DNA from: Schmidtea polychroa
Taxonomy: Eukaryota
DNA length: 64,000 bases
Direction of reading: 5' to 3'
Assembly (NCBI GenBank): GCA_044892525.1
Contig: CM097885.1
Coordinates: 18,478,001 to 18,542,000, forward strand
Positions 1 through 64,000 of the stretch are shown piece after piece. How positions within the stretch are numbered: position 1 is the first letter of the stretch; every line of letters begins with the position of its first letter. The notes below the pieces were generated by a model. It searched no databases. It was given only the letters and a program-made list of their open reading frames with translations, and was not told the DNA's origin. Position numbers and translations under genes: made by a program.

Positions 1-82
1 TGATATTTTAAAGATTTCTAAAGATTTGTTAAAACAAGGAATAATTTCAAAAGATAAATTTAATAAATATACGAAGTTATAA
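1..82 (+). CDS. 3' end of the conserved Polinton ORF paralogous to 8425-9306
   Basis: Reads DILKISKDLLKQGIISKDKFNKYTKL*, identical to the C-terminus of ORF 8425-9306. Confidence 0.85.
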   Translation, partial: DILKISKDLLKQGIISKDKFNKYTKL

Positions 83-105
83 AATACAAAGTTATAAAAT
101 ATAAA

Positions 106-570
106 ATGACTAATCCTTCAATATTAGATTTTTTAAAAACATTTGGAATAAATGCAAAAACAAATTTTGATTTAAAAGATTATGCAAATTATTTAAATTT
201 AAAAATAAAAATATTAATGAATGATGAATTATCAAGTCTGAAAGATATTCTGAAAGAAGACACTCAAAAGAAACGAAGTCCCCTGAATATAATAATCAAT
301 TATCAAAATTCAAATGAAAAAGGATCTCATTGGGTTTGTATATATAATAAATCTATATACTTTGATTCTTTTGGGATTAAACCTACTAAAGAAGTTGAAG
401 ACTATCTCTCGAGGGGTTCCACTTTTAATTCTTTACAAGTTCAACCTAATAATACTAAAATATGTGGTATTATAAGTTTATATGTTTTGTATAGATTGAA
501 TAAATCCAAAGGAGAAGGTTTCACTTCCTTAATCCAAGAAATTTATAATGATTTAAAATCTCTATTATGA
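106..570 (+). CDS. Adenain-like cysteine (maturation) protease, copy B
   Basis: GSHWV, YFDSFG, QVQ and KICG motifs give the His/Asp/Gln/Cys catalytic residues of adenovirus/Polinton proteases. Confidence 0.9.
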   Translation: MTNPSILDFLKTFGINAKTNFDLKDYANYLNLKIKILMNDELSSLKDILKEDTQKKRSPLNIIINYQNSNEKGSHWVCIYNKSIYFDSFGIKPTKEVEDYLSRGSTFNSLQVQPNNTKICGIISLYVLYRLNKSKGEGFTSLIQEIYNDLKSLL

Positions 571-1327
571 AAATGGAGCTTCGCAACCTTCCGGAAGATA
601 ATTTTAAAAAAATGGTAAACATAATGTCAGATAAATATTCAAGAACTTTATCTATAAATTCAAAAGAATCAGACTTTACTATAAACTTTCAAGATTCAAT
701 AAAATTAGATCAAGATTTAAATTATGAATTAGGTCTATTATGGTTTTGTGCTTATAATACTATTTTTAATATAACTAAAGATAATAACATATTTTATTAT
801 ATAAGCCCAAAATCTACAGATAAGATTATAATAACAATCGAACCTGGGGCTTATGGGATAAAAGATTTAAATAATATACTTTCTAAAAGAACAAATGGAG
901 CCATTAAAATTAAAATGGATTTACCAACTTCAAAATGTATAATGACTTTAGAGAATATAGGAATTAGTTTTCAAAATAATAGTTTCTTTAGAACAATTTT
1001 AGGATTTACACAAAACCATTATACCACACCTGAAGTTACATCAGAACATATTATAAAATAATAAATACAAACACAATAAATATTCATTGCGATTGTATAA
1101 CAGGTTCTTATAATAATGGTAAACAAACAAATGTTTTATATTCCTTTCCCTCAAACACAGTTCCTGTGGGATATAAAATAGTTGAAAGAATGAATCCTCC
1201 AAATTATTTACCTTTATGTAGAAAATATATAATGGATATTAATTTTAAAATTCTTAATCAAGAAGGAGAATTGATTGATTTTAATGGAGAAGAGATTTCA
1301 ATGTATTTACATTTGAAACAGGTTTGA
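567..1327 (+). pseudogene. Minor capsid (penton) protein, copy B, 1-bp frameshift near 1055
   Basis: Homologous to 7125-7889; one A is missing in ATAAAAATA; homology continues to LHLKQV* at 1327. Confidence 0.8.
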
Positions 1328-1346
1328 CATTTTAAATTATTAATAA

Positions 1347-2345
1347 ATGAGTTCTTATATTCCTTGTAATAGAGGTGGTGGAACAATAAAAACAGGGTTT
1401 AATACAGAAGAAATATTAACTTTAACAGAAAATAAATATATTAATGAAAGAGGTGATTCAATGAAGGGAGATTTAAATTTAAATGGACACAAGATAAAAG
1501 ATTTATCTTTACCAACTGATGAAGGTGATGCTGCTAATAAAAAATATGTAGATGGTGTTAAAAATTATACTGATTTAACAACAACAAGAATTGAAAGTTC
1601 ATTAACAACAAAAATTGATTCAATGGAATCAAAGCTTAATAATATCGAACAACGATTTAATGATAAATTTGACAAGTTACAAAGTCTGTTAACTGAACAA
1701 GTTGTAAAGTTAAATACTAGTATATTAAATTCTAAAGATAAACAAATTATGAATACTAAATTTAATACAATATATAATATAATAAATGAGATGATTACAT
1801 CATTTAATAAAAGACTTTCAAATTTAGAATCTCATACAACACACATTAACACCACACATAGTATTAGAAAAAGAGCTGCTGAATTAGAACAGAATAAAAC
1901 ATTATTACCCCATACATATAAACATTTTATAGAACCAACTTTAATAACAAAAAAAAGTAAAGAATGGAGTGTTTTTATGGTTGTAAAAATTATTGATCCT
2001 TATTTCTTTTTATTTGATGATGATAATGAAAGAATGAAATGGTTTGTGAAATGTGATTATAATAGTAAGCTTGAAAAGGGTGATGTTATAATAAGTGGTT
2101 ATGATTTAACACATGGATATTGGCATGATAAAACTGATTCACATAAAACACATAAAGTTAAAAGTAAGAATATTATTTTTAAAAGCACACTTGTACAATA
2201 TATAGATTTAATATTTTATGAAAAAAAGGTTGATGTTGATGAAGTTCGTAAAGCATTGATGGAATTGTATAAAGACATTCTCTCAACAAGAGTCTCTTAT
2301 GATATCCGAGTATTGGTACCAGATAATAAAATCTTATTTTTTTAA
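1347..2345 (+). CDS. Fiber/tail-fiber-like virion protein, copy B
   Basis: GDSMKGDLNLNGHKIKDL..PTD..DAANKKYVD fiber-type motif, then a coiled coil and a globular C-terminal region; the function is inferred. Confidence 0.6.
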   Translation: MSSYIPCNRGGGTIKTGFNTEEILTLTENKYINERGDSMKGDLNLNGHKIKDLSLPTDEGDAANKKYVDGVKNYTDLTTTRIESSLTTKIDSMESKLNNIEQRFNDKFDKLQSLLTEQVVKLNTSILNSKDKQIMNTKFNTIYNIINEMITSFNKRLSNLESHTTHINTTHSIRKRAAELEQNKTLLPHTYKHFIEPTLITKKSKEWSVFMVVKIIDPYFFLFDDDNERMKWFVKCDYNSKLEKGDVIISGYDLTHGYWHDKTDSHKTHKVKSKNIIFKSTLVQYIDLIFYEKKVDVDEVRKALMELYKDILSTRVSYDIRVLVPDNKILFF

Positions 2346-2353
2346 TTATTAAA

Positions 2354-2962
2354 ATGCAAGAAGTAAGAGAAGAAAAAGTTTACCCAGAATTGTCATCAGG
2401 ATATTATTCCCCCAAACCTTCGGCACCTTCGGGACCTTCAGCTCCCACAGAACTTGAAATTATGAGAGTAAAAGAATTTAAGTCAGAAACCTTACATTTA
2501 CAAGATTTATTAAAGCATTATAAAAAAATTAAAAATAGATGGAATAAAGGGAATACAGTTTTAAAAGTTATAGGTTATTCTTTAGGATTTGCATCTGCAA
2601 TATTAACAGTTATTTTACCTATAACTTTACCAGTTTTAACACTTGCGCCAGTAATACTTGGAAGTATTTCTGTAGCTGATGGTTTCTTAACTGAAATAGT
2701 TTCATTATCTTATACTTCAAAAAAGAAAAGTTTATATCATGAAGTTTGTTTGTCAATAGAATTAGGAATCTCTAAATTATTTTTATTTCAATTAAAAGCT
2801 TTGGAAGATGAAATCTTAACTGATGATGAAATAATGAAATCAAATCAAATAATACAAGATATTAAAAATAATATTAATAGATTAAAAAGTGCTAATGTTA
2901 TAACTAATGAATATTCTAAAAAAATTAAACGGGAGAAATGGTTAAAGAATTCTTATTTATAA
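2354..2962 (+). CDS. Membrane protein, gasderminX-like (adintovirus accessory), copy B
   Basis: N-terminal YPEL..PSAP, basic helix, two hydrophobic helices, then KALEDEILTDDE motif. Confidence 0.6.
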   Translation: MQEVREEKVYPELSSGYYSPKPSAPSGPSAPTELEIMRVKEFKSETLHLQDLLKHYKKIKNRWNKGNTVLKVIGYSLGFASAILTVILPITLPVLTLAPVILGSISVADGFLTEIVSLSYTSKKKSLYHEVCLSIELGISKLFLFQLKALEDEILTDDEIMKSNQIIQDIKNNINRLKSANVITNEYSKKIKREKWLKNSYL

Positions 2963-3041
2963 AATGGGTGTATTTTTAAAAAAGTAGATCAGGTTGCTAT
3001 AGTTGCTTAAATTAATTGTCGACATTTTATTATTAAAAAAA

Positions 3042-4108
3042 TTAAATATTGTTGAAAGCCAACCTTTGAATCATTAATTTATGATCTTTAAATTCTTTAT
3101 CACTTAGACCTTTTATATATTCAGGATCAGTATTAAAATATTTAAGTTCTAAACATATAGGATTAAAAACTTGAGAATATAAAGGCTTCTCGATTTCTCT
3201 CTCGGGATAAATGATTTCAACATTATAAATATCAAGATCAGTAATTTTTGTATCATATAACTTATTCAACTTTTCTAGATTTTTTATTATCGGTATTAAA
3301 TTATTTCCTATAGGAAGAGTTGTCTTTAAATCACTTAGGATGAATCTCTTATCATCATAATTTGATAATGATACTTTTTGAGATTCTATCAAGTGAATAT
3401 CATGGTTTTCACTTTTAAGTTGATGTATTTCATCAATTTTATCTTTATGATTTGGATTCAATGTATCTATATAATCTTGATGAGAAAGATTCTTTGCAAC
3501 GGATTTCTGTATTCCTTTACATCTGTTATCCTTTACAGGTTTTTCTTCTTGTCCCTCTGGTCCTTTAGGAAATATAGGATATCTATGTGTAATGGTTTCT
3601 TCTGTTTCTGGAGTTTTAAATATAAATGATCTAGTTATAAATTCAGGGTTTCTAAATGTTTCGTATGAATATTGTTTAGCACGAATAAATATTCCATTTT
3701 CTATAGGAGTAAAAGGTTTTTCATCTTTAAACGAAAATAGTTCTCCAGTTGAATTTATTAAATTTGAAAGTATAGGATTTTCAGCTATATCTCTTTGTAA
3801 ATCATGAGTTCTTATTGTTAAAAACATTGAATCTGTATCCATTGCATGCATTGATATATTAGAACCATATATAGGTTGTAAGATGTTATAATATGTTTCA
3901 TACATTTGTAATTTTGAAAGTTCTAAAATTGAAAACCCTATAAATATTGGTTTGTTGTATGTTTTCTCAAAACTCTTTAGTTCTATTGCAGTAAGACTTT
4001 CAGAAAATACTTGTGCGTTTTTAAATATAGGCTTTCCTAGCATACGATTATAACGCTTAATATCTTTGGCAGTATTAGTTAGGAGTTCAATATGAGTATA
4101 TTTATCAA
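3042..4108 (-). pseudogene. Protein-primed DNA polymerase B, C-terminal fragment, copy B
   Basis: KPIFIGFSILELSKLQMYE, MDTDS, KQYSY, KGI and DDKR motifs; truncated at the 4108 junction. Confidence 0.9.
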
Positions 4109-4122
4109 TTTACCAAATTTAC

Positions 4123-5385
4123 CAATTTTATCTCTCACGAGGAATGATATTAAAAAAAGTTCATAGTGTCATAAGATTTAAACAAGCTCCATTCATGAAA
4201 GCTTTTATCGAGGAGAACATTAGGTGTCGAAACATTGCAAAAAGAGAAGGTAACCTTTTTAAAGATAATAATTATAAAATTTTAAACAATTCAGTATTTG
4301 GGAAAACAATGGAGAATGTTGATAAATATACTCATATTGAACTCCTAACAAATACTACCAAAGATATTAAGCGTTATAATCGCATGCTAGGAAAGCCTAC
4401 ATTTAAAAACGCACAAGTATTTTCTGAAAATCTTACTGCAGTAGAATTAAAAAATTATGAGAAAACATATAACAAACCAATATTTATAGGGTTTACAATT
4501 TTAGAACTTTCAAAATTACAAATGTATGAAACATATTATAACATCTTACAACCTATATACGGAGCAAATATATCAATGCATGCAATGGATACAGATTCAA
4601 TGTTTTTAACAATAAGAACTCATGATTTACAAAAAGATATGAAAGAAAATCCTATACTTTCAAATTTAATAAATTCATCTGGAGAACTATTTTCGTTTAA
4701 AGATGAAAAACCTTTTACTCCTATAGAAAATGGAATATTTATTCGTGCTAAACAATATTCATACGAAACATTTAGAAACCCTGAATTTATAACTAGATCA
4801 TTTATATTTAAAACTCCAGAAACAGAAGAAACCATTACACATAGATATCCTATATTTCCTAAAGGACCAGAGGGACAAGAAGAAAAACCTGTAAAGGATA
4901 ACAGATGTAAAGGAATACAGAAATCCGTTGCAAAGAATCTTTCTCATCAAGATTATATAGATACATTGAATCCAAATCATAAAGATAAAATTGATAAAAT
5001 ACATCAACTTAAAAGTGAAAACCATGATATTCACTTGATAGAATCTCAAAAAGTATCATTATCAAATTATGATGATAAGAGATTCATCCTAAGTGATTTA
5101 AAGACAACTCTACCTATTGGAAATAATTTAATCCCTATAATAAAAAATCTAGAAAAGTTGAATAAGTTATATGATACAAAGATTACTGATCTTGATATTT
5201 ATAATGTTGAAATCATTTATCCCGAGAGAGAAATCGAGAAACCTTTATATTCTCAAGTTTTTAATCCTATATGTTTAGAACTTAAATATTTTAATACTGA
5301 TTCTGAATATATAAAAGGTCTAAGTGATAAAGAATTTAAAGATCATAAATTAATGATTCATAGGTTGGCTTTCAACCATAACTGA
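4123..5385 (+). pseudogene. Protein-primed DNA polymerase B, C-terminal fragment, copy A
   Basis: YKILNNSVFGKTMEN (motif B) and MDTDS (motif C); the N-terminal half is absent. Confidence 0.9.
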
Positions 5386-5471
5386 AACCAACGATATTTA
5401 ATAATAAAATGTCGACAATTAATTTAAGCAACTATAGCAACCTGATCTACTTTTTTAAAAATACACCCATT

Positions 5472-6065
5472 TTATAAGTAAGAATTCTTTAACCATTTTT
5501 CTCGAGATGTTTTTTTATTACTTATAACATTAGCCACCATGCCCTCCCTTTTTAATCTTATAACCTCATTCTTTATATCTTGTATTATTTGATTTGATTT
5601 CATTATTTCTTCGTCTGTCAGGATTCCATCTTCCAAAGCTTTTAATTGAAATAAAAATAATTTAGAGATTCCTAATTCTATTGATAAACAAACTTCTCTA
5701 TATAAACTTTTCTTTTTAGAAGTATAAGATAATGAAACTATTTCAGTTAAGAAACCATCAGCCACAGAAATACTTCCAAGTATTACAGGTGCAAGAGTAA
5801 CAACTGGTAAAGTTATGGGTAAAATAACTGTTAATATTGCAGATGCAAATCCTAAAGAATAACCTATAACTTTTAAAACTGTATTCCCTTTATTCCATCT
5901 ATTTTTAATTTTTTTATAATGCTTTAATAAATCTTGTAAATGTAAGGTTTCTGATTTAAATTCTTTTACTCTCATAATTTCAAGTTCTGTGGGAGCCGAG
6001 ACCTTGGAAGAATAATATCCTGATGACAATTCTGGGTAAATTTTTTCTTCTCTTACTTCTTCCAT
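5472..6065 (-). CDS. Membrane protein, gasderminX-like, copy A
   Basis: Paralog of 2354-2962. Confidence 0.6.
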   Translation of the reverse strand: MEEVREEKIYPELSSGYYSSKVSAPTELEIMRVKEFKSETLHLQDLLKHYKKIKNRWNKGNTVLKVIGYSLGFASAILTVILPITLPVVTLAPVILGSISVADGFLTEIVSLSYTSKKKSLYREVCLSIELGISKLFLFQLKALEDGILTDEEIMKSNQIIQDIKNEVIRLKREGMVANVISNKKTSREKWLKNSYL

Positions 6066-6073
6066 TTTAATAA

Positions 6074-7084
6074 TTAAAAAAATAAGACTTTATTCTTCTG
6101 AGCACCATCTGGCACCAATACTCGGATATCAAAAGAAACTCTTGTTGAGAGGATATCTTTATACAATTCTCTCAATGCTTTACGAACTTCATCAACATCA
6201 ACCTTTTTTTCATAAAATATTAAATCTATATATTGTACAAGTGTGCTTTTAAAAATAATATTCTTACTTTTAACTTTATGTAGTCCATGTGAATGAGTAT
6301 TAACATACCAATCTCCGTGTGGTAAATCATAACTAGTCATTATAACATCACCCTTTTCAAGCTTACTATTATAATCACATTTCACAAACCATTTCATTCT
6401 TTCATTATCATCATCAAACAAAAAGAAATAAGGATCAATAATTTTTACAACCATAAAAACACCCCATTCTTTACTGTTTGTTGTTATTAAACTTGGTTCT
6501 ATAAAATGTTTATATGTATGGGGTAATAATGTTTTATTCTGTTCTAATTCAGCAGCTCTTTTTCTAATACTATGTGTGGTGTTAATGTGTCTTCAATGAG
6601 ACTCTAAATTTGAAATTCTTTTATTAAATGATGTAATCATCTCATTTATTATTTTATATATTGTATTAAATTTAGTATTCATAATTTGTTTATCTTTAGA
6701 ATTTAATATAGCAGTATTTAACTTTACAACTTGTTCAGTTAACAGACTTTGTAACTTGTCAAATTTATCATTAAATCGTTGTTCGATATTATTAAGCTTT
6801 GATTCCATTGAATCCATTTTTGTTGTTAATGAACTTTCAATTCTTGTTGTTGTTAAATCAGTATATTTTTTAACACCATCTACATATTTCTTATTAACTG
6901 CATCAGCTTCATCAGTTGGAAAAGATAATTCTTTTATCTTGTGTCCATTTAAAATTAAATCACCCTTCATTGAATCACCTCTTTCATTAATATATTTATT
7001 TTCTGTTAAAGTTAATATTTCTTCTGTATTAAACCCTGTTTTTATTGTTCCACCACCTCTATTACATGGAATATAAGAACTCAT
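6074..7084 (-). pseudogene. Fiber-like protein, copy A, with an in-frame TGA at 6593-6595
   Basis: Colinear with 1347-2345; the ORF track splits it into 6593-7084 and 6074-6454. Confidence 0.7.
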
Positions 7085-7124
7085 TTATTAATAATTTAAA
7101 ATGGACGGAGTCCCCTGAGAGGAA

Positions 7125-7889
7125 CTAAACCTGTTTCAAATGTAAATACATTGAAATCTCTTCTCCATTAAAATCAATCAATTCTCCTTCTTGATTAAGA
7201 ATTTTAAAATTAATATCCATTATATATTTTCTACATAAAGGTAAATAATTTGGAGGATTCATTCTTTCAACTATTTTATATCCCATAGGAACTGTGTTTG
7301 AGGGAAAGGAATATAAAACATTTGTTTGTTTACCATTATTATAAGAACCTGTTATACAATCGCAATGAATACTTATTGTGTTTGTATTTATTATTTTTAT
7401 AATATGTTCTGATGTTATTATTTTATCTTCTTTTATTGTTATATCCATAGGTTTAAATCCTAAAACTGTGTGAAAGAAACAATTATCTAAAAAACTAATT
7501 TTTATATTTTTCAAAGTCATTACACATTTTGAAGTTGGTATATCCATTTTAATTTTAATACCTTCATTTGTTTTTTTAGAAAGTATATCATTTAAATCTT
7601 TTATCTCATATGCCCCAGGTTCTATTGTTATAATTTCTGGTTTATGCCCATCACGAGTTTGAATAGTAAATTTATTATTATCTTTAGTTATATTAAAAAT
7701 AGTATTATAAGCACAAAACCATAATAGCCCCAATTCATAATTTAAATTTTGATCTAATTTAATTGAATCTTGAAAGTTTATAGTAAAGTCTGATTCTTTT
7801 GAATTTATAGATAAAGTTCTTGAATATTTATCTGACATTATGTTTACCATTTTTTTTAAATTATCTTCCGGAGGGTTGTGAAGCTCCAT
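7125..7889 (-). CDS. Minor capsid (penton) protein, copy A
   Basis: 254 aa with IEPGAYEI, LGF, IHCDCITGSYNNG, and ILNQEGELIDFNGE...LHLK C-terminus typical of Polinton minor capsid. Confidence 0.8.
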   Translation of the reverse strand: MELHNPPEDNLKKMVNIMSDKYSRTLSINSKESDFTINFQDSIKLDQNLNYELGLLWFCAYNTIFNITKDNNKFTIQTRDGHKPEIITIEPGAYEIKDLNDILSKKTNEGIKIKMDIPTSKCVMTLKNIKISFLDNCFFHTVLGFKPMDITIKEDKIITSEHIIKIINTNTISIHCDCITGSYNNGKQTNVLYSFPSNTVPMGYKIVERMNPPNYLPLCRKYIMDINFKILNQEGELIDFNGEEISMYLHLKQV

Positions 7890-7937
7890 TTCTTTAGTAG
7901 TAAATTCATATAGTAAAAATCCTTATAGTAAAAATCC

Positions 7938-8402
7938 TTATAGTAGAGATTCTAGATCATTATAAATTTCTTGAATTATAGATTCAAAATCCCGCGTATG
8001 CCCCTTTCCCTCTCCCTTATTCAATCTATACAAAACATATAAACTTAAAATACCACATATTTTAGTATTCAAAGGTTGAACTTGTAAAGAGTTAAAAGTA
8101 TAACCATTTGGGGAATCAATCGGAGAACCCCTCAAGAGATAATCTTCAACTTCTTTAGTAGGTTTAATCCCAAAAGAATCAAAGTAGATAGATTTCTTAT
8201 ATATACAAACCCAATGAGATCCTTTTTCATTTGAATTTTGATAATTGATTATTATATTCAGGGGACTCTCCAGACTTGATAATTCATCATTCATTAATAT
8301 TTTAATTTTTAAATTTAAATAATTTGCATAATCTTTTAAATCAAAATTTGTTTTTGCATTTATTCCAAATGTTTTTAAAAAATCTAATATTGAAGGAGTC
8401 AT
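7938..8402 (-). CDS. Adenain-like cysteine protease, copy A
   Basis: GSHWV / YFDSFG / QVQ / ICG motifs. Confidence 0.9.
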   Translation of the reverse strand: MTPSILDFLKTFGINAKTNFDLKDYANYLNLKIKILMNDELSSLESPLNIIINYQNSNEKGSHWVCIYKKSIYFDSFGIKPTKEVEDYLLRGSPIDSPNGYTFNSLQVQPLNTKICGILSLYVLYRLNKGEGKGHTRDFESIIQEIYNDLESLL

Positions 8403-8424
8403 TTTGTATTTTAAAACTTCGTAT

Positions 8425-9306
8425 TTATAACTTCGTATACTTATTAAATTTATCTTTTGAAATTATTCCTTGTTTTAACAAATCTTTAGAAATCTTTAAA
8501 ATATCAGAATCTAAATTATTATGTCCTGCTTTCCTTGCAGCTAATAGTTTTCTTAATTCAATAAAAAGATTGATGGGATTTGGTTTACCACCTTCACTAA
8601 TTAATCCCTCTCCCTCTGTAACAACATAACCCTTTTCATTTTTATTTAAATAATTCTTTAAATCTTGAATATATTTTGCTTTAGAACTAGCTCTTATTAA
8701 TCTTATTAAATTTAAATATTTTTTAATTTCTTCAACATCATCTGAAGAATATCCACAAAGTAATTTATAAAAATCATCTGTAAATTCAAAGTCTAAATAT
8801 TCATTATTATAAACATTTTGTGAATGAATACGTGATTTATTTTCTGAATTTGAATATAAAGTAAAGTTTTGTTTATTAATTGTTATTATTTGATATCCTT
8901 CAGTATTAGTATTAAATGTGGGTCTAATTGAAGGAGGTAAATCATCTCTAATTTTAGGATCAACTTTAAGAGGTTTTGTTTTTAAAAACATTTCTTCTTC
9001 TTCCACATTAGAAATTCTTCTGCGTTTTCTTTGATTTCTTTCAGGATGGTTTTCACTGGATTCTTTTTCTTTATCCTGCCACTCTAGTTCTTTTATTTTT
9101 TGTTTTTTATCTTCTAACTCTTTAAATTTTGCTTGCTCATTGAAATCTTCCAACTCTTTTATAGCTTTAATTGTTGGCCCCTGTTGTTGTGTTATTACCT
9201 CATTTAATATTATAGATTCAGCATGTTGAGTTGTATCTTTTTTATTATATTTATCTTGTTCTGATTGTAATTTTTTTAAAAGTGCTAATCTTTCTTCATA
9301 TACCAT
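8425..9306 (-). CDS. Conserved Polinton uncharacterised protein
   Basis: C-terminal GEG...PINLFIELRKLLAARKAGHNN resembles a motif recurrent in Polinton ORFs; basic RNQRKRRR (NLS-like). Confidence 0.6.
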   Translation of the reverse strand: MVYEERLALLKKLQSEQDKYNKKDTTQHAESIILNEVITQQQGPTIKAIKELEDFNEQAKFKELEDKKQKIKELEWQDKEKESSENHPERNQRKRRRISNVEEEEMFLKTKPLKVDPKIRDDLPPSIRPTFNTNTEGYQIITINKQNFTLYSNSENKSRIHSQNVYNNEYLDFEFTDDFYKLLCGYSSDDVEEIKKYLNLIRLIRASSKAKYIQDLKNYLNKNEKGYVVTEGEGLISEGGKPNPINLFIELRKLLAARKAGHNNLDSDILKISKDLLKQGIISKDKFNKYTKL

Positions 9307-9328
9307 TTTAATGGTATCAAAAATGGTA

Positions 9329-9928
9329 TCATAGTTCGAAGGGCTTCAAGTATAATCCTTTACCATTTTTAGTTTTACAAAGGCATCCATTCTTTAAAGA
9401 TTTACATATTTTTTTTAAATCTTCTTTATCTTTTGAAGATAAAGATTCAGATGTAGAAATTTGATTTTTTAAAAAATCATTTAAACCTCTACCTTTATAA
9501 GGATCAAGATAGAGACCTTTGCCCTGAGACTTTTGCCGACTCCCCTCATATGGATTAAGATAGAGACCCTTTCCAACGGACACTCCCCCTTTAGCTTGCC
9601 CTACCTTCTTCATTGAATCGATTTCAGTTTGTAGTTTTTCTTTTTCTAGGTCTGTCTTTTGAGATTCTTTAGCTTTTTGAACTGTAGTTGCAATTCCTCC
9701 AGCTATTCCAGCAGCACCTGATAGTCCGGCAATGATTGCAGGTATTAAAGCAGCTAATGGAAGAATGCCGCCTTCTTTAGTCGAAGAGCCCTTCAGCTTC
9801 GCTCTAACTTGTTCTTTTACATGTTTTCCAATAAAATATTTTTTACCATCAATTACTACTGATTTATTTTTATTTGAATTTATTAATTCTTGCAAAGATT
9901 CTTCAGTAGAGGAACTCTTCGAGGTCAT
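9329..9928 (-). CDS. Putative virion core/membrane-active precursor protein
   Basis: EGG followed by the hydrophobic ILPLAALIPAIIAGLSGAAGIAGG segment; repeated GKGLYLxP(Y/F). Confidence 0.6.
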   Translation of the reverse strand: MTSKSSSTEESLQELINSNKNKSVVIDGKKYFIGKHVKEQVRAKLKGSSTKEGGILPLAALIPAIIAGLSGAAGIAGGIATTVQKAKESQKTDLEKEKLQTEIDSMKKVGQAKGGVSVGKGLYLNPYEGSRQKSQGKGLYLDPYKGRGLNDFLKNQISTSESLSSKDKEDLKKICKSLKNGCLCKTKNGKGLYLKPFEL

Positions 9929-9943
9929 TTTATAATAAACAAA

Positions 9944-10734
9944 ATGGATATTTGGAAACCAATTTTAAATAGACATAAGAGTAAATTTAATAATAAAGTA
10001 TTTCCTGATAATTTTAGATTATTAATTGTTGGTTCTTCTGGATGTGGAAAGAATGTACTTGTTTTGAGAATGTTACTTGAAGATGATTTTTTAGATTATA
10101 ATAATTTAATCTTTTATTCTACAACCATAAATCAACCAGAATTACAACTTTTGAAATGTGGATTTGAAAATAAATTAACTAAAAAAGCAATAATTGATAT
10201 TTTTAAAAATCAACATAGGTGTCCTGAAGAAGTTTTCAACCTTGTGATATGGTTGATTGGTATAAGGAAAAGATTTTAGAATCAGATATTAGTAATAAAA
10301 ATGATTATATTTGTGAAGAAGGGCAGGAGGCAATTCAAGTTTTATTCTCTAATAAACCTGAAGATGTTTTACATTGTGATTTACTTCCTAAAGATAAAAA
10401 GAATCTAGTTATATTTGATGATGTTGTTAATATGAAAAATCAAGAGATTCAAAAGAGTTACTTTACACAAGGTCGACATAATAATTGTAATGTTATTTAT
10501 ATATCTCAAACATATTATGCTTTAGATAAAAATTCAATAAGAAATAATTCCAATTGTTTTATATTTTTTAAATTAGATCGCCGTGATAAGAATATGATTT
10601 ATAATGATTTATTTTCAAATGTTGAACCTGATAAGAATATGTTTGATATGTTTGTTGATAATCATTGGAAAGAAAAATATAATTATATTTATTTGGATAG
10701 AGAAGAAGCTGAAATATGGAAAAGTTTATTTTAG
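9944..10734 (+). pseudogene. A32/FtsK-like genome packaging ATPase, frameshifted near 10240
   Basis: Walker A GSSGCGK, Walker B LVIFDD, GRHNN..YISQ, IRNN; split over two frames. Confidence 0.9.
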
Positions 10735-10745
10735 GGCTTGTCGAC

Positions 10746-12155
10746 TTAAAAATCTGTTTTCTGTAACTCATTATTATAAAATCTACCTAATATTTTTTCA
10801 TTATTTAAATCAAAGATGGTATATGTTATTGGAGTTGTATAATGTATTTTATTTATAATAAAAATTTCATTTGTCCATTTTGCTGTGAATCCTTTTTCAA
10901 ATTTATTTTTATATTTAAATATTCTTACTCGGTCACCAATTTTAAACTTTGGTTTTTCAATAACATCATTTTCAATATTTACCACTTTAATGGTTTCAGG
11001 CTTCATGGAAGCATTTAAAGGTGTTAATTTTATAGAACTATGTACATCATTATTATATTCATTTACAATCTTTTGTAACAATTCATTGTTCCATTTTTGT
11101 TTTCCAATAGCAGTAAAATATTTCCACATTTTATTTTTTAATGTTCTATTTAATCTTTCAACTACGACTGCTTTTCCTTCGTTTTCTGTTGAATATAATT
11201 TAATATCATTTTCATTTAAAAACTTTGTAAAAACTTTGTTATAAAATTCTGTTCCTTTATCACACCATAAATATTTTGGGATTCTTTGATTTTCTTCAAA
11301 TATATTTTCAAATGCTTCTGTAATAGAATATCCTGTTTTATTTTCTAAACATCTTGCAAAAGCAAATCTTGTATATAAATCTATTACAGTTAAAATTATT
11401 TTATATTTTTCAGGGTCTGATGATTTGGGCATAAATACTAAATCTGCAGACCATGTTTGATCTTTTTCATGTACTTGAACTTTTAAATATTTTTTATTTT
11501 TTCTAAATTCATGGTGTAATTCCTTTGCATATTTTATTTCTGATTCTGTTGGGGTTTGTAAACTAGTCTTGGCTGTACTCTCGAGGGATCTTTCAATCTC
11601 TGCTTGTTCGATAATCTTTTTATAAGCAACATCTTTTGCTTTCCTAGGAAGTCTTGCACCCATGGTGATCGGACTGTGTCCTAAGCCTATGAAAATCTTA
11701 CCTTTCATTGCTAATTTAACTAGAGCTCTTTGAATATTTTCTTGGGTTGATGGATTTTGGATACTATTTAAATCATGTATTAAATTCACATCTGCAACAT
11801 GTCTATCTCTAAGATTTGTTGAATTGTATGCAATGTCATGTTTTAAAGCTGCTTGATCAATTCTATTTATTGGTTCTTCTCCTTGTTTGGGATTATTATT
11901 TTCATCTAATCTAATATCTAGACGTGTTCCTGGTCCAGTATAGTTGTGTTTAAATAAATGTCTTTCACCTGGATATTTTTCTGTAGTAAAAGGTTTTAAT
12001 ATTGAAGATGTTGTTTTTGAAGATTGCAAATCGCCTCCAGCTCGTGGAATTAGGTCACCTACTGTATGTTTTTTAGTTTTAAGATGGCTTGCTTTATGAT
12101 GTCTTGTAACTTGACAATTACAAGTTTCACATCTCCAATATTTATTTAAAGACAT
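10746..12155 (-). CDS. Zn-finger + parvovirus-type PLA2 domain + retroviral-like integrase (single ORF)
   Basis: CETC..H..H; YTGPG and DQAALKHDIAY; WSADL, WCDKGTEF and VVERLNRTLK (DDE); KFKIGDRVRI SH3-like tail. Confidence 0.85.
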   Translation of the reverse strand: MSLNKYWRCETCNCQVTRHHKASHLKTKKHTVGDLIPRAGGDLQSSKTTSSILKPFTTEKYPGERHLFKHNYTGPGTRLDIRLDENNNPKQGEEPINRIDQAALKHDIAYNSTNLRDRHVADVNLIHDLNSIQNPSTQENIQRALVKLAMKGKIFIGLGHSPITMGARLPRKAKDVAYKKIIEQAEIERSLESTAKTSLQTPTESEIKYAKELHHEFRKNKKYLKVQVHEKDQTWSADLVFMPKSSDPEKYKIILTVIDLYTRFAFARCLENKTGYSITEAFENIFEENQRIPKYLWCDKGTEFYNKVFTKFLNENDIKLYSTENEGKAVVVERLNRTLKNKMWKYFTAIGKQKWNNELLQKIVNEYNNDVHSSIKLTPLNASMKPETIKVVNIENDVIEKPKFKIGDRVRIFKYKNKFEKGFTAKWTNEIFIINKIHYTTPITYTIFDLNNEKILGRFYNNELQKTDF

Positions 12156-12184
12156 TTTAAAATGTTAAAATATCAGGGATTATA

Positions 12185-13473
12185 TCAAGAATCTCCCCTA
12201 ACATTTTCGATTATTGAAATCTTTCCACCATATAATTTCATTTCTATTTTCTTTTCTTCTAATATTAATGTACATATACTTTAGCTTTAAAATTAGAATC
12301 CTTTGTTACATGAAGTGTAACATCAACATTATTTATGGCTAGGCGATCATCTTGGTCTGAAACATTTATACAAAATATAGAATATAAATTTTTGAAATCT
12401 TCTAAACTTAATTGCGGTTCAACTTTGAAATCATAACATGTTTCAATATAATTTAGATATGGGAATATGTTTTCATTATTTTCAATATTAAATTCCATTC
12501 TATTTATTGGATAATAAGAACTATTTAATTGAATTTGGATTGTTTTTAAATTATCAACTCCAATCTTTTGAATAAACAAGTTGTTATTTTTTTGGAAAGA
12601 TGAATCTACTTCTTTGAATCCAATCAAGATATATCTTGGTCGGTATGCTAAATTTGCTACCTTTATAGAATATGTTGAACCCTCTGTCATACTAAATTCA
12701 CTTCAGATTCTATTTAAATAATTTACATTTATAGACTTGTTGGAATTTAATCTTTCAAGGAGTTTAATCTCAGAATGTGGGTTTAATGTCCATTCAGGTA
12801 TATGTAATTCAAGTGTTGATAATTTTAATTTAGCTTTTGTATCTACAGCTCCATAGAACAATCTTTTATCACCTTCTACTCTATTACAGATGAATTCTAT
12901 AAAAACATTATGAAGTATACGATTATAGTTTTGAAGGAATCCAAACAAGTGTTTTAATTCAAAATAACCTTCAAATTTTTTAGATTTATAAAGTTCAGCT
13001 CTTTTATGGTAACCATGGTTTACATCTAAACCATCTTTATCTAAATCCCCTTTATTAACATCAGGAATCCAACCTGTTAATTCACCATATTCGTTTTTAT
13101 AATCACAATCAGTCAAAATAAAATTTAACATTGTAGAATATACTCCCGGATGCAAAACAGTTTCAATTTCTGATGATCCTAGTTTTAATCTCATGTTGGA
13201 GAATAAATTTGGAAAGAAATTATTCTCTAGGGTTATATCTTTGTTTGCTTCAATTTCTAATTCAATTTTATAATATAATTTGGCATTACAAATATCTATA
13301 GGGTTTGATGTTTGAAGAGATTGAAAAACTATATCACCCCTACGATTTAAGTTTGCAATAGATCCTGAAGTTGGGGAGATTTTAAGTACATCGTTTTTCT
13401 TGATTTCATGAGTAAATTCTTTATTATAATCAAGATTTAATTTATTTTTTTCTTGAATTTTTATATTATTCAT
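12185..13473 (-). pseudogene. Major capsid (hexon-like double jelly roll) protein, with an in-frame TGA at 12703-12705 and a frameshift near 12270
   Basis: LENNFFPNLFS..L....IE, LKHLFGF, RPRYILIGF, YSIFCINVS; size and position fit the Polinton MCP. Confidence 0.75.
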
Positions 13474-13529
13474 TTTTATATATTAAAATTTACACACACA
13501 CAATAGGATTAATTAAATATATTTTGTAA

Positions 13530-13612
13530 GCCATTATAGCGGAGTGGGAATAGGCTTCAATTTTATCACCGGGAGTACCGGGTTCAATTTTCGATTTTGG
13601 TCAATTTTTTTC
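13530..13612 (+). ncRNA. tRNA-like Pol III unit 1
   Basis: A box TAGCGGAGTGG (13537), B box-like GGTTCAATTTT (13581), tRNA-like length, T7 run immediately after. Confidence 0.45.
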
Positions 13613-13772
13613 GATATTTTTTTTCAACGGAATCTGATTCAGCGTACTGATTTTAGTATATATTTAAATTTTCAGATGGATCTGAGTGGTAGTTGTCGAG
13701 AAAATGAATAATTAATTATCAATTTCATCAATAAATAGTCACACATTAACAACTTATTTTATATTGAATATA

Positions 13773-13852
13773 GCTCTAATAGCTTAGTGGTAATAGCACT
13801 CGACTGCATTGCCAATACCAATGGGTTCAAATCCCATTTCGGTCATATTTTT
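13773..13852 (+). ncRNA. tRNA(Cys)-like Pol III unit 2
   Basis: TAGCTTAGTGGTAATAGCA D-arm/A box, CT-GCA loop, perfect T-arm ATGGG-TTCAAAT-CCCAT, T5 after; acceptor and anticodon stems do not pair. Confidence 0.6.
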
Positions 13853-14013
13853 CAAATTTTTTTTAACGAAATATTGATCAGCATACTCGATTTAGTACTT
13901 GTACAAATTTTTAATGAGATTGGTCAACGGCAACTCTTGGAAATTTAAGATCAAAAACGTTTTAACTTAAGCTACCAAAAATTAATATATCCAATAAAAA
14001 AATATTTATAAAA

Positions 14014-14283
14014 ATGGATGAGTTAAAAGAAAGAATGAGAAATGAATTGAATGAAGTTAAACATAAGAGAATGAAAAGAAGAGAAGAAGAACCATTAGAA
14101 TACATCAAAGAGTTGATGGTAGATAATGAAAAGTATCGACATTTTTATATGAAGGCTGTAGATGTTGCTGATATAAGATTGAAGAAAATGAAACAATTAC
14201 AGGAAAGAGTTAAAGAACTTGAATCGATTATTTATAGTCTAAAAAATGACAAAAATCCAATCCTAGATAGCGCAGTGGGCTAG
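14014..14283 (+). CDS. Small charged coiled-coil protein
   Basis: 89-aa ORF with the same AAAATG start context as the other Polinton genes; its 3' end runs into the TIR. Confidence 0.5.
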   Translation: MDELKERMRNELNEVKHKRMKRREEEPLEYIKELMVDNEKYRHFYMKAVDVADIRLKKMKQLQERVKELESIIYSLKNDKNPILDSAVG

Positions 14284-15179
14284 ACCGGCACCGTGGTTCA
14301 AATGGATAGCGGTTCAAATCCTAACTGTGGTTAGTTTTTTTTTCAACATAAAATAATATTAAAAATTTGAAAATAATAGTGTGGGTATCTTATATTTATA
14401 AAGTACTTGTATATTTTATTTTATTTATTTTATTTTATTTTATTTTTTTATAAATTAATTATTTTTTAAACATAAATATGAAAAAAAAAATATTGAAACG
14501 GGTGATGGTGGCGAACCGGTAATTATCGCCACCTGTCTTTCGAACACCCCCGGATCGATCCCGGTAATGTGCACATTTATTTCTCAGTTGTTTTCGGACC
14601 TCTTTCGGATTCGCTTTCGAATTCATTTGTACTTTCGAGCAGCACACTTAAAACGCCGATGAAATCGACTTCGTGAGCGAGAAGCGAATAATAAGGTGTG
14701 CTGCTATTATCGGATTGATTCTGATGTATGAGTCTGGCCAGCTTGTATATTGGAAGAGATTCGATAAACGAAAGAGGTTGAAATAAAAAAAAAAATGATC
14801 CGGATCAAAAAAACTGTTGAGGGGACAATGAAAAAAAAAAAAAAAAAAAATACCACTGTCCCCTCAGAGCAGTTTTACTATTTTTCATTTATTTTTTAAT
14901 TTATATAATTTAAAATCAATAATCTGATAAAGATCAAATAGCCCTCTAACTTTTTCATAATGCCATTTTCTTTTCTATTCTCTTTTTAGTTTGAAGCTTT
15001 TGAGTTTGAGGCTTTAAAGATTAAAACAGTTAGAGTCATTAAGGGTGGTTGTTTTCAAAATATAGGGTTAAAATACTATAAAAGTATAAGTTTTAGGTTG
15101 TTTTTTCTAATAGCTTAAGTGATTTGGAGGCATGTTTTTGTTGGGGGGCTGTTTTGGTTGGGTATATAACCACACTACT
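14236..15179 (+). repeat. Terminal inverted repeat of Polinton A (~945 bp)
   Basis: Close match to 16882-17845; ends CACACTACT. Confidence 0.85.
14261..14343 (+). ncRNA. Pol III unit 3 (in TIR A)
   Basis: A box TAGCGCAGTGG (14268), GGTTCAAATGG (14295), B box GGTTCAAATCC (14311), T9 terminator. Confidence 0.55.
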
Positions 15180-16807
15180 GTTTCTGAAATTCCTCGAAAT
15201 GTATATTCTCTAGATTCTATGAGTTCAGGATAATTACTTTTAAATAATAATTTATAAGCAGATGGTAATTGTTTAGTTTTTTTAACACTATTAGGTTTAT
15301 TCCTTTTTCTTAGAAAGGCTTTCATCCTCTCTGGTTTCATCTTCTCTCCTGAGGAGTTCCAGGAATCCATGAGTTTATTTTTTTCTATTATTTTTAAATA
15401 TTGTTTAACCAAATGTTGTTTACGATTTATAGATTCAAAGTCTCCATAAACCACTCCTACTGTTTGTAGTAAATTTGAAAAGTTTTTAAAATACATCTTG
15501 GGATTATTAGGCATTTTAATTAAAGCTGGTTCATCTTTTTCACAAAATCTTGTATGTTTAATCATAGAGTTTTTAGTTGTTGAATAATGAAGACATCTTT
15601 TACATGTTCCTCCTCCACTAGTTGGATTCTCTGGTGATGTAAAAGCTTGAAAGTTTTTTATTAAAACATAATGTTGATTATTTTTTTGTTCCAAGATTAA
15701 AAGATATATCTCCCTAGTGTTATCCTGGGGTTCGTTATCTCTAACTTCATAATCTGAAATATAAATTGGAATAATTTCTCTGCTATTAACATGTTTCCCT
15801 TTAACACGTTCATAAATATTAATTTTAAGATTATTTAAACTTTCAAATTTTGGAATGTCTTCTAGTTTCATTGGATGTTTGAATCCTTTGGGAAATATTA
15901 ATTCATTTTCATATTGTTTGTATTTTGAAACTCTTTGAGGGTTTGATTCTTGAGGGCGTAAATGTGCAAGTATTGACCAGACGAAACATTTGTTATCATT
16001 ATTCTGTATGTTTATAACATTTTTAGATTTAAAGGGTGTAGGAATATAAGATTTAGAATTAGGTGGTAATCCTCTCCAATAATCAATCACTAAAGTTTGG
16101 AAAGAGTTGAATACTAAGTTTGAATCTCCTAATTCATTTTCAACCTCTTCTTGTTTTGCTTCTACTGCTTGAATTATTTCTTTGATGGTTTTATCAAATA
16201 CTTTAGTTGAAAATAAATATTTAAAGGGTATTCCAATTTCAACATCTAAAGGTGTTGTCTTTTCTTCTGCTCCTCGCCAGTATTTTGTTTTGATTATAAT
16301 TTTATATTTTATAACATTATACCTTGTCGGTTTATGATTTTTTAAAGCTTCAGTGAAAGAATTTTTAATATTTTTTTTATTTTTATTTATATATTCTCCA
16401 GGAGTTATAGGTCCATTGATTTCTAATTGAAATTCATCTACATGATTAAAATCATCCCAGTTATATTTTTCTCTTTCAACATGATCAGGTTCTCCTTCTG
16501 AATGACATTCCTCATCGTCAGAATTTTGTTTTTTATTTTTACATTCTTTTATATGTTCTAAATAATAGAAATTTACTTTTGTTGAAAAGTTACAGTGAGA
16601 ACATGTAAATATTTCTCTATTTTTCCCGATACAATTTTCAAAATGTTTATTATATCCAGAATGTAGAAATCTTCCTTTACATTTAGGACAAACTTTTGAA
16701 TTTGTATCATTAAGATTGTTTTCTTTTAATAAATGAGCTTTCGATTTTAAGTGAGAAATTAATCCAGTTTTATTTTTAAAAACTTTATTACAAATATTAC
16801 AATTCAT
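15180..16807 (-). pseudogene. Protein-primed PolB N-terminal half, copy B, cut by insertion of copy A
   Basis: Three N-terminal Zn fingers, NDNKCFVWSILAHL...QHYVLIKN (OTU-like Cys/His), CKRC..H..C, ExoI VYGDFES; the last ORF residues are read-through into TIR A. Confidence 0.85.
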
Positions 16808-16881
16808 TTTTAGAAAAAAATTTTTTATTGGATATCCTGTTTTGATTTTTTATGTTTTTATATTTATTTTCATAATGTGAC

Positions 16882-17845
16882 AGTCTAAAAAATGAGAAAA
16901 ATCCAAACCTAGATAGCGCAGTGGGCTAGACTGGCACAGTGGTTCAAATGGATGGTGGTTCAAATCCTAACTGTGGTTAGTTTTTTATCAACATAAAATA
17001 ATATTAAAAATTTGAAAATAATAGTGTGGGTATCTTAGATTTATAAAGTAGTTGTATATTTTATTTTATTTTATTTATTTTATTAATTATTTTATTTTTA
17101 AACATAAATATGAAAAAAAAATTATTGAAACGGGTGATGGTGGCGAACCGGTAATTATCGCCACCTGTCTTTCGAACACCCCCGGATCGATTCTTTAATG
17201 TGCACATTTATTTCTCAATTGTTTTCGGACCTCTTTCGGATTCACTTTCGAATTCATTTGTACTTTCGAGCAGCACGCTTAAAACGCCGATGAAATCGTA
17301 TTCGAGCGAGAAGCGAATAATAAGGTGTGCTGCTATTATCGGATTGATTCTGATGTATGAGTCTGGCCAGCTTGTATATTAGAAGAGATTTGATAAACGA
17401 AAGAGGTTGATAAATAAAAAAATGATCCGGATCAAAAAAACTGTTGAGGGGACAGTGAAAAAAAAAAATACCACTGTCCCCTCAGAGCAGTTTTACTATT
17501 TTTCATTTATTTTTTAATTTATATAATTTTAAATCAATAATCTGATAAAGATCAACTCCGGAGTTTGATTGCGATCAAAAGTAGTGTGTATATAGCCCTA
17601 TCCCAAATAGCCCTCTAACTTTTTCATAATGCCATTTTCTTTTCTATTCTCTTTTTAGTTTGAAGCTTTTGAGTTTGAGGCTTTAAAAATTAAGGGTGGT
17701 TGTTGTTTAAAATATGGGGTTAAAATACTATAAAAGTATAAGTTTTAGTTTGTTTTTCTAATGGTTTAAGCGTAATGGAGGTATGTTTTTGTTGGGAGGG
17801 TTGTGTTGGGAGGGTTGTGTTGGTTGGGTATATATACACACTACT
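16882..17845 (+). repeat. Terminal inverted repeat of Polinton B (pPolB-proximal end)
   Basis: Matches 14236-15179; ends TATATACACACTACT. Confidence 0.85.
16906..16987 (+). ncRNA. Pol III unit 4 (in TIR B)
   Basis: A box TAGCGCAGTGG, GGTTCAAATGG, GGTTCAAATCC, T7; boxes unchanged relative to unit 3. Confidence 0.55.
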
Positions 17846-20800
17846 TATGAATCAACTAAGATAATAAATTAATAAGATAAGATCTAGTAGATAATTGATT
17901 TAGATTGAATAAATTAATTGAAATAAAATTAATTTTAATTATTTTTTTAAAAGTACTCAAATTGATTGACTGATTGCTCAATATATTCAAAAAAACAGTA
18001 TAAATTAATTACAATTATCAAAGTCATCAATCTACAATAAAAATAATTATCATTAAATTCCAAAAGAGACTGATAACTAATGATAACATCTAATAAACCA
18101 GTATATTCAAGTGAATTCTCTAATAAAATCATCTAAAAAGCATCAAATTTCCCTGAAATATCTCTATCTTTTAAGATTAGTATCTTATCGATAAGTACTT
18201 GTTAAAGATCATATATTCACCTCAAACTAATAAGATTCCTTAAAATCCCTGAAATGACTATATTTCAACCCTTTATCCATATTATTACAAATATCATCAA
18301 AAAAGCATCAAATTTCCCTGAAATAACTCCAACTTTAAAGATTAGTATTTTATCGATAATTACACTTAAAAGGATATATATTTCCCTCAGACTAATAAGA
18401 TTCCTTAAAATCCCTTTAAATGACTATAATTCTAACTTTAATTCCTATTATCACGAATATTTCCCTATAAAACATGTAAAATAATTTGATCATTAACACT
18501 AAATAATTTATAAAATCTAATGATAAAACCAGTTATAATTAAATTTTTATTCTAAAAATAAATCACTCTATTTGAAATTTTAAATAAATATTACTACAAT
18601 ATAACTGACTAGGTCCCATTGAAAGATTAAATTTATCCATTCAATAAAATATATTTCTTCAAATGATCATTTTTACCAATATTCAACCGATTTAATTACT
18701 AATTAAAATCAAGATTTCTTTCAATAAAGATCAATTTTATTTAGTTGTTGTCGATGTTTTAAGTCCATATTTTTCAACTTTTGTCATTCTCCGTCTAAAT
18801 AAAGATAAAAATAAATTAAAGTTGATATCAATCCCAATTATCTGTAAAGTTTTCATTGTCAAAACCAAGTAAATCGATCATTATCCCTACTTAATAGAAC
18901 ATTGTTCTAAAACATAAATCTAAATTAATATACAATGAATTAATCACAACCTAATAAAACGATATAATTATTATTGATTCATAACTGACTAATTGCAATT
19001 TCCCTTAAAACATTGATATTTGACCAACATTACCCATGTAAATATTCAAAAGATTCCCATCGAAACCCTTCCCTCATTAAAAGCAACCGACTATATCTTT
19101 CTTAAAATGAAATATTCCCATATTAACCGACTATATCCCATCTTAACCGATCTCTCATTAAATCTAACCGACAATATCCCATCTTATCCGATCTCTCAGC
19201 AAATATTTCTACCCTTTTAAACATCTATCCGATTATATCCCTTAATTCTACCCACTTGAATCCTCCTTTAATTCACTCAATCCTCTTAAAATCCTTAGAG
19301 AGAATTCTTCAAAAATATGACTTTTCATAAACTGTTAAAGACACCAGGCATTCTTCCATAGAAATAATTTAGAAGCTAAATAATAAGAGCCCACTAACCA
19401 ATCAAAATCATGGAAGGGCAGGGAAAAAATATATTACGTTGCGGTATTTTAAAATTAAAATTTATTTTAAAAACACATTTTGACGCTAAAGTCGACTTAT
19501 GTAACAAAGATATAATAAACTCATTATTTTCTACAAATATTTACCATCAAATACCTAACTGGAGATGATATATATTGTTTGATGATAATTCTTCAGCTAT
19601 TCAGCCAATCATTTTCAAGCAATAACAGCAAACTAAATTTCTGTATATCCTACAATAATTATCAAGTAAATTTAAAGTCCCTGATAAAGTTAACTGGTTT
19701 CTTAGCCTATGTTTTTTAAAGTTCATCAATGTGTAAATATTCTTAGAAAATTATTGAAAAATTATTTAGTCAAATACATTAAAAAGTTATCATCAAAAAT
19801 CACTTAATTATTAACCTAATTGTCAATGAAATTAATTTTTATTTAAAAACTATTCAATAAAATACAACTAATTATCAAGAAATTAATTAAATTTATTAAT
19901 TAAATTTATCAGTCAACATGAAAATCTTAGAAAATTATTCAATATCTTCATCAAAATTTATCCTATCACTTGATTATTGTACAAAAATAAATTTTTATTT
20001 AAAATTATCAAGAAATTAATTAAATTTACCTTAGAATTAGCATTAAATTTTTAAATATTCATTCAATAAACATGAAATTCACAAAAAACGATAAAAATTC
20101 ACAAAAATGATAGAAATCCGCAAAAATAATAGAAAATTACAAAAAATGATGGAAATTCACAAAAAACGATAAAAATTCACAAAAATGATAGAAATCAGCA
20201 AAAATAATAGAAATTTACAAAAATCAAAGAAATTCACAAAAAACGATAAAAATTCACAAAAATGATAGAAATTTACTTGAATATTTACTAAAACCATCAA
20301 CTCTAAAAATTATCAATGAATACCTTAAACAACAAATTTGCCTAAATAATCATTCAAATAAAAGCATTAAATACCTTTACGACTAATACCCTTGCGACGT
20401 TGAATGTGAGTAGTACCCTTGTGAGCAATACCCATAGGGGAACAGAATATTTTGTCGGATAAACTCAAAGTATATATAATAAAACCCATTCAAATTTTTC
20501 ATTGATTTAGTCAAATTATCATAAATTTCGATAAAAAATCTAAAGTGGTAAGCAATGAAAAAGACAATTATTCTTTAAACTATGATAAAATTAACAATGA
20601 AGGTGGTAAGAATCTTCATTAAAGTGAGGAAATTATTCATTATTCGATGATAAATTCAAATGGGTGAAAATAATTGGTAGAATAATTCATTAATGGAGGT
20701 AAATACTGAGAATGGGCATAGATAAGATGAAGGTTGATAATAATGGAAGTATATTAATTGAATTTATTTAAAATTATTTCAGAAAATTCATAAATTTAAT

Positions 20801-23800
20801 AAAAAAAACTTTTAAAAGAAATATTTGTGGGGATGTTTTAAGTGAATAATTAATAAAAATCGGCGGAATATAAGTAGAAAATCGGGGGATATTAGTGATT
20901 AATTAATGGAAAATAGAGAATCGGGGGATATAAGTGATAATAATTAGTGGAAAATCGGGGGAATATAAGTGAGAAGGATATGTAATTTAAACTATTTTAT
21001 TACGTAACAAGCTGTGAATGGTATTTTATTGAGAATTATTGATTAGGTCTTTTTTATAATTTTTGAATAAGTACTTTAATACCTTAATAATTTAAATGTT
21101 TTGATTTACACTAAATAAATTCTAAATCAATTACCCTTTTCAATCAAAATAAGATCAATTATATACCTTTTTATAAAATTCAGTTAAAATTAAATACTTT
21201 CCACTAAATTTAAAATATATAAATTTTATAAGTTTTTCAAATTTTCAAATAATGTAAATAAGAAATTAATCTATTGCCAGTTATATACTTTTAAACTTAT
21301 TGATGGAATAAAACATTAGAAATAAAAAGTTTTTGTTGTATAAATCCTTTAATATTGTAATAATAGCTATTTATTAATAAATTTATTAATTTACGTTAAA
21401 TATTTCAAAAACAATTATCTTATTATTAATTATATTACCCTTTTTAATCAAAATAAGATAAATATTCAAATAGATGACTTTTATAAAATACAATTAAAAT
21501 TAAATACTTTACACTAAATTTAAAAATATAAATTTTATAAGTAAATGTAAATAAGAAATTACTGTATTAGCAGTTATAGACTTTTTAAACTTATTGATTA
21601 GGCAATAGATATTAAAAGTAACTTTTTTTTTCAAAAGGTCGTTCAATATTGTATTCTATTCAATATTAAATTTACTATTTTACACTAAAATATTTCGAAA
21701 GCAATTATCATAAAAAAACAATTATCAACCAAAATAATTTAAATGTAATACTCAAATATTTGTCTTAAAAATTAAATCAAAATTAAATACTTCACGAAAT
21801 TTAAGTAAAGTTTTTAAATTCACAAATAAATGTTAACAAGATATTAATTAATTAATCATTATAGACTTTTTAAACTCATCATTGGAATTAAACAATAGAA
21901 TGATATTCAAAATATATACAATTTAAAAATATAATTAAAATTAAATTACATACTTTAAAAATTTGGTAAAATGTTGGTAAAAATACCATTCACAGCTTGT
22001 TATGTAATAAACTAGTCACGGCTTGTTATGTAATAAACTAGTTTAAATTACATATCCTCCTCACTCTATTTCCCACTATTTATTCACTTATATCCCCCCG
22101 ATTTTCCACTATTTAATCACTTATATTCCCTGATTTTCTACTTATATTCCACCGATTTTGATTAATTATTCCCCACAAATATTTCTTTTTTTTTATTAAA
22201 TTTATAAATTTTATGAAATAATTTTAAATAAATTCAATTAATATATTTCCATTCTTATCAACCTTCATTTTATCTATGCCACTTCTGAGTATTTACCTCT
22301 CATGATCCATTAATGAATTAATGTTAACAAGATATTATTTAATTAATCATTATAGACTTTTTAAACTTATCATTGGAATTAAACAATCGAATGATATTCA
22401 AAATATATACAATTTAAAAAATACAATTAAAATTAAATTACATACTAGGTAAAATGTTGGTAAAATAATGGTAAAATACCTCTCACAGCTTGTTATGTAA
22501 TAAAATAGTCACGGCTTGTTATGTAATAAAGTAGTCGCGGCTTGTTATGTAATAAAATAGTTTAAATTACATATCCTTCTCACTTATATTCCCCCGATTT
22601 TCCACTAATTATTATCACTTATATCCCCCGATTCTCTATTTTCCATTAATTAATCACTAATATCCCCCGATTTTCTACTTATATTCCGCCGATTTTTATT
22701 AATTATTCACTTAAAACATCCCCACAAATATTTCTTTTAAAAGTTTTTTTTATTAAATTTATGAATTTTCTGAAATAATTTTAAATAAATTCAATTAATA
22801 TACTTCCATTATTATCAACCTTCATCTTATCTATGCCCATTCTCAGTATTTACCTCCATTAATGAATTATTCTACCAATTATTTTCACCCATTTGAATTT
22901 ATCATCGAATAATGAATAATTTCCTCACTTTAATGAAGATTCTTACCACCTTCATTGTTAATTTTATCATAGTTTAAAGAATAATTGTCTTTTTCATTGC
23001 TTACCACTTTAGATTTTTTATCGAAATTTATGATAATTTGACTAAATCAATGAAAAATTTGAATGGGTTTTATTATATATACTTTGAGTTTATCCGACAA
23101 AATATTCTGTTCCCCTATGGGTATTGCTCACAAGGGTACTACTCACATTCAACGTCGCAAGGGTATTAGTCGTAAAGGTATTTAATGCTTTTATTTGAAT
23201 GATTATTTAGGCAAATTTGTTGTTTAAGGTATTCATTGATAATTTTTAGAGTTGATGGTTTTAGTAAATATTCAAGTAAATTTCTATCATTTTTGTGAAT
23301 TTTTATCGTTTTTTGTGAATTTCTTTGATTTTTGTAAATTTCTATTATTTTTGCTGATTTCTATCATTTTTGTGAATTTTTATCGTTTTTTGTGAATTTC
23401 CATCATTTTTTGTAATTTTCTATTATTTTTGCGGATTTCTATCATTTTTGTGAATTTTTATCGTTTTTTGTGAATTTCATGTTTATTGAATGAATATTTA
23501 AAAATTTAATGCTAATTCTAAGGTAAATTTAATTAATTTCTTGATAATTTTAAATAAAAATTTATTTTTGTACAATAATCAAGTGATAGGATAAATTTTG
23601 ATGAAGATATTGAATAATTTTCTAAGATTTTCATGTTGACTGATAAATTTAATTAATAAATTTAATTAATTTCTTGATAATTAGTTGTATTTTATTGAAT
23701 AGTTTTTAAATAAAAATTAATTTCATTGACAATTAGGTTAATAATTAAGTGATTTTTGATGATAACTTTTTAATGTATTTGACTAAATAATTTTTCAATA

Positions 23801-25706
23801 ATTTTCTAAGAATATTTACACATTGATGAACTTTAAAAAACATAGGCTAAGAAACCAGTTAACTTTATCAGGGACTTTAAATTTACTTGATAATTATTGT
23901 AGGATATACAGAAATTTAGTTTGCTGTTATTGCTTGAAAATGATTGGCTGAATAGCTGAAGAATTATCATCAAACAATATATATCATCTCCAGTTAGGTA
24001 TTTGATGGTAAATATTTGTAGAAAATAATGAGTTTATTATATCTTTGTTACATAAGTCGACTTTAGCGTCAAAATGTGTTTTTAAAATAAATTTTAATTT
24101 TAAAATACCGCAACGTAATATATTTTTTCCCTGCCCTTCCATGATTTTGATTGGTTAGTGGGCTCTTATTATTTAGCTTCTAAATTATTTCTATGGAAGA
24201 ATGCCTGGTGTCTTTAACAGTTTATGAAAAGTCATATTTTTGAAGAATTCTCTCTAAGGATTTTAAGAGGATTGAGTGAATTAAAGGAGGATTCAAGTGG
24301 GTAGAATTAAGGGATATAATCGGATAGATGTTTAAAAGGGTAGAAATATTTGCTGAGAGATCGGATAAGATGGGATATTGTCGGTTAGATTTAATGAGAG
24401 ATCGGTTAAGATGGGATATAGTCGGTTAATATGGGAATATTTCATTTTAAGAAAGATATAGTCGGTTGCTTTTAATGAGGGAAGGGTTTCGATGGGAATC
24501 TTTTGAATATTTACATGGGTAATGTTGGTCAAATATCAATGTTTTAAGGGAAAATGCAATTAGTCAGTTATGAATCAATAATAATTATATCGTTTTATTA
24601 GGTTGTGATTAATTCATTGTATATTAATTTAGATTTATGTTTTAGAACAATGTTCTATTAAGTAGGGATAATGATCGATTTACTTGGTTTTGACAATGAA
24701 AACTTTACAGATAATTGGGATTGATATCAACTTTAATTTATTTTTATCTTTATTTAGACGGAGAATGACAAAAGTTGAAAAATATGGACTTAAAACATCG
24801 ACAACAACTAAATAAAATTGATCTTTATTGAAAGAAATCTTGATTTTAATTAGTAATTAAATCGGTTGAATATTGGTAAAAATGATCATTTGAAGAAATA
24901 TATTTTATTGAATGGATAAATTTAATCTTTCAATGGGACCTAGTCAGTTATATTGTAGTAATATTTATTTAAAATTTCAAATAGAGTGATTTATTTTTAG
25001 AATAAAAATTTAATTATAACTGGTTTTATCATTAGATTTTATAAATTATTTAGTGTTAATGATCAAATTATTTTACATGTTTTATAGGGAAATATTCGTG
25101 ATAATAGGAATTAAAGTTAGAATTATAGTCATTTAAAGGGATTTTAAGGAATCTTATTAGTCTGAGGGAAATATATATCCTTTTAAGTGTAATTATCGAT
25201 AAAATACTAATCTTTAAAGTTGGAGTTATTTCAGGGAAATTTGATGCTTTTTTGATGATATTTGTAATAATATGGATAAAGGGTTGAAATATAGTCATTT
25301 CAGGGATTTTAAGGAATCTTATTAGTTTGAGGTGAATATATGATCTTTAACAAGTACTTATCGATAAGATACTAATCTTAAAAGATAGAGATATTTCAGG
25401 GAAATTTGATGCTTTTTAGATGATTTTATTAGAGAATTCACTTGAATATACTGGTTTATTAGATGTTATCATTAGTTATCAGTCTCTTTTGGAATTTAAT
25501 GATAATTATTTTTATTGTAGATTGATGACTTTGATAATTGTAATTAATTTATACTGTTTTTGTGAATATATTGAGCAATCAGTCAATCAATTTGAGTACT
25601 TTTAAAAAAATAATTAAAATTAATTTTATTTCAATTAATTTATTCAATCTAAATCAATTATCTACTAGATCTTATCTTATTAATTTATTATCTTAGTTGA
25701 TTCATA
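17846..25706. repeat. Large inverted repeat: arms 17846-21012 and 22540-25706, ~1.5-kb spacer
   Basis: Mirror ORFs (19020-19220/24332-24532, 18254-18484/25068-25298) all sum to 43552; very few mismatches seen. Confidence 0.95.
20075..20275 (+). repeat. ~20-bp tandem repeat (AAATTCACAAAAAACGATA-like); mirrored at ~23277-23477
   Basis: Direct inspection. Confidence 0.8.
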
Positions 25707-26778
25707 TTAAGTTGAATGATCTGTATTTTTTTTATTTACTTGATGATTAATGACTAGAATTCCTGTCCATTAATTATATTTTTTTATTTAGTATGTTTTG
25801 AATAATTTAAGTTTTTATAATAATTTAATCAATTTTTATCAAGTTATTGATGTCTTGAGTTCAATTAATTTTCCATCTAATTTTTCAAGTGATGAGTATT
25901 TGCTTTTAAAGATCTATTTGTTAGTACTAGGTATCTGGTTGATAGTATCTGATTGACTTTTTAGATTTTGATAAGAAAATAGTGTATGTGATGAAGAATA
26001 TTTTGTATTTAATTGCTATTATTTTTATGTGTTGTTAGTTGATTGTTGGTACTAAGTTGTTGGTATCTTGTATTTGGTAGTTGGTACAGTGTTGTTTACT
26101 GATTGTTGTTATATATTTGTAGGTTGATATTTGTTAATTTCTCGATGGGTTTTGATGGTGGTTGTTAGTACATGGTATTTAGTTGCTAGCTGGTTGATAG
26201 TACTTAGTAACTACTTAATGGGTAGATGGGGGTTGAGTGTTAGCAATATCCTTACAACCAGTACCCTACGACCAGTACCCTTAGGGGGGTCAAAACATCC
26301 TGTCGGATAAACTCAGAGTATATATAATAAAACTGATCAACAATAAGTATTTATTGAATGCGTTTTTTACATTGCAATAATAAGTCAGTAGTTACCAATT
26401 AAAAGAAGAATGTTTTGTAAATTAGAATTCATTAGTCTTTCATTGTAATTTAAATTATTTTGAATTTCACGTGGTGTTTTAAAGTGATTGAGTTGTGGTT
26501 TTTTGATGAAAATCAACATTCTTGTTAAATTTAGACATTTTGAAAAGGTTTTTCTACTGATTGTAATTAAAATTATTTTTGAAGACAGATAAAAAATTAA
26601 TTTAAAAAGCATTTTATAAAATACAATGAAGAATATTTAGTAGGTTGTTGGTACTTGATTGTTTTTACTTGGTTGTTTGAGAGTTAGTTAGTACATGGTA
26701 TCTAGTTGTAAGTATTTGGTACTTATTTGTTAGCACATAGTTAAAAATATTTAGTAACCGATTGTTGGGAACTATTGA

Positions 26779-26788
26779 ATTATTATTA

Positions 26789-26865
<77 letters not shown>
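26779..26865 (+). repeat. (ATT)n microsatellite
   Basis: Direct inspection. Confidence 0.95.
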
Positions 26866-26866
<1 letters not shown>

Positions 26867-27259
26867 CATTTAAATTTTCATTTGACTTTGAAAAATATTT
26901 CATTGAAATTAACTTAAAAATTATTTCATTAAAATTTGTATTTAAAATTATCTTAAAAAATTTTACATTTAAAATTAACTTAAAAAAATATTTCATTAAA
27001 AATTACATTTCTCAAAAAAGTTGGTGATTATTCAATCTTTTGATAATAAATTTAAAAATCTTACTTTAATTTACTTATTTAGCTTTAATTTAAAATTTGG
27101 ACCATTGGATACTTAATTTTAAATTTTGAACCTTAATTTACTTATTTAAAATTTTTAACTTTAATTTACCTAATTATTCTTTATTTCTTAATTTTACACC
27201 ATAATTTACTAAACAACTAATTATAACCCTTATTTTCATATTTAACTAATAATTTCATG

Positions 27260-28490
27260 TGGTCATCTGGTTGTCAGTGCTTGGTATCTAGTTGACAGTG
27301 CTTAGTACTAGGTATCTAGTTGTTAGCTGGTTGTTAGTACTTAGTTGTTGGTTGTAAGTAGTTGGTATCTGGTAGTTAGTTGTTAGCTGGTTGTTGGTTG
27401 TTAGTACTTGGTAGTTGGTAGCTAGTTGTTAGCTGGTTGTAGCTAGTTAATGGGTAGGTGGTTGTAGGTACTTGGTAACTGGTTGTTAGTATCTAGTTGT
27501 AGGTATCTGGTTGATGTTGGTTGTATGTACTTGGTAGGTACTTGGTAGTTGGTAATTAATGCTTAGTACCTGGTTGATGTTGGTTGTATGTACTTGTTAG
27601 GTGGTTTTAGGTACTTGGTTGATAATGCTTAGTACCTAGTTGTTGTAGGTTGTTAGTACTTGGTATCTAGTACCTAGTTGGTTGGTTGTTTTTGGTTGTT
27701 TTTGGTTGTTAGTATCTAGTTGTATGTACTTGGTAGGTGGTAACTAGTTGGTTGTAGGTACTTAGTAGTTGGTTAATAATGCTTAGTAGCTGGTTGTTGA
27801 CGGTTGTGAGTACTTGGTATCTAGTACCTAGTTGGTTGGTTGTTAGTACTTAGTATTTAGTTGGTTGATAATGCTTAGTACCTGGTTGTTGTTGGTTGTT
27901 AGTACTTGGTATCTAGTACCTAGTTGGTTGATTGTTTTTGGTTGATAATACTTGGTATCTAGTTGTAAGTACTTGGTAGCATGTAACTGGTTGTTAGTAT
28001 CTAGTTGTAGGTATCTGGTTGATGTTGGTTGTATGTACTTGGTAACAGGTAACATGTTGTTAGTACTTGGTATCAGGTAACATGTTGTAAGTACTTGTTA
28101 TCATGTAACTGGTTGTTAGTAACTAGTTGTAAGTACTTGGTAGCAGGTAACTGGTTGTTAGTAACTAGTTGTAGGTACTTGGTATCTAGTTGTTAGTTGA
28201 TTGTTGTCGGTTGTGAGTACTTGGTAGGTGGTAGCTAGTTGGTTGTAGGTACTTAGTAGTTGGTTGATAATGCTTAGTACCTGGTTGCTGTCGGTTGTTG
28301 GTACTTGGTATCAGGTAACTAGTTGTAGCCAGTTAATGGGTAGGTGGTAGCTAGTTGTTTGCTGGTTGTAGCTAGTTAATGGGTAGGTGGTTGTAGGTAC
28401 TTAGTAGTTGGTAACTGGTTGTTGGTATCTTGTTGTTAATACATGTTCGTAAGTTACTGGTTGTTGGTACTAAGTTGTTGGTTTGTTGTT
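27260..28490 (+). repeat. G/T-rich degenerate tandem array (TAGTACTTGGTA, TAGTTGT, CTGGTTG units)
   Basis: Strong GT strand skew, recurrent short units. Confidence 0.85.
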
Positions 28491-28759
28491 GAATTATTAT
28501 TAAAATTTGTCTTTGAAAAATATTTTATAAAAATTTTCATTAAAAATTATCTTAAAAATTTCCATCTAAAATTATCATTGAAAATTATTCCATTAAAATT
28601 TCCATTAAAAATTACCATTGAAAAATATTTCATAAAAATTTCCATTTAAAATTATCTTAAAAATGATTCTATTAAAATTTCCATTAAAAATTATTCATAA
28701 AAAATTTTCATTAAAAAATTTCAATTCTCAAACACCTTCTATTTTTTGTTAATAAATTT

Positions 28760-29660
28760 TAAAATCTTACTTTAATTTACTTATTACATTACTCATTTTT
28801 AAATTATTACTTTAATTTACTTATTTAAAATTTTTTACCATTGATTACTTAATTTAAAAATTATTACTTTAATTTACTTATTTAAAATTTTTACCATTGA
28901 TTACTTAATTTTTAAATTTGGACCTTAATTAACTTTAATTTAATTTTTTTTTAAAAACCATAATTTACTTTAATTTAAATTTTTTAGAACCATAATTTAC
29001 TTTAATTTAATTTTTAGAACCATTATTTACTGTAATTGAAAAATTTGAACCATAATTTACTTTAATTTAATTTTTTAGAACCATTATTTACTTTAATTCA
29101 AAAATTTGGACCATTATTTACTGTAATTGAAAATTTTTGATCATAATTTACTGTAATTCAAAATTTTTGACCATAATTTACTGTAATTTAATTTTTTTTA
29201 GAACCATTATTTACTGTAATTGAAAAATTTGGACCATAATTTACTGTAATTCAAAATTTTTGACCACTATATACTGTAATTGAAAATTTTGGACCATTAT
29301 TTACTGTAATTTAATTTTTTAGAACCATTATTTACTGTAATTGAAAAATTTCGACCATAATTTACTTTAATTTAATTTTTTAGAACCATTATTTACTTTA
29401 ATTCAAAAATTTGGACCATTATTTACTGTAATTGAAAATTTTTGATCATAATTTACTGTAATTCAAAATTTTTGACCATAATTTACTGTAATTTAATTTT
29501 TTTTAGAACCATTATTTACTGTAATTGAAAAATTTGGACCATAATTTACTGTAATTCAAAATTTTTGACCATTATATACTGTAATTCAAAATTTTTGACC
29601 ATAATTTACTGTAATTTAATTTTTTAGAACCAATATTTAGTGTAATTTAAAAAATTTACC
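28760..29660 (+). repeat. ~30-bp tandem array (ACCATAATTTACTGTAATTCAAAATTTTTG-like)
   Basis: About 30 consecutive variant units. Confidence 0.9.
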
Positions 29661-29912
29661 ACGTTTTTTAGTGTAGACCACCTTTTTCTCAGGACCAAGG
29701 AGACCCACCTGAATTGACCTAGAAAAATCCATGCTTTTTTTTATTGAGACCGCCTTTTTCTATTGAAAAATTTATTTGTATTGAAAATCCCAGGACCATC
29801 GAGACCCCCTCCCTATAGTGTGGAACAATTGCGTAATAAAAAGTTGCAATAATTTTTTTTCTAGGGGGGAGGGGGGGGGGTAATTGTTGCAGTGGGCCAC
29901 TATCTACCTACT

Positions 29913-30490
29913 TTCATAGCTTTTATCTACTCCTCGAATATAAATCAACACCTGAGCAGTATCGGACACATCCGTTGACTCATCCAAGGCCAAAGTAAAC
30001 CACTCAACATGTCCATTTTTGTCGAACAGTTGAGAGGATATATTTTCAGCCATGTTTTCTACCCTTAATAATAAATTTACCTTTTCAGGGCACATTTCTT
30101 CGGCTACAGCAATTATGTATTCTTTGATCATTTCTCCATCGGCGAATGGTTTTTCATGTTTTGCAATTTCAAGAGCCACACGAAAGCTGGCACGAGTTGT
30201 AGCCTCTTGTTCAGTTTTGAGTTTTGTAAATGAAGATTGCTGCGATTTCAATCCGCGCTTCATAGCTTCGAATTTTTCTGTCCGCAAACTTCCTGTATAT
30301 TTTGAGTAATTTTGAAAATGTTTTGTTTCATAATGACGTTTAATGTTATATTCCTTGAGAACGGCTATGCTTTCATTGCAAATCAAACATGGCGCTTTGT
30401 TACTGGACTCAATTACGAAATACTGAATGTTCCACTTATCTTTGAATTTTCTGCATTCACTATCAAATTTTCGCTTCTTTTAAATACTAC
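29913..30490 (-). pseudogene. GTF2IRD2/SPIN-like hAT transposase N-terminus, truncated
   Basis: BED finger CLICNESIAVLKEYNIKRHYETKH, KPFADGEMIKE, LALDESTDVSDTAQVLIYIRGV. Confidence 0.9.
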
Positions 30491-31991
30491 TAAATCACAC
30501 ACAAAAGCAACAATTCAAATCAAAATACACCTAATTCCGAAATTTAATAACTTCTATAATCAAAAAAAAATCAATAAATATATATTATAGGAACACACAA
30601 ACTTACCTGTGTGTAGAAATTTATTGTTCTGAAATTTAGTAACTTTATTATAGGTTTTGTGAAGGTGAGAGAAAAATAATTGAACACACCAACACAAAAC
30701 CCATAATGAAAAATGCATGCAAATTTCTTATATAGGTTTTTGTTTCGAAATAAATAACCGTTAACATATTGTTAACATATTGTTAAAATATAATTATTTT
30801 TAAATTATTAAAAAACACAAGAAAGAAAGCAAGATCTTTTGATTTACAGAATGATATTCGCACATCGTAAATTTAAATAAATTATTTTAATAAATTAATA
30901 TTTTCATAGATATACAGAAAATGACAAAATTCGGCTTATTAATGAATTTGGAAGATTACTAGGAATGACCAAAAGCAAATTTATAAATATTAAAAATATG
31001 GGGCCATCGAAAATGAGCTGGAGAAAGATTATAAAAATTTTAAAAACTATTTCATCCATTTCTTTCCTAATTGCATTAAAACAATAAATGTCTTCGGTAA
31101 TTAGTTTATTTATTTAGTTAAAAATATATCTAACTTACATTTTATTGAAATAATTCCAAATAGAAAATCATTGAATTTCATAAAATTCCTAAAAAACACC
31201 TGAAATTTAATTATTATCAATGTTTTATAATAAATGCTGACTAACAGTAATATTTAAGAACTTGAATAATGATCTCATAATTATATAAAATCAAAATTTA
31301 AGTCTTAAAAGTTACTTGAAATTAAAAATATTACCTGAAAACCATTTTTAATAAATTGAATAAATGAAATTTAATAACTTCATTTTCACGTAAATGGTGA
31401 CTCAACTCAACTGGTGTGAACACCAACGTGAATTATAGAGGTTATTAAATTTCCGAATTGGGTGTACTGTTACAAAGATGTCTTAAACTTAAACACGTTT
31501 TAAAAAGGTACGCACTATTTTATTTCACAAAAGTGTCATAGGAACTGACTTGTGGTTGCGCCACTAGCCTTCTTATATATTCCAATTACTGCCATCTAGA
31601 AGTGAGTGGAAGACACCAGAACTTTCTCGAATCAACGAGATTACTCTGTACGTGCTATTAGCGCCATCTGTTAGCAGTAGAAGGTACTACCTATTTCCGC
31701 TTGTGTCCACCAGATGTCGTGTCACGTTACTCTTCATGGATCGTACTTTACAACTAATTTAGAAATTACAGATAATGACAGGAAAATTAATAATATGCAG
31801 TGTTGCCGTTTTGCGGACTTTAGACCGATTTGCAGCCTTTTTTAAACGTTGCGTACTTTTTCGGACTTTTTTTTTCATCAATGGACTATTTCACTTTTTA
31901 CCACCGGCAACAATGATAATATGGTTTTGGCCCTCGGAACTTACTAGAGTAATCACTATGGCCCTAAGGCTGGAAAGTTTGGAGACCCCTG
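29913..31991 (-). mobile_element. hAT (Charlie/Buster/SPIN-like) DNA transposon, 5' part
   Basis: TIR CAGGGGTCTCCAAACT on the minus strand ending at 31991, flanked by CTATAGAT; transposase fragment inside. Confidence 0.85.
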
Positions 31992-34989
31992 CTATAGATC
32001 AATGTGTTTTCTATTTAAGGTAATTATTATAGAAATCTTAAATAACAGATCAGAAGTGTAGAAAAGAAAACCGTTTAAAAATGTTTGTTGATCAGTTTAC
32101 ATTTATTTATTCTAATAGAAAAACAAAAAAAATACCTAATTTTAAATGAATCTTATTGGATAATAATTTAATTTTTTTCAAATAAAATTACTTTGAAAAT
32201 AATAATTTTTAAAAATAAAAAATAACGTTTTCATTCTGTTAAATTTAGTGAAATTGTTAACAAAACCCTTGAAAATGACTAAAGACAAATGCTTTTATTT
32301 TTATTTTCATGAAAGCTTTTAGTTCTTTACTTTATATACCGAATAAAAGTGCTATTATTAATTACTTACATAAAAAGTTATTGAATTCATGACATATGAA
32401 AAATGTCCATTTACACATCAAATATAAAAGTCATTGAAAATTGCCGATTATTCAAACAATTTTATTTACATTTTAATTTATATTAAATTCCATTATTGAA
32501 ATGAACAACATAAATAGTTAATAAATGTTTACGAATTCCAATGTGGGTCACATCGACACATACTTCCATTTGATTTAGAGTATTGCTCTTGACAATATTT
32601 CAGGTATCGATACCAATACCAATTTACAATGAAACAGAAATATACAAAAGCTGAATAAAGTCCAACCTTTCATTTGTATGATACTGATAAATTGTATTTA
32701 ATACTAATTGAATTATAATCAGATAGTTTTTTGCCCCAGCTTCCCTCGAATTTACCAAGGTTTGATTAGTGGTACAGTTACACATTAGTCTCGCTATCCG
32801 CGAACAGTTCGGTATTTTGATATTTTCTTATATTTGAAAAATTACATCTTATTTAATTCACTTTATTTTTTTAGTACAGTTTAGTTCTTTATCTTTTAAA
32901 TGAGCAAAATCCCACTACATTTGTAACATTCTTAATAAATAAGACAAAGAAGTTGACAGATGTAGGTTCGCAATCGGAAACGGTACTGAATCAACACTAA
33001 ATTGTATGACTTTAGCCTTTTACAATTTATATTGTCTTTTAGTTGATTTTTTATTGAATTGCGGCACAAGAAATAAATAAAAAGAGTAAGCGTTGAATAT
33101 AACAGAAATACAACGTAAAAAAATATATTTTTTATAAACTCCGGCTTTGGATTGCAACTTCTGTCTAAATTGTAACTTTATTTATTATTAAAACGAATTT
33201 TAAAAATGTCCATTAAAACAAATATGAATAAAAAATCGCCCAATAAAGTTCCGGTCTATTACTATATTGATTTAAAACACTTTAAAAAATTAATAAAAAC
33301 AAAAAGATTTTAATTAAAAATTTAAAAATTTTTTTAAATTTAAATTTATAATTTTATTATACGGTCGGTGAACATGAAGGTGTTTTGATGAATAAGTTGT
33401 ACATCTCTGCAGCATATGAGTTAATTTAATAATATGTAAAGTTATCCTTTTTCAACCTACCAATAGTCCTCCAAAATGTTTAAAATTGAATTCGAATTCA
33501 AGTTAAAAATTTTTTTATTAAATCTGAGAAACTCTAAAAGTTAAGTTGAAATGAAATTTATACATCGTCAAATATTTTAGAATGGACTCCTTCAGTTCAA
33601 TAAGAAGAACCGAGTTTCAGAAACAAGAACCTCGCATTTCCTTTGTGTAATTCATGACAACCATTTCTTATTTGTTTTTGTCATTTTGAATCCCTGTAAT
33701 TATTCTGTTATCCTTGGTATTTAATGTTTTTAGGATAAAGACAAATTAATTAAGAAAAAATTTGTTTTATTAAGTAACAATAAACGGTATCTTATTCAAA
33801 ACCAAACTTAATAAATTATATTTAGTACAATATTAAAAAATATTAACAGATATATAAAAATATTTACTGTTGAACTGTAATTTCATTCTACAGTTTGAAG
33901 GTAAGGTGCTGTTTTCAAGGCACAATTCTGTTCGACCAATTTCTACAGTTCTATTAATATAGAAAAAACTTGAAAATTTTAATACGCATTTTTGATTAAT
34001 ATTAAATTATGTTTTTATATTAATATTTAAACTTGTATATTTATGAAAAACAAATAAATTTTGGGGCCTCACTCTATTTTAATAATTTTGAATTTAGATC
34101 TTGTATAGTTATGTGTTGCCTAGGTTTGCATGAACCTATAAACGCGGGATTTATATTAACTGTACACATTGACGTGAGCAGGAATTTTGGCAGTTATTAG
34201 CAGGGTAGAGGATAGCAGAGAGTAGGGAGACGGGTGGGAGTTACAGAAAAATGACATATTCAAAAGAAGGCACAAAATAGAGTCAAAACACGAAATTTTT
34301 GCAATTCATTGGAATAGTTCATTGGTGCTTATCTAGGTTAAAGAATTAAATTGTAATGACAAAGTTCGAGTATGTAGTTATTTGCCCCCCCCCCCCTAAT
34401 ATGTGGTCTCAGTCTAAGACTCTCAGGATTTATTTGATCTAATGACATTTGAACAGAATTGAATTGAGCATAAAGGAGAGTGAGAAAGAAAGAGAGAGAG
34501 GCAGAGAGAGACACAGAGAGATTAATAAACATGTTTCAAGTACAGTTGTATTCTTATTTTATAAAATGTTATAAAAACCAGCATTTCTATATATGAAAAA
34601 ATAATATAGTTCAAAATTATTCTTAATAAAAGCATTTTTACCTAGCTCTTGGTAAACTGTTGGTGCTTGGATAATTAATTTGAGTCTGAAAATAAAATAT
34701 TGATTGATCTTTGAAGTTTAAACAAATATATTTATTTATATTTTTTTATACTGGATAGAATAAATAAATAATTAATTGAATTATGATTACAAATGAGTAA
34801 ATAGTTATTGTTAATAAATACTTTTAAGAAACTCATTAACAAAGTGAGTGCGAAAATCTTATAAACTTGGTCCAAAGTGTTAAATATATTGAAATTGGTC
34901 ACAAACCTTTAAACTCCAAAATAAATATACAATAAAAATAAAAGAAAAATCACATTTCTGTTCAAATTAAATATTATTTTATTACATAC

Positions 34990-36340
34990 TTATTACGTAA
35001 TATAAATATAATATTATTAATTATAAATAAATAATCTAAATGTAAATTTATTTTCTAGGAAATTATCAAATTATAAAATGTATTTTATTTAAATATCATG
35101 GTGGCCATTTCCATTAAATGCGAGATCTAAATTTCTCCTCAAGTTTCGAAAAGAGTTACCGAGTGACATATTCTCGTTATTATTCATTAAATCAATAACT
35201 TATTCTTTGTTTTGTCGAATGTCATGGTACCTATTATCAAGAGCCGAAAATATCTCCTTTATTGTATTCAATTGGGGCGTGTATGGTGGTAAATAATCAT
35301 GTAGTACTGAATTGTTTCTAAGCCAATTAACAACTCCACATGATTTGTTTAACTGCACATTGCCCATTATAACAGTTTTGTTTCCAGAAAAAAATATTCA
35401 AATTTAAACATTCCTGTATAAACTCAATAAATGAATCAGATTCAAAATCTTAAAATGAAGTATTTTCTCATTTGATGCTACCGCCAATAGACTTATATTC
35501 CTTCCTCTGTTTGCTGGAATAATGGCACACACAGGTTGGTTTTTCGAGAATAACCATAATACTTAGAGGCAACCAGTTTCATCTAGATAATTAGAAATTA
35601 TTAACGTTAAAATTTCGATATTTAAGGGCAAAATGTTTTCTCTTTGAAATAATTTCTAGATATTATACCTTTTCAATGACAATCTTTTCAATCTTTTCCT
35701 TGTCAAATCCAACTGTTTTGCATAATTACTAACAGATACCTAACAAATTGATGTGTTTTCTTTTCTTAATGCTTCGACAATCCCATTTTGAATATACCGT
35801 ATTAGCCCGAATATAACCCGACCCCGAATTTAGAAAAAAATACTCATAAAAAAATTAAAATTAAGGGAAATTCAATCAGATAAGCGTTTGGTTAGGTAAT
35901 TAAAAGTAATACATAGGTTATATTCATGACAATAAATTTAATTAATTTAAACCAAAATTTAATAAAAATAAAATGTTAAAAATTGTCGCGTTATATTCGG
36001 GCTAATACGGTAAGTTGTATCATTCTGAAAACATTCTCCTACTTTCAAAACCTTTTCAGTTATACCTTTGAGTTTGGGTCTGGACTTTTTAAAAATGATC
36101 CAAATTAATTGCTCCATTTTCAGAATCTTCAAGTATTCTCGGGATTTGATAAGTTTAAATTTTTAGCGATTTTCATTGGAGGATATTCTTGTGCATATTC
36201 TTGATGAAACCCAGGATTTCTTTAGCTATTGGTTTTCTGGTTTTTCTTTTTTATCTTCTTCTATATTCGAATCCATAATTTATGGATTTAAATTATTTAT
36301 TTATTTATAATTAATAATATTTTATTTATAATACGTAATA
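34990..36340 (-). mobile_element. Decayed IS630/Tc1-like transposon
   Basis: Minus-strand fragments LIYLDETG, PANRGRNISLL, VIMGNV, YLPPYTPQLNTIKEIFS; AT-rich imperfect inverted repeats at ~34990-35040 and ~36287-36340. Confidence 0.7.
35797..36010. mobile_element. Tc1/mariner-pogo-type MITE nested in the transposase remnant
   Basis: 21-bp perfect TIR CCGTATTAGCCCGAATATAAC, TA on both sides. Confidence 0.9.
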
Positions 36341-37089
36341 TTTTATTTATAATACGTAATAATAAATTTTTTTATTACTTGGATAAACCTGTGAAAATGT
36401 GCTACCAGCACAAATCATATAAACTATTAATAAATTTATGTTCATTTTGCGCCGAGGTTGCTCTGATTGTTAGCAAGGTTTTTAACAAATATTCTATGAA
36501 GCCATGATGTATTATATACATTGTATACATATAATATACATTATATACATTGTATACATATTATATACATATACAATCCACAGTTATATTTTTATTAAGT
36601 CGTTTTTTCGTTTCATTCCATATTTTTATAATTTAGTAGCGTTCAATGCATCAGTCAAGTCATGGGTAGCGAAGTGCCACCAATCGGAAAACAATTTTTT
36701 TTGTTAACTTTATAAGTTTCGTATTCTTACAAAATGATTTGCGACAATAACAAAATTTACTGTTTGCATTGTACAAGTATAGCAATCTTTTTCTTTCATC
36801 TTTTTCATCATTTGGCAACTCTTTGAAATATTGAGAAACTGAGAACGATCTTCCATCGTTGTCTGTACAAAAACTGATGTTATTTTAAGTCCTTTTTCTA
36901 CAAGGATTTCTAATAAACAATGGTTAATTTTTTCTAGCCATGTAAAAAGGTCGTCTGGGTCAACTCTAGTCGATAAGATCGAAGATATGTCTCCTAATTG
37001 TATTTCCATGGTTTCTTCAGATTCAGAAGTCTGTCCTTACTTCGAATGTGTCCTTACTTTGTCCGTACTGAACACAATACTAACATTTT

Positions 37090-37307
37090 CAATGGAAAAG
37101 TTTTCAGTTTTGTCTGCCACTCAGACATGGGCTACTTTAATGCAAAATTATTCGCTTTATAATATTCATCATCTGGTTTTTTCTCTCATGACAATACCAA
37201 TTTCTAATACTACTGCTGAAAAGATATTCTCTCTTATGAAAATAACGTGGACTGATGATAAATTGCTTAAGTCCATAATTTCCCGAGAGAAATATTTAGT
37301 AAAATAA
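37090..37307 (+). pseudogene. hAT transposase dimerization-domain remnant
   Basis: LMTIPISNTTAEKIFSLMKITWTDDK. Confidence 0.6.
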
Positions 37308-37820
37308 ATAAATATTTAACACTGGAGTCCTATATTTTCTGTGGGTATGTTGTCTTGTAGACCAAATCAATTAAGAATTACAGCTTTTATTAAATTTATC
37401 ACAATTCCCATTTGCAAATAAATAGCGACTGTGTACTGAACCCCTCTAAAAGCCAGGGGCCAGGTTTCAGGGGTGCCAATATTATAAGATAACGCCAATC
37501 AAACATTCTTTTCACGATTAATTTCGACAGTGGGATATAATAACTCATTAAATTAAGGATTTTAAACAAATTTATTAATTATATATAAAAAATTTTTTAT
37601 TTTATAAAAAAAATATATTATTTTTTTTTAAATTTTAACATTTAAAATTTAGTTTAATAATTTAAAAAAATTTTATTAATTATTTAATTTAATACAACAA
37701 TCAATACATACAATATAAAAAACCTATTTAAAAACTTATTTAAACACACTCAAAACACAAGTATTTACTGCATTCTGCACATTAATTTTCGGATTCAATG
37801 ATTTTATCAACAACGCCTCA

Positions 37821-38415
37821 CAAAGTGAAAGAGACTGTTGACAAATTTATTAAAAATCCTAAGGATCCATGTTTGAGAAAATCTGGGTGTGATCTTGTTG
37901 AGATATGTGAGTCTGATGAGTTAAATAAATTAAATAGTGTGAGCAAGGATGATGAGCCTAAATTTGTGTTAGTATTGCCGTACTCAGAAGGTTTTAGGGA
38001 TTATAAAGTGAAGATAAGAAAGCAGTTAGGGAATTTAAACTATAGGATAGTGTCAACTTCATGGAAAGTACGCAATATGTTTATTAATATGTCAAAAACT
38101 CCGGTTGAATTGTGTTCCGATCTCGTTTATCAGTTTACATGTAATGGGTGTAATGCCACATACATTGGAGAGACTTCCCGTCATCTCTGTATTCGAGCTC
38201 GAGAACATTGTAGACCGAAGGCTTTGACCCATATTGGTGAGCACAATAAGGGCTGTAAGATTAAAATAGGTATGTCAGATTTTAAAATTTTATGAAAAAA
38301 TTTAGATCATTATTGGGAACGTGTGATTTGTGAGGCGTTGTTGATAAAATCATTGAATCCGAAAATTAATGTGCAGAATGCAGTAAATACTTGTGTGTTG
38401 AGTGTTTTTAAATAA
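37821..38415 (+). pseudogene. Penelope GIY-YIG endonuclease fragment, in-frame TGA at 38293-38295
   Basis: LVYQFTCNGCNATYIGETSRHLCIRAREH...HIGEH...EALLIKSLNPKINVQ. Confidence 0.85.
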
Positions 38416-38629
38416 GTTTTTAAATAGGTTTTTAAATAGGTTTTTTATATTGTACGTATTGATTGTTGTATTAAATTGAATAATTAATAAAAATTTTTTT
38501 AAATTATTAAATTAAATTTTAAATGTTAAAATTTAAAAAAAAATAATATATTTTTTTATAAAATAAAAAAAAATTTTATATATAATTAATAAATTTGTTT
38601 AAAATCCTTAATTTAATGAGTTATTATAT

Positions 38630-38673
38630 CCCACCTGATGATGACAGGAAAACTGTCGAAATTAATCGCGAAA
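38630..38673 (+). ncRNA. Minimal type I hammerhead ribozyme in the Penelope pLTR
   Basis: CAC-CTGATGA-T-GACAG-GAAAA-CTGTC-GAAA-TTAA-TC-GCG: both core boxes, stem II and palindromic stem III. Confidence 0.75.
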
Positions 38674-38825
38674 AGAATGTTTGATTGGCGTTATCTTATA
38701 ATTAAATCATTGCCATGTATGTTTAACTATTTATATTAATACTAATATATTAATATTAACTTGAAATCATTATGTAACTCCAAAAATATATTCCAAATAA
38801 AATACAATTTATTTTCCTATCGACT

Positions 38826-38863
38826 TATTATTATTATTATTTATTATTTATTATTATTATTTA

Positions 38864-38937
<74 letters not shown>

Positions 38938-38950
38938 TACTATTGTTATT
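38826..38950 (+). repeat. (ATT)n microsatellite
   Basis: Direct inspection. Confidence 0.95.
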
Positions 38951-39102
38951 AATATTTTTGTATTTATGTCCTCCAGAGATCCTTACAATTTATTATGATT
39001 CTTGCACTATTTCATAATTCTACAAATTCAATTTATATTAGCTTTAAATAATTATATAACTCCAAAAAAATATTCCAAATAAAATACAATTTATTTTCCT
39101 AC

Positions 39103-39585
39103 CGACTTTACAGAATGAATTTCATTAAGTGATTGAAGGACAAGCCGAACGACCAAACTAAATTTTTTTGCAATACTCGAATCGGTAAAGTTGAATCCAT
39201 AAACTGAAAAAGAGTTGTCAATCCATTGATGGAATGTTGGCGATGTTTCGTTGTAATGCATCCTTGGAAATAGGAATGTATTGAGAATAATCTAAACTAA
39301 TTATAATAACAATTCATTTGTTAGTTTATTTGGAATACTTCTTTATTTAAGATTTTATAAGCAACGAACCGATATACATTAATATTTGAACTGTATAAAG
39401 TTAATGAACACTGTCCATTCACCGATCCTAATTCTTTCCATTGGAAATTGTATTTGCAATATTCCAATATTGTTACATTTGTATTAATAATTGGCTGTCT
39501 TTAAATCAAAAATAAATAATAAGCTCTCATATTGCGATAGAGATAAATGTGCATTTTATATAAATATTTCAAAATCTTACTCCAT
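39103..39585 (-). CDS. Host gene, EVH1 (WH1) domain, Ena/VASP-like; exons 39585-39581, 39498-39339, 39291-39103; downstream exons not located
   Basis: GT-AG splicing gives MEQPIINTNVTILEYCKYNFQWKELG...YRFVAYKILNKE|IILNTFLFPRMHYNETSPTFHQWIDNSFSVYGFNF; the 5-nt first coding exon resembles Ena/VASP genes. Confidence 0.75.
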
Positions 39586-39950
39586 TGCATGAAATCTAAA
39601 CAAAGAAATGTTTTTGAACTTTTCAAAATTTCAATATTAATATTTGATAATTTGCTATTAAAATTTAGAGATTTATTATTTATTTAAAATAAATTATTTT
39701 CAAAAGTTATTTAATTGATATAATAAAACAATGTTAATTTTGTAAAATATACTTAAGAGCAAAAGTATAAAAAAAATTATTATTATGTATGTTTTAGAAC
39801 GTTTTTTTGTGATGAATTCGATTTGTAATTAATTTTTATTTCTTTCAACTAATTTATTTCTGTTAAATGATTTAATGTAATACAAATTGCAAGTGAATAT
39901 TTGTCAATTATATAATAAGTGTAGCCAAGAAATAAATTATACAAGTTTAA

Positions 39951-40478
39951 CCACTTGCCGGCGATTTTTTTTAAAATCATTAATTAATAGTATATAATCA
40001 AAATATAACGTAAATATATTTTTTTTAATTTTCCGAGTTTGTATTCACTAATTATTAATTATTGTTATTATATAAAAAACACACACACATACACAAACAA
40101 AAAAACAGTTTGAAAAACACGAAATGTCCGAAGAACGAAGTGAAACAATTCAAAAACGATGCAGTCGCGCGTGTGGTTATTGGACAACTGATATTTTAGA
40201 AAATATGAAAAAAATACGAACCTGGAATTCATGTGTGTATAGCCGAAAATTCACATGTGTTTATAAAAAAAAATACCTAAGAAATGGCAGTTTAGAACAT
40301 AAATATTGCAAAATAATGTTGTTCGAAATATCGCTCATATGTTAGTCCACGCCCGGGATCAGATTTCTTATTCAAAGGACAATATTTTTTCTATATGAGT
40401 TTGCGCTCCAATGTGAGCGCTCGTCCGAAATGGTACACATTTTTTGCACTCATATTTGAGCGCGCGCCCGGCAAGTGG
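39951..40478. mobile_element. Non-autonomous piggyBac-type element
   Basis: TTAA on both sides, TIR CCACTTGCCGG. Confidence 0.85.
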
Positions 40479-40703
40479 TTAATCAGTAAGTGAACAATTT
40501 GAAAGTATTAGCATAATATATTTATGAGATTTCAATAAATATCATGAATTTCAGTCTAATGTATGGAACTGTGTACATGATTTTTTAACATTGCCAAACC
40601 TCGAATGTGAAAAGAAGTGATCTATTTTATAAATAATTTACAAGAGACACCATCACAGATAACGCGGTCGTAATGTACAATTTTACCAAACTATATGACC
40701 ATC

Positions 40704-40939
40704 CAGTGGCGGAACTTCAAAATTTGGGCCCCCGCGCAATGTAAAATATTTCCACTTAAATTTTTCGATTAAAGTTTTATACATAGTTATTCACAGCAGC
40801 CGCTATTCAATGATAGTTTTATGTTTGTAGGCAAATATAACTGCTGGAAAAAGTTTCAGAAAATGATTGTAAATATTTTTTTAGTAATAATTTTGGGCCC
40901 CCGCAACGCAGGGTCCTGTGTCCACTAGTTACGCCACTG
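40704..40939. mobile_element. hAT-type MITE
   Basis: TIR CAGTGGCG, 8-bp TSD TGACCATC. Confidence 0.9.
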
Positions 40940-41519
40940 TGACCATCTGATATTACGCATCTTGAAATATAAATGAATTAATTTTGTTGTTAAGTCGTAA
41001 TCCAGTTGAACACCATTAGGACAGTCAAATCGAGGGAGTTCATTTTCAAAAGGAAGTAATTAGTGATTATTAAAATTATTAATTAATTAATTATTCAGTT
41101 TCGATTTTTGCTATTACATTATTTAGGAATTTCCTGTCGATATAAAATTACTATATTCGTCTTTATTTTTATTTTGGACCTCACTCATCTTATTACCAAA
41201 GAAATATTGATTTTTCAAATGTCCGCATTGAAATTTTTGAGTTTTGATTGATTTGCACTACAATTTTACATATTTTAATTTTTATTTGCACTCCATTACA
41301 TAACTACAATAAATTATTTGGGTTGAGAAAAACTGATTAAAAATTTAGAAATTCCATTTTAAAGCGTCATAAAACTATTAAAGTTCTAAATAAGTAATAA
41401 TATATTTCTATTTATTATTTATTTATATTCTAATATTAGTTTTACGATATATTTATACAGTTTTTCTTTTATCGTCAACTAGAATATAAAAAAAACTGTA
41501 GATATTATATTATGTAGAT

Positions 41520-43501
41520 CAGGGGTGTCTAACCTTTTAGCGTCGGAGGCCATATTTTAAACATTTAAAAGGTTCAGGGCACAAATGTAAATTGGCTTAG
41601 TTGACTGCATCAGAAAATAAGATCATAATTTAGTATGACCATAAATAAACCGCAATACAATAGTATTTTTTAGCATAATTATAATTAAAAATAATAAATA
41701 ATAAAAATTTAATCATGTGTCCTGGAAAATAATTCGATAGATATTATGGCCAATCTTTTACTTTTGGATTTTTTTTCAATAACATGAAGACAGAAACTTA
41801 TAACACTTACAAAATTAAATGACAAGGACTCACATAATATTGTTGAGGTCTCAATAATATTTATTGAAACCCAACGTGCACTGGTTATAACTATATAAAT
41901 ATATAAATATGAAAACACAAAGGCCAAATTTGTAACTAAAATTTATTAATATAAAATTTTTTACCAATTCAAATTATCGGCTTGAATAACTTCAAAATCA
42001 ATCTCTCGTTTCCAAACTCTTTTACAATCAATTATTCACTTCAAACTCTTTTTGATTTACTTTCACGATGCGTGTTGTGTTTTGTGTGTGCGTGTCATAT
42101 GTGCGTGTTGTGTTGCTTGTGATAACCTTTAGACGTTTTTGTAGTGTCTGTCTGATTTTTATGCTTTGTAAGGATTTACCTTCTAAAGCAGTACTAATCG
42201 CTTATTATTTTGGGCGAATTTTGTGATTTTTGGTTCAGTATATATACTGAATTTTTGTTTACTCAATCCACAGAAGAAAACCCCATTTATTTGTTCTTAC
42301 ACAATACCCACAATCAAACGGACTCAAAACTACTTCTCTTGTTTATTTACCAAATTTTCCTCTCTTCTTTTTATTTATTCAGAACTCACACGTGGGTTAT
42401 TTCCCAACTGCGACCTTCCTTATTTACTTAATAAATTGTTTCTTTATTTACCCAGATTTTATATTTCCCTTTTTTGTGGATTATTTAAATGTAATTAAAA
42501 TATAAATTATTATAATATATTGTACAAAAGGATATAAGAGTATAAATTACTACGTTGTAAAAAAATAAAATATGAATTACTACAATATAAAAAAAATAAA
42601 ATGTGAATCTATACAGCATATAAAAATGAAAGATACAATCTAAAATAAAATATGCAGCTTATACCATATACAATAAAATAAAGATGAGGATATAAATTGT
42701 TATAAAATATACAATCCCAAAGATTCATTATTGTTAGAAAGATTAAATCACATTTGTCTCTTAATATAGTAATTGTTAAATCACGCTTGATTGTTTGGGA
42801 ACATTCTTCTTTCTGCGAATATATTCACCCGGTATCGATTCGGGCCTGTTTGATAATACTTTGTTAACTTGAATTTTTCAATTCTTCGACCCCTGTCATC
42901 CAACAATATTAATGTATTCGGATTAATTAAATTCCACATGTATTCAATGTCTTCTGCACTGCAAGCATTAATGAGATATTTGGCATTGTTTCTGTTTGCA
43001 TAAAAAGTCGACATCTACTGCAACAGTGGGTGTGGCAATTCTAAGGATTCCTTATAAATGTTCATCTGTGAGAACGGATCGAGTCTGTGTTTTCACATTT
43101 TTAAGTCTGGAAAAAGCTGTTCACACCAATATGTGCTGCCAAAAAGTGCAATATACCTGCGACCATGTTTGGCTAGGTTACGAAAAGACTGATGAAACAT
43201 ACTGCTTGTAAAGGGTAACAAGGTCTTGCTGATCATAAGCAGTTTTTAAATTTCTGTCATTGTGAATGTCAATTAGTTCGAGTTGAAATTCATCAGGTGT
43301 ATCAGAGGTGCAATCCTGAAACATCTCTTCGAATTCATCAACTAGTTTTTCAGCGTTTCAGACGATCTTGTTGCTAGTGTTATGAAATGTCGCCTCATAT
43401 CGCCGTTTGTAATGATTAAAAATTAACGAAACGTTGTGAGCCGCATAGAAGACCTCGGCCGGCCGGGTTGTGGCCAGTGGGCCACGTGTTGAACACACCT
43501 G
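41520..43501 (-). mobile_element. Internally deleted hAT (Charlie/SPIN-like) element
   Basis: Ends CAGGGGTGTCTAAC / GTTGAACACACCTG, TSD ATGTAGAT; minus-strand ~42968-43320 gives FQLELID..LFGSTYWCEQLFSRLK..RSVLTDEHL..KQCQISH*. Confidence 0.85.
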
Positions 43502-43967
43502 ATGTAGATAAATATTATTTTAATAAACTATTTAATAAACTTATTTAAATAATCAATTTTATTTTCATTTATACTAAATATATTTAAGAATTTCAATATA
43601 ATTGTTAATTTCAACAACATTTAAAATTTCTACAGGGTTAAAAAAGTAGTTTGTATTTGGACTGCTTTTGTGGTTGTTTTGTTTGTATAAAAAGAATTGA
43701 GTTTATTTGAATGATATGGCTTATTGTATTTGACCCAAAGTATCAGTAACCTTTATACTTTTATAATAAGTATTCTAAAAAGCTTTGTGATAGAAAAAAA
43801 TTCAAATTTTTGTCCAATAGGTGTTTTGCTTTAACATCTGAAACCAGTTCTTATAGGTATTGGTCAAGTTATAATATATTAATTGTTGTAGCAACTTGTT
43901 TATGTGTTATAGAAAATATTTAGGGCCAGCAGTCTCCTTTAAAAGCTGCATCGGGAATATGGGGTGA

Positions 43968-43968
<1 letters not shown>

Positions 43969-44051
<83 letters not shown>
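43969..44051. repeat. (TA)n microsatellite
   Basis: Direct inspection. Confidence 0.95.
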
Positions 44052-44054
<3 letters not shown>

Positions 44055-45991
44055 AAAGATATTACAATTATAAATTACAAAAATCAGCAAAAATTTCAAC
44101 ACCTTTTATTAAAAAAAGAAAAGGCTCTTTATTGATAAGGCAACAGCTATTCACTGTGTATCTTGAAGGATCATTTGAAATTTTCGGGAACATTTGAATT
44201 ACATTTAGAACAAAGTGGTGGGTTACAGGTAGGCATACATTTTACCTTTTCGTGCTGTTTCCAGCGTGACCCAGAATACAAACAACATTTTCTCCACTTG
44301 ATGCCCGTTGAGCAATCAATGTTAGTACTGTATCAAGAGGGTGAGTGTTCGCAAGAAGTGATCGCACTATTTGCACTATAATTGTCGGGCACTCCTTGGG
44401 TTCACGGACTGCCGATAGAAGGCTGTGTCCGATTTTGCCTGGGCCCTAATTAGAAACATATTTATCACCAAACTAAGTTGGTCATCACGAAGTATCTTTA
44501 AGCAGATACACTACACCGTATACACAGTGCAGTCAACCGCCACTCCGGGTTGGTAATCATTTTAATTATTGTATTTGCAGGTCGTGGAACTCATATCATA
44601 TTAAAGATGCCGGATTCGTTGGAATCTCGCGTTGAAATTGTCAACGACGGGGATCTCAGTCAATCCCTCTAAATCATTGGAGAAGGTCTGAAGACAAAAA
44701 AATCATCTGTAAACATGATAACTCATATATTAATGAAAAAATCTTACTTAGAATCTCAGAAAAATCAAAATCAAAATTTTGGCATAAGAGTAAGCACTGA
44801 AAAGTGACGAAATGTGTTAGTTTCTATACCCTATTTTTGATGTGCAAGTATGCATGCGTGCATTGAAGCAGTAAAACAAATTCGAATTATTTTAATTCTA
44901 GAACATTTGAGTTTTAATTTTTATCGATTTTGATGGCGAGTTTTCCGTAAGAATTTTTGTTTTTATTTTTGGAATTTTATTTTTGAATTATTTTTATTAA
45001 ATTTGCCTCCATGATGGATTTCAGCATTTCCAGAACATTCCATGTGTTGGTCGCTTAGGGGTGTGTCATTTTATTTTTTCAATGTGGTAGGGGTAATTAT
45101 AGATGTTAAATCGATTCCTTCCTAAACGCCCTCATGACTATTGTACTTTAGACCATCTGTGTACCCATGTTATGTATTTCCGATTTAATAAAAAATTCTC
45201 GGTTCCAGCCCAACACATGCTAAATTTAATTTATTTCTTAGTTTTAACTTGTTTTTTGTGAATTCTTTTCTAAAATTTTTATATTTTAAACTAAAACTTT
45301 TATTTTTTATAAATTTTATTGTGTCGTTTGGCGGCCATGATGAATTATGGATTGTTCTGGATTTTTATTCAAAATTTTGATATAATTTTCATTACGTAAG
45401 GTTTTATGGAGATTTTCTTTAATTTTCTTTTTAATTTTTACTAATCGCCTTTATTCGAATTTGTTTTTGTTGTTTTATGTCTTTCGGTTATATTTGAGTA
45501 AGTTTTCGTGTGATACCTCTTGCTCGTGTTTCATTTTACTTTTAATTTAGATGTTTTATTTTTGGGTAAATTATCTCTCTATTATCATTGTTTACTTGGT
45601 GTTTTTATATATTTATATTTAAGTAAACTTAATGCAGGGTATGCGTGTTGTGTACTGACACATTTCGTCCCCTTCCTAACTCTGGGTTTAGAAATCAGTT
45701 CTAGCCCAAAAGAATATTGATTTTTTGAATTCCCTATAATAAGATGGTATGGTACTTAGCGTGGAGAATTAAATATAAAAATAACAATAATAATAAAATT
45801 TGAAGGGGAAATTATTCATAACATTCATCAATGTTTTATAACTAGCCCTTTTATGCTTCTCCTCGATCACCTGTAAATTTGTTCGGTTATTTTCCTTGAA
45901 TCAGATTATCAATAATTTTTTTTATTTAATGATTTAAAGGTGATAGTTATTAGCTTTCTGTTCTATACTTATATATTTTTTTACTTTAATC

Positions 45992-46267
45992 CAGGGCTTC
46001 TTAAACTATGGGTCGTGACCCCGTTTGGGGTCGCCTAGCGAAATTTTTATATAAAATATCCAAATACATAAAATTGCATAATTGTCATATGTTTTCCTAC
46101 TCATTAGGCAAATGAAACGTCAATTTTGTCATATGTAATTATATTATTACTTAATTAATAAATCTTCACAAAAAATTTATATATCTTTATTTTAAATTAT
46201 AAGGGGTCGCAAAAAAGGTTTACAATCATTAATGGGGTCGCGAATGAAAAAAGTTTAAGAAGCACTG
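45992..46267. mobile_element. hAT (Charlie-like) MITE
   Basis: TIR CAG(G/T)GCTTCTTAAACT, TSD CTTTAATC, subterminal GGGGTCGC. Confidence 0.9.
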
Positions 46268-47456
46268 CTTTAATCGATATTATATAGTAATTCCTTGAAA
46301 CAAACAAAATTCCGTTAATAAACCAATCCATATTTATTATAACAATCACCAAATAATGGCATTGATTTATATATAACGAAAAGCACCAAACCAAAACTAC
46401 AGAATCGCTGTCATCGTCAGGTAGAATTGAAAATCAAACTAATTCAGTCTAAATTGCTCTTTTTTTTAAAAATTTTGCTTTTTCAATTCAAAATTTTAAA
46501 ATTCACAAAAGTTGAATATATTTCAATAACATTTCAATAAATTTTCCACAAAATTGTGTTTACTAATATTAATAAATTCCTTCAGTCAATAGTGATCAGG
46601 AACTTGAGAACGGAGATGACGGACAGTCATTCCAATGTATGTGGCATTGCATTCATGAAATAAATATTTATAACCAAGATCCGAACACCATCTAAGTAAG
46701 ATTTGAAATCCAATAATAAACACTTAGTTAAAAACATTCATTAATCGATTTCAAAATACAACATAAGTATAAATTTAAGCTGCCATATTTAATTAATTTA
46801 AAGAATAACATTATGAAATAACACAAATTAATAATTATAACTTTAGTGACCCATCGCCTCTCTTGATCATTGAAAAGGGCAGCCAGTGCTTCAGAAACGT
46901 TTTTAATATAAATACTGATGTTCCAGTTGCTTTAGAGAAAACAAACTACACAAAAGAAAAATTAATCTCACTTCTTGATATTTCATAAAATTTAATAAAT
47001 AAGTGCATATTTTAATTTCATTTTTGACATTGAATGAAACCGAGTTATGCTGCAGAAATTATAATATGACATATATCTAGCACAACTGAGAAGGATTAAA
47101 TAAGAAACATTAATTTAACAAAATTAGCTCAATATTTATAAAACATTTATAAAATATGCCTCAATTAGTTCGGAATTATTTTATCAAAGATTATCTCCTC
47201 AGAAATTACATTAAAATTGAATATTCCATTACGCATGACACGAATTTTCTATTACTTCGTCTGAATAGCTAACAATTCTTGAACTGCATTCATTTGTAAA
47301 TTGCGATATGAAAGATATAATTTGTCCAATGTACAATCTGCAAATTGATATGAAACTTTCTTTCAACTCGACATTAAAATAACAAAATTTATTTTCTTAT
47401 TAGTAAAAAAGATTATAAAATGATATTGTCATACTGTTTACAACAGGTTCCTGCAA

Positions 47457-50400
47457 TGAAAGAAAATTAATTTTCTTAATACTCAATATCTTAGCCTAAC
47501 AGATTGAATATGAGCATCAAATTTTTTAAATAACTTTAAAATTACCCGAACTTCATCTAGATCGATATAGATAATGATTTCATTGATAATTCTAATTATT
47601 ATTAAAAATTTATTTTCAATTAAATACGATCTAAAATGGCCGCCGATAAGATATATTAAAATAATATCAATGCACTGAAACAAAAAAAATTTCTTGTAAA
47701 CATTTTATAATTAATTATTTAAAGAAATAAAATATTTTATTTATTTATGTTAAGAATTATTATAGTTAATTCATTTTTGTGTGATTCCGTTTTTTGAAAT
47801 CATGACTTTTTAACAGTTTGCTCACATGGATATCAGCTTAATGTTACAATGAATAAAATCTTTTAATAAATACAGTTATGATGTCTTCAACTTCTAAATT
47901 CATAAAATCAATAAATCAATAATAAATGCAATTAAAATATATTTTCCAAAAACACGCTAAATCGAATATTATTTAAACAAACAACTTTCCATAACTCTCC
48001 CCTTCTTTAACTGCCCATCTCTTAAGCCATTTAATTCGTCTGAGTTTCTTTGTCGTCCCGTCACTCAATTCCACTGGCGTTCTGACAAAAACTTTGATAT
48101 GACAAAAGGACCTTCATACTGTAGTCCATCTTTGTCGCGATTTTGTGGTTCTTTCCGAACTAATACTTTCTCCCCCATCGTGAAACATCGATTCGTTCTC
48201 TTCTCTGTTTCCATCTCTTTCATTCGTTTAGCTGCTTTCTCACTGTTCTCTCTTACCAATCTATGTATCTCAACTGTATCCAATGTCGTCTGAGGCAATG
48301 TTGAATGAAGGTTAATCTTCCTCTCAAAAACAATTTCAAATGGAGAAAATCCCGTCGCGCTCTGTTGTGTTACGTTGATACAAAATTCTACTCGAGGAAG
48401 TAACTCCGCCCAATTTCGCTCTCCTAGTCCACCTGCTAATGATGTTGCCAGCAAGTCTCTGACTGTCCGTATTGTTCTCTCAACTAAACCGTTAGATTGA
48501 TGCTGATATGGTGAACTGAACTGTTGCGTAATACCCAGTCTTCCTAGATTCGTTTTCATAAAACCACTATCGAAGTTCTTCCCTCTGTCTGACAGACAAT
48601 TTCGCGGTTTTCCGAAACGGTATATCCACTTCTCCAATATGGCTTTGAAAATCGATTTCTCGTCTTGTCTCTCCAGTGCGGTCAGACTGACCATTTTGCT
48701 AAAACGATCAATGATAACTAGCATATACTTGTACACTCCACCATTCTTCATGTGTGCTATATCAATGACCAACTGTTCTAAAAATTCTGAACTTATTATC
48801 GGCAACAATCGTTCCTTTGTCTTCTCCTGCACTATCTTCCTTCTGCAGCATATCTCACATACTCTCAAACAGTTTTGTATAGTTTTTTGCATGTTTGGCC
48901 AAAAAAGTATGTTGCTCATATAGCTAATTAATTTCTTTACTCCAATGTGACACATTTCAGTATGTATTCCTTTAACTAACGTATTTGAGTAGTCTATCGG
49001 CACCAGGATGACATCTTTACCATTCTTCTCTAATAATAAAAACCCATCTTCTAATTTTATGTTGTTATGCAAATTGAAAGAAAATTAATTTTCTTAATAC
49101 TCAATATCTTAGCCTAACAGATTGAATATGAGCATCAAATTTTTTAAATAACTTTAAAATTACCCGAACTTCATCTAGATCGATATAGATAATGATTTCA
49201 TTGATAATTCTAATTATTATTAAAAATTTATTTTCAATTAAATACGATCTAAAATGGCCGCCGATAAGATATATTAAAATAATATCAATGCACTGAAACA
49301 AAAAAAATTTCTTGTAAACATTTTATAATTAATTATTTAAAGAAATAAAATATTTTATTTATTTATGTTAAGAATTATTATAGTTAATTCATTTTTGTGT
49401 GATTCCGTTTTTTGAAATCATGACTTTTTAACAGTTTGCTCACATGGATATCAGCTTAATGTTACAATGAATAAAATCTTTTAATAAATACAGTTATGAT
49501 GTCTTCAACTTCTAAATTCATAAAATCAATAAATCAATAATAAATGCAATTAAAATATATTTTCCAAAAACACGCTAAATCGAATATTATTTAAACAAAC
49601 AACTTTCCATAACTCTCCCCTTCTTTAACTGCCCATCTCTTAAGCCATTTAATTCGTCTGAGTTTCTTTGTCGTCCCGTCACTCAATTCCACTGGCGTTC
49701 TGACAAAAACTTTGATATGACAAAAGGACCTTCATACTGTAGTCCATCTTTGTCGCGATTTTGTGGTTCTTTCCGAACTAATACTTTCTCCCCCATCGTG
49801 AAACATCGATTCGTTCTCTTCTCTGTTTCCATCTCTTTCATTCGTTTAGCTGCTTTCTCACTGTTCTCTCTTACCAATCTATGTATCTCAACTGTATCCA
49901 ATGTCGTCTGAGGCAATGTTGAATGAAGGTTAATCTTCCTCTCAAAAACAATTTCAAATGGAGAAAATCCCGTCGCGCTCTGTTGTGTTACGTTGATACA
50001 AAATTCTACTCGAGGAAGTAACTCCGCCCAATTTCGCTCTCCTAGTCCACCTGCTAATGATGTTGCCAGCAAGTCTCTGACTGTCCGTATTGTTCTCTCA
50101 ACTAAACCGTTAGATTGATGCTGATATGGTGAACTGAACTGTTGCGTAATACCCAGTCTTCCTAGATTCGTTTTCATAAAACCACTATCGAAGTTCTTCC
50201 CTCTGTCTGACAGACAATTTCGCGGTTTTCCGAAACGGTATATCCACTTCTCCAATATGGCTTTGAAAATCGATTTCTCGTCTTGTCTCTCCAGTGCGGT
50301 CAGACTGACCATTTTGCTAAAACGATCAATGATAACTAGCATATACTTGTACACTCCACCATTCTTCATGTGTGCTATATCAATGACCAACTGTTCTAAA

Positions 50401-50692
50401 AATTCTGAACTTATTATCGGCAACAATCGTTCCTTTGTCTTCTCCTGCACTATCTTCCTTCTGCAGCATATCTCACATACTCTCAAACAGTTTTGTATAG
50501 TTTTTTGCATGTTTGGCCAAAAAAGTATGTTGCTCATATAGCTAATTAATTTCTTTACTCCAATGTGACACATTTCAGTATGTATTCCTTTAACTAACGT
50601 ATTTGAGTAGTCTATCGGCACCAGGATGACATCTTTACCATTCTTCTCTAATAATAAAAACCCATCTTCTAATTTTATGTTGTTATGCAAAT
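47457..50692. repeat. 1618-bp tandem duplication (47457-49074 / 49075-50692) of flank + LTR + integrase
   Basis: Identical ORFs offset by 1618; TGAAAG at all three junctions. Confidence 0.9.
48065..49072 (-). pseudogene. Duplicated Gypsy integrase fragment
   Basis: Same translation as 49683-50690. Confidence 0.9.
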
Positions 50693-52700
50693 TGAAAGGA
50701 AATTTCTTTTTATTCAAGTGATCTTTTTTTCTCTTTTCCCTGTAACACTCTTGTCATGTGAATGAAATCTACATCATCTTGTTGCTTTTCTAAGAGATTT
50801 GGCATCGACTCAGTCTTCTGTAATGAGCTGATATGTCTTACTCTGGCTTTTTCTTCTTTTGCGTCTTCATGTCTAGTCTGGCATTGTGCACATAACATCC
50901 CTTTAATCCTTGATATTCCGTCCGCATTTCCATGTTCCTCTCCTTTCCTATATTGAAGATCGAAATCATATCCGAAAAGGTTGGCTAGCCAGGTTTGGAA
51001 TTGCGGGCTTATCGGTTTTTTTGTGTATCTCATGAAAACCAACGCCTTGTGATCCGTTCGTACTACAAATGACTTTCCGTATAAATATTGTTTAAAATAC
51101 ATTACATATTCGTGTATAGCAAGTAACTCCTTCCTAGTCACACAATAACCTTTTTCATGCGCGGTCAAGTGTCTTGACCCATATGCAATTACCACTTCAG
51201 TACCATCTTCTTTAGCTTGACACAAAACTGCTCCGATGGCCCCAAAACTAGCGTCTGTATCCAGAATAAAGTTTCTATCCATTCTTGGGTAATCTAGAAT
51301 TGGAGCTTCACACAACTTTGTTTTAAGTAATTCAAAACTATTGTTGCAATCTTCTGACCAATTAATCTTTTTCTCACAGTCGGACGTAGCTGCATGTAGA
51401 GGTTCCGCAATTTTCGCATAGTCTTTTATAAACTTCCTATAGTAATTGGTCATACCTAAAAAGGATCTTAATTATTTGGCGCATACTGGTATTTCTGCAT
51501 CTTGAATCTCTTTAATCTTCTTGTCGTTCGTTTTTATCCCACTTGCACTTACAGTGTGCCCTAGGAATGTCAATTCTTCTTTATACAGATTACATTTTTC
51601 TGGGTTAATTCTCAACCCCGCTAGTTGAATTCTTCTGAATACTTCCTCTAATCGGTTATTGTGTTCCTCTTTGTCTTTTCCATAGACAAGAATGTCATCG
51701 AGGTAGACAACAACACCCTTAAATAATATTCCATCCAACATTGAGTGCATCATTCTTTGAAACGTCGCAGGGGCGGTTGCTAGTCCAAAAGGAAGTCGGT
51801 TAAAACAAAACTGTCCTTGCCTTGTACTGAAAGCCGTGACCTCTTGAATTTCCTTCGCCATTCCAACTTGATAATATGCTTGACCTAGATCGATGGATGT
51901 GAAATATTTTGAATCTGCCAGACAATCCAGTAGAAATCGTGTATCTGGCATTGGAAAAGATATCTTTTCAGTGATCGCATTCAACCCTCTATAGTCGACA
52001 CACATCCTTATTGATCCATCTTTCTTAGCCACAATCATTAGTGGCGCGTTCCATGCACTTTTGCATTTCCTAAAACCTCTCGCTTCTAATAAGTTTGTGA
52101 CAAGTTCGTCAAGCTTTTGTTCTAAATGCATTGGTTGTCTTCTTGGTTGTAACATTACAGGCCCACCTACTATATTCATTTCATGTTGAACAACTTCCGT
52201 AAACCCGAGATCAAAAGTTGAAGCCATAAAAATACCTTTGAACTTCCGTAGCAATATGTCTAACTGTTCATTCTTCCTGTCTCCAAGCATTAATAATGCT
52301 TTCTCTTCTCGTTGTGAGTCCACATATGTCCTCCCAACTTGTGACGCTTCAATATTGTGTACCTCTACCAGTCGAATACCAAATCTCTCCATTGTATCTA
52401 CACCCCCAATGAAATCTGGACGTATATCTTTGACAACTATAACATTAATAATTCATTTTTTCCCATTCCAATCAGCTTCTATCGTCATTGCTCCTAACGG
52501 TCTTTCCATTCCCGTCGAAAATATTCCACAAAGAGAAATTGTGCTCTGCTTCAACCTCGGTTTCCCGATCTTTGTCCAACTTTTTCACTCATAACTGATA
52601 CTGACGCTCCAGAGTCCCAAAGCATGTCAATCGCCGTCATGTTTATTACAATCTTACTCCACTTTCTTCTGTCTGTCGTCTCATACATCTTCTGCATCAT
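49683..52700 (-). pseudogene. Gypsy 1 pol (PR-RT-RH-IN), with stops and frameshifts
   Basis: LWDSGAS, RMCVDYR, YLDD, LDTDAS, TDHKAL, SDRG, SNGLVER. Confidence 0.9.
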
Positions 52701-52726
52701 GTCTTCATTTCGCTTCTTTCTACTGA

Positions 52727-53974
52727 TTATTGTGTCGACCCCACTGACGAAATGAAAGCAATGGCATCGTCCTTGTTTTTTGGTTTATCCATTGATTTTT
52801 TTATCGTTTCTTCGTAATTACTGTATAAATCTTCTGTGAAATCACCATTATTTCTTTCGTGATCTTCTTCGTAAATACATGCCACTCTCTTCTGATATCC
52901 ATTTCTATTTTTAAGCAAAAAACAATCTCTGAATCCATGACCTTCTTTTCCACAGATTAGACATTTGTCTTTCATAGGACATTCAAAACGCCGGTGCCCT
53001 TTTTCTCCACAACAAAAACACTGACCTGGTGTCAGTTTCACTGGCTGAGGCGAATCTCTTCCTTTACTGTCATTAAATAACCTTCTTGCAATATCTTTAA
53101 GCGATACTGTAGGTATTCTTCTCTCTGATTCTCCTGTCTCGTATCGTCCTCTATACCGCTCATTTTCATTCTTGTCTTCATTTACAATTGGTACAAACCG
53201 ACCATTACCAGGTCTATTCCTCTCATGATTAATCTCTCGGTGTTCGTCGCGTTGATGTGCAGTTGTCTTCACAATTGTTCTTTGGTCTCGTCTACCCTCG
53301 AATTTACCATTTTTCATCACTGATGCGTAAGAGTCTCTTCTTATGGCATCAATATTGAATTTGTTGTCATTCGTCATCTCGATCTTCTCCTGAATTTTTG
53401 CCATATCCCTGGCATCTTCAAAACTTGTCACTTTCCCTGATAAGAATATTTCTTTTACTCTATCGTCTTTCGCTCTGTTTGAAATAATGTCTCGAACAAT
53501 CTGTTCATCAGACATTCCAGAGCTAAATACACTTTTAACTAAACTTCTTACTCGTATTTCGAAGACTTGGAATCTTTCATCTCTCTCTTGCTGGATTTGA
53601 GCTAGTTCCACAATCTTGTTTGTAATGGTTTTCCTTACTGTAAAAGTTTCTATAAACCACTCTTTTGCCATTTCATCGGTCATCTTCGCTATTTTCGCCG
53701 CTTCCCATAACATCGATGCCGCATCTGTCAACAAAAGATCCAATGCGTCTACTAGACTTTGATTTTCTATTCTCAGCCATTCCATAATATCCTTTAGCCA
53801 AAGTTCGGCTTCAGATCCAACTTTTTCGTCAAACTTTCTTACATTAAAATTTAGCATCTCACGTACTTGTTTTGACAAGGAATCTAACATATTCTTAGTT
53901 CCTTTCTTTTTCCCTATCGCATTGATTTCCTTGGCGTGGTCGCCAGTTATGATGTCTTCAACTTCTAAATTCAT
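52727..53974 (-). CDS. Gypsy 1 gag
   Basis: 415 aa, two CCHC knuckles (CFCCGEKGHRRFEC, CLICGKEGHGFRDC). Confidence 0.9.
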   Translation of the reverse strand: MNLEVEDIITGDHAKEINAIGKKKGTKNMLDSLSKQVREMLNFNVRKFDEKVGSEAELWLKDIMEWLRIENQSLVDALDLLLTDAASMLWEAAKIAKMTDEMAKEWFIETFTVRKTITNKIVELAQIQQERDERFQVFEIRVRSLVKSVFSSGMSDEQIVRDIISNRAKDDRVKEIFLSGKVTSFEDARDMAKIQEKIEMTNDNKFNIDAIRRDSYASVMKNGKFEGRRDQRTIVKTTAHQRDEHREINHERNRPGNGRFVPIVNEDKNENERYRGRYETGESERRIPTVSLKDIARRLFNDSKGRDSPQPVKLTPGQCFCCGEKGHRRFECPMKDKCLICGKEGHGFRDCFLLKNRNGYQKRVACIYEEDHERNNGDFTEDLYSNYEETIKKSMDKPKNKDDAIAFISSVGSTQ

Positions 53975-54129
53975 AAAATCAATAAATCAATAATAAATGC
54001 AATTAAAATATATTTTCCAAAAACACGCTAAATCGAATATTATTTAAACAAACAACTTTCCATAACTAATACAATGTCAATTGAAAAAAAATGAGACCTG
54101 AAAATCGACAAAATTTCTTATAATTTTGT

Positions 54130-54660
54130 TGGGTTTTCAATTAATTTAAGTCGGTTCCCTCTGACTCCTCGTGTCCTTTAAATCAAAACAATAACGACCC
54201 AACGTATATTGAAATAACAAAATTCACAATCCTTTATCACCACCTTACAATGAATAATCAAAGTTGCGTTTGACCGATTCTCCGCTCGGCGTTGATGCTT
54301 TGTAAATAGATAATATTCACCTTTTATTTCTTTAGATTCTCTTGACCAACGTTTTCCTCTTTTTCTGTTTGATTTGATTATTTTTCACCTTTCCGTATTC
54401 CTATTCGATGTCTTCTTTTCCCTAATCTCCTTAATTCGTTTTACCTATTCTTAACTCGGTTTCTTCTAACCCTAGCTGAGGCAAAATGCCGATTTTCTCT
54501 GATTTTCCCCTTCCTTATATACTCCTCGAAATCGGGATGACAAATGGTTATTGCCGAGCCAATCTTTCACTTGACATTTGCTTCCACGTATCTGCTTCGG
54601 TTGTCACCCGCAATGGTCCGACAAACAAAGATAATTAATAGCCCTTCCGGCCTTTCTACA
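54130..54660 (-). pseudogene. Possible decayed non-LTR retrotransposon RT region (continues at 61804-62240; target of Gypsy 2)
   Basis: Purine-rich minus strand, weak motifs (TRVNGE, VKDWLGNNHL, ILSIYKA), many stops. Confidence 0.3.
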
Positions 54661-55486
54661 CGCACTGTTAAGTGATAATGTTATTTTTATTGTTATTTAA
54701 TGCAATCAGGAAAATTGATGAGCCCGAAAGAGTCACCGATAAAAAATAAACGTGTCGGGACAATCGGGGTGCAGGCTGTGTTTTGTTTTGACGCGAAAAA
54801 TACAATAAAAAAGAAAATCAAATTAATATACAACAATTATTATAACACTTTAAAATTTTATTAACTAAAAACCAATATAAGGTTACTTCTGACTATATAG
54901 CTTTTCTTCAGTGATTAATCTTTGAGTAAACTTTTTAAGTTCGAATAATAATGGAATATGAAAAAGTAAGTGTATGGTTCGAGATTATACGAGTATTTGA
55001 TCTAATCCTTTGAGTAGTCGTTGGGAGAGCTTCCGAATTATAACTGTTGGATCTTGAAATTTCCCAATTTACAGTTTCTTGTTTTGATAATTTTTTTAAT
55101 TTGTAGTTATCGATTTTTTTATTTCATTCAATTTTTTCCTATAGTGATAATTTACTATGGTAAATTATCACTATATAGTTTATTTTTTTACAAACATAAA
55201 ATAAAAACCTTCGCCACGTACGACGTGAAGAATTGTAATTTACATTTATAACATACGGTTAACAAAACCAAGAAAAATAAATAATTGCAATACATTACAG
55301 AACTTCCCCCTTTAAAACCGGAGGTTAACATTTAAACGGCTTTACATATTTACAGAGATAAGATAAAACAGCAAAAAAAAATATGTTCTTGTGTTTTGTG
55401 ATGATTTAGGTGAGTTTATGTTTTGTGTTTTACAACTAGCACTTTATAAAAATTGTACAACAAAATCTTGTGAGTGCATGTGTTGT

Positions 55487-58400
55487 TTATTTGAGGCAAT
55501 CGCTATAACGCTTTTTGTATTCTGGTGTGATTGTTGTGTTGTTGTCAAAAATTTTTGTTGAGTCTTTTTCGCTGAATCTGATGTGTTTCTGGTTTGTCTG
55601 TATTTCTGTTCGTTCTTGTGTTTTGTACTTTGGGTGGTTGTTTTGAGGGTTTTGGTTGTGGTGATTGTTAAGAGTTGGTGTTTTGTTTTCGTGATATGGT
55701 TTTAATCGGCGTATGTTTATTTTGATTTGTTTATTGTCTTTTAAAATTGTGCCAACGTTTTTATACATATTTAACAGTTTGTATGGGCCTTCGTACTTTG
55801 TTTCAAATCCGCTAGTGAAGGGTTTCTTTACTAAAACCATGTCTATTATTAGTTCTGTTTGGTTTTGGGTTTTATTATTATTTTTGTTTTTTAGAATACT
55901 TTTTAGTATGGGTATTTGTGATTCTTTAGCGGTTGTTTTTATCTTGTTTTCGTTTTCGTCCTTTAAGTTTGGTAGGTTTGTATAGTGTCCAAAAACTGAT
56001 TGGCTAGGGCTTTTGTTGTTTAGGCTTGAAGGGTTGTTTCGTAATCCTATTAGTATTTCTGGTAATTTTTCTAACCAGTTGTTGTTATTATTTGTTTTTG
56101 TTCTGATTGCTTGTTTTAAAGATCGGTGTAATCTCTCGACTTTTCCGTTTGATTGTGGATTGTATGATGTTGTTCTGGTTTTGTTGATGTTATATTTGTT
56201 ACAAAGTCCTTTGAAAATGTCGGATTCAAATTGCCTACCCTGATCGCTGATTATTGTCTTTGGGCAGCCATACCGGGCGAACCAGTTTAATTCTAATTTA
56301 CTGCATATTTTTGCTGCTGATATTTCCTTTATGGGAATGGCTTCGAACCAATTTGTTTTTCGGTCTATTATAGTTAATAAGTACTTGTGTTTATTATTTG
56401 GAGGTAGAGGGCCGACTATGTCGATATGTATCATTTCGAACGGTTCAGAACTTGGGAATTCTACAATTGTTGTTTTGAATTGTTTTGTTGTTATTTTATT
56501 CTTTTGACATTGTGGGCAATTTTTTACGAACGTTTTAACGTCCCTTCTCATAAAAGGCCAAATAACTTTGGTATGCAGAAGTTCGTATGTGGCTTTGTTT
56601 CCCGGATGGTAGATGTTGTGATATTTTTGGAGGTATTGATCGCGCAGTTCTGCTGGTACTACGATCCTTTTGTTAGTGTCATTTGAAGTGTCGTACCATA
56701 TGCCGTCTATTTCTTCCAGGTGGAGTGAATTCATCCTTGGAGTTTCGATTGTTGTTTCTTTTTGTTTAGTTTTTAACTTTTCTAACTCTATGATGGGTGT
56801 TATATTAAGTGCATTTATGTCAGTTTCTATTCTTGATAATGCATCTGCACTTATGTTAGCTGAACCTGCTATGTATTTTATTTTGCAATTAAATTGTGAG
56901 ATATAGTTTAATTGTCTTATTTGTCTCGGTGAAGGGTTTTTCATGTTCATTGCGTTTATTAAGGGTTTATGGTCGGTATACACTTCGAAATCTTTTCCTT
57001 CCAATAGGTATTGGAAATGTCTGATTGTATCATGTAACGCTAATAACTCCCTGTCAAAAGTAGAGTATCTCATTTGGTGGGTTTTGAGTTTCTTTGAGAA
57101 GAAAGCTATTGGTCTTTTTTCGTTGTTTTCTTCTTGGAATATCGTTCCGCCCATTGCTACTCCCGAGCAATCTGTGTTGACTATGTATGGTAATTCTTGG
57201 TTGGGATAGTTTAGGATGCTTGCATTTTTCAGATTTTCTTTTGCCTGTTCGAACGCTGTTATTAGTTTTTCGTTCCAATTTATTTTGATGTTTCTCTTTA
57301 TTTTGTTCAGTTCATTGAGAGGGGCTAGCATTTCACTACATCTTGGTATGTATTTGTGATAGAAATTGATCATGCCAAGGAAACGTCTTAGCTCTTTTGT
57401 AGTTTTGGGTAGAGGGTAATTTTTGATCGCTTTGATTTTGTCGTCTAAAGGTCTTGTTCCATTTTCGTTTAACATGTGTCCCAGGAATTTTATTTCTGTT
57501 TTCAAAAATTCACATTTTCTTATGTTAATATTTAGCTCATGTTTGCTTAATATATCGAACACATTTTTAATATTTTGTATATGTTCTGTTTTGTTTGCTG
57601 ATGTTATCAGGATGTCGTCAAGGTATGCGACTGTGTTCTGTTGATTTCGTAATATTTGGTCCATGAAGCGTTGGAAAGTGGCTGCAGCATTTTTTAATCC
57701 GAAAGGCATTTTGTTATACTCGAACAGTCCTATGGGTGTGATGATTGCTGTTTTCTTTATGTCTTCAGTTCTGACAGGAATTTGATGATAGGCTTTTTCT
57801 AAATCTATTTTGCTGAAAATTTTAGGTTTGTTAAATCTGTTGATGATATCGTTTATTATTGGGATTGGGTATTTGTCTGCTGTTGTGATATTGTTTAATG
57901 CTCTGTAGTCTCCACAGGCTCGCCATTCGCCGTTTGCCTTTTCTTTAAGCATGAGGGCTGATGACCAGTTTGAGTTTGAGTGTTTGACGATTTGGTTTTC
58001 TAGTAGTTCGTCGAATATTTTCTTAGTTATTTCGAGTTTATTTTTGTCTAACTGTCTGACTTTTGCATGGACTGGGTTTCCATTGCTAATTATTATGTGT
58101 TCGGTTATGCATTTTGTGTTGTTGTTTGTCTTTAATTTATTAGTTATATTTGCTGCATTTCGTATCAGTTTTGCGATTTCGTTAGGTATGTGCCAGTTTG
58201 TTTCTGTTTTATTTGTTTTTGCTTCACCTATTTGGGCTGTTATTACTCCGATGTCACAATTGATTTGTTTTTTAGACTGTTTATTTTTGTGGTGTATGTT
58301 ATTTGAATTGTTTGGTATGACTTTTCCATTCTTACAGTCGACTAGTAGATTGAAGTATGAAAGGAAATCTGCTCCTAAAATAGCTTGTTTGACTTCAGCG

Positions 58401-58690
58401 ATAGTGAATTGCCAATTGTATTGTGTGTTGTTGATGGTGATGTTAATGTTTTGCTTTCCGAACGTTTTAATTGGGCTGCCGTTTGCTGCGCACAAATTTG
58501 CGGTTTCGGTTTTTGTGTTTTTGTATAGGTAATTCGGTAATAATGAAATTATTGAACCTGAATCAACAAGAAATTTAAGGCCATTGCTATGCACCGTGAA
58601 AGTTTGGCAGTCACCAAATGTCGGTGCTATCATTGGTGACTTTATATGTTTCCCGACTCTTCTTTGTCGAAGGTGCAGGGTTTGTTGCAT
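55487..58690 (-). CDS. Gypsy 2 pol, open frame (PR-RT-RH-IN)
   Basis: LVDSGS, RACGDYR, YLDD, TDHKPL, HIDIVGP, SDQG, SNGKVER; overlaps the gag end at slippery GGGAAAC (58648-58654). Confidence 0.95.
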   Translation of the reverse strand: MQQTLHLRQRRVGKHIKSPMIAPTFGDCQTFTVHSNGLKFLVDSGSIISLLPNYLYKNTKTETANLCAANGSPIKTFGKQNINITINNTQYNWQFTIAEVKQAILGADFLSYFNLLVDCKNGKVIPNNSNNIHHKNKQSKKQINCDIGVITAQIGEAKTNKTETNWHIPNEIAKLIRNAANITNKLKTNNNTKCITEHIIISNGNPVHAKVRQLDKNKLEITKKIFDELLENQIVKHSNSNWSSALMLKEKANGEWRACGDYRALNNITTADKYPIPIINDIINRFNKPKIFSKIDLEKAYHQIPVRTEDIKKTAIITPIGLFEYNKMPFGLKNAAATFQRFMDQILRNQQNTVAYLDDILITSANKTEHIQNIKNVFDILSKHELNINIRKCEFLKTEIKFLGHMLNENGTRPLDDKIKAIKNYPLPKTTKELRRFLGMINFYHKYIPRCSEMLAPLNELNKIKRNIKINWNEKLITAFEQAKENLKNASILNYPNQELPYIVNTDCSGVAMGGTIFQEENNEKRPIAFFSKKLKTHQMRYSTFDRELLALHDTIRHFQYLLEGKDFEVYTDHKPLINAMNMKNPSPRQIRQLNYISQFNCKIKYIAGSANISADALSRIETDINALNITPIIELEKLKTKQKETTIETPRMNSLHLEEIDGIWYDTSNDTNKRIVVPAELRDQYLQKYHNIYHPGNKATYELLHTKVIWPFMRRDVKTFVKNCPQCQKNKITTKQFKTTIVEFPSSEPFEMIHIDIVGPLPPNNKHKYLLTIIDRKTNWFEAIPIKEISAAKICSKLELNWFARYGCPKTIISDQGRQFESDIFKGLCNKYNINKTRTTSYNPQSNGKVERLHRSLKQAIRTKTNNNNNWLEKLPEILIGLRNNPSSLNNKSPSQSVFGHYTNLPNLKDENENKIKTTAKESQIPILKSILKNKNNNKTQNQTELIIDMVLVKKPFTSGFETKYEGPYKLLNMYKNVGTILKDNKQIKINIRRLKPYHENKTPTLNNHHNQNPQNNHPKYKTQERTEIQTNQKHIRFSEKDSTKIFDNNTTITPEYKKRYSDCLK

Positions 58691-59735
58691 TTGTATGCTT
58701 TATTCCCAAATTTATTGTGGTAGTAACAATAGTTTTGGTTTGTGCATTTATTAGGGTTGTCCCATGTTTTGTTTCTGTCGAAGCTGTTGCGGCTGCCAGA
58801 TCGTGTATTTTGTCTGGGATAATTTTGTCTGTTTTCGTAATATTGCGTTCTCCTGGATTCTCTTCTTTGTAATTCGGTTATGTCTTTTCTTAGATTTTTG
58901 TTTTCAATAATTATTTCGTCGAATTTTGTTACCAGAGTTGACAAGAGTTTGTTGGTTTCTGTAGTTTCTGAGCTATTGTGTACAGGTTTGTTTTCGTTGC
59001 TCTTAAAAAATTTTTGTTTTGGTAAGTTCTACATATTGTCGGGTATATTTCGTCGTTGATTTTGTCTGCTATGTTTGCCAGAGTATCAAGGTCTGTACAG
59101 TTGCTGGCAGCTAGAATCCGTCGTATTTCAGGTGGCATTGCGCGCATGAAAAGGTCTTTGATGAACTCTTTTGACCCGGTGCTTGTTATTTTTGGTTGCA
59201 GGTATTCGAGTTTTGCCTTTAGGTTTCGCAGAAATTCAGACGGTTTGTCGTTACCCAATTGGATATCTTTCAAACAGGATTCGAGTAGTTCTCGCCTGTT
59301 TACTTTGTTCTGATTTATTAAAGTGTTGTATAGGTTTTCGAAAGGGTTGTCGTCCTTTGATATTTCCTCTATTCTATCGGCTATCTCGTTCAGGATGTTG
59401 CTGGGAAGGGCAGCAATTATGTGCGAACAAACTGTTCTTGATGATTTAATGCCTGATAGGTTTAATGTTAATTTGGCGAATTCTAGCTATTTTTGTGGTA
59501 TCCCGTTTTCGTCTGTGAAGAAATTTGGGATGTTTGCCTTGGGGTTTAGTATTGAGTTTACCGCGGATGAATTTTCAGGGTTGTAATAATAACTACTGCT
59601 TTCATGTGTTGGGTGTGTGTTTGCGTTGTTGGTGTTTGGGTTGTACTGGTGGTTAATGTTTTCTGGTGAGTGAGCATTTTCATAGTTGTTAGGTATCTGT
59701 GGAGTGTTTGTCGGGTTTTGCTGGTTTGAAGCCAT
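58642..59735 (-). pseudogene. Gypsy 2 gag, with a TAG at 59487-59489 and a frameshift near 58940
   Basis: LGNDKPSEFLR, LANIADKI, C-terminal CYYHNKFGNKAYKCNKPC. Confidence 0.85.
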
Positions 59736-60756
59736 TTATTTGTTTTGTTGCAGTTTTTTTTATTGTTTGCTGTGCAAAAAAAAGTGGTTTGTTTGAAGGA
59801 TATGGCCTACTGTGTTCGGCCAACCGTGTCACTAGCCTTTATAGTTCTATAATAACTATTCTGAAAGGTTTAGTGATTGAAAGAAAACGTCGAATGCGAG
59901 TGTCGTGTTGTGTTTGCTTTGCTTCTGACACCAATTGTTAAGTGATAATGTTATTTTTATTGTTATTTAATGCAATCAGGAAAATTGATGAGCCCGAAAG
60001 AGTCACCGATAAAAAATAAACGTGTCGGGACAATCGGGGTGCAGGCTGTGTTTTGTTTTGACGCGAAAAATACAATAAAAAAGAAAATCAAATTAATATA
60101 CAACAATTATTATAACACTTTAAAATTTTATTAACTAAAAACCAATATAAGGTTACTTCTGACTATATAGCTTTTCTTCAGTGATTAATCTTTGAGTAAA
60201 CCTTTTAAGTTCGAATAATAATGGAATATGAAAAAGTAAGTGTATGGTTCGAGATTATACGAGTATTTGATCTAATCCTTTGAGTAGTCGTTGGGAGAGC
60301 TTCCGAATTATAACTGTTGGATCTTGAAATTTCCCAATTTACAGTTTCTTGTTTTGATAATTTTTTTAATTTGTAGTTATCGATTTTTTTATTTCATTCA
60401 ATTTTTTCCTATAGTGATAATTTACTATGGTAAATTATCACTATATAGTTTATTTTTTTACAAACATAAAATAAAAACCTTCGCCACGTACGACGTGAAG
60501 AATTGTAATTTACATTTATAACATACGGTTAACAAAACCAAGAAAAATAAATAATTGCAATACATTACAGAACTTCCCCCTTTAAAACCGGAGGTTAACA
60601 TTTAAACGGCTTTACATATTTACAGAGATAAGATAAAACAGCAAAAAAAAATATGTTCTTGTGTTTTGTGATGATTTAGGTGAGTTTATGTTTTGTGTTT
60701 TACAACTAGCACTTTATAAAAATTGTACAACAAAATCTTGTGAGTGCATGTGTTGT

Positions 60757-61790
60757 TTATTTGAGGCAATCGCTATAACGCTTTTTGTATTCTGGTGTGA
60801 TTGTTGTGTTGTTGTCAAAAATTTTTGTTGAGTCTTTTTCGCTGAATCTGATGTGTTTCTGGTTTGTCTGTATTTCTGTTCGTTCTTGTGTTTTGTACTT
60901 TGGGTGGTTGTTTTGAGGGTTTTGGTTGTGGTGATTGTTAAGAGTTGGTGTTTTGTTTTCGTGATATGGTTTTAATCGGCGTATGTTTATTTTGATTTGT
61001 TTATTGTCTTTTAAAATTGTGCCAACGTTTTTATACATATTTAACAGTTTGTATGGGCCTTCGTACTTTGTTTCAAATCCGCTAGTGAAGGGTTTCTTTA
61101 CTAAAACCATGTCTATTATTAGTTCTGTTTGGTTTTGGGTTTTATTATTATTTTTGTTTTTTAGAATACTTTTTAGTATGGGTATTTGTGATTCTTTAGC
61201 GGTTGTTTTTATCTTGTTTTCGTTTTCGTCCTTTAAGTTTGGTAGGTTTGTATAGTGTCCAAAAACTGATTGGCTAGGGCTTTTGTTGTTTAGGCTTGAA
61301 GGGTTGTTTCGTAATCCTATTAGTATTTCTGGTAATTTTTCTAACCAGTTGTTGTTATTATTTGTTTTTGTTCTGATTGCTTGTTTTAAAGATCGGTGTA
61401 ATCTCTCGACTTTTCCGTTTGATTGTGGATTGTATGATGTTGTTCTGGTTTTGTTGATGTTATATTTGTTACAAAGTCCTTTGAAAATGTCGGATTCAAA
61501 TTGCCTACCCTGATCGCTGATTATTGTCTTTGGGCAGCCATACCGGGCGAACCAGTTTAATTCTAATTTACTGCATATTTTTGCTGCTGATATTTCCTTT
61601 ATGGGAATGGCTTCGAACCAATTTGTTTTTCGGTCTATTATAGTTAATAAGTACTTGTGTTTATTATTTGGAGGTAGAGGGCCGACTATGTCGATATGTA
61701 TCATTTCGAACGGTTCAGAACTTGGGAATTCTACAATTGTTGTTTTGAATTGTTTTGTTGTTATTTTATTCTTTTGACATTGTGGGCAAT
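60757..61790 (-). pseudogene. Duplicated Gypsy 2 integrase 3' part
   Basis: Matches 55487-56520 at offset 5270. Confidence 0.9.
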
Positions 61791-62240
61791 ACATTACACG
61801 CACTATCTTCTCCTTGCTCTTTACCAATTAATCATTGTGTCAAGCTAATGGACCCAAATCTTCCTTCTGTTTGCTTTTCTTCTTGTTTACCCAGCTCGGG
61901 TTTCCTTCATCTCTCGGGTTCTCCATTGACTCGTGTTTTCCATTAGCCAATTAATTAATTGATTAACGTTTTCTGTTTTCATACATTTGAATGCTTTTCG
62001 ACCCTTCCTAACCATTTTCTGATAAATCCCTAAACGTCATCTTGTTGACCATTAGCTACTCTGTACCTGTCCCGTTTTCCCCATTCGATTTCGATGATTT
62101 TACCATTTATTGATTTTTCTCGGATTTCCGGATTCTTGCCTTTCGTAATTGCTTTTGGCATTTTCTAATACTGCTTCCATCACACTTTCCTTTACTATCG
62201 ATTCTGTGCATGATCCCGCTTTTATTTGTCTTTTTTTTCT

Positions 62241-62894
62241 TCACTTCTGAATAATTCCAAGAACTGGTATAACAATTTTATTCTCCTCCAAAGGGGCACG
62301 TGGATCAGTTTCGAATAATAACCGTTTGTCCATTTCAATATCATGATATAATGCCATCCTTGGACAAAATTGAATGAAATTGAACGAAATTGAATGATTA
62401 ATATCCGCAATAGAACATATTATATCACAAGGCATTTCGTGTCCAATTTTAGATTTAAATCGAGCTGCTTCCATTTGTGCACGACATACTTGAGATCGAC
62501 AATCAGGGATCATACCAATCATAACATCTCCAGTACTTTCAGTAATATTAAACAATCTCGTAGCTGAACTCGTCTCAATCATTTTATCGGGAACTTTTCT
62601 TTTTGCATATCTATCGATTTCATTAAGCCAATTTTTAACATTGTTAAACGAATCTTGATCGGTAACATCAAACACAACAATAATTCCATCAGCTCCTCTG
62701 TAATAAGACGAGGTTATAGTTCCAAATCTTTCTTGACCTGCTGCATCCCATATTTGCGATTTCATAGTGTCACCATTTTCAGTATAAGAATCATCTGCAG
62801 TTTTGACTAAATAATCACACTCTGGATTCATTGAATTATTTCCAACTTCCGGTTTCAAAAGACCAAAGACCAAAAATTTATACAAAGACTTCAC
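62241..62894 (-). pseudogene. Chimeric intronless ORF: deleted Rab1-like GTPase fused to a proteasome alpha-1 (PSMA6-like) fragment
   Basis: [47 protein letters not shown], then [40 protein letters not shown]. Confidence 0.75.
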
Positions 62895-64000
62895 TTCCAG
62901 AATTCTATCGATTCAAAAATTCCACCCAGATAAACAAGAAATCAAATCAATTCCAAATAATTTCTACCAAAAAATCATAAAAAATTACAATAATAATAAA
63001 TTACCTACTTCTTGCGTCTGTGTGCGCACACCAACAAGAATCGGTCTAACCAGACCGCGCACACAGACGCGATAGAAAAGAAGCATGCAACAAACTGCCA
63101 GTCAGAGGCAATCCCCATCTGACTGGTCGAAACACTTACTTTTTATTTAAATTATTAACCTAAATTTCATTTAAATTTATTTTAATTTGCGGACCTCAAC
63201 AATTTTATACATAAATTGATTAAGAGGTTTAAAAAATTAAATTGACCCCGCCCTCATGGAATTTCGATTTATCTACATTTTTTCAAAATTTAATTTGGTT
63301 CATTGTTTTTAATAAATATAGTTATTGTTTTTTATAATAGTGTTATTATTTATTACCTAGGATTATATATAAAATAGGTGCACTGAATAGAAAAAAATCA
63401 ATAAAATTATTTTATTGAAGCACACAAACTTACATATATGTAAAAATTTAATGTTGCAATGAATAAAATCTTTTAATAAATACAATGTCAATTGAAAAAA
63501 AATGAGACGTGAAAATCGACAAAATTTCTTATAATTTTATAAAGAAATTGATTAAGAGGTTAAAAAAATTAATTTTAACATACAAACTCATCTCATAATA
63601 AAAATACATGTAAACTTTTGATACATAGAAATAGGTCAATAAATAGAAACTGTTAACATATTATTATTTATAATTTATCAGAAGAAAATTCCTTGAACTC
63701 TACTTTGTTTATTATAGTTGTCGAGAAAATGAAAAAATATTTTCGTAAGATTTATTTTAAAGTAAATATTAATGTTAATATTTTCTTAAGATTTATGCAA
63801 ATATTTATGCAATTTTTGTTGAACCTTTGCCGTTTTGCGATGATGAAATGATAACGTAAGATCTATTTTTTAAATTACAATTAATTTAATATTTTTACAG
63901 TTATTCAAACATTTCTGAAGTAACGGAACCAGGATCCTCAACAGTTCCTTCATAGGTCGAAGTAGTGTCCAAATCTTGAAATTCGTAAGTTTTATTAACT

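Follow-up and report, generated by a model that had tools for sequence, protein, structure and literature searches.

The three tRNA-like RNA polymerase III (Pol III) units that a first-pass annotation had flagged near one end of a Polinton do not make up a single set of viral RNA genes. Sequence comparison indicates that units 1 and 2 are very probably a recent capture by template switching, from host ribosomal DNA (rDNA) into the Polinton. Unit 3 is older than this cassette, and variation among its copies points to purifying selection on its promoter boxes. Beside it lies a fourth A/B-box unit, left unflagged by the annotation, whose predicted fold makes it the best RNA-gene candidate, likely for a small RNA. 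A function like that of adenoviral VA RNA, as proposed for the cluster, is unsupported for units 1–3; such an idea, in its VA or its herpesviral (TMER) form, would apply best to unit 4.

Pol III-type units at the end of a Polinton

The pattern TAGCNNAGTGG-N25-50-GGTTCRA has four matches in the window (the whole 64-kb stretch of DNA analysed), at 13537, 13780, 14268 and 16914, all on the + strand, and none in any of 100 dinucleotide shuffles of the window. The three + strand units, each read as an A box, a B box and an oligo-T run, are thus present as described. Unit 1 (13530–13611, +; pattern and fold) has its A box at 13537–13547, its B box at 13581–13591 and T7 at 13605–13611. Unit 2, which is tRNA-Cys-derived (13773–13852, +; Rfam tRNA model and comparison with host tRNA-Cys), has an A box at 13780–13790, a B box at 13824–13834 and T5 at 13848–13852, followed by T8. 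Unit 3 (14261–14343, +; pattern and alignments) has an A box at 14268–14278, B boxes at 14295–14303 and 14311–14321, and T9 at 14335–14343. Unit 4 (14502–14885, +; folding z-score, alignment and pair counts) shows an A-box-like stretch at 14509–14519, a B-box-like one at 14552–14562 and, at its 3' end, T4 (14873–14876) and T5 (14881–14885). The published consensus for type-2 Pol III promoters is an A box TRGYNNARNNG and a B box GGTTCRANYCY, 30–60 nt apart (PMC12498455). Units 2 and 3 fit it fully, unit 1 has one mismatch, in the B box, which is without the conserved C, and unit 4 has one mismatch per box. An oligo-T terminator follows every unit (T5–T9 in units 1–3, T4 then T5 in unit 4), and T4 runs also occur internally, three in unit 1 and one in unit 4 (14591–14594, about 90 nt in).

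With regard to tRNA identity, only unit 2 passed the Rfam threshold (32.4 bits against a gathering cut-off of 29; E 5e-4). On the Rfam tRNA model its T-arm pairs and its acceptor and anticodon stems are both unpaired, in agreement with the earlier description. Units 1 and 3 gave no Rfam tRNA match at E<=10, the VA RNA family gave no Rfam match at E<=10, and ARAGORN called no tRNA genes. A reading of the units as tRNA genes was rejected on the ARAGORN result, the broken stems of unit 2 and the lack of covariation in unit 3.

The source element is a true Polinton, a virus-like transposon. Pfam detected its hallmark domains in the window, namely pPolB (PF03175), a retroviral-type integrase (PF00665) and the capsid (PF21738), together with a packaging ATPase match (PF04665) slightly below cut-off; the ORF list shows the capsid and ATPase genes as two ORFs apiece in this copy. 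The major capsid protein (MCP) gene (double jelly roll; 12265–13473, −) is split into ORFs 12703–13473 and 12265–12690, both matching PF21738, and reads inward, away from the Pol III units. The integrase ORF (10746–12155) carries a phospholipase A2-like domain (PF08398) at its N-terminus. Window positions 1–8506 hold an inverted pair of Polinton internal regions (1–4108 against 4319–8506, about 90% identical), both of which include a 3' portion of the polymerase gene.

AG-rich TIR termini and a TSD of 6 bp characterize Polinton/Maverick elements. Both occur in a sister copy of about 15 kb (G000:C1:3426589-3441669), with AGTAGT ends and the TSD TATATC, as seen in the one of three fetched end pairs in which both ends were visible. 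By repeat comparison and with the TSD and termini of the sister copy, the TIR at the capsid-gene end of the window element was placed at 14236–15179 (+), with terminus ACTACT and the element end at 15179. A second TIR copy (16882–17845, +; repeat comparison, pattern and fold), the 'copy B' of the first reading, belongs to another, truncated element, whose polymerase-side end it forms, and carries unit 3B (16907–16986, closing with T6 at 16981–16986) and unit 4B (about 17134–17494). The claim that unit 3 lies in the TIR and recurs in copy B with its boxes unchanged was borne out, the two copies agreeing at 21 of 21 box positions and at 47 of 52 others. At the polymerase-side end of the truncated element lies an ORF (15107–16807, −; ORF list and Pfam) whose sole Pfam feature is an N-terminal C2H2 zinc finger; judged by its place beside the TIR, we infer it to be the 5' part of the polymerase gene. 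All units point outward, whereas the capsid gene and, at the other end, this long ORF read inward. An ORF of 89 aa (14014–14283, +; ORF list and Pfam) has its stop inside unit 3. It belongs to no known family, as it has no Pfam family and its Atlas neighbours are all unnamed; it is optional in the Polinton family, and of the 57 copies that bear it, 54 keep an open frame of at least 70 aa.

Other repeats occur further along the window. Exactly where the second TIR stops begins a perfect inverted repeat (17846–25706; 3183 bp, with its arms 1.5 kb apart), probably another DNA element. Positions 48065–61794 and 62241–62831 hold LTR-retrotransposon ORFs for RT, RNase H and integrase and a 196-aa ORF in which a Ras-family piece is fused to a proteasome-subunit piece.

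Exact matches in the 781-Mb genome number 2074 for a capsid motif, 3062 for unit 3, 2784 for unit 2 and 1772 for one variant of a unit-4 motif, and the Polinton copy number is about two thousand. To describe unit content we sampled C1, using 90 of the first 100 places there that match the capsid motif. This sample was chosen independently of the units, although the motif came from the main family, and unit-free families may therefore be less rare than they appear. At the capsid end, 42 of these elements have all three units, 21 have one unit 3 only, 11 have unit 3 in duplicate, eight have none and eight have other combinations. The unit 1–2 cassette is present in 50 of the 90 and lacking in 40, and a looser test found unit 3 in 79. 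Six sampled elements have different, short ends with no units at all. Two of them are complete, with TIRs of 328 and 340 bp (99% and 96% identity) and perfect 6-bp TSDs (L134 and L129), indicating that the Pol III module is dispensable for integration; the other four showed no matching far end within the 10 kb fetched. The outermost 270–340 bp of the ends (window 14890–15179 and 17570–17845; also L134, L129, L143, L124, L160 and L103) form one module, bounded by a short inverted repeat whose inner AGTAGT faces the terminus in most copies, and it accounts for the entire TIR of both complete sister elements.

Units 1 and 2 and the host rDNA spacer

Since unit-2 matches exceeded the Polinton count, a one-base variant of unit 2 was traced to rDNA. 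It accounts for 1478 matches, of which those listed (100) are spaced about 13 kb apart on small contigs and chromosome ends, and the ~13-kb repeat that holds units 1 and 2 is the 45S rDNA (18S, 5.8S and 28S). Both units are near-identical to the spacer between 28S and 18S of this repeat, unit 1 being identical to its spacer counterpart over the unit length. For unit 2, a single diagnostic base in the D-loop region distinguishes the rDNA copies from those in Polintons.

These counts also bear on whether the units might be ordinary tRNA-derived SINE insertions or neutral relics, as would suit their SINE-like, tRNA-derived heads with a degenerate cloverleaf and their dispensability in the sister elements. 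Such an origin is largely refuted and appears extremely improbable. The 1306 unit-2 matches outside rDNA show no excess over the ~1286 expected from 62 unit-2 per 100 capsid matches, no SINE body or tail is found, and the boxes of unit 3 bear signs of selection (see below). Moreover, the 60 loci examined all lie in Polinton ends or the rDNA spacer, with 30 of 30 unit-3 loci in TIRs, 28 of 30 unit-2 loci in Polintons and the other two in rDNA. The units thus belong to Polinton ends as fixed components and are not dispersed SINEs, although units 1 and 2 are absent from 40 of the 90 sampled elements.

The cassette (13485–13983, +), as delimited by the ends of spacer homology and by empty sites, consists of 487 bp (13491–13977) between two AAAATT copies at 13485–13490 and 13978–13983. 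Spacer homology to the window is confined to 13485–13978, and AAAATT occurs in the spacer at the left edge only. The spacer junctions are identical in 22 loci representing 18 distinct repeats, one of them without the right junction within its stretch. Six of the 40 cassette-free elements have an exact empty site with a single AAAATT. Divergence of the cassette from the 45S intergenic spacer is 1.3% (49 copies) or 2.4% (45 copies), and MCP third-position diversity is 0.042 among cassette-bearing and 0.092 among cassette-free copies. We infer that the cassette was probably gained by a microhomology-guided template switch at AAAATT, from rDNA to Polinton.

Transfer in the reverse direction, with the cassette passing from a Polinton to the spacer, being fixed there by concerted evolution, and the empty sites arising by deletion between the AAAATT copies, appears very unlikely. 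Direct repeats do allow such a deletion, and the Polinton version of unit 2 is closer to a tRNA than the spacer version (32.4 against 24.2 bits). However, the spacer homology starts and stops where the indel does, the rDNA unit contains no further Polinton sequence, the spacer has an extra unit of its own at the same period, and cassette-free elements are about twice as diverse as bearers. An MCP tree requires 10 changes for the cassette label and does not group the bearers as one clade; since four of its rows are long or rearranged and recombination is present, it settles neither the direction of transfer nor a single origin, and leaves that much room for the reverse route.

Capture from rDNA thus remains the favoured origin, and it speaks against the proposal that units 1 and 2 are the Polinton's own viral RNA genes, since they match host rDNA spacer sequence, are probably of recent arrival and are missing from 40 of 90 elements. 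Within the cassette, shared variants (defined below) fall at 2 of 42 box sites and 3 of 106 others, the cassette being too young for selection to show. In 21 of 45 copies unit 2 has lost its 5' leader and kept its A box. Unit 2 folds into two hairpins (z -2.89), and unit 1 is unstructured (z 0.08).

In the spacer itself the array runs antisense to the rRNA, with a unit 0, a unit 1 and then one to three copies of unit 2; unit 0, 237 bp upstream, has no match in the window. Overall, the host 45S spacer (L263:2900-3860, G000:C202 and other repeats) holds three to five tRNA-derived A/B-box units with a period of about 240 bp, in several hundred repeats in total, and this array is possibly a Pol III barrier within rDNA. 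Host tRNA genes form very large tandem arrays (C1:269.25 Mb, C4:76.66 Mb, C140 and C333), with 1001 tRNA-Cys motif matches as well as Lys and Arg arrays.

Constraint on unit 3 and the fold of unit 4

Variation in unit 3 was scored over 97 alignments from 80 loci, and a variant was called shared when present in at least three copies; such variants likely arose in replicating lineages. Shared variants occur at 2 of 30 box sites compared to 22 of 44 non-box sites (p=9e-5), the single change in the A box being at its R position, and singletons are distributed similarly (7 of 30 against 13 of 44). The boxes also have fewer shared variants than MCP third positions (58 of 223; p=0.02), although they are no more conserved than the adjoining GC-rich TIR (29 of 306). 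The prediction that the boxes are conserved above their flanks therefore held for unit 3 against the rest of the unit, but not against the neighbouring TIR, nor in the cassette.

No conserved fold accompanies these boxes. The recurrent haplotypes of unit 3 (19 of 44) have folding z-scores from -0.71 to +1.28, no better than shuffles. A cloverleaf or terminal-stem model was rejected, since among 17 of these haplotypes no pair was compensatory and pairing was lower than in the average shuffle, in agreement with RNAalifold. Constrained boxes together with the absence of a conserved fold suggest that unit 3 is likely a TFIIIC/Pol III element at the level of DNA, with TFIIIC as its putative ligand.

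This bears on the earlier proposal that the family encodes small Pol III RNAs serving as decoys, RNAi suppressors or TFIIIC insulators. Units 1 and 3 are unlikely to yield a structured decoy of VA type, since neither folds better than shuffles and unit 3 shows no covariation, and the TFIIIC option fits better. We would likewise give little credence to units 1–3 each being a small Pol III RNA gene selected as a VA-like decoy against dsRNA sensing or RNAi. All three do have an A box, a B box and a T-run in tRNA geometry, the cassette is present in 50 of 90 elements, unit 2 forms its two hairpins, and the commonest unit-3 haplotypes can close a terminal stem of 6–9 bp. On the other side stand the host-spacer identity of units 1 and 2, the missing leader in nearly half of the unit-2 copies, the three internal T4 runs and shuffle-like fold of unit 1, and the z-scores of unit 3 with its lack of compensatory pairs.

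Of the 79 elements with unit 3, 77 also have unit 4 (370 nt, 14502–14876), which is predicted to form a multi-helix fold with stems of 25 and 21 bp, its two window copies giving folding z-scores of -7.91 and -9.90. In all eight haplotypes folded (of 37 representative ones), the outward + strand scored better (-6.2 to -12.9) than the reverse (-3.8 to -6.0). As gaps disturbed RNAalifold, the structure was taken from averaged pair probabilities, and was thus derived from the same sequences on which it was tested; 98.6% of cells pair in it (39 rows, 95 pairs). Two pairs are two-sided (compensatory), a number reached by 43 of 500 shuffles, whereas the number of compensatory cells, in which relatives are counted repeatedly, was reached by none of the 500. 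Pairing is kept by 10 of 15 shared variants compared to 7 of 33 singletons (p=0.004), and shared variants fall at an equal rate in paired (15 of 190) and unpaired (14 of 165) columns. The B-like box changes at Y positions only, in 38 of 39 rows. Several haplotypes have whole helices deleted. Unit 4 has no Rfam match at gathering level, and neither unit 3 nor unit 4 has a relative in the rDNA unit except for an AT-rich 34-mer. A tRNA-Asp origin of the head of unit 4 was considered and not confirmed, the probe motif matching no host gene.

The internal T4 is of consequence for any transcript of unit 4. Among host tRNA genes, Lys has a downstream T7 and Arg a T5, whereas Cys has T4 runs only, and T4 may therefore terminate here. 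If so, any unit 4 transcript would end at this run, unit 3 would be the sole functional Pol III element, and the folded region might serve in single-stranded form when DNA is replicated by strand displacement, or belong to a Pol II leader, a reading that we consider rather unlikely. It would agree with the location in the TIR, with the one mismatch in each box and with the folding of the region as DNA (z -5.46 on + and -4.28 on −), in which G-T wobble is tolerated too. Against it, the fold starts at the A/B-box pair, stops at the T-run and has the same orientation as unit 3, and the B-like box varies at Y positions only. Furthermore, complete elements with 330–340-bp TIRs and TSDs lack the region, so that neither replication nor integration requires it.

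Proposed role and relation to known systems

The reading we prefer, with moderate confidence and on the sequence patterns described above, is that TFIIIC binds outward boxes in both TIRs, with unit 3 as a docking or barrier element, unit 4 as the source of a structured Pol III RNA of TMER or VA type, and units 1 and 2 as optional captured boxes. Under this model, the tRNA-type A/B boxes facing outward at the Polinton ends would attract host TFIIIC and, with it, RNA polymerase III. The RNA sequence of unit 3 would be of little importance; the unit itself may keep the TIR open and load Pol III beside unit 4 and between the flanking host DNA and the capsid and polymerase genes, which read inward. 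The long stems of the unit 4 RNA might serve as Dicer substrates or dsRNA-sensor decoys. At least one animal is reported to target Polintons through piRNAs and chromatin (PMC8532177), which would provide a motive for a barrier or an RNA role. In a wider version of this scheme, which is speculative and which we regard as improbable, the Polinton's own 370-nt structured Pol III RNA, made from both TIRs, would dampen host small-RNA defence, the boxes having been gained by duplication and rDNA-spacer capture, and the module would have helped this family multiply into the thousands, whereas sister families without units remained rare.

TFIIIC-bound tDNA, ETC and SINE sites are chromatin barriers. 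Unit 3 resembles them in retaining boxes without an RNA fold at a boundary, and differs in that it occurs on both ends of a mobile element and that its binding is putative. Adenovirus VA RNA, of about 160 nt, has a role towards PKR and Dicer. Like the units described here, the VA RNA I and II genes have a single internal A and B box, in canonical type-2 promoters as outlined in two sources (PMC12498455, PMC8223928). They compare with unit 4 in its strong base pairing, and their carrier is a linear dsDNA relative with a protein-primed polymerase. Unlike VA RNA, units 1–3 are short and have no conserved fold, and unit 4, at about double the length, lies in a TIR; with no Rfam VA match, a VA-like function would be by analogy only. 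The TMERs of murine gammaherpesvirus 68 are described as clustered type-2 Pol III units with a tRNA-like 5' part and hairpins (PMC8223928), and the layout predicted for unit 4 is the same, within an equally clustered viral set of type-2 units. Transcription of TMERs has been demonstrated, however; they retain tRNA-like structure, their A box is triplicated and miRNAs are made from them. The Polinton units, by contrast, whose transcription is predicted, have no cloverleaf and are carried in the TIRs of an integrating element.

Ordinary tRNA genes in polinton-like viruses are already known. Such genes were called by Infernal or ARAGORN in polinton-like viruses, virophages and MELD viruses (PMC12220804, PMC8502044). 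They too are tRNA-related sequences on Polinton-class elements and are thought to be host-derived, but they are read as codon compensation, whereas the units described here fail ARAGORN and show no cloverleaf, and units 1 and 2 come from an rDNA spacer and not from a tRNA locus. The open-access literature, searched by titles and the starts of abstracts, yielded nothing on RNAs of Pol III or VA type in Polintons, on TFIIIC insulators in TIRs or on tRNA-like arrays in the 45S spacer. If their TIRs hold a Pol III module, Polintons, which are usually described by their proteins, would gain a non-coding counter-defence or chromatin-barrier device resembling those of adenoviruses and gammaherpesviruses. 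The dated capture of rDNA-spacer DNA shows a route by which such modules can be gained, and because there are about 3000 copies, the module is directly testable by small-RNA sequencing and ChIP.

Within the host genome, a diverged MCP query gave matches only at 75–76%. Searches across species found 41 MCP homologues, and DNA was obtained for 30 metagenome loci, of at most 52% identity. These loci, mostly short and without element ends, held no convincing A/B unit, with one loose match in 83.6 kb, and the 19 of 30 that were scanned gave no tRNA match. IMG/VR contained no relatives and no unit-3 or unit-4 motif. One metagenomic relative (L063:3810-3889) has a long hairpin upstream of its capsid gene, with a weak mir-754 match below cut-off.
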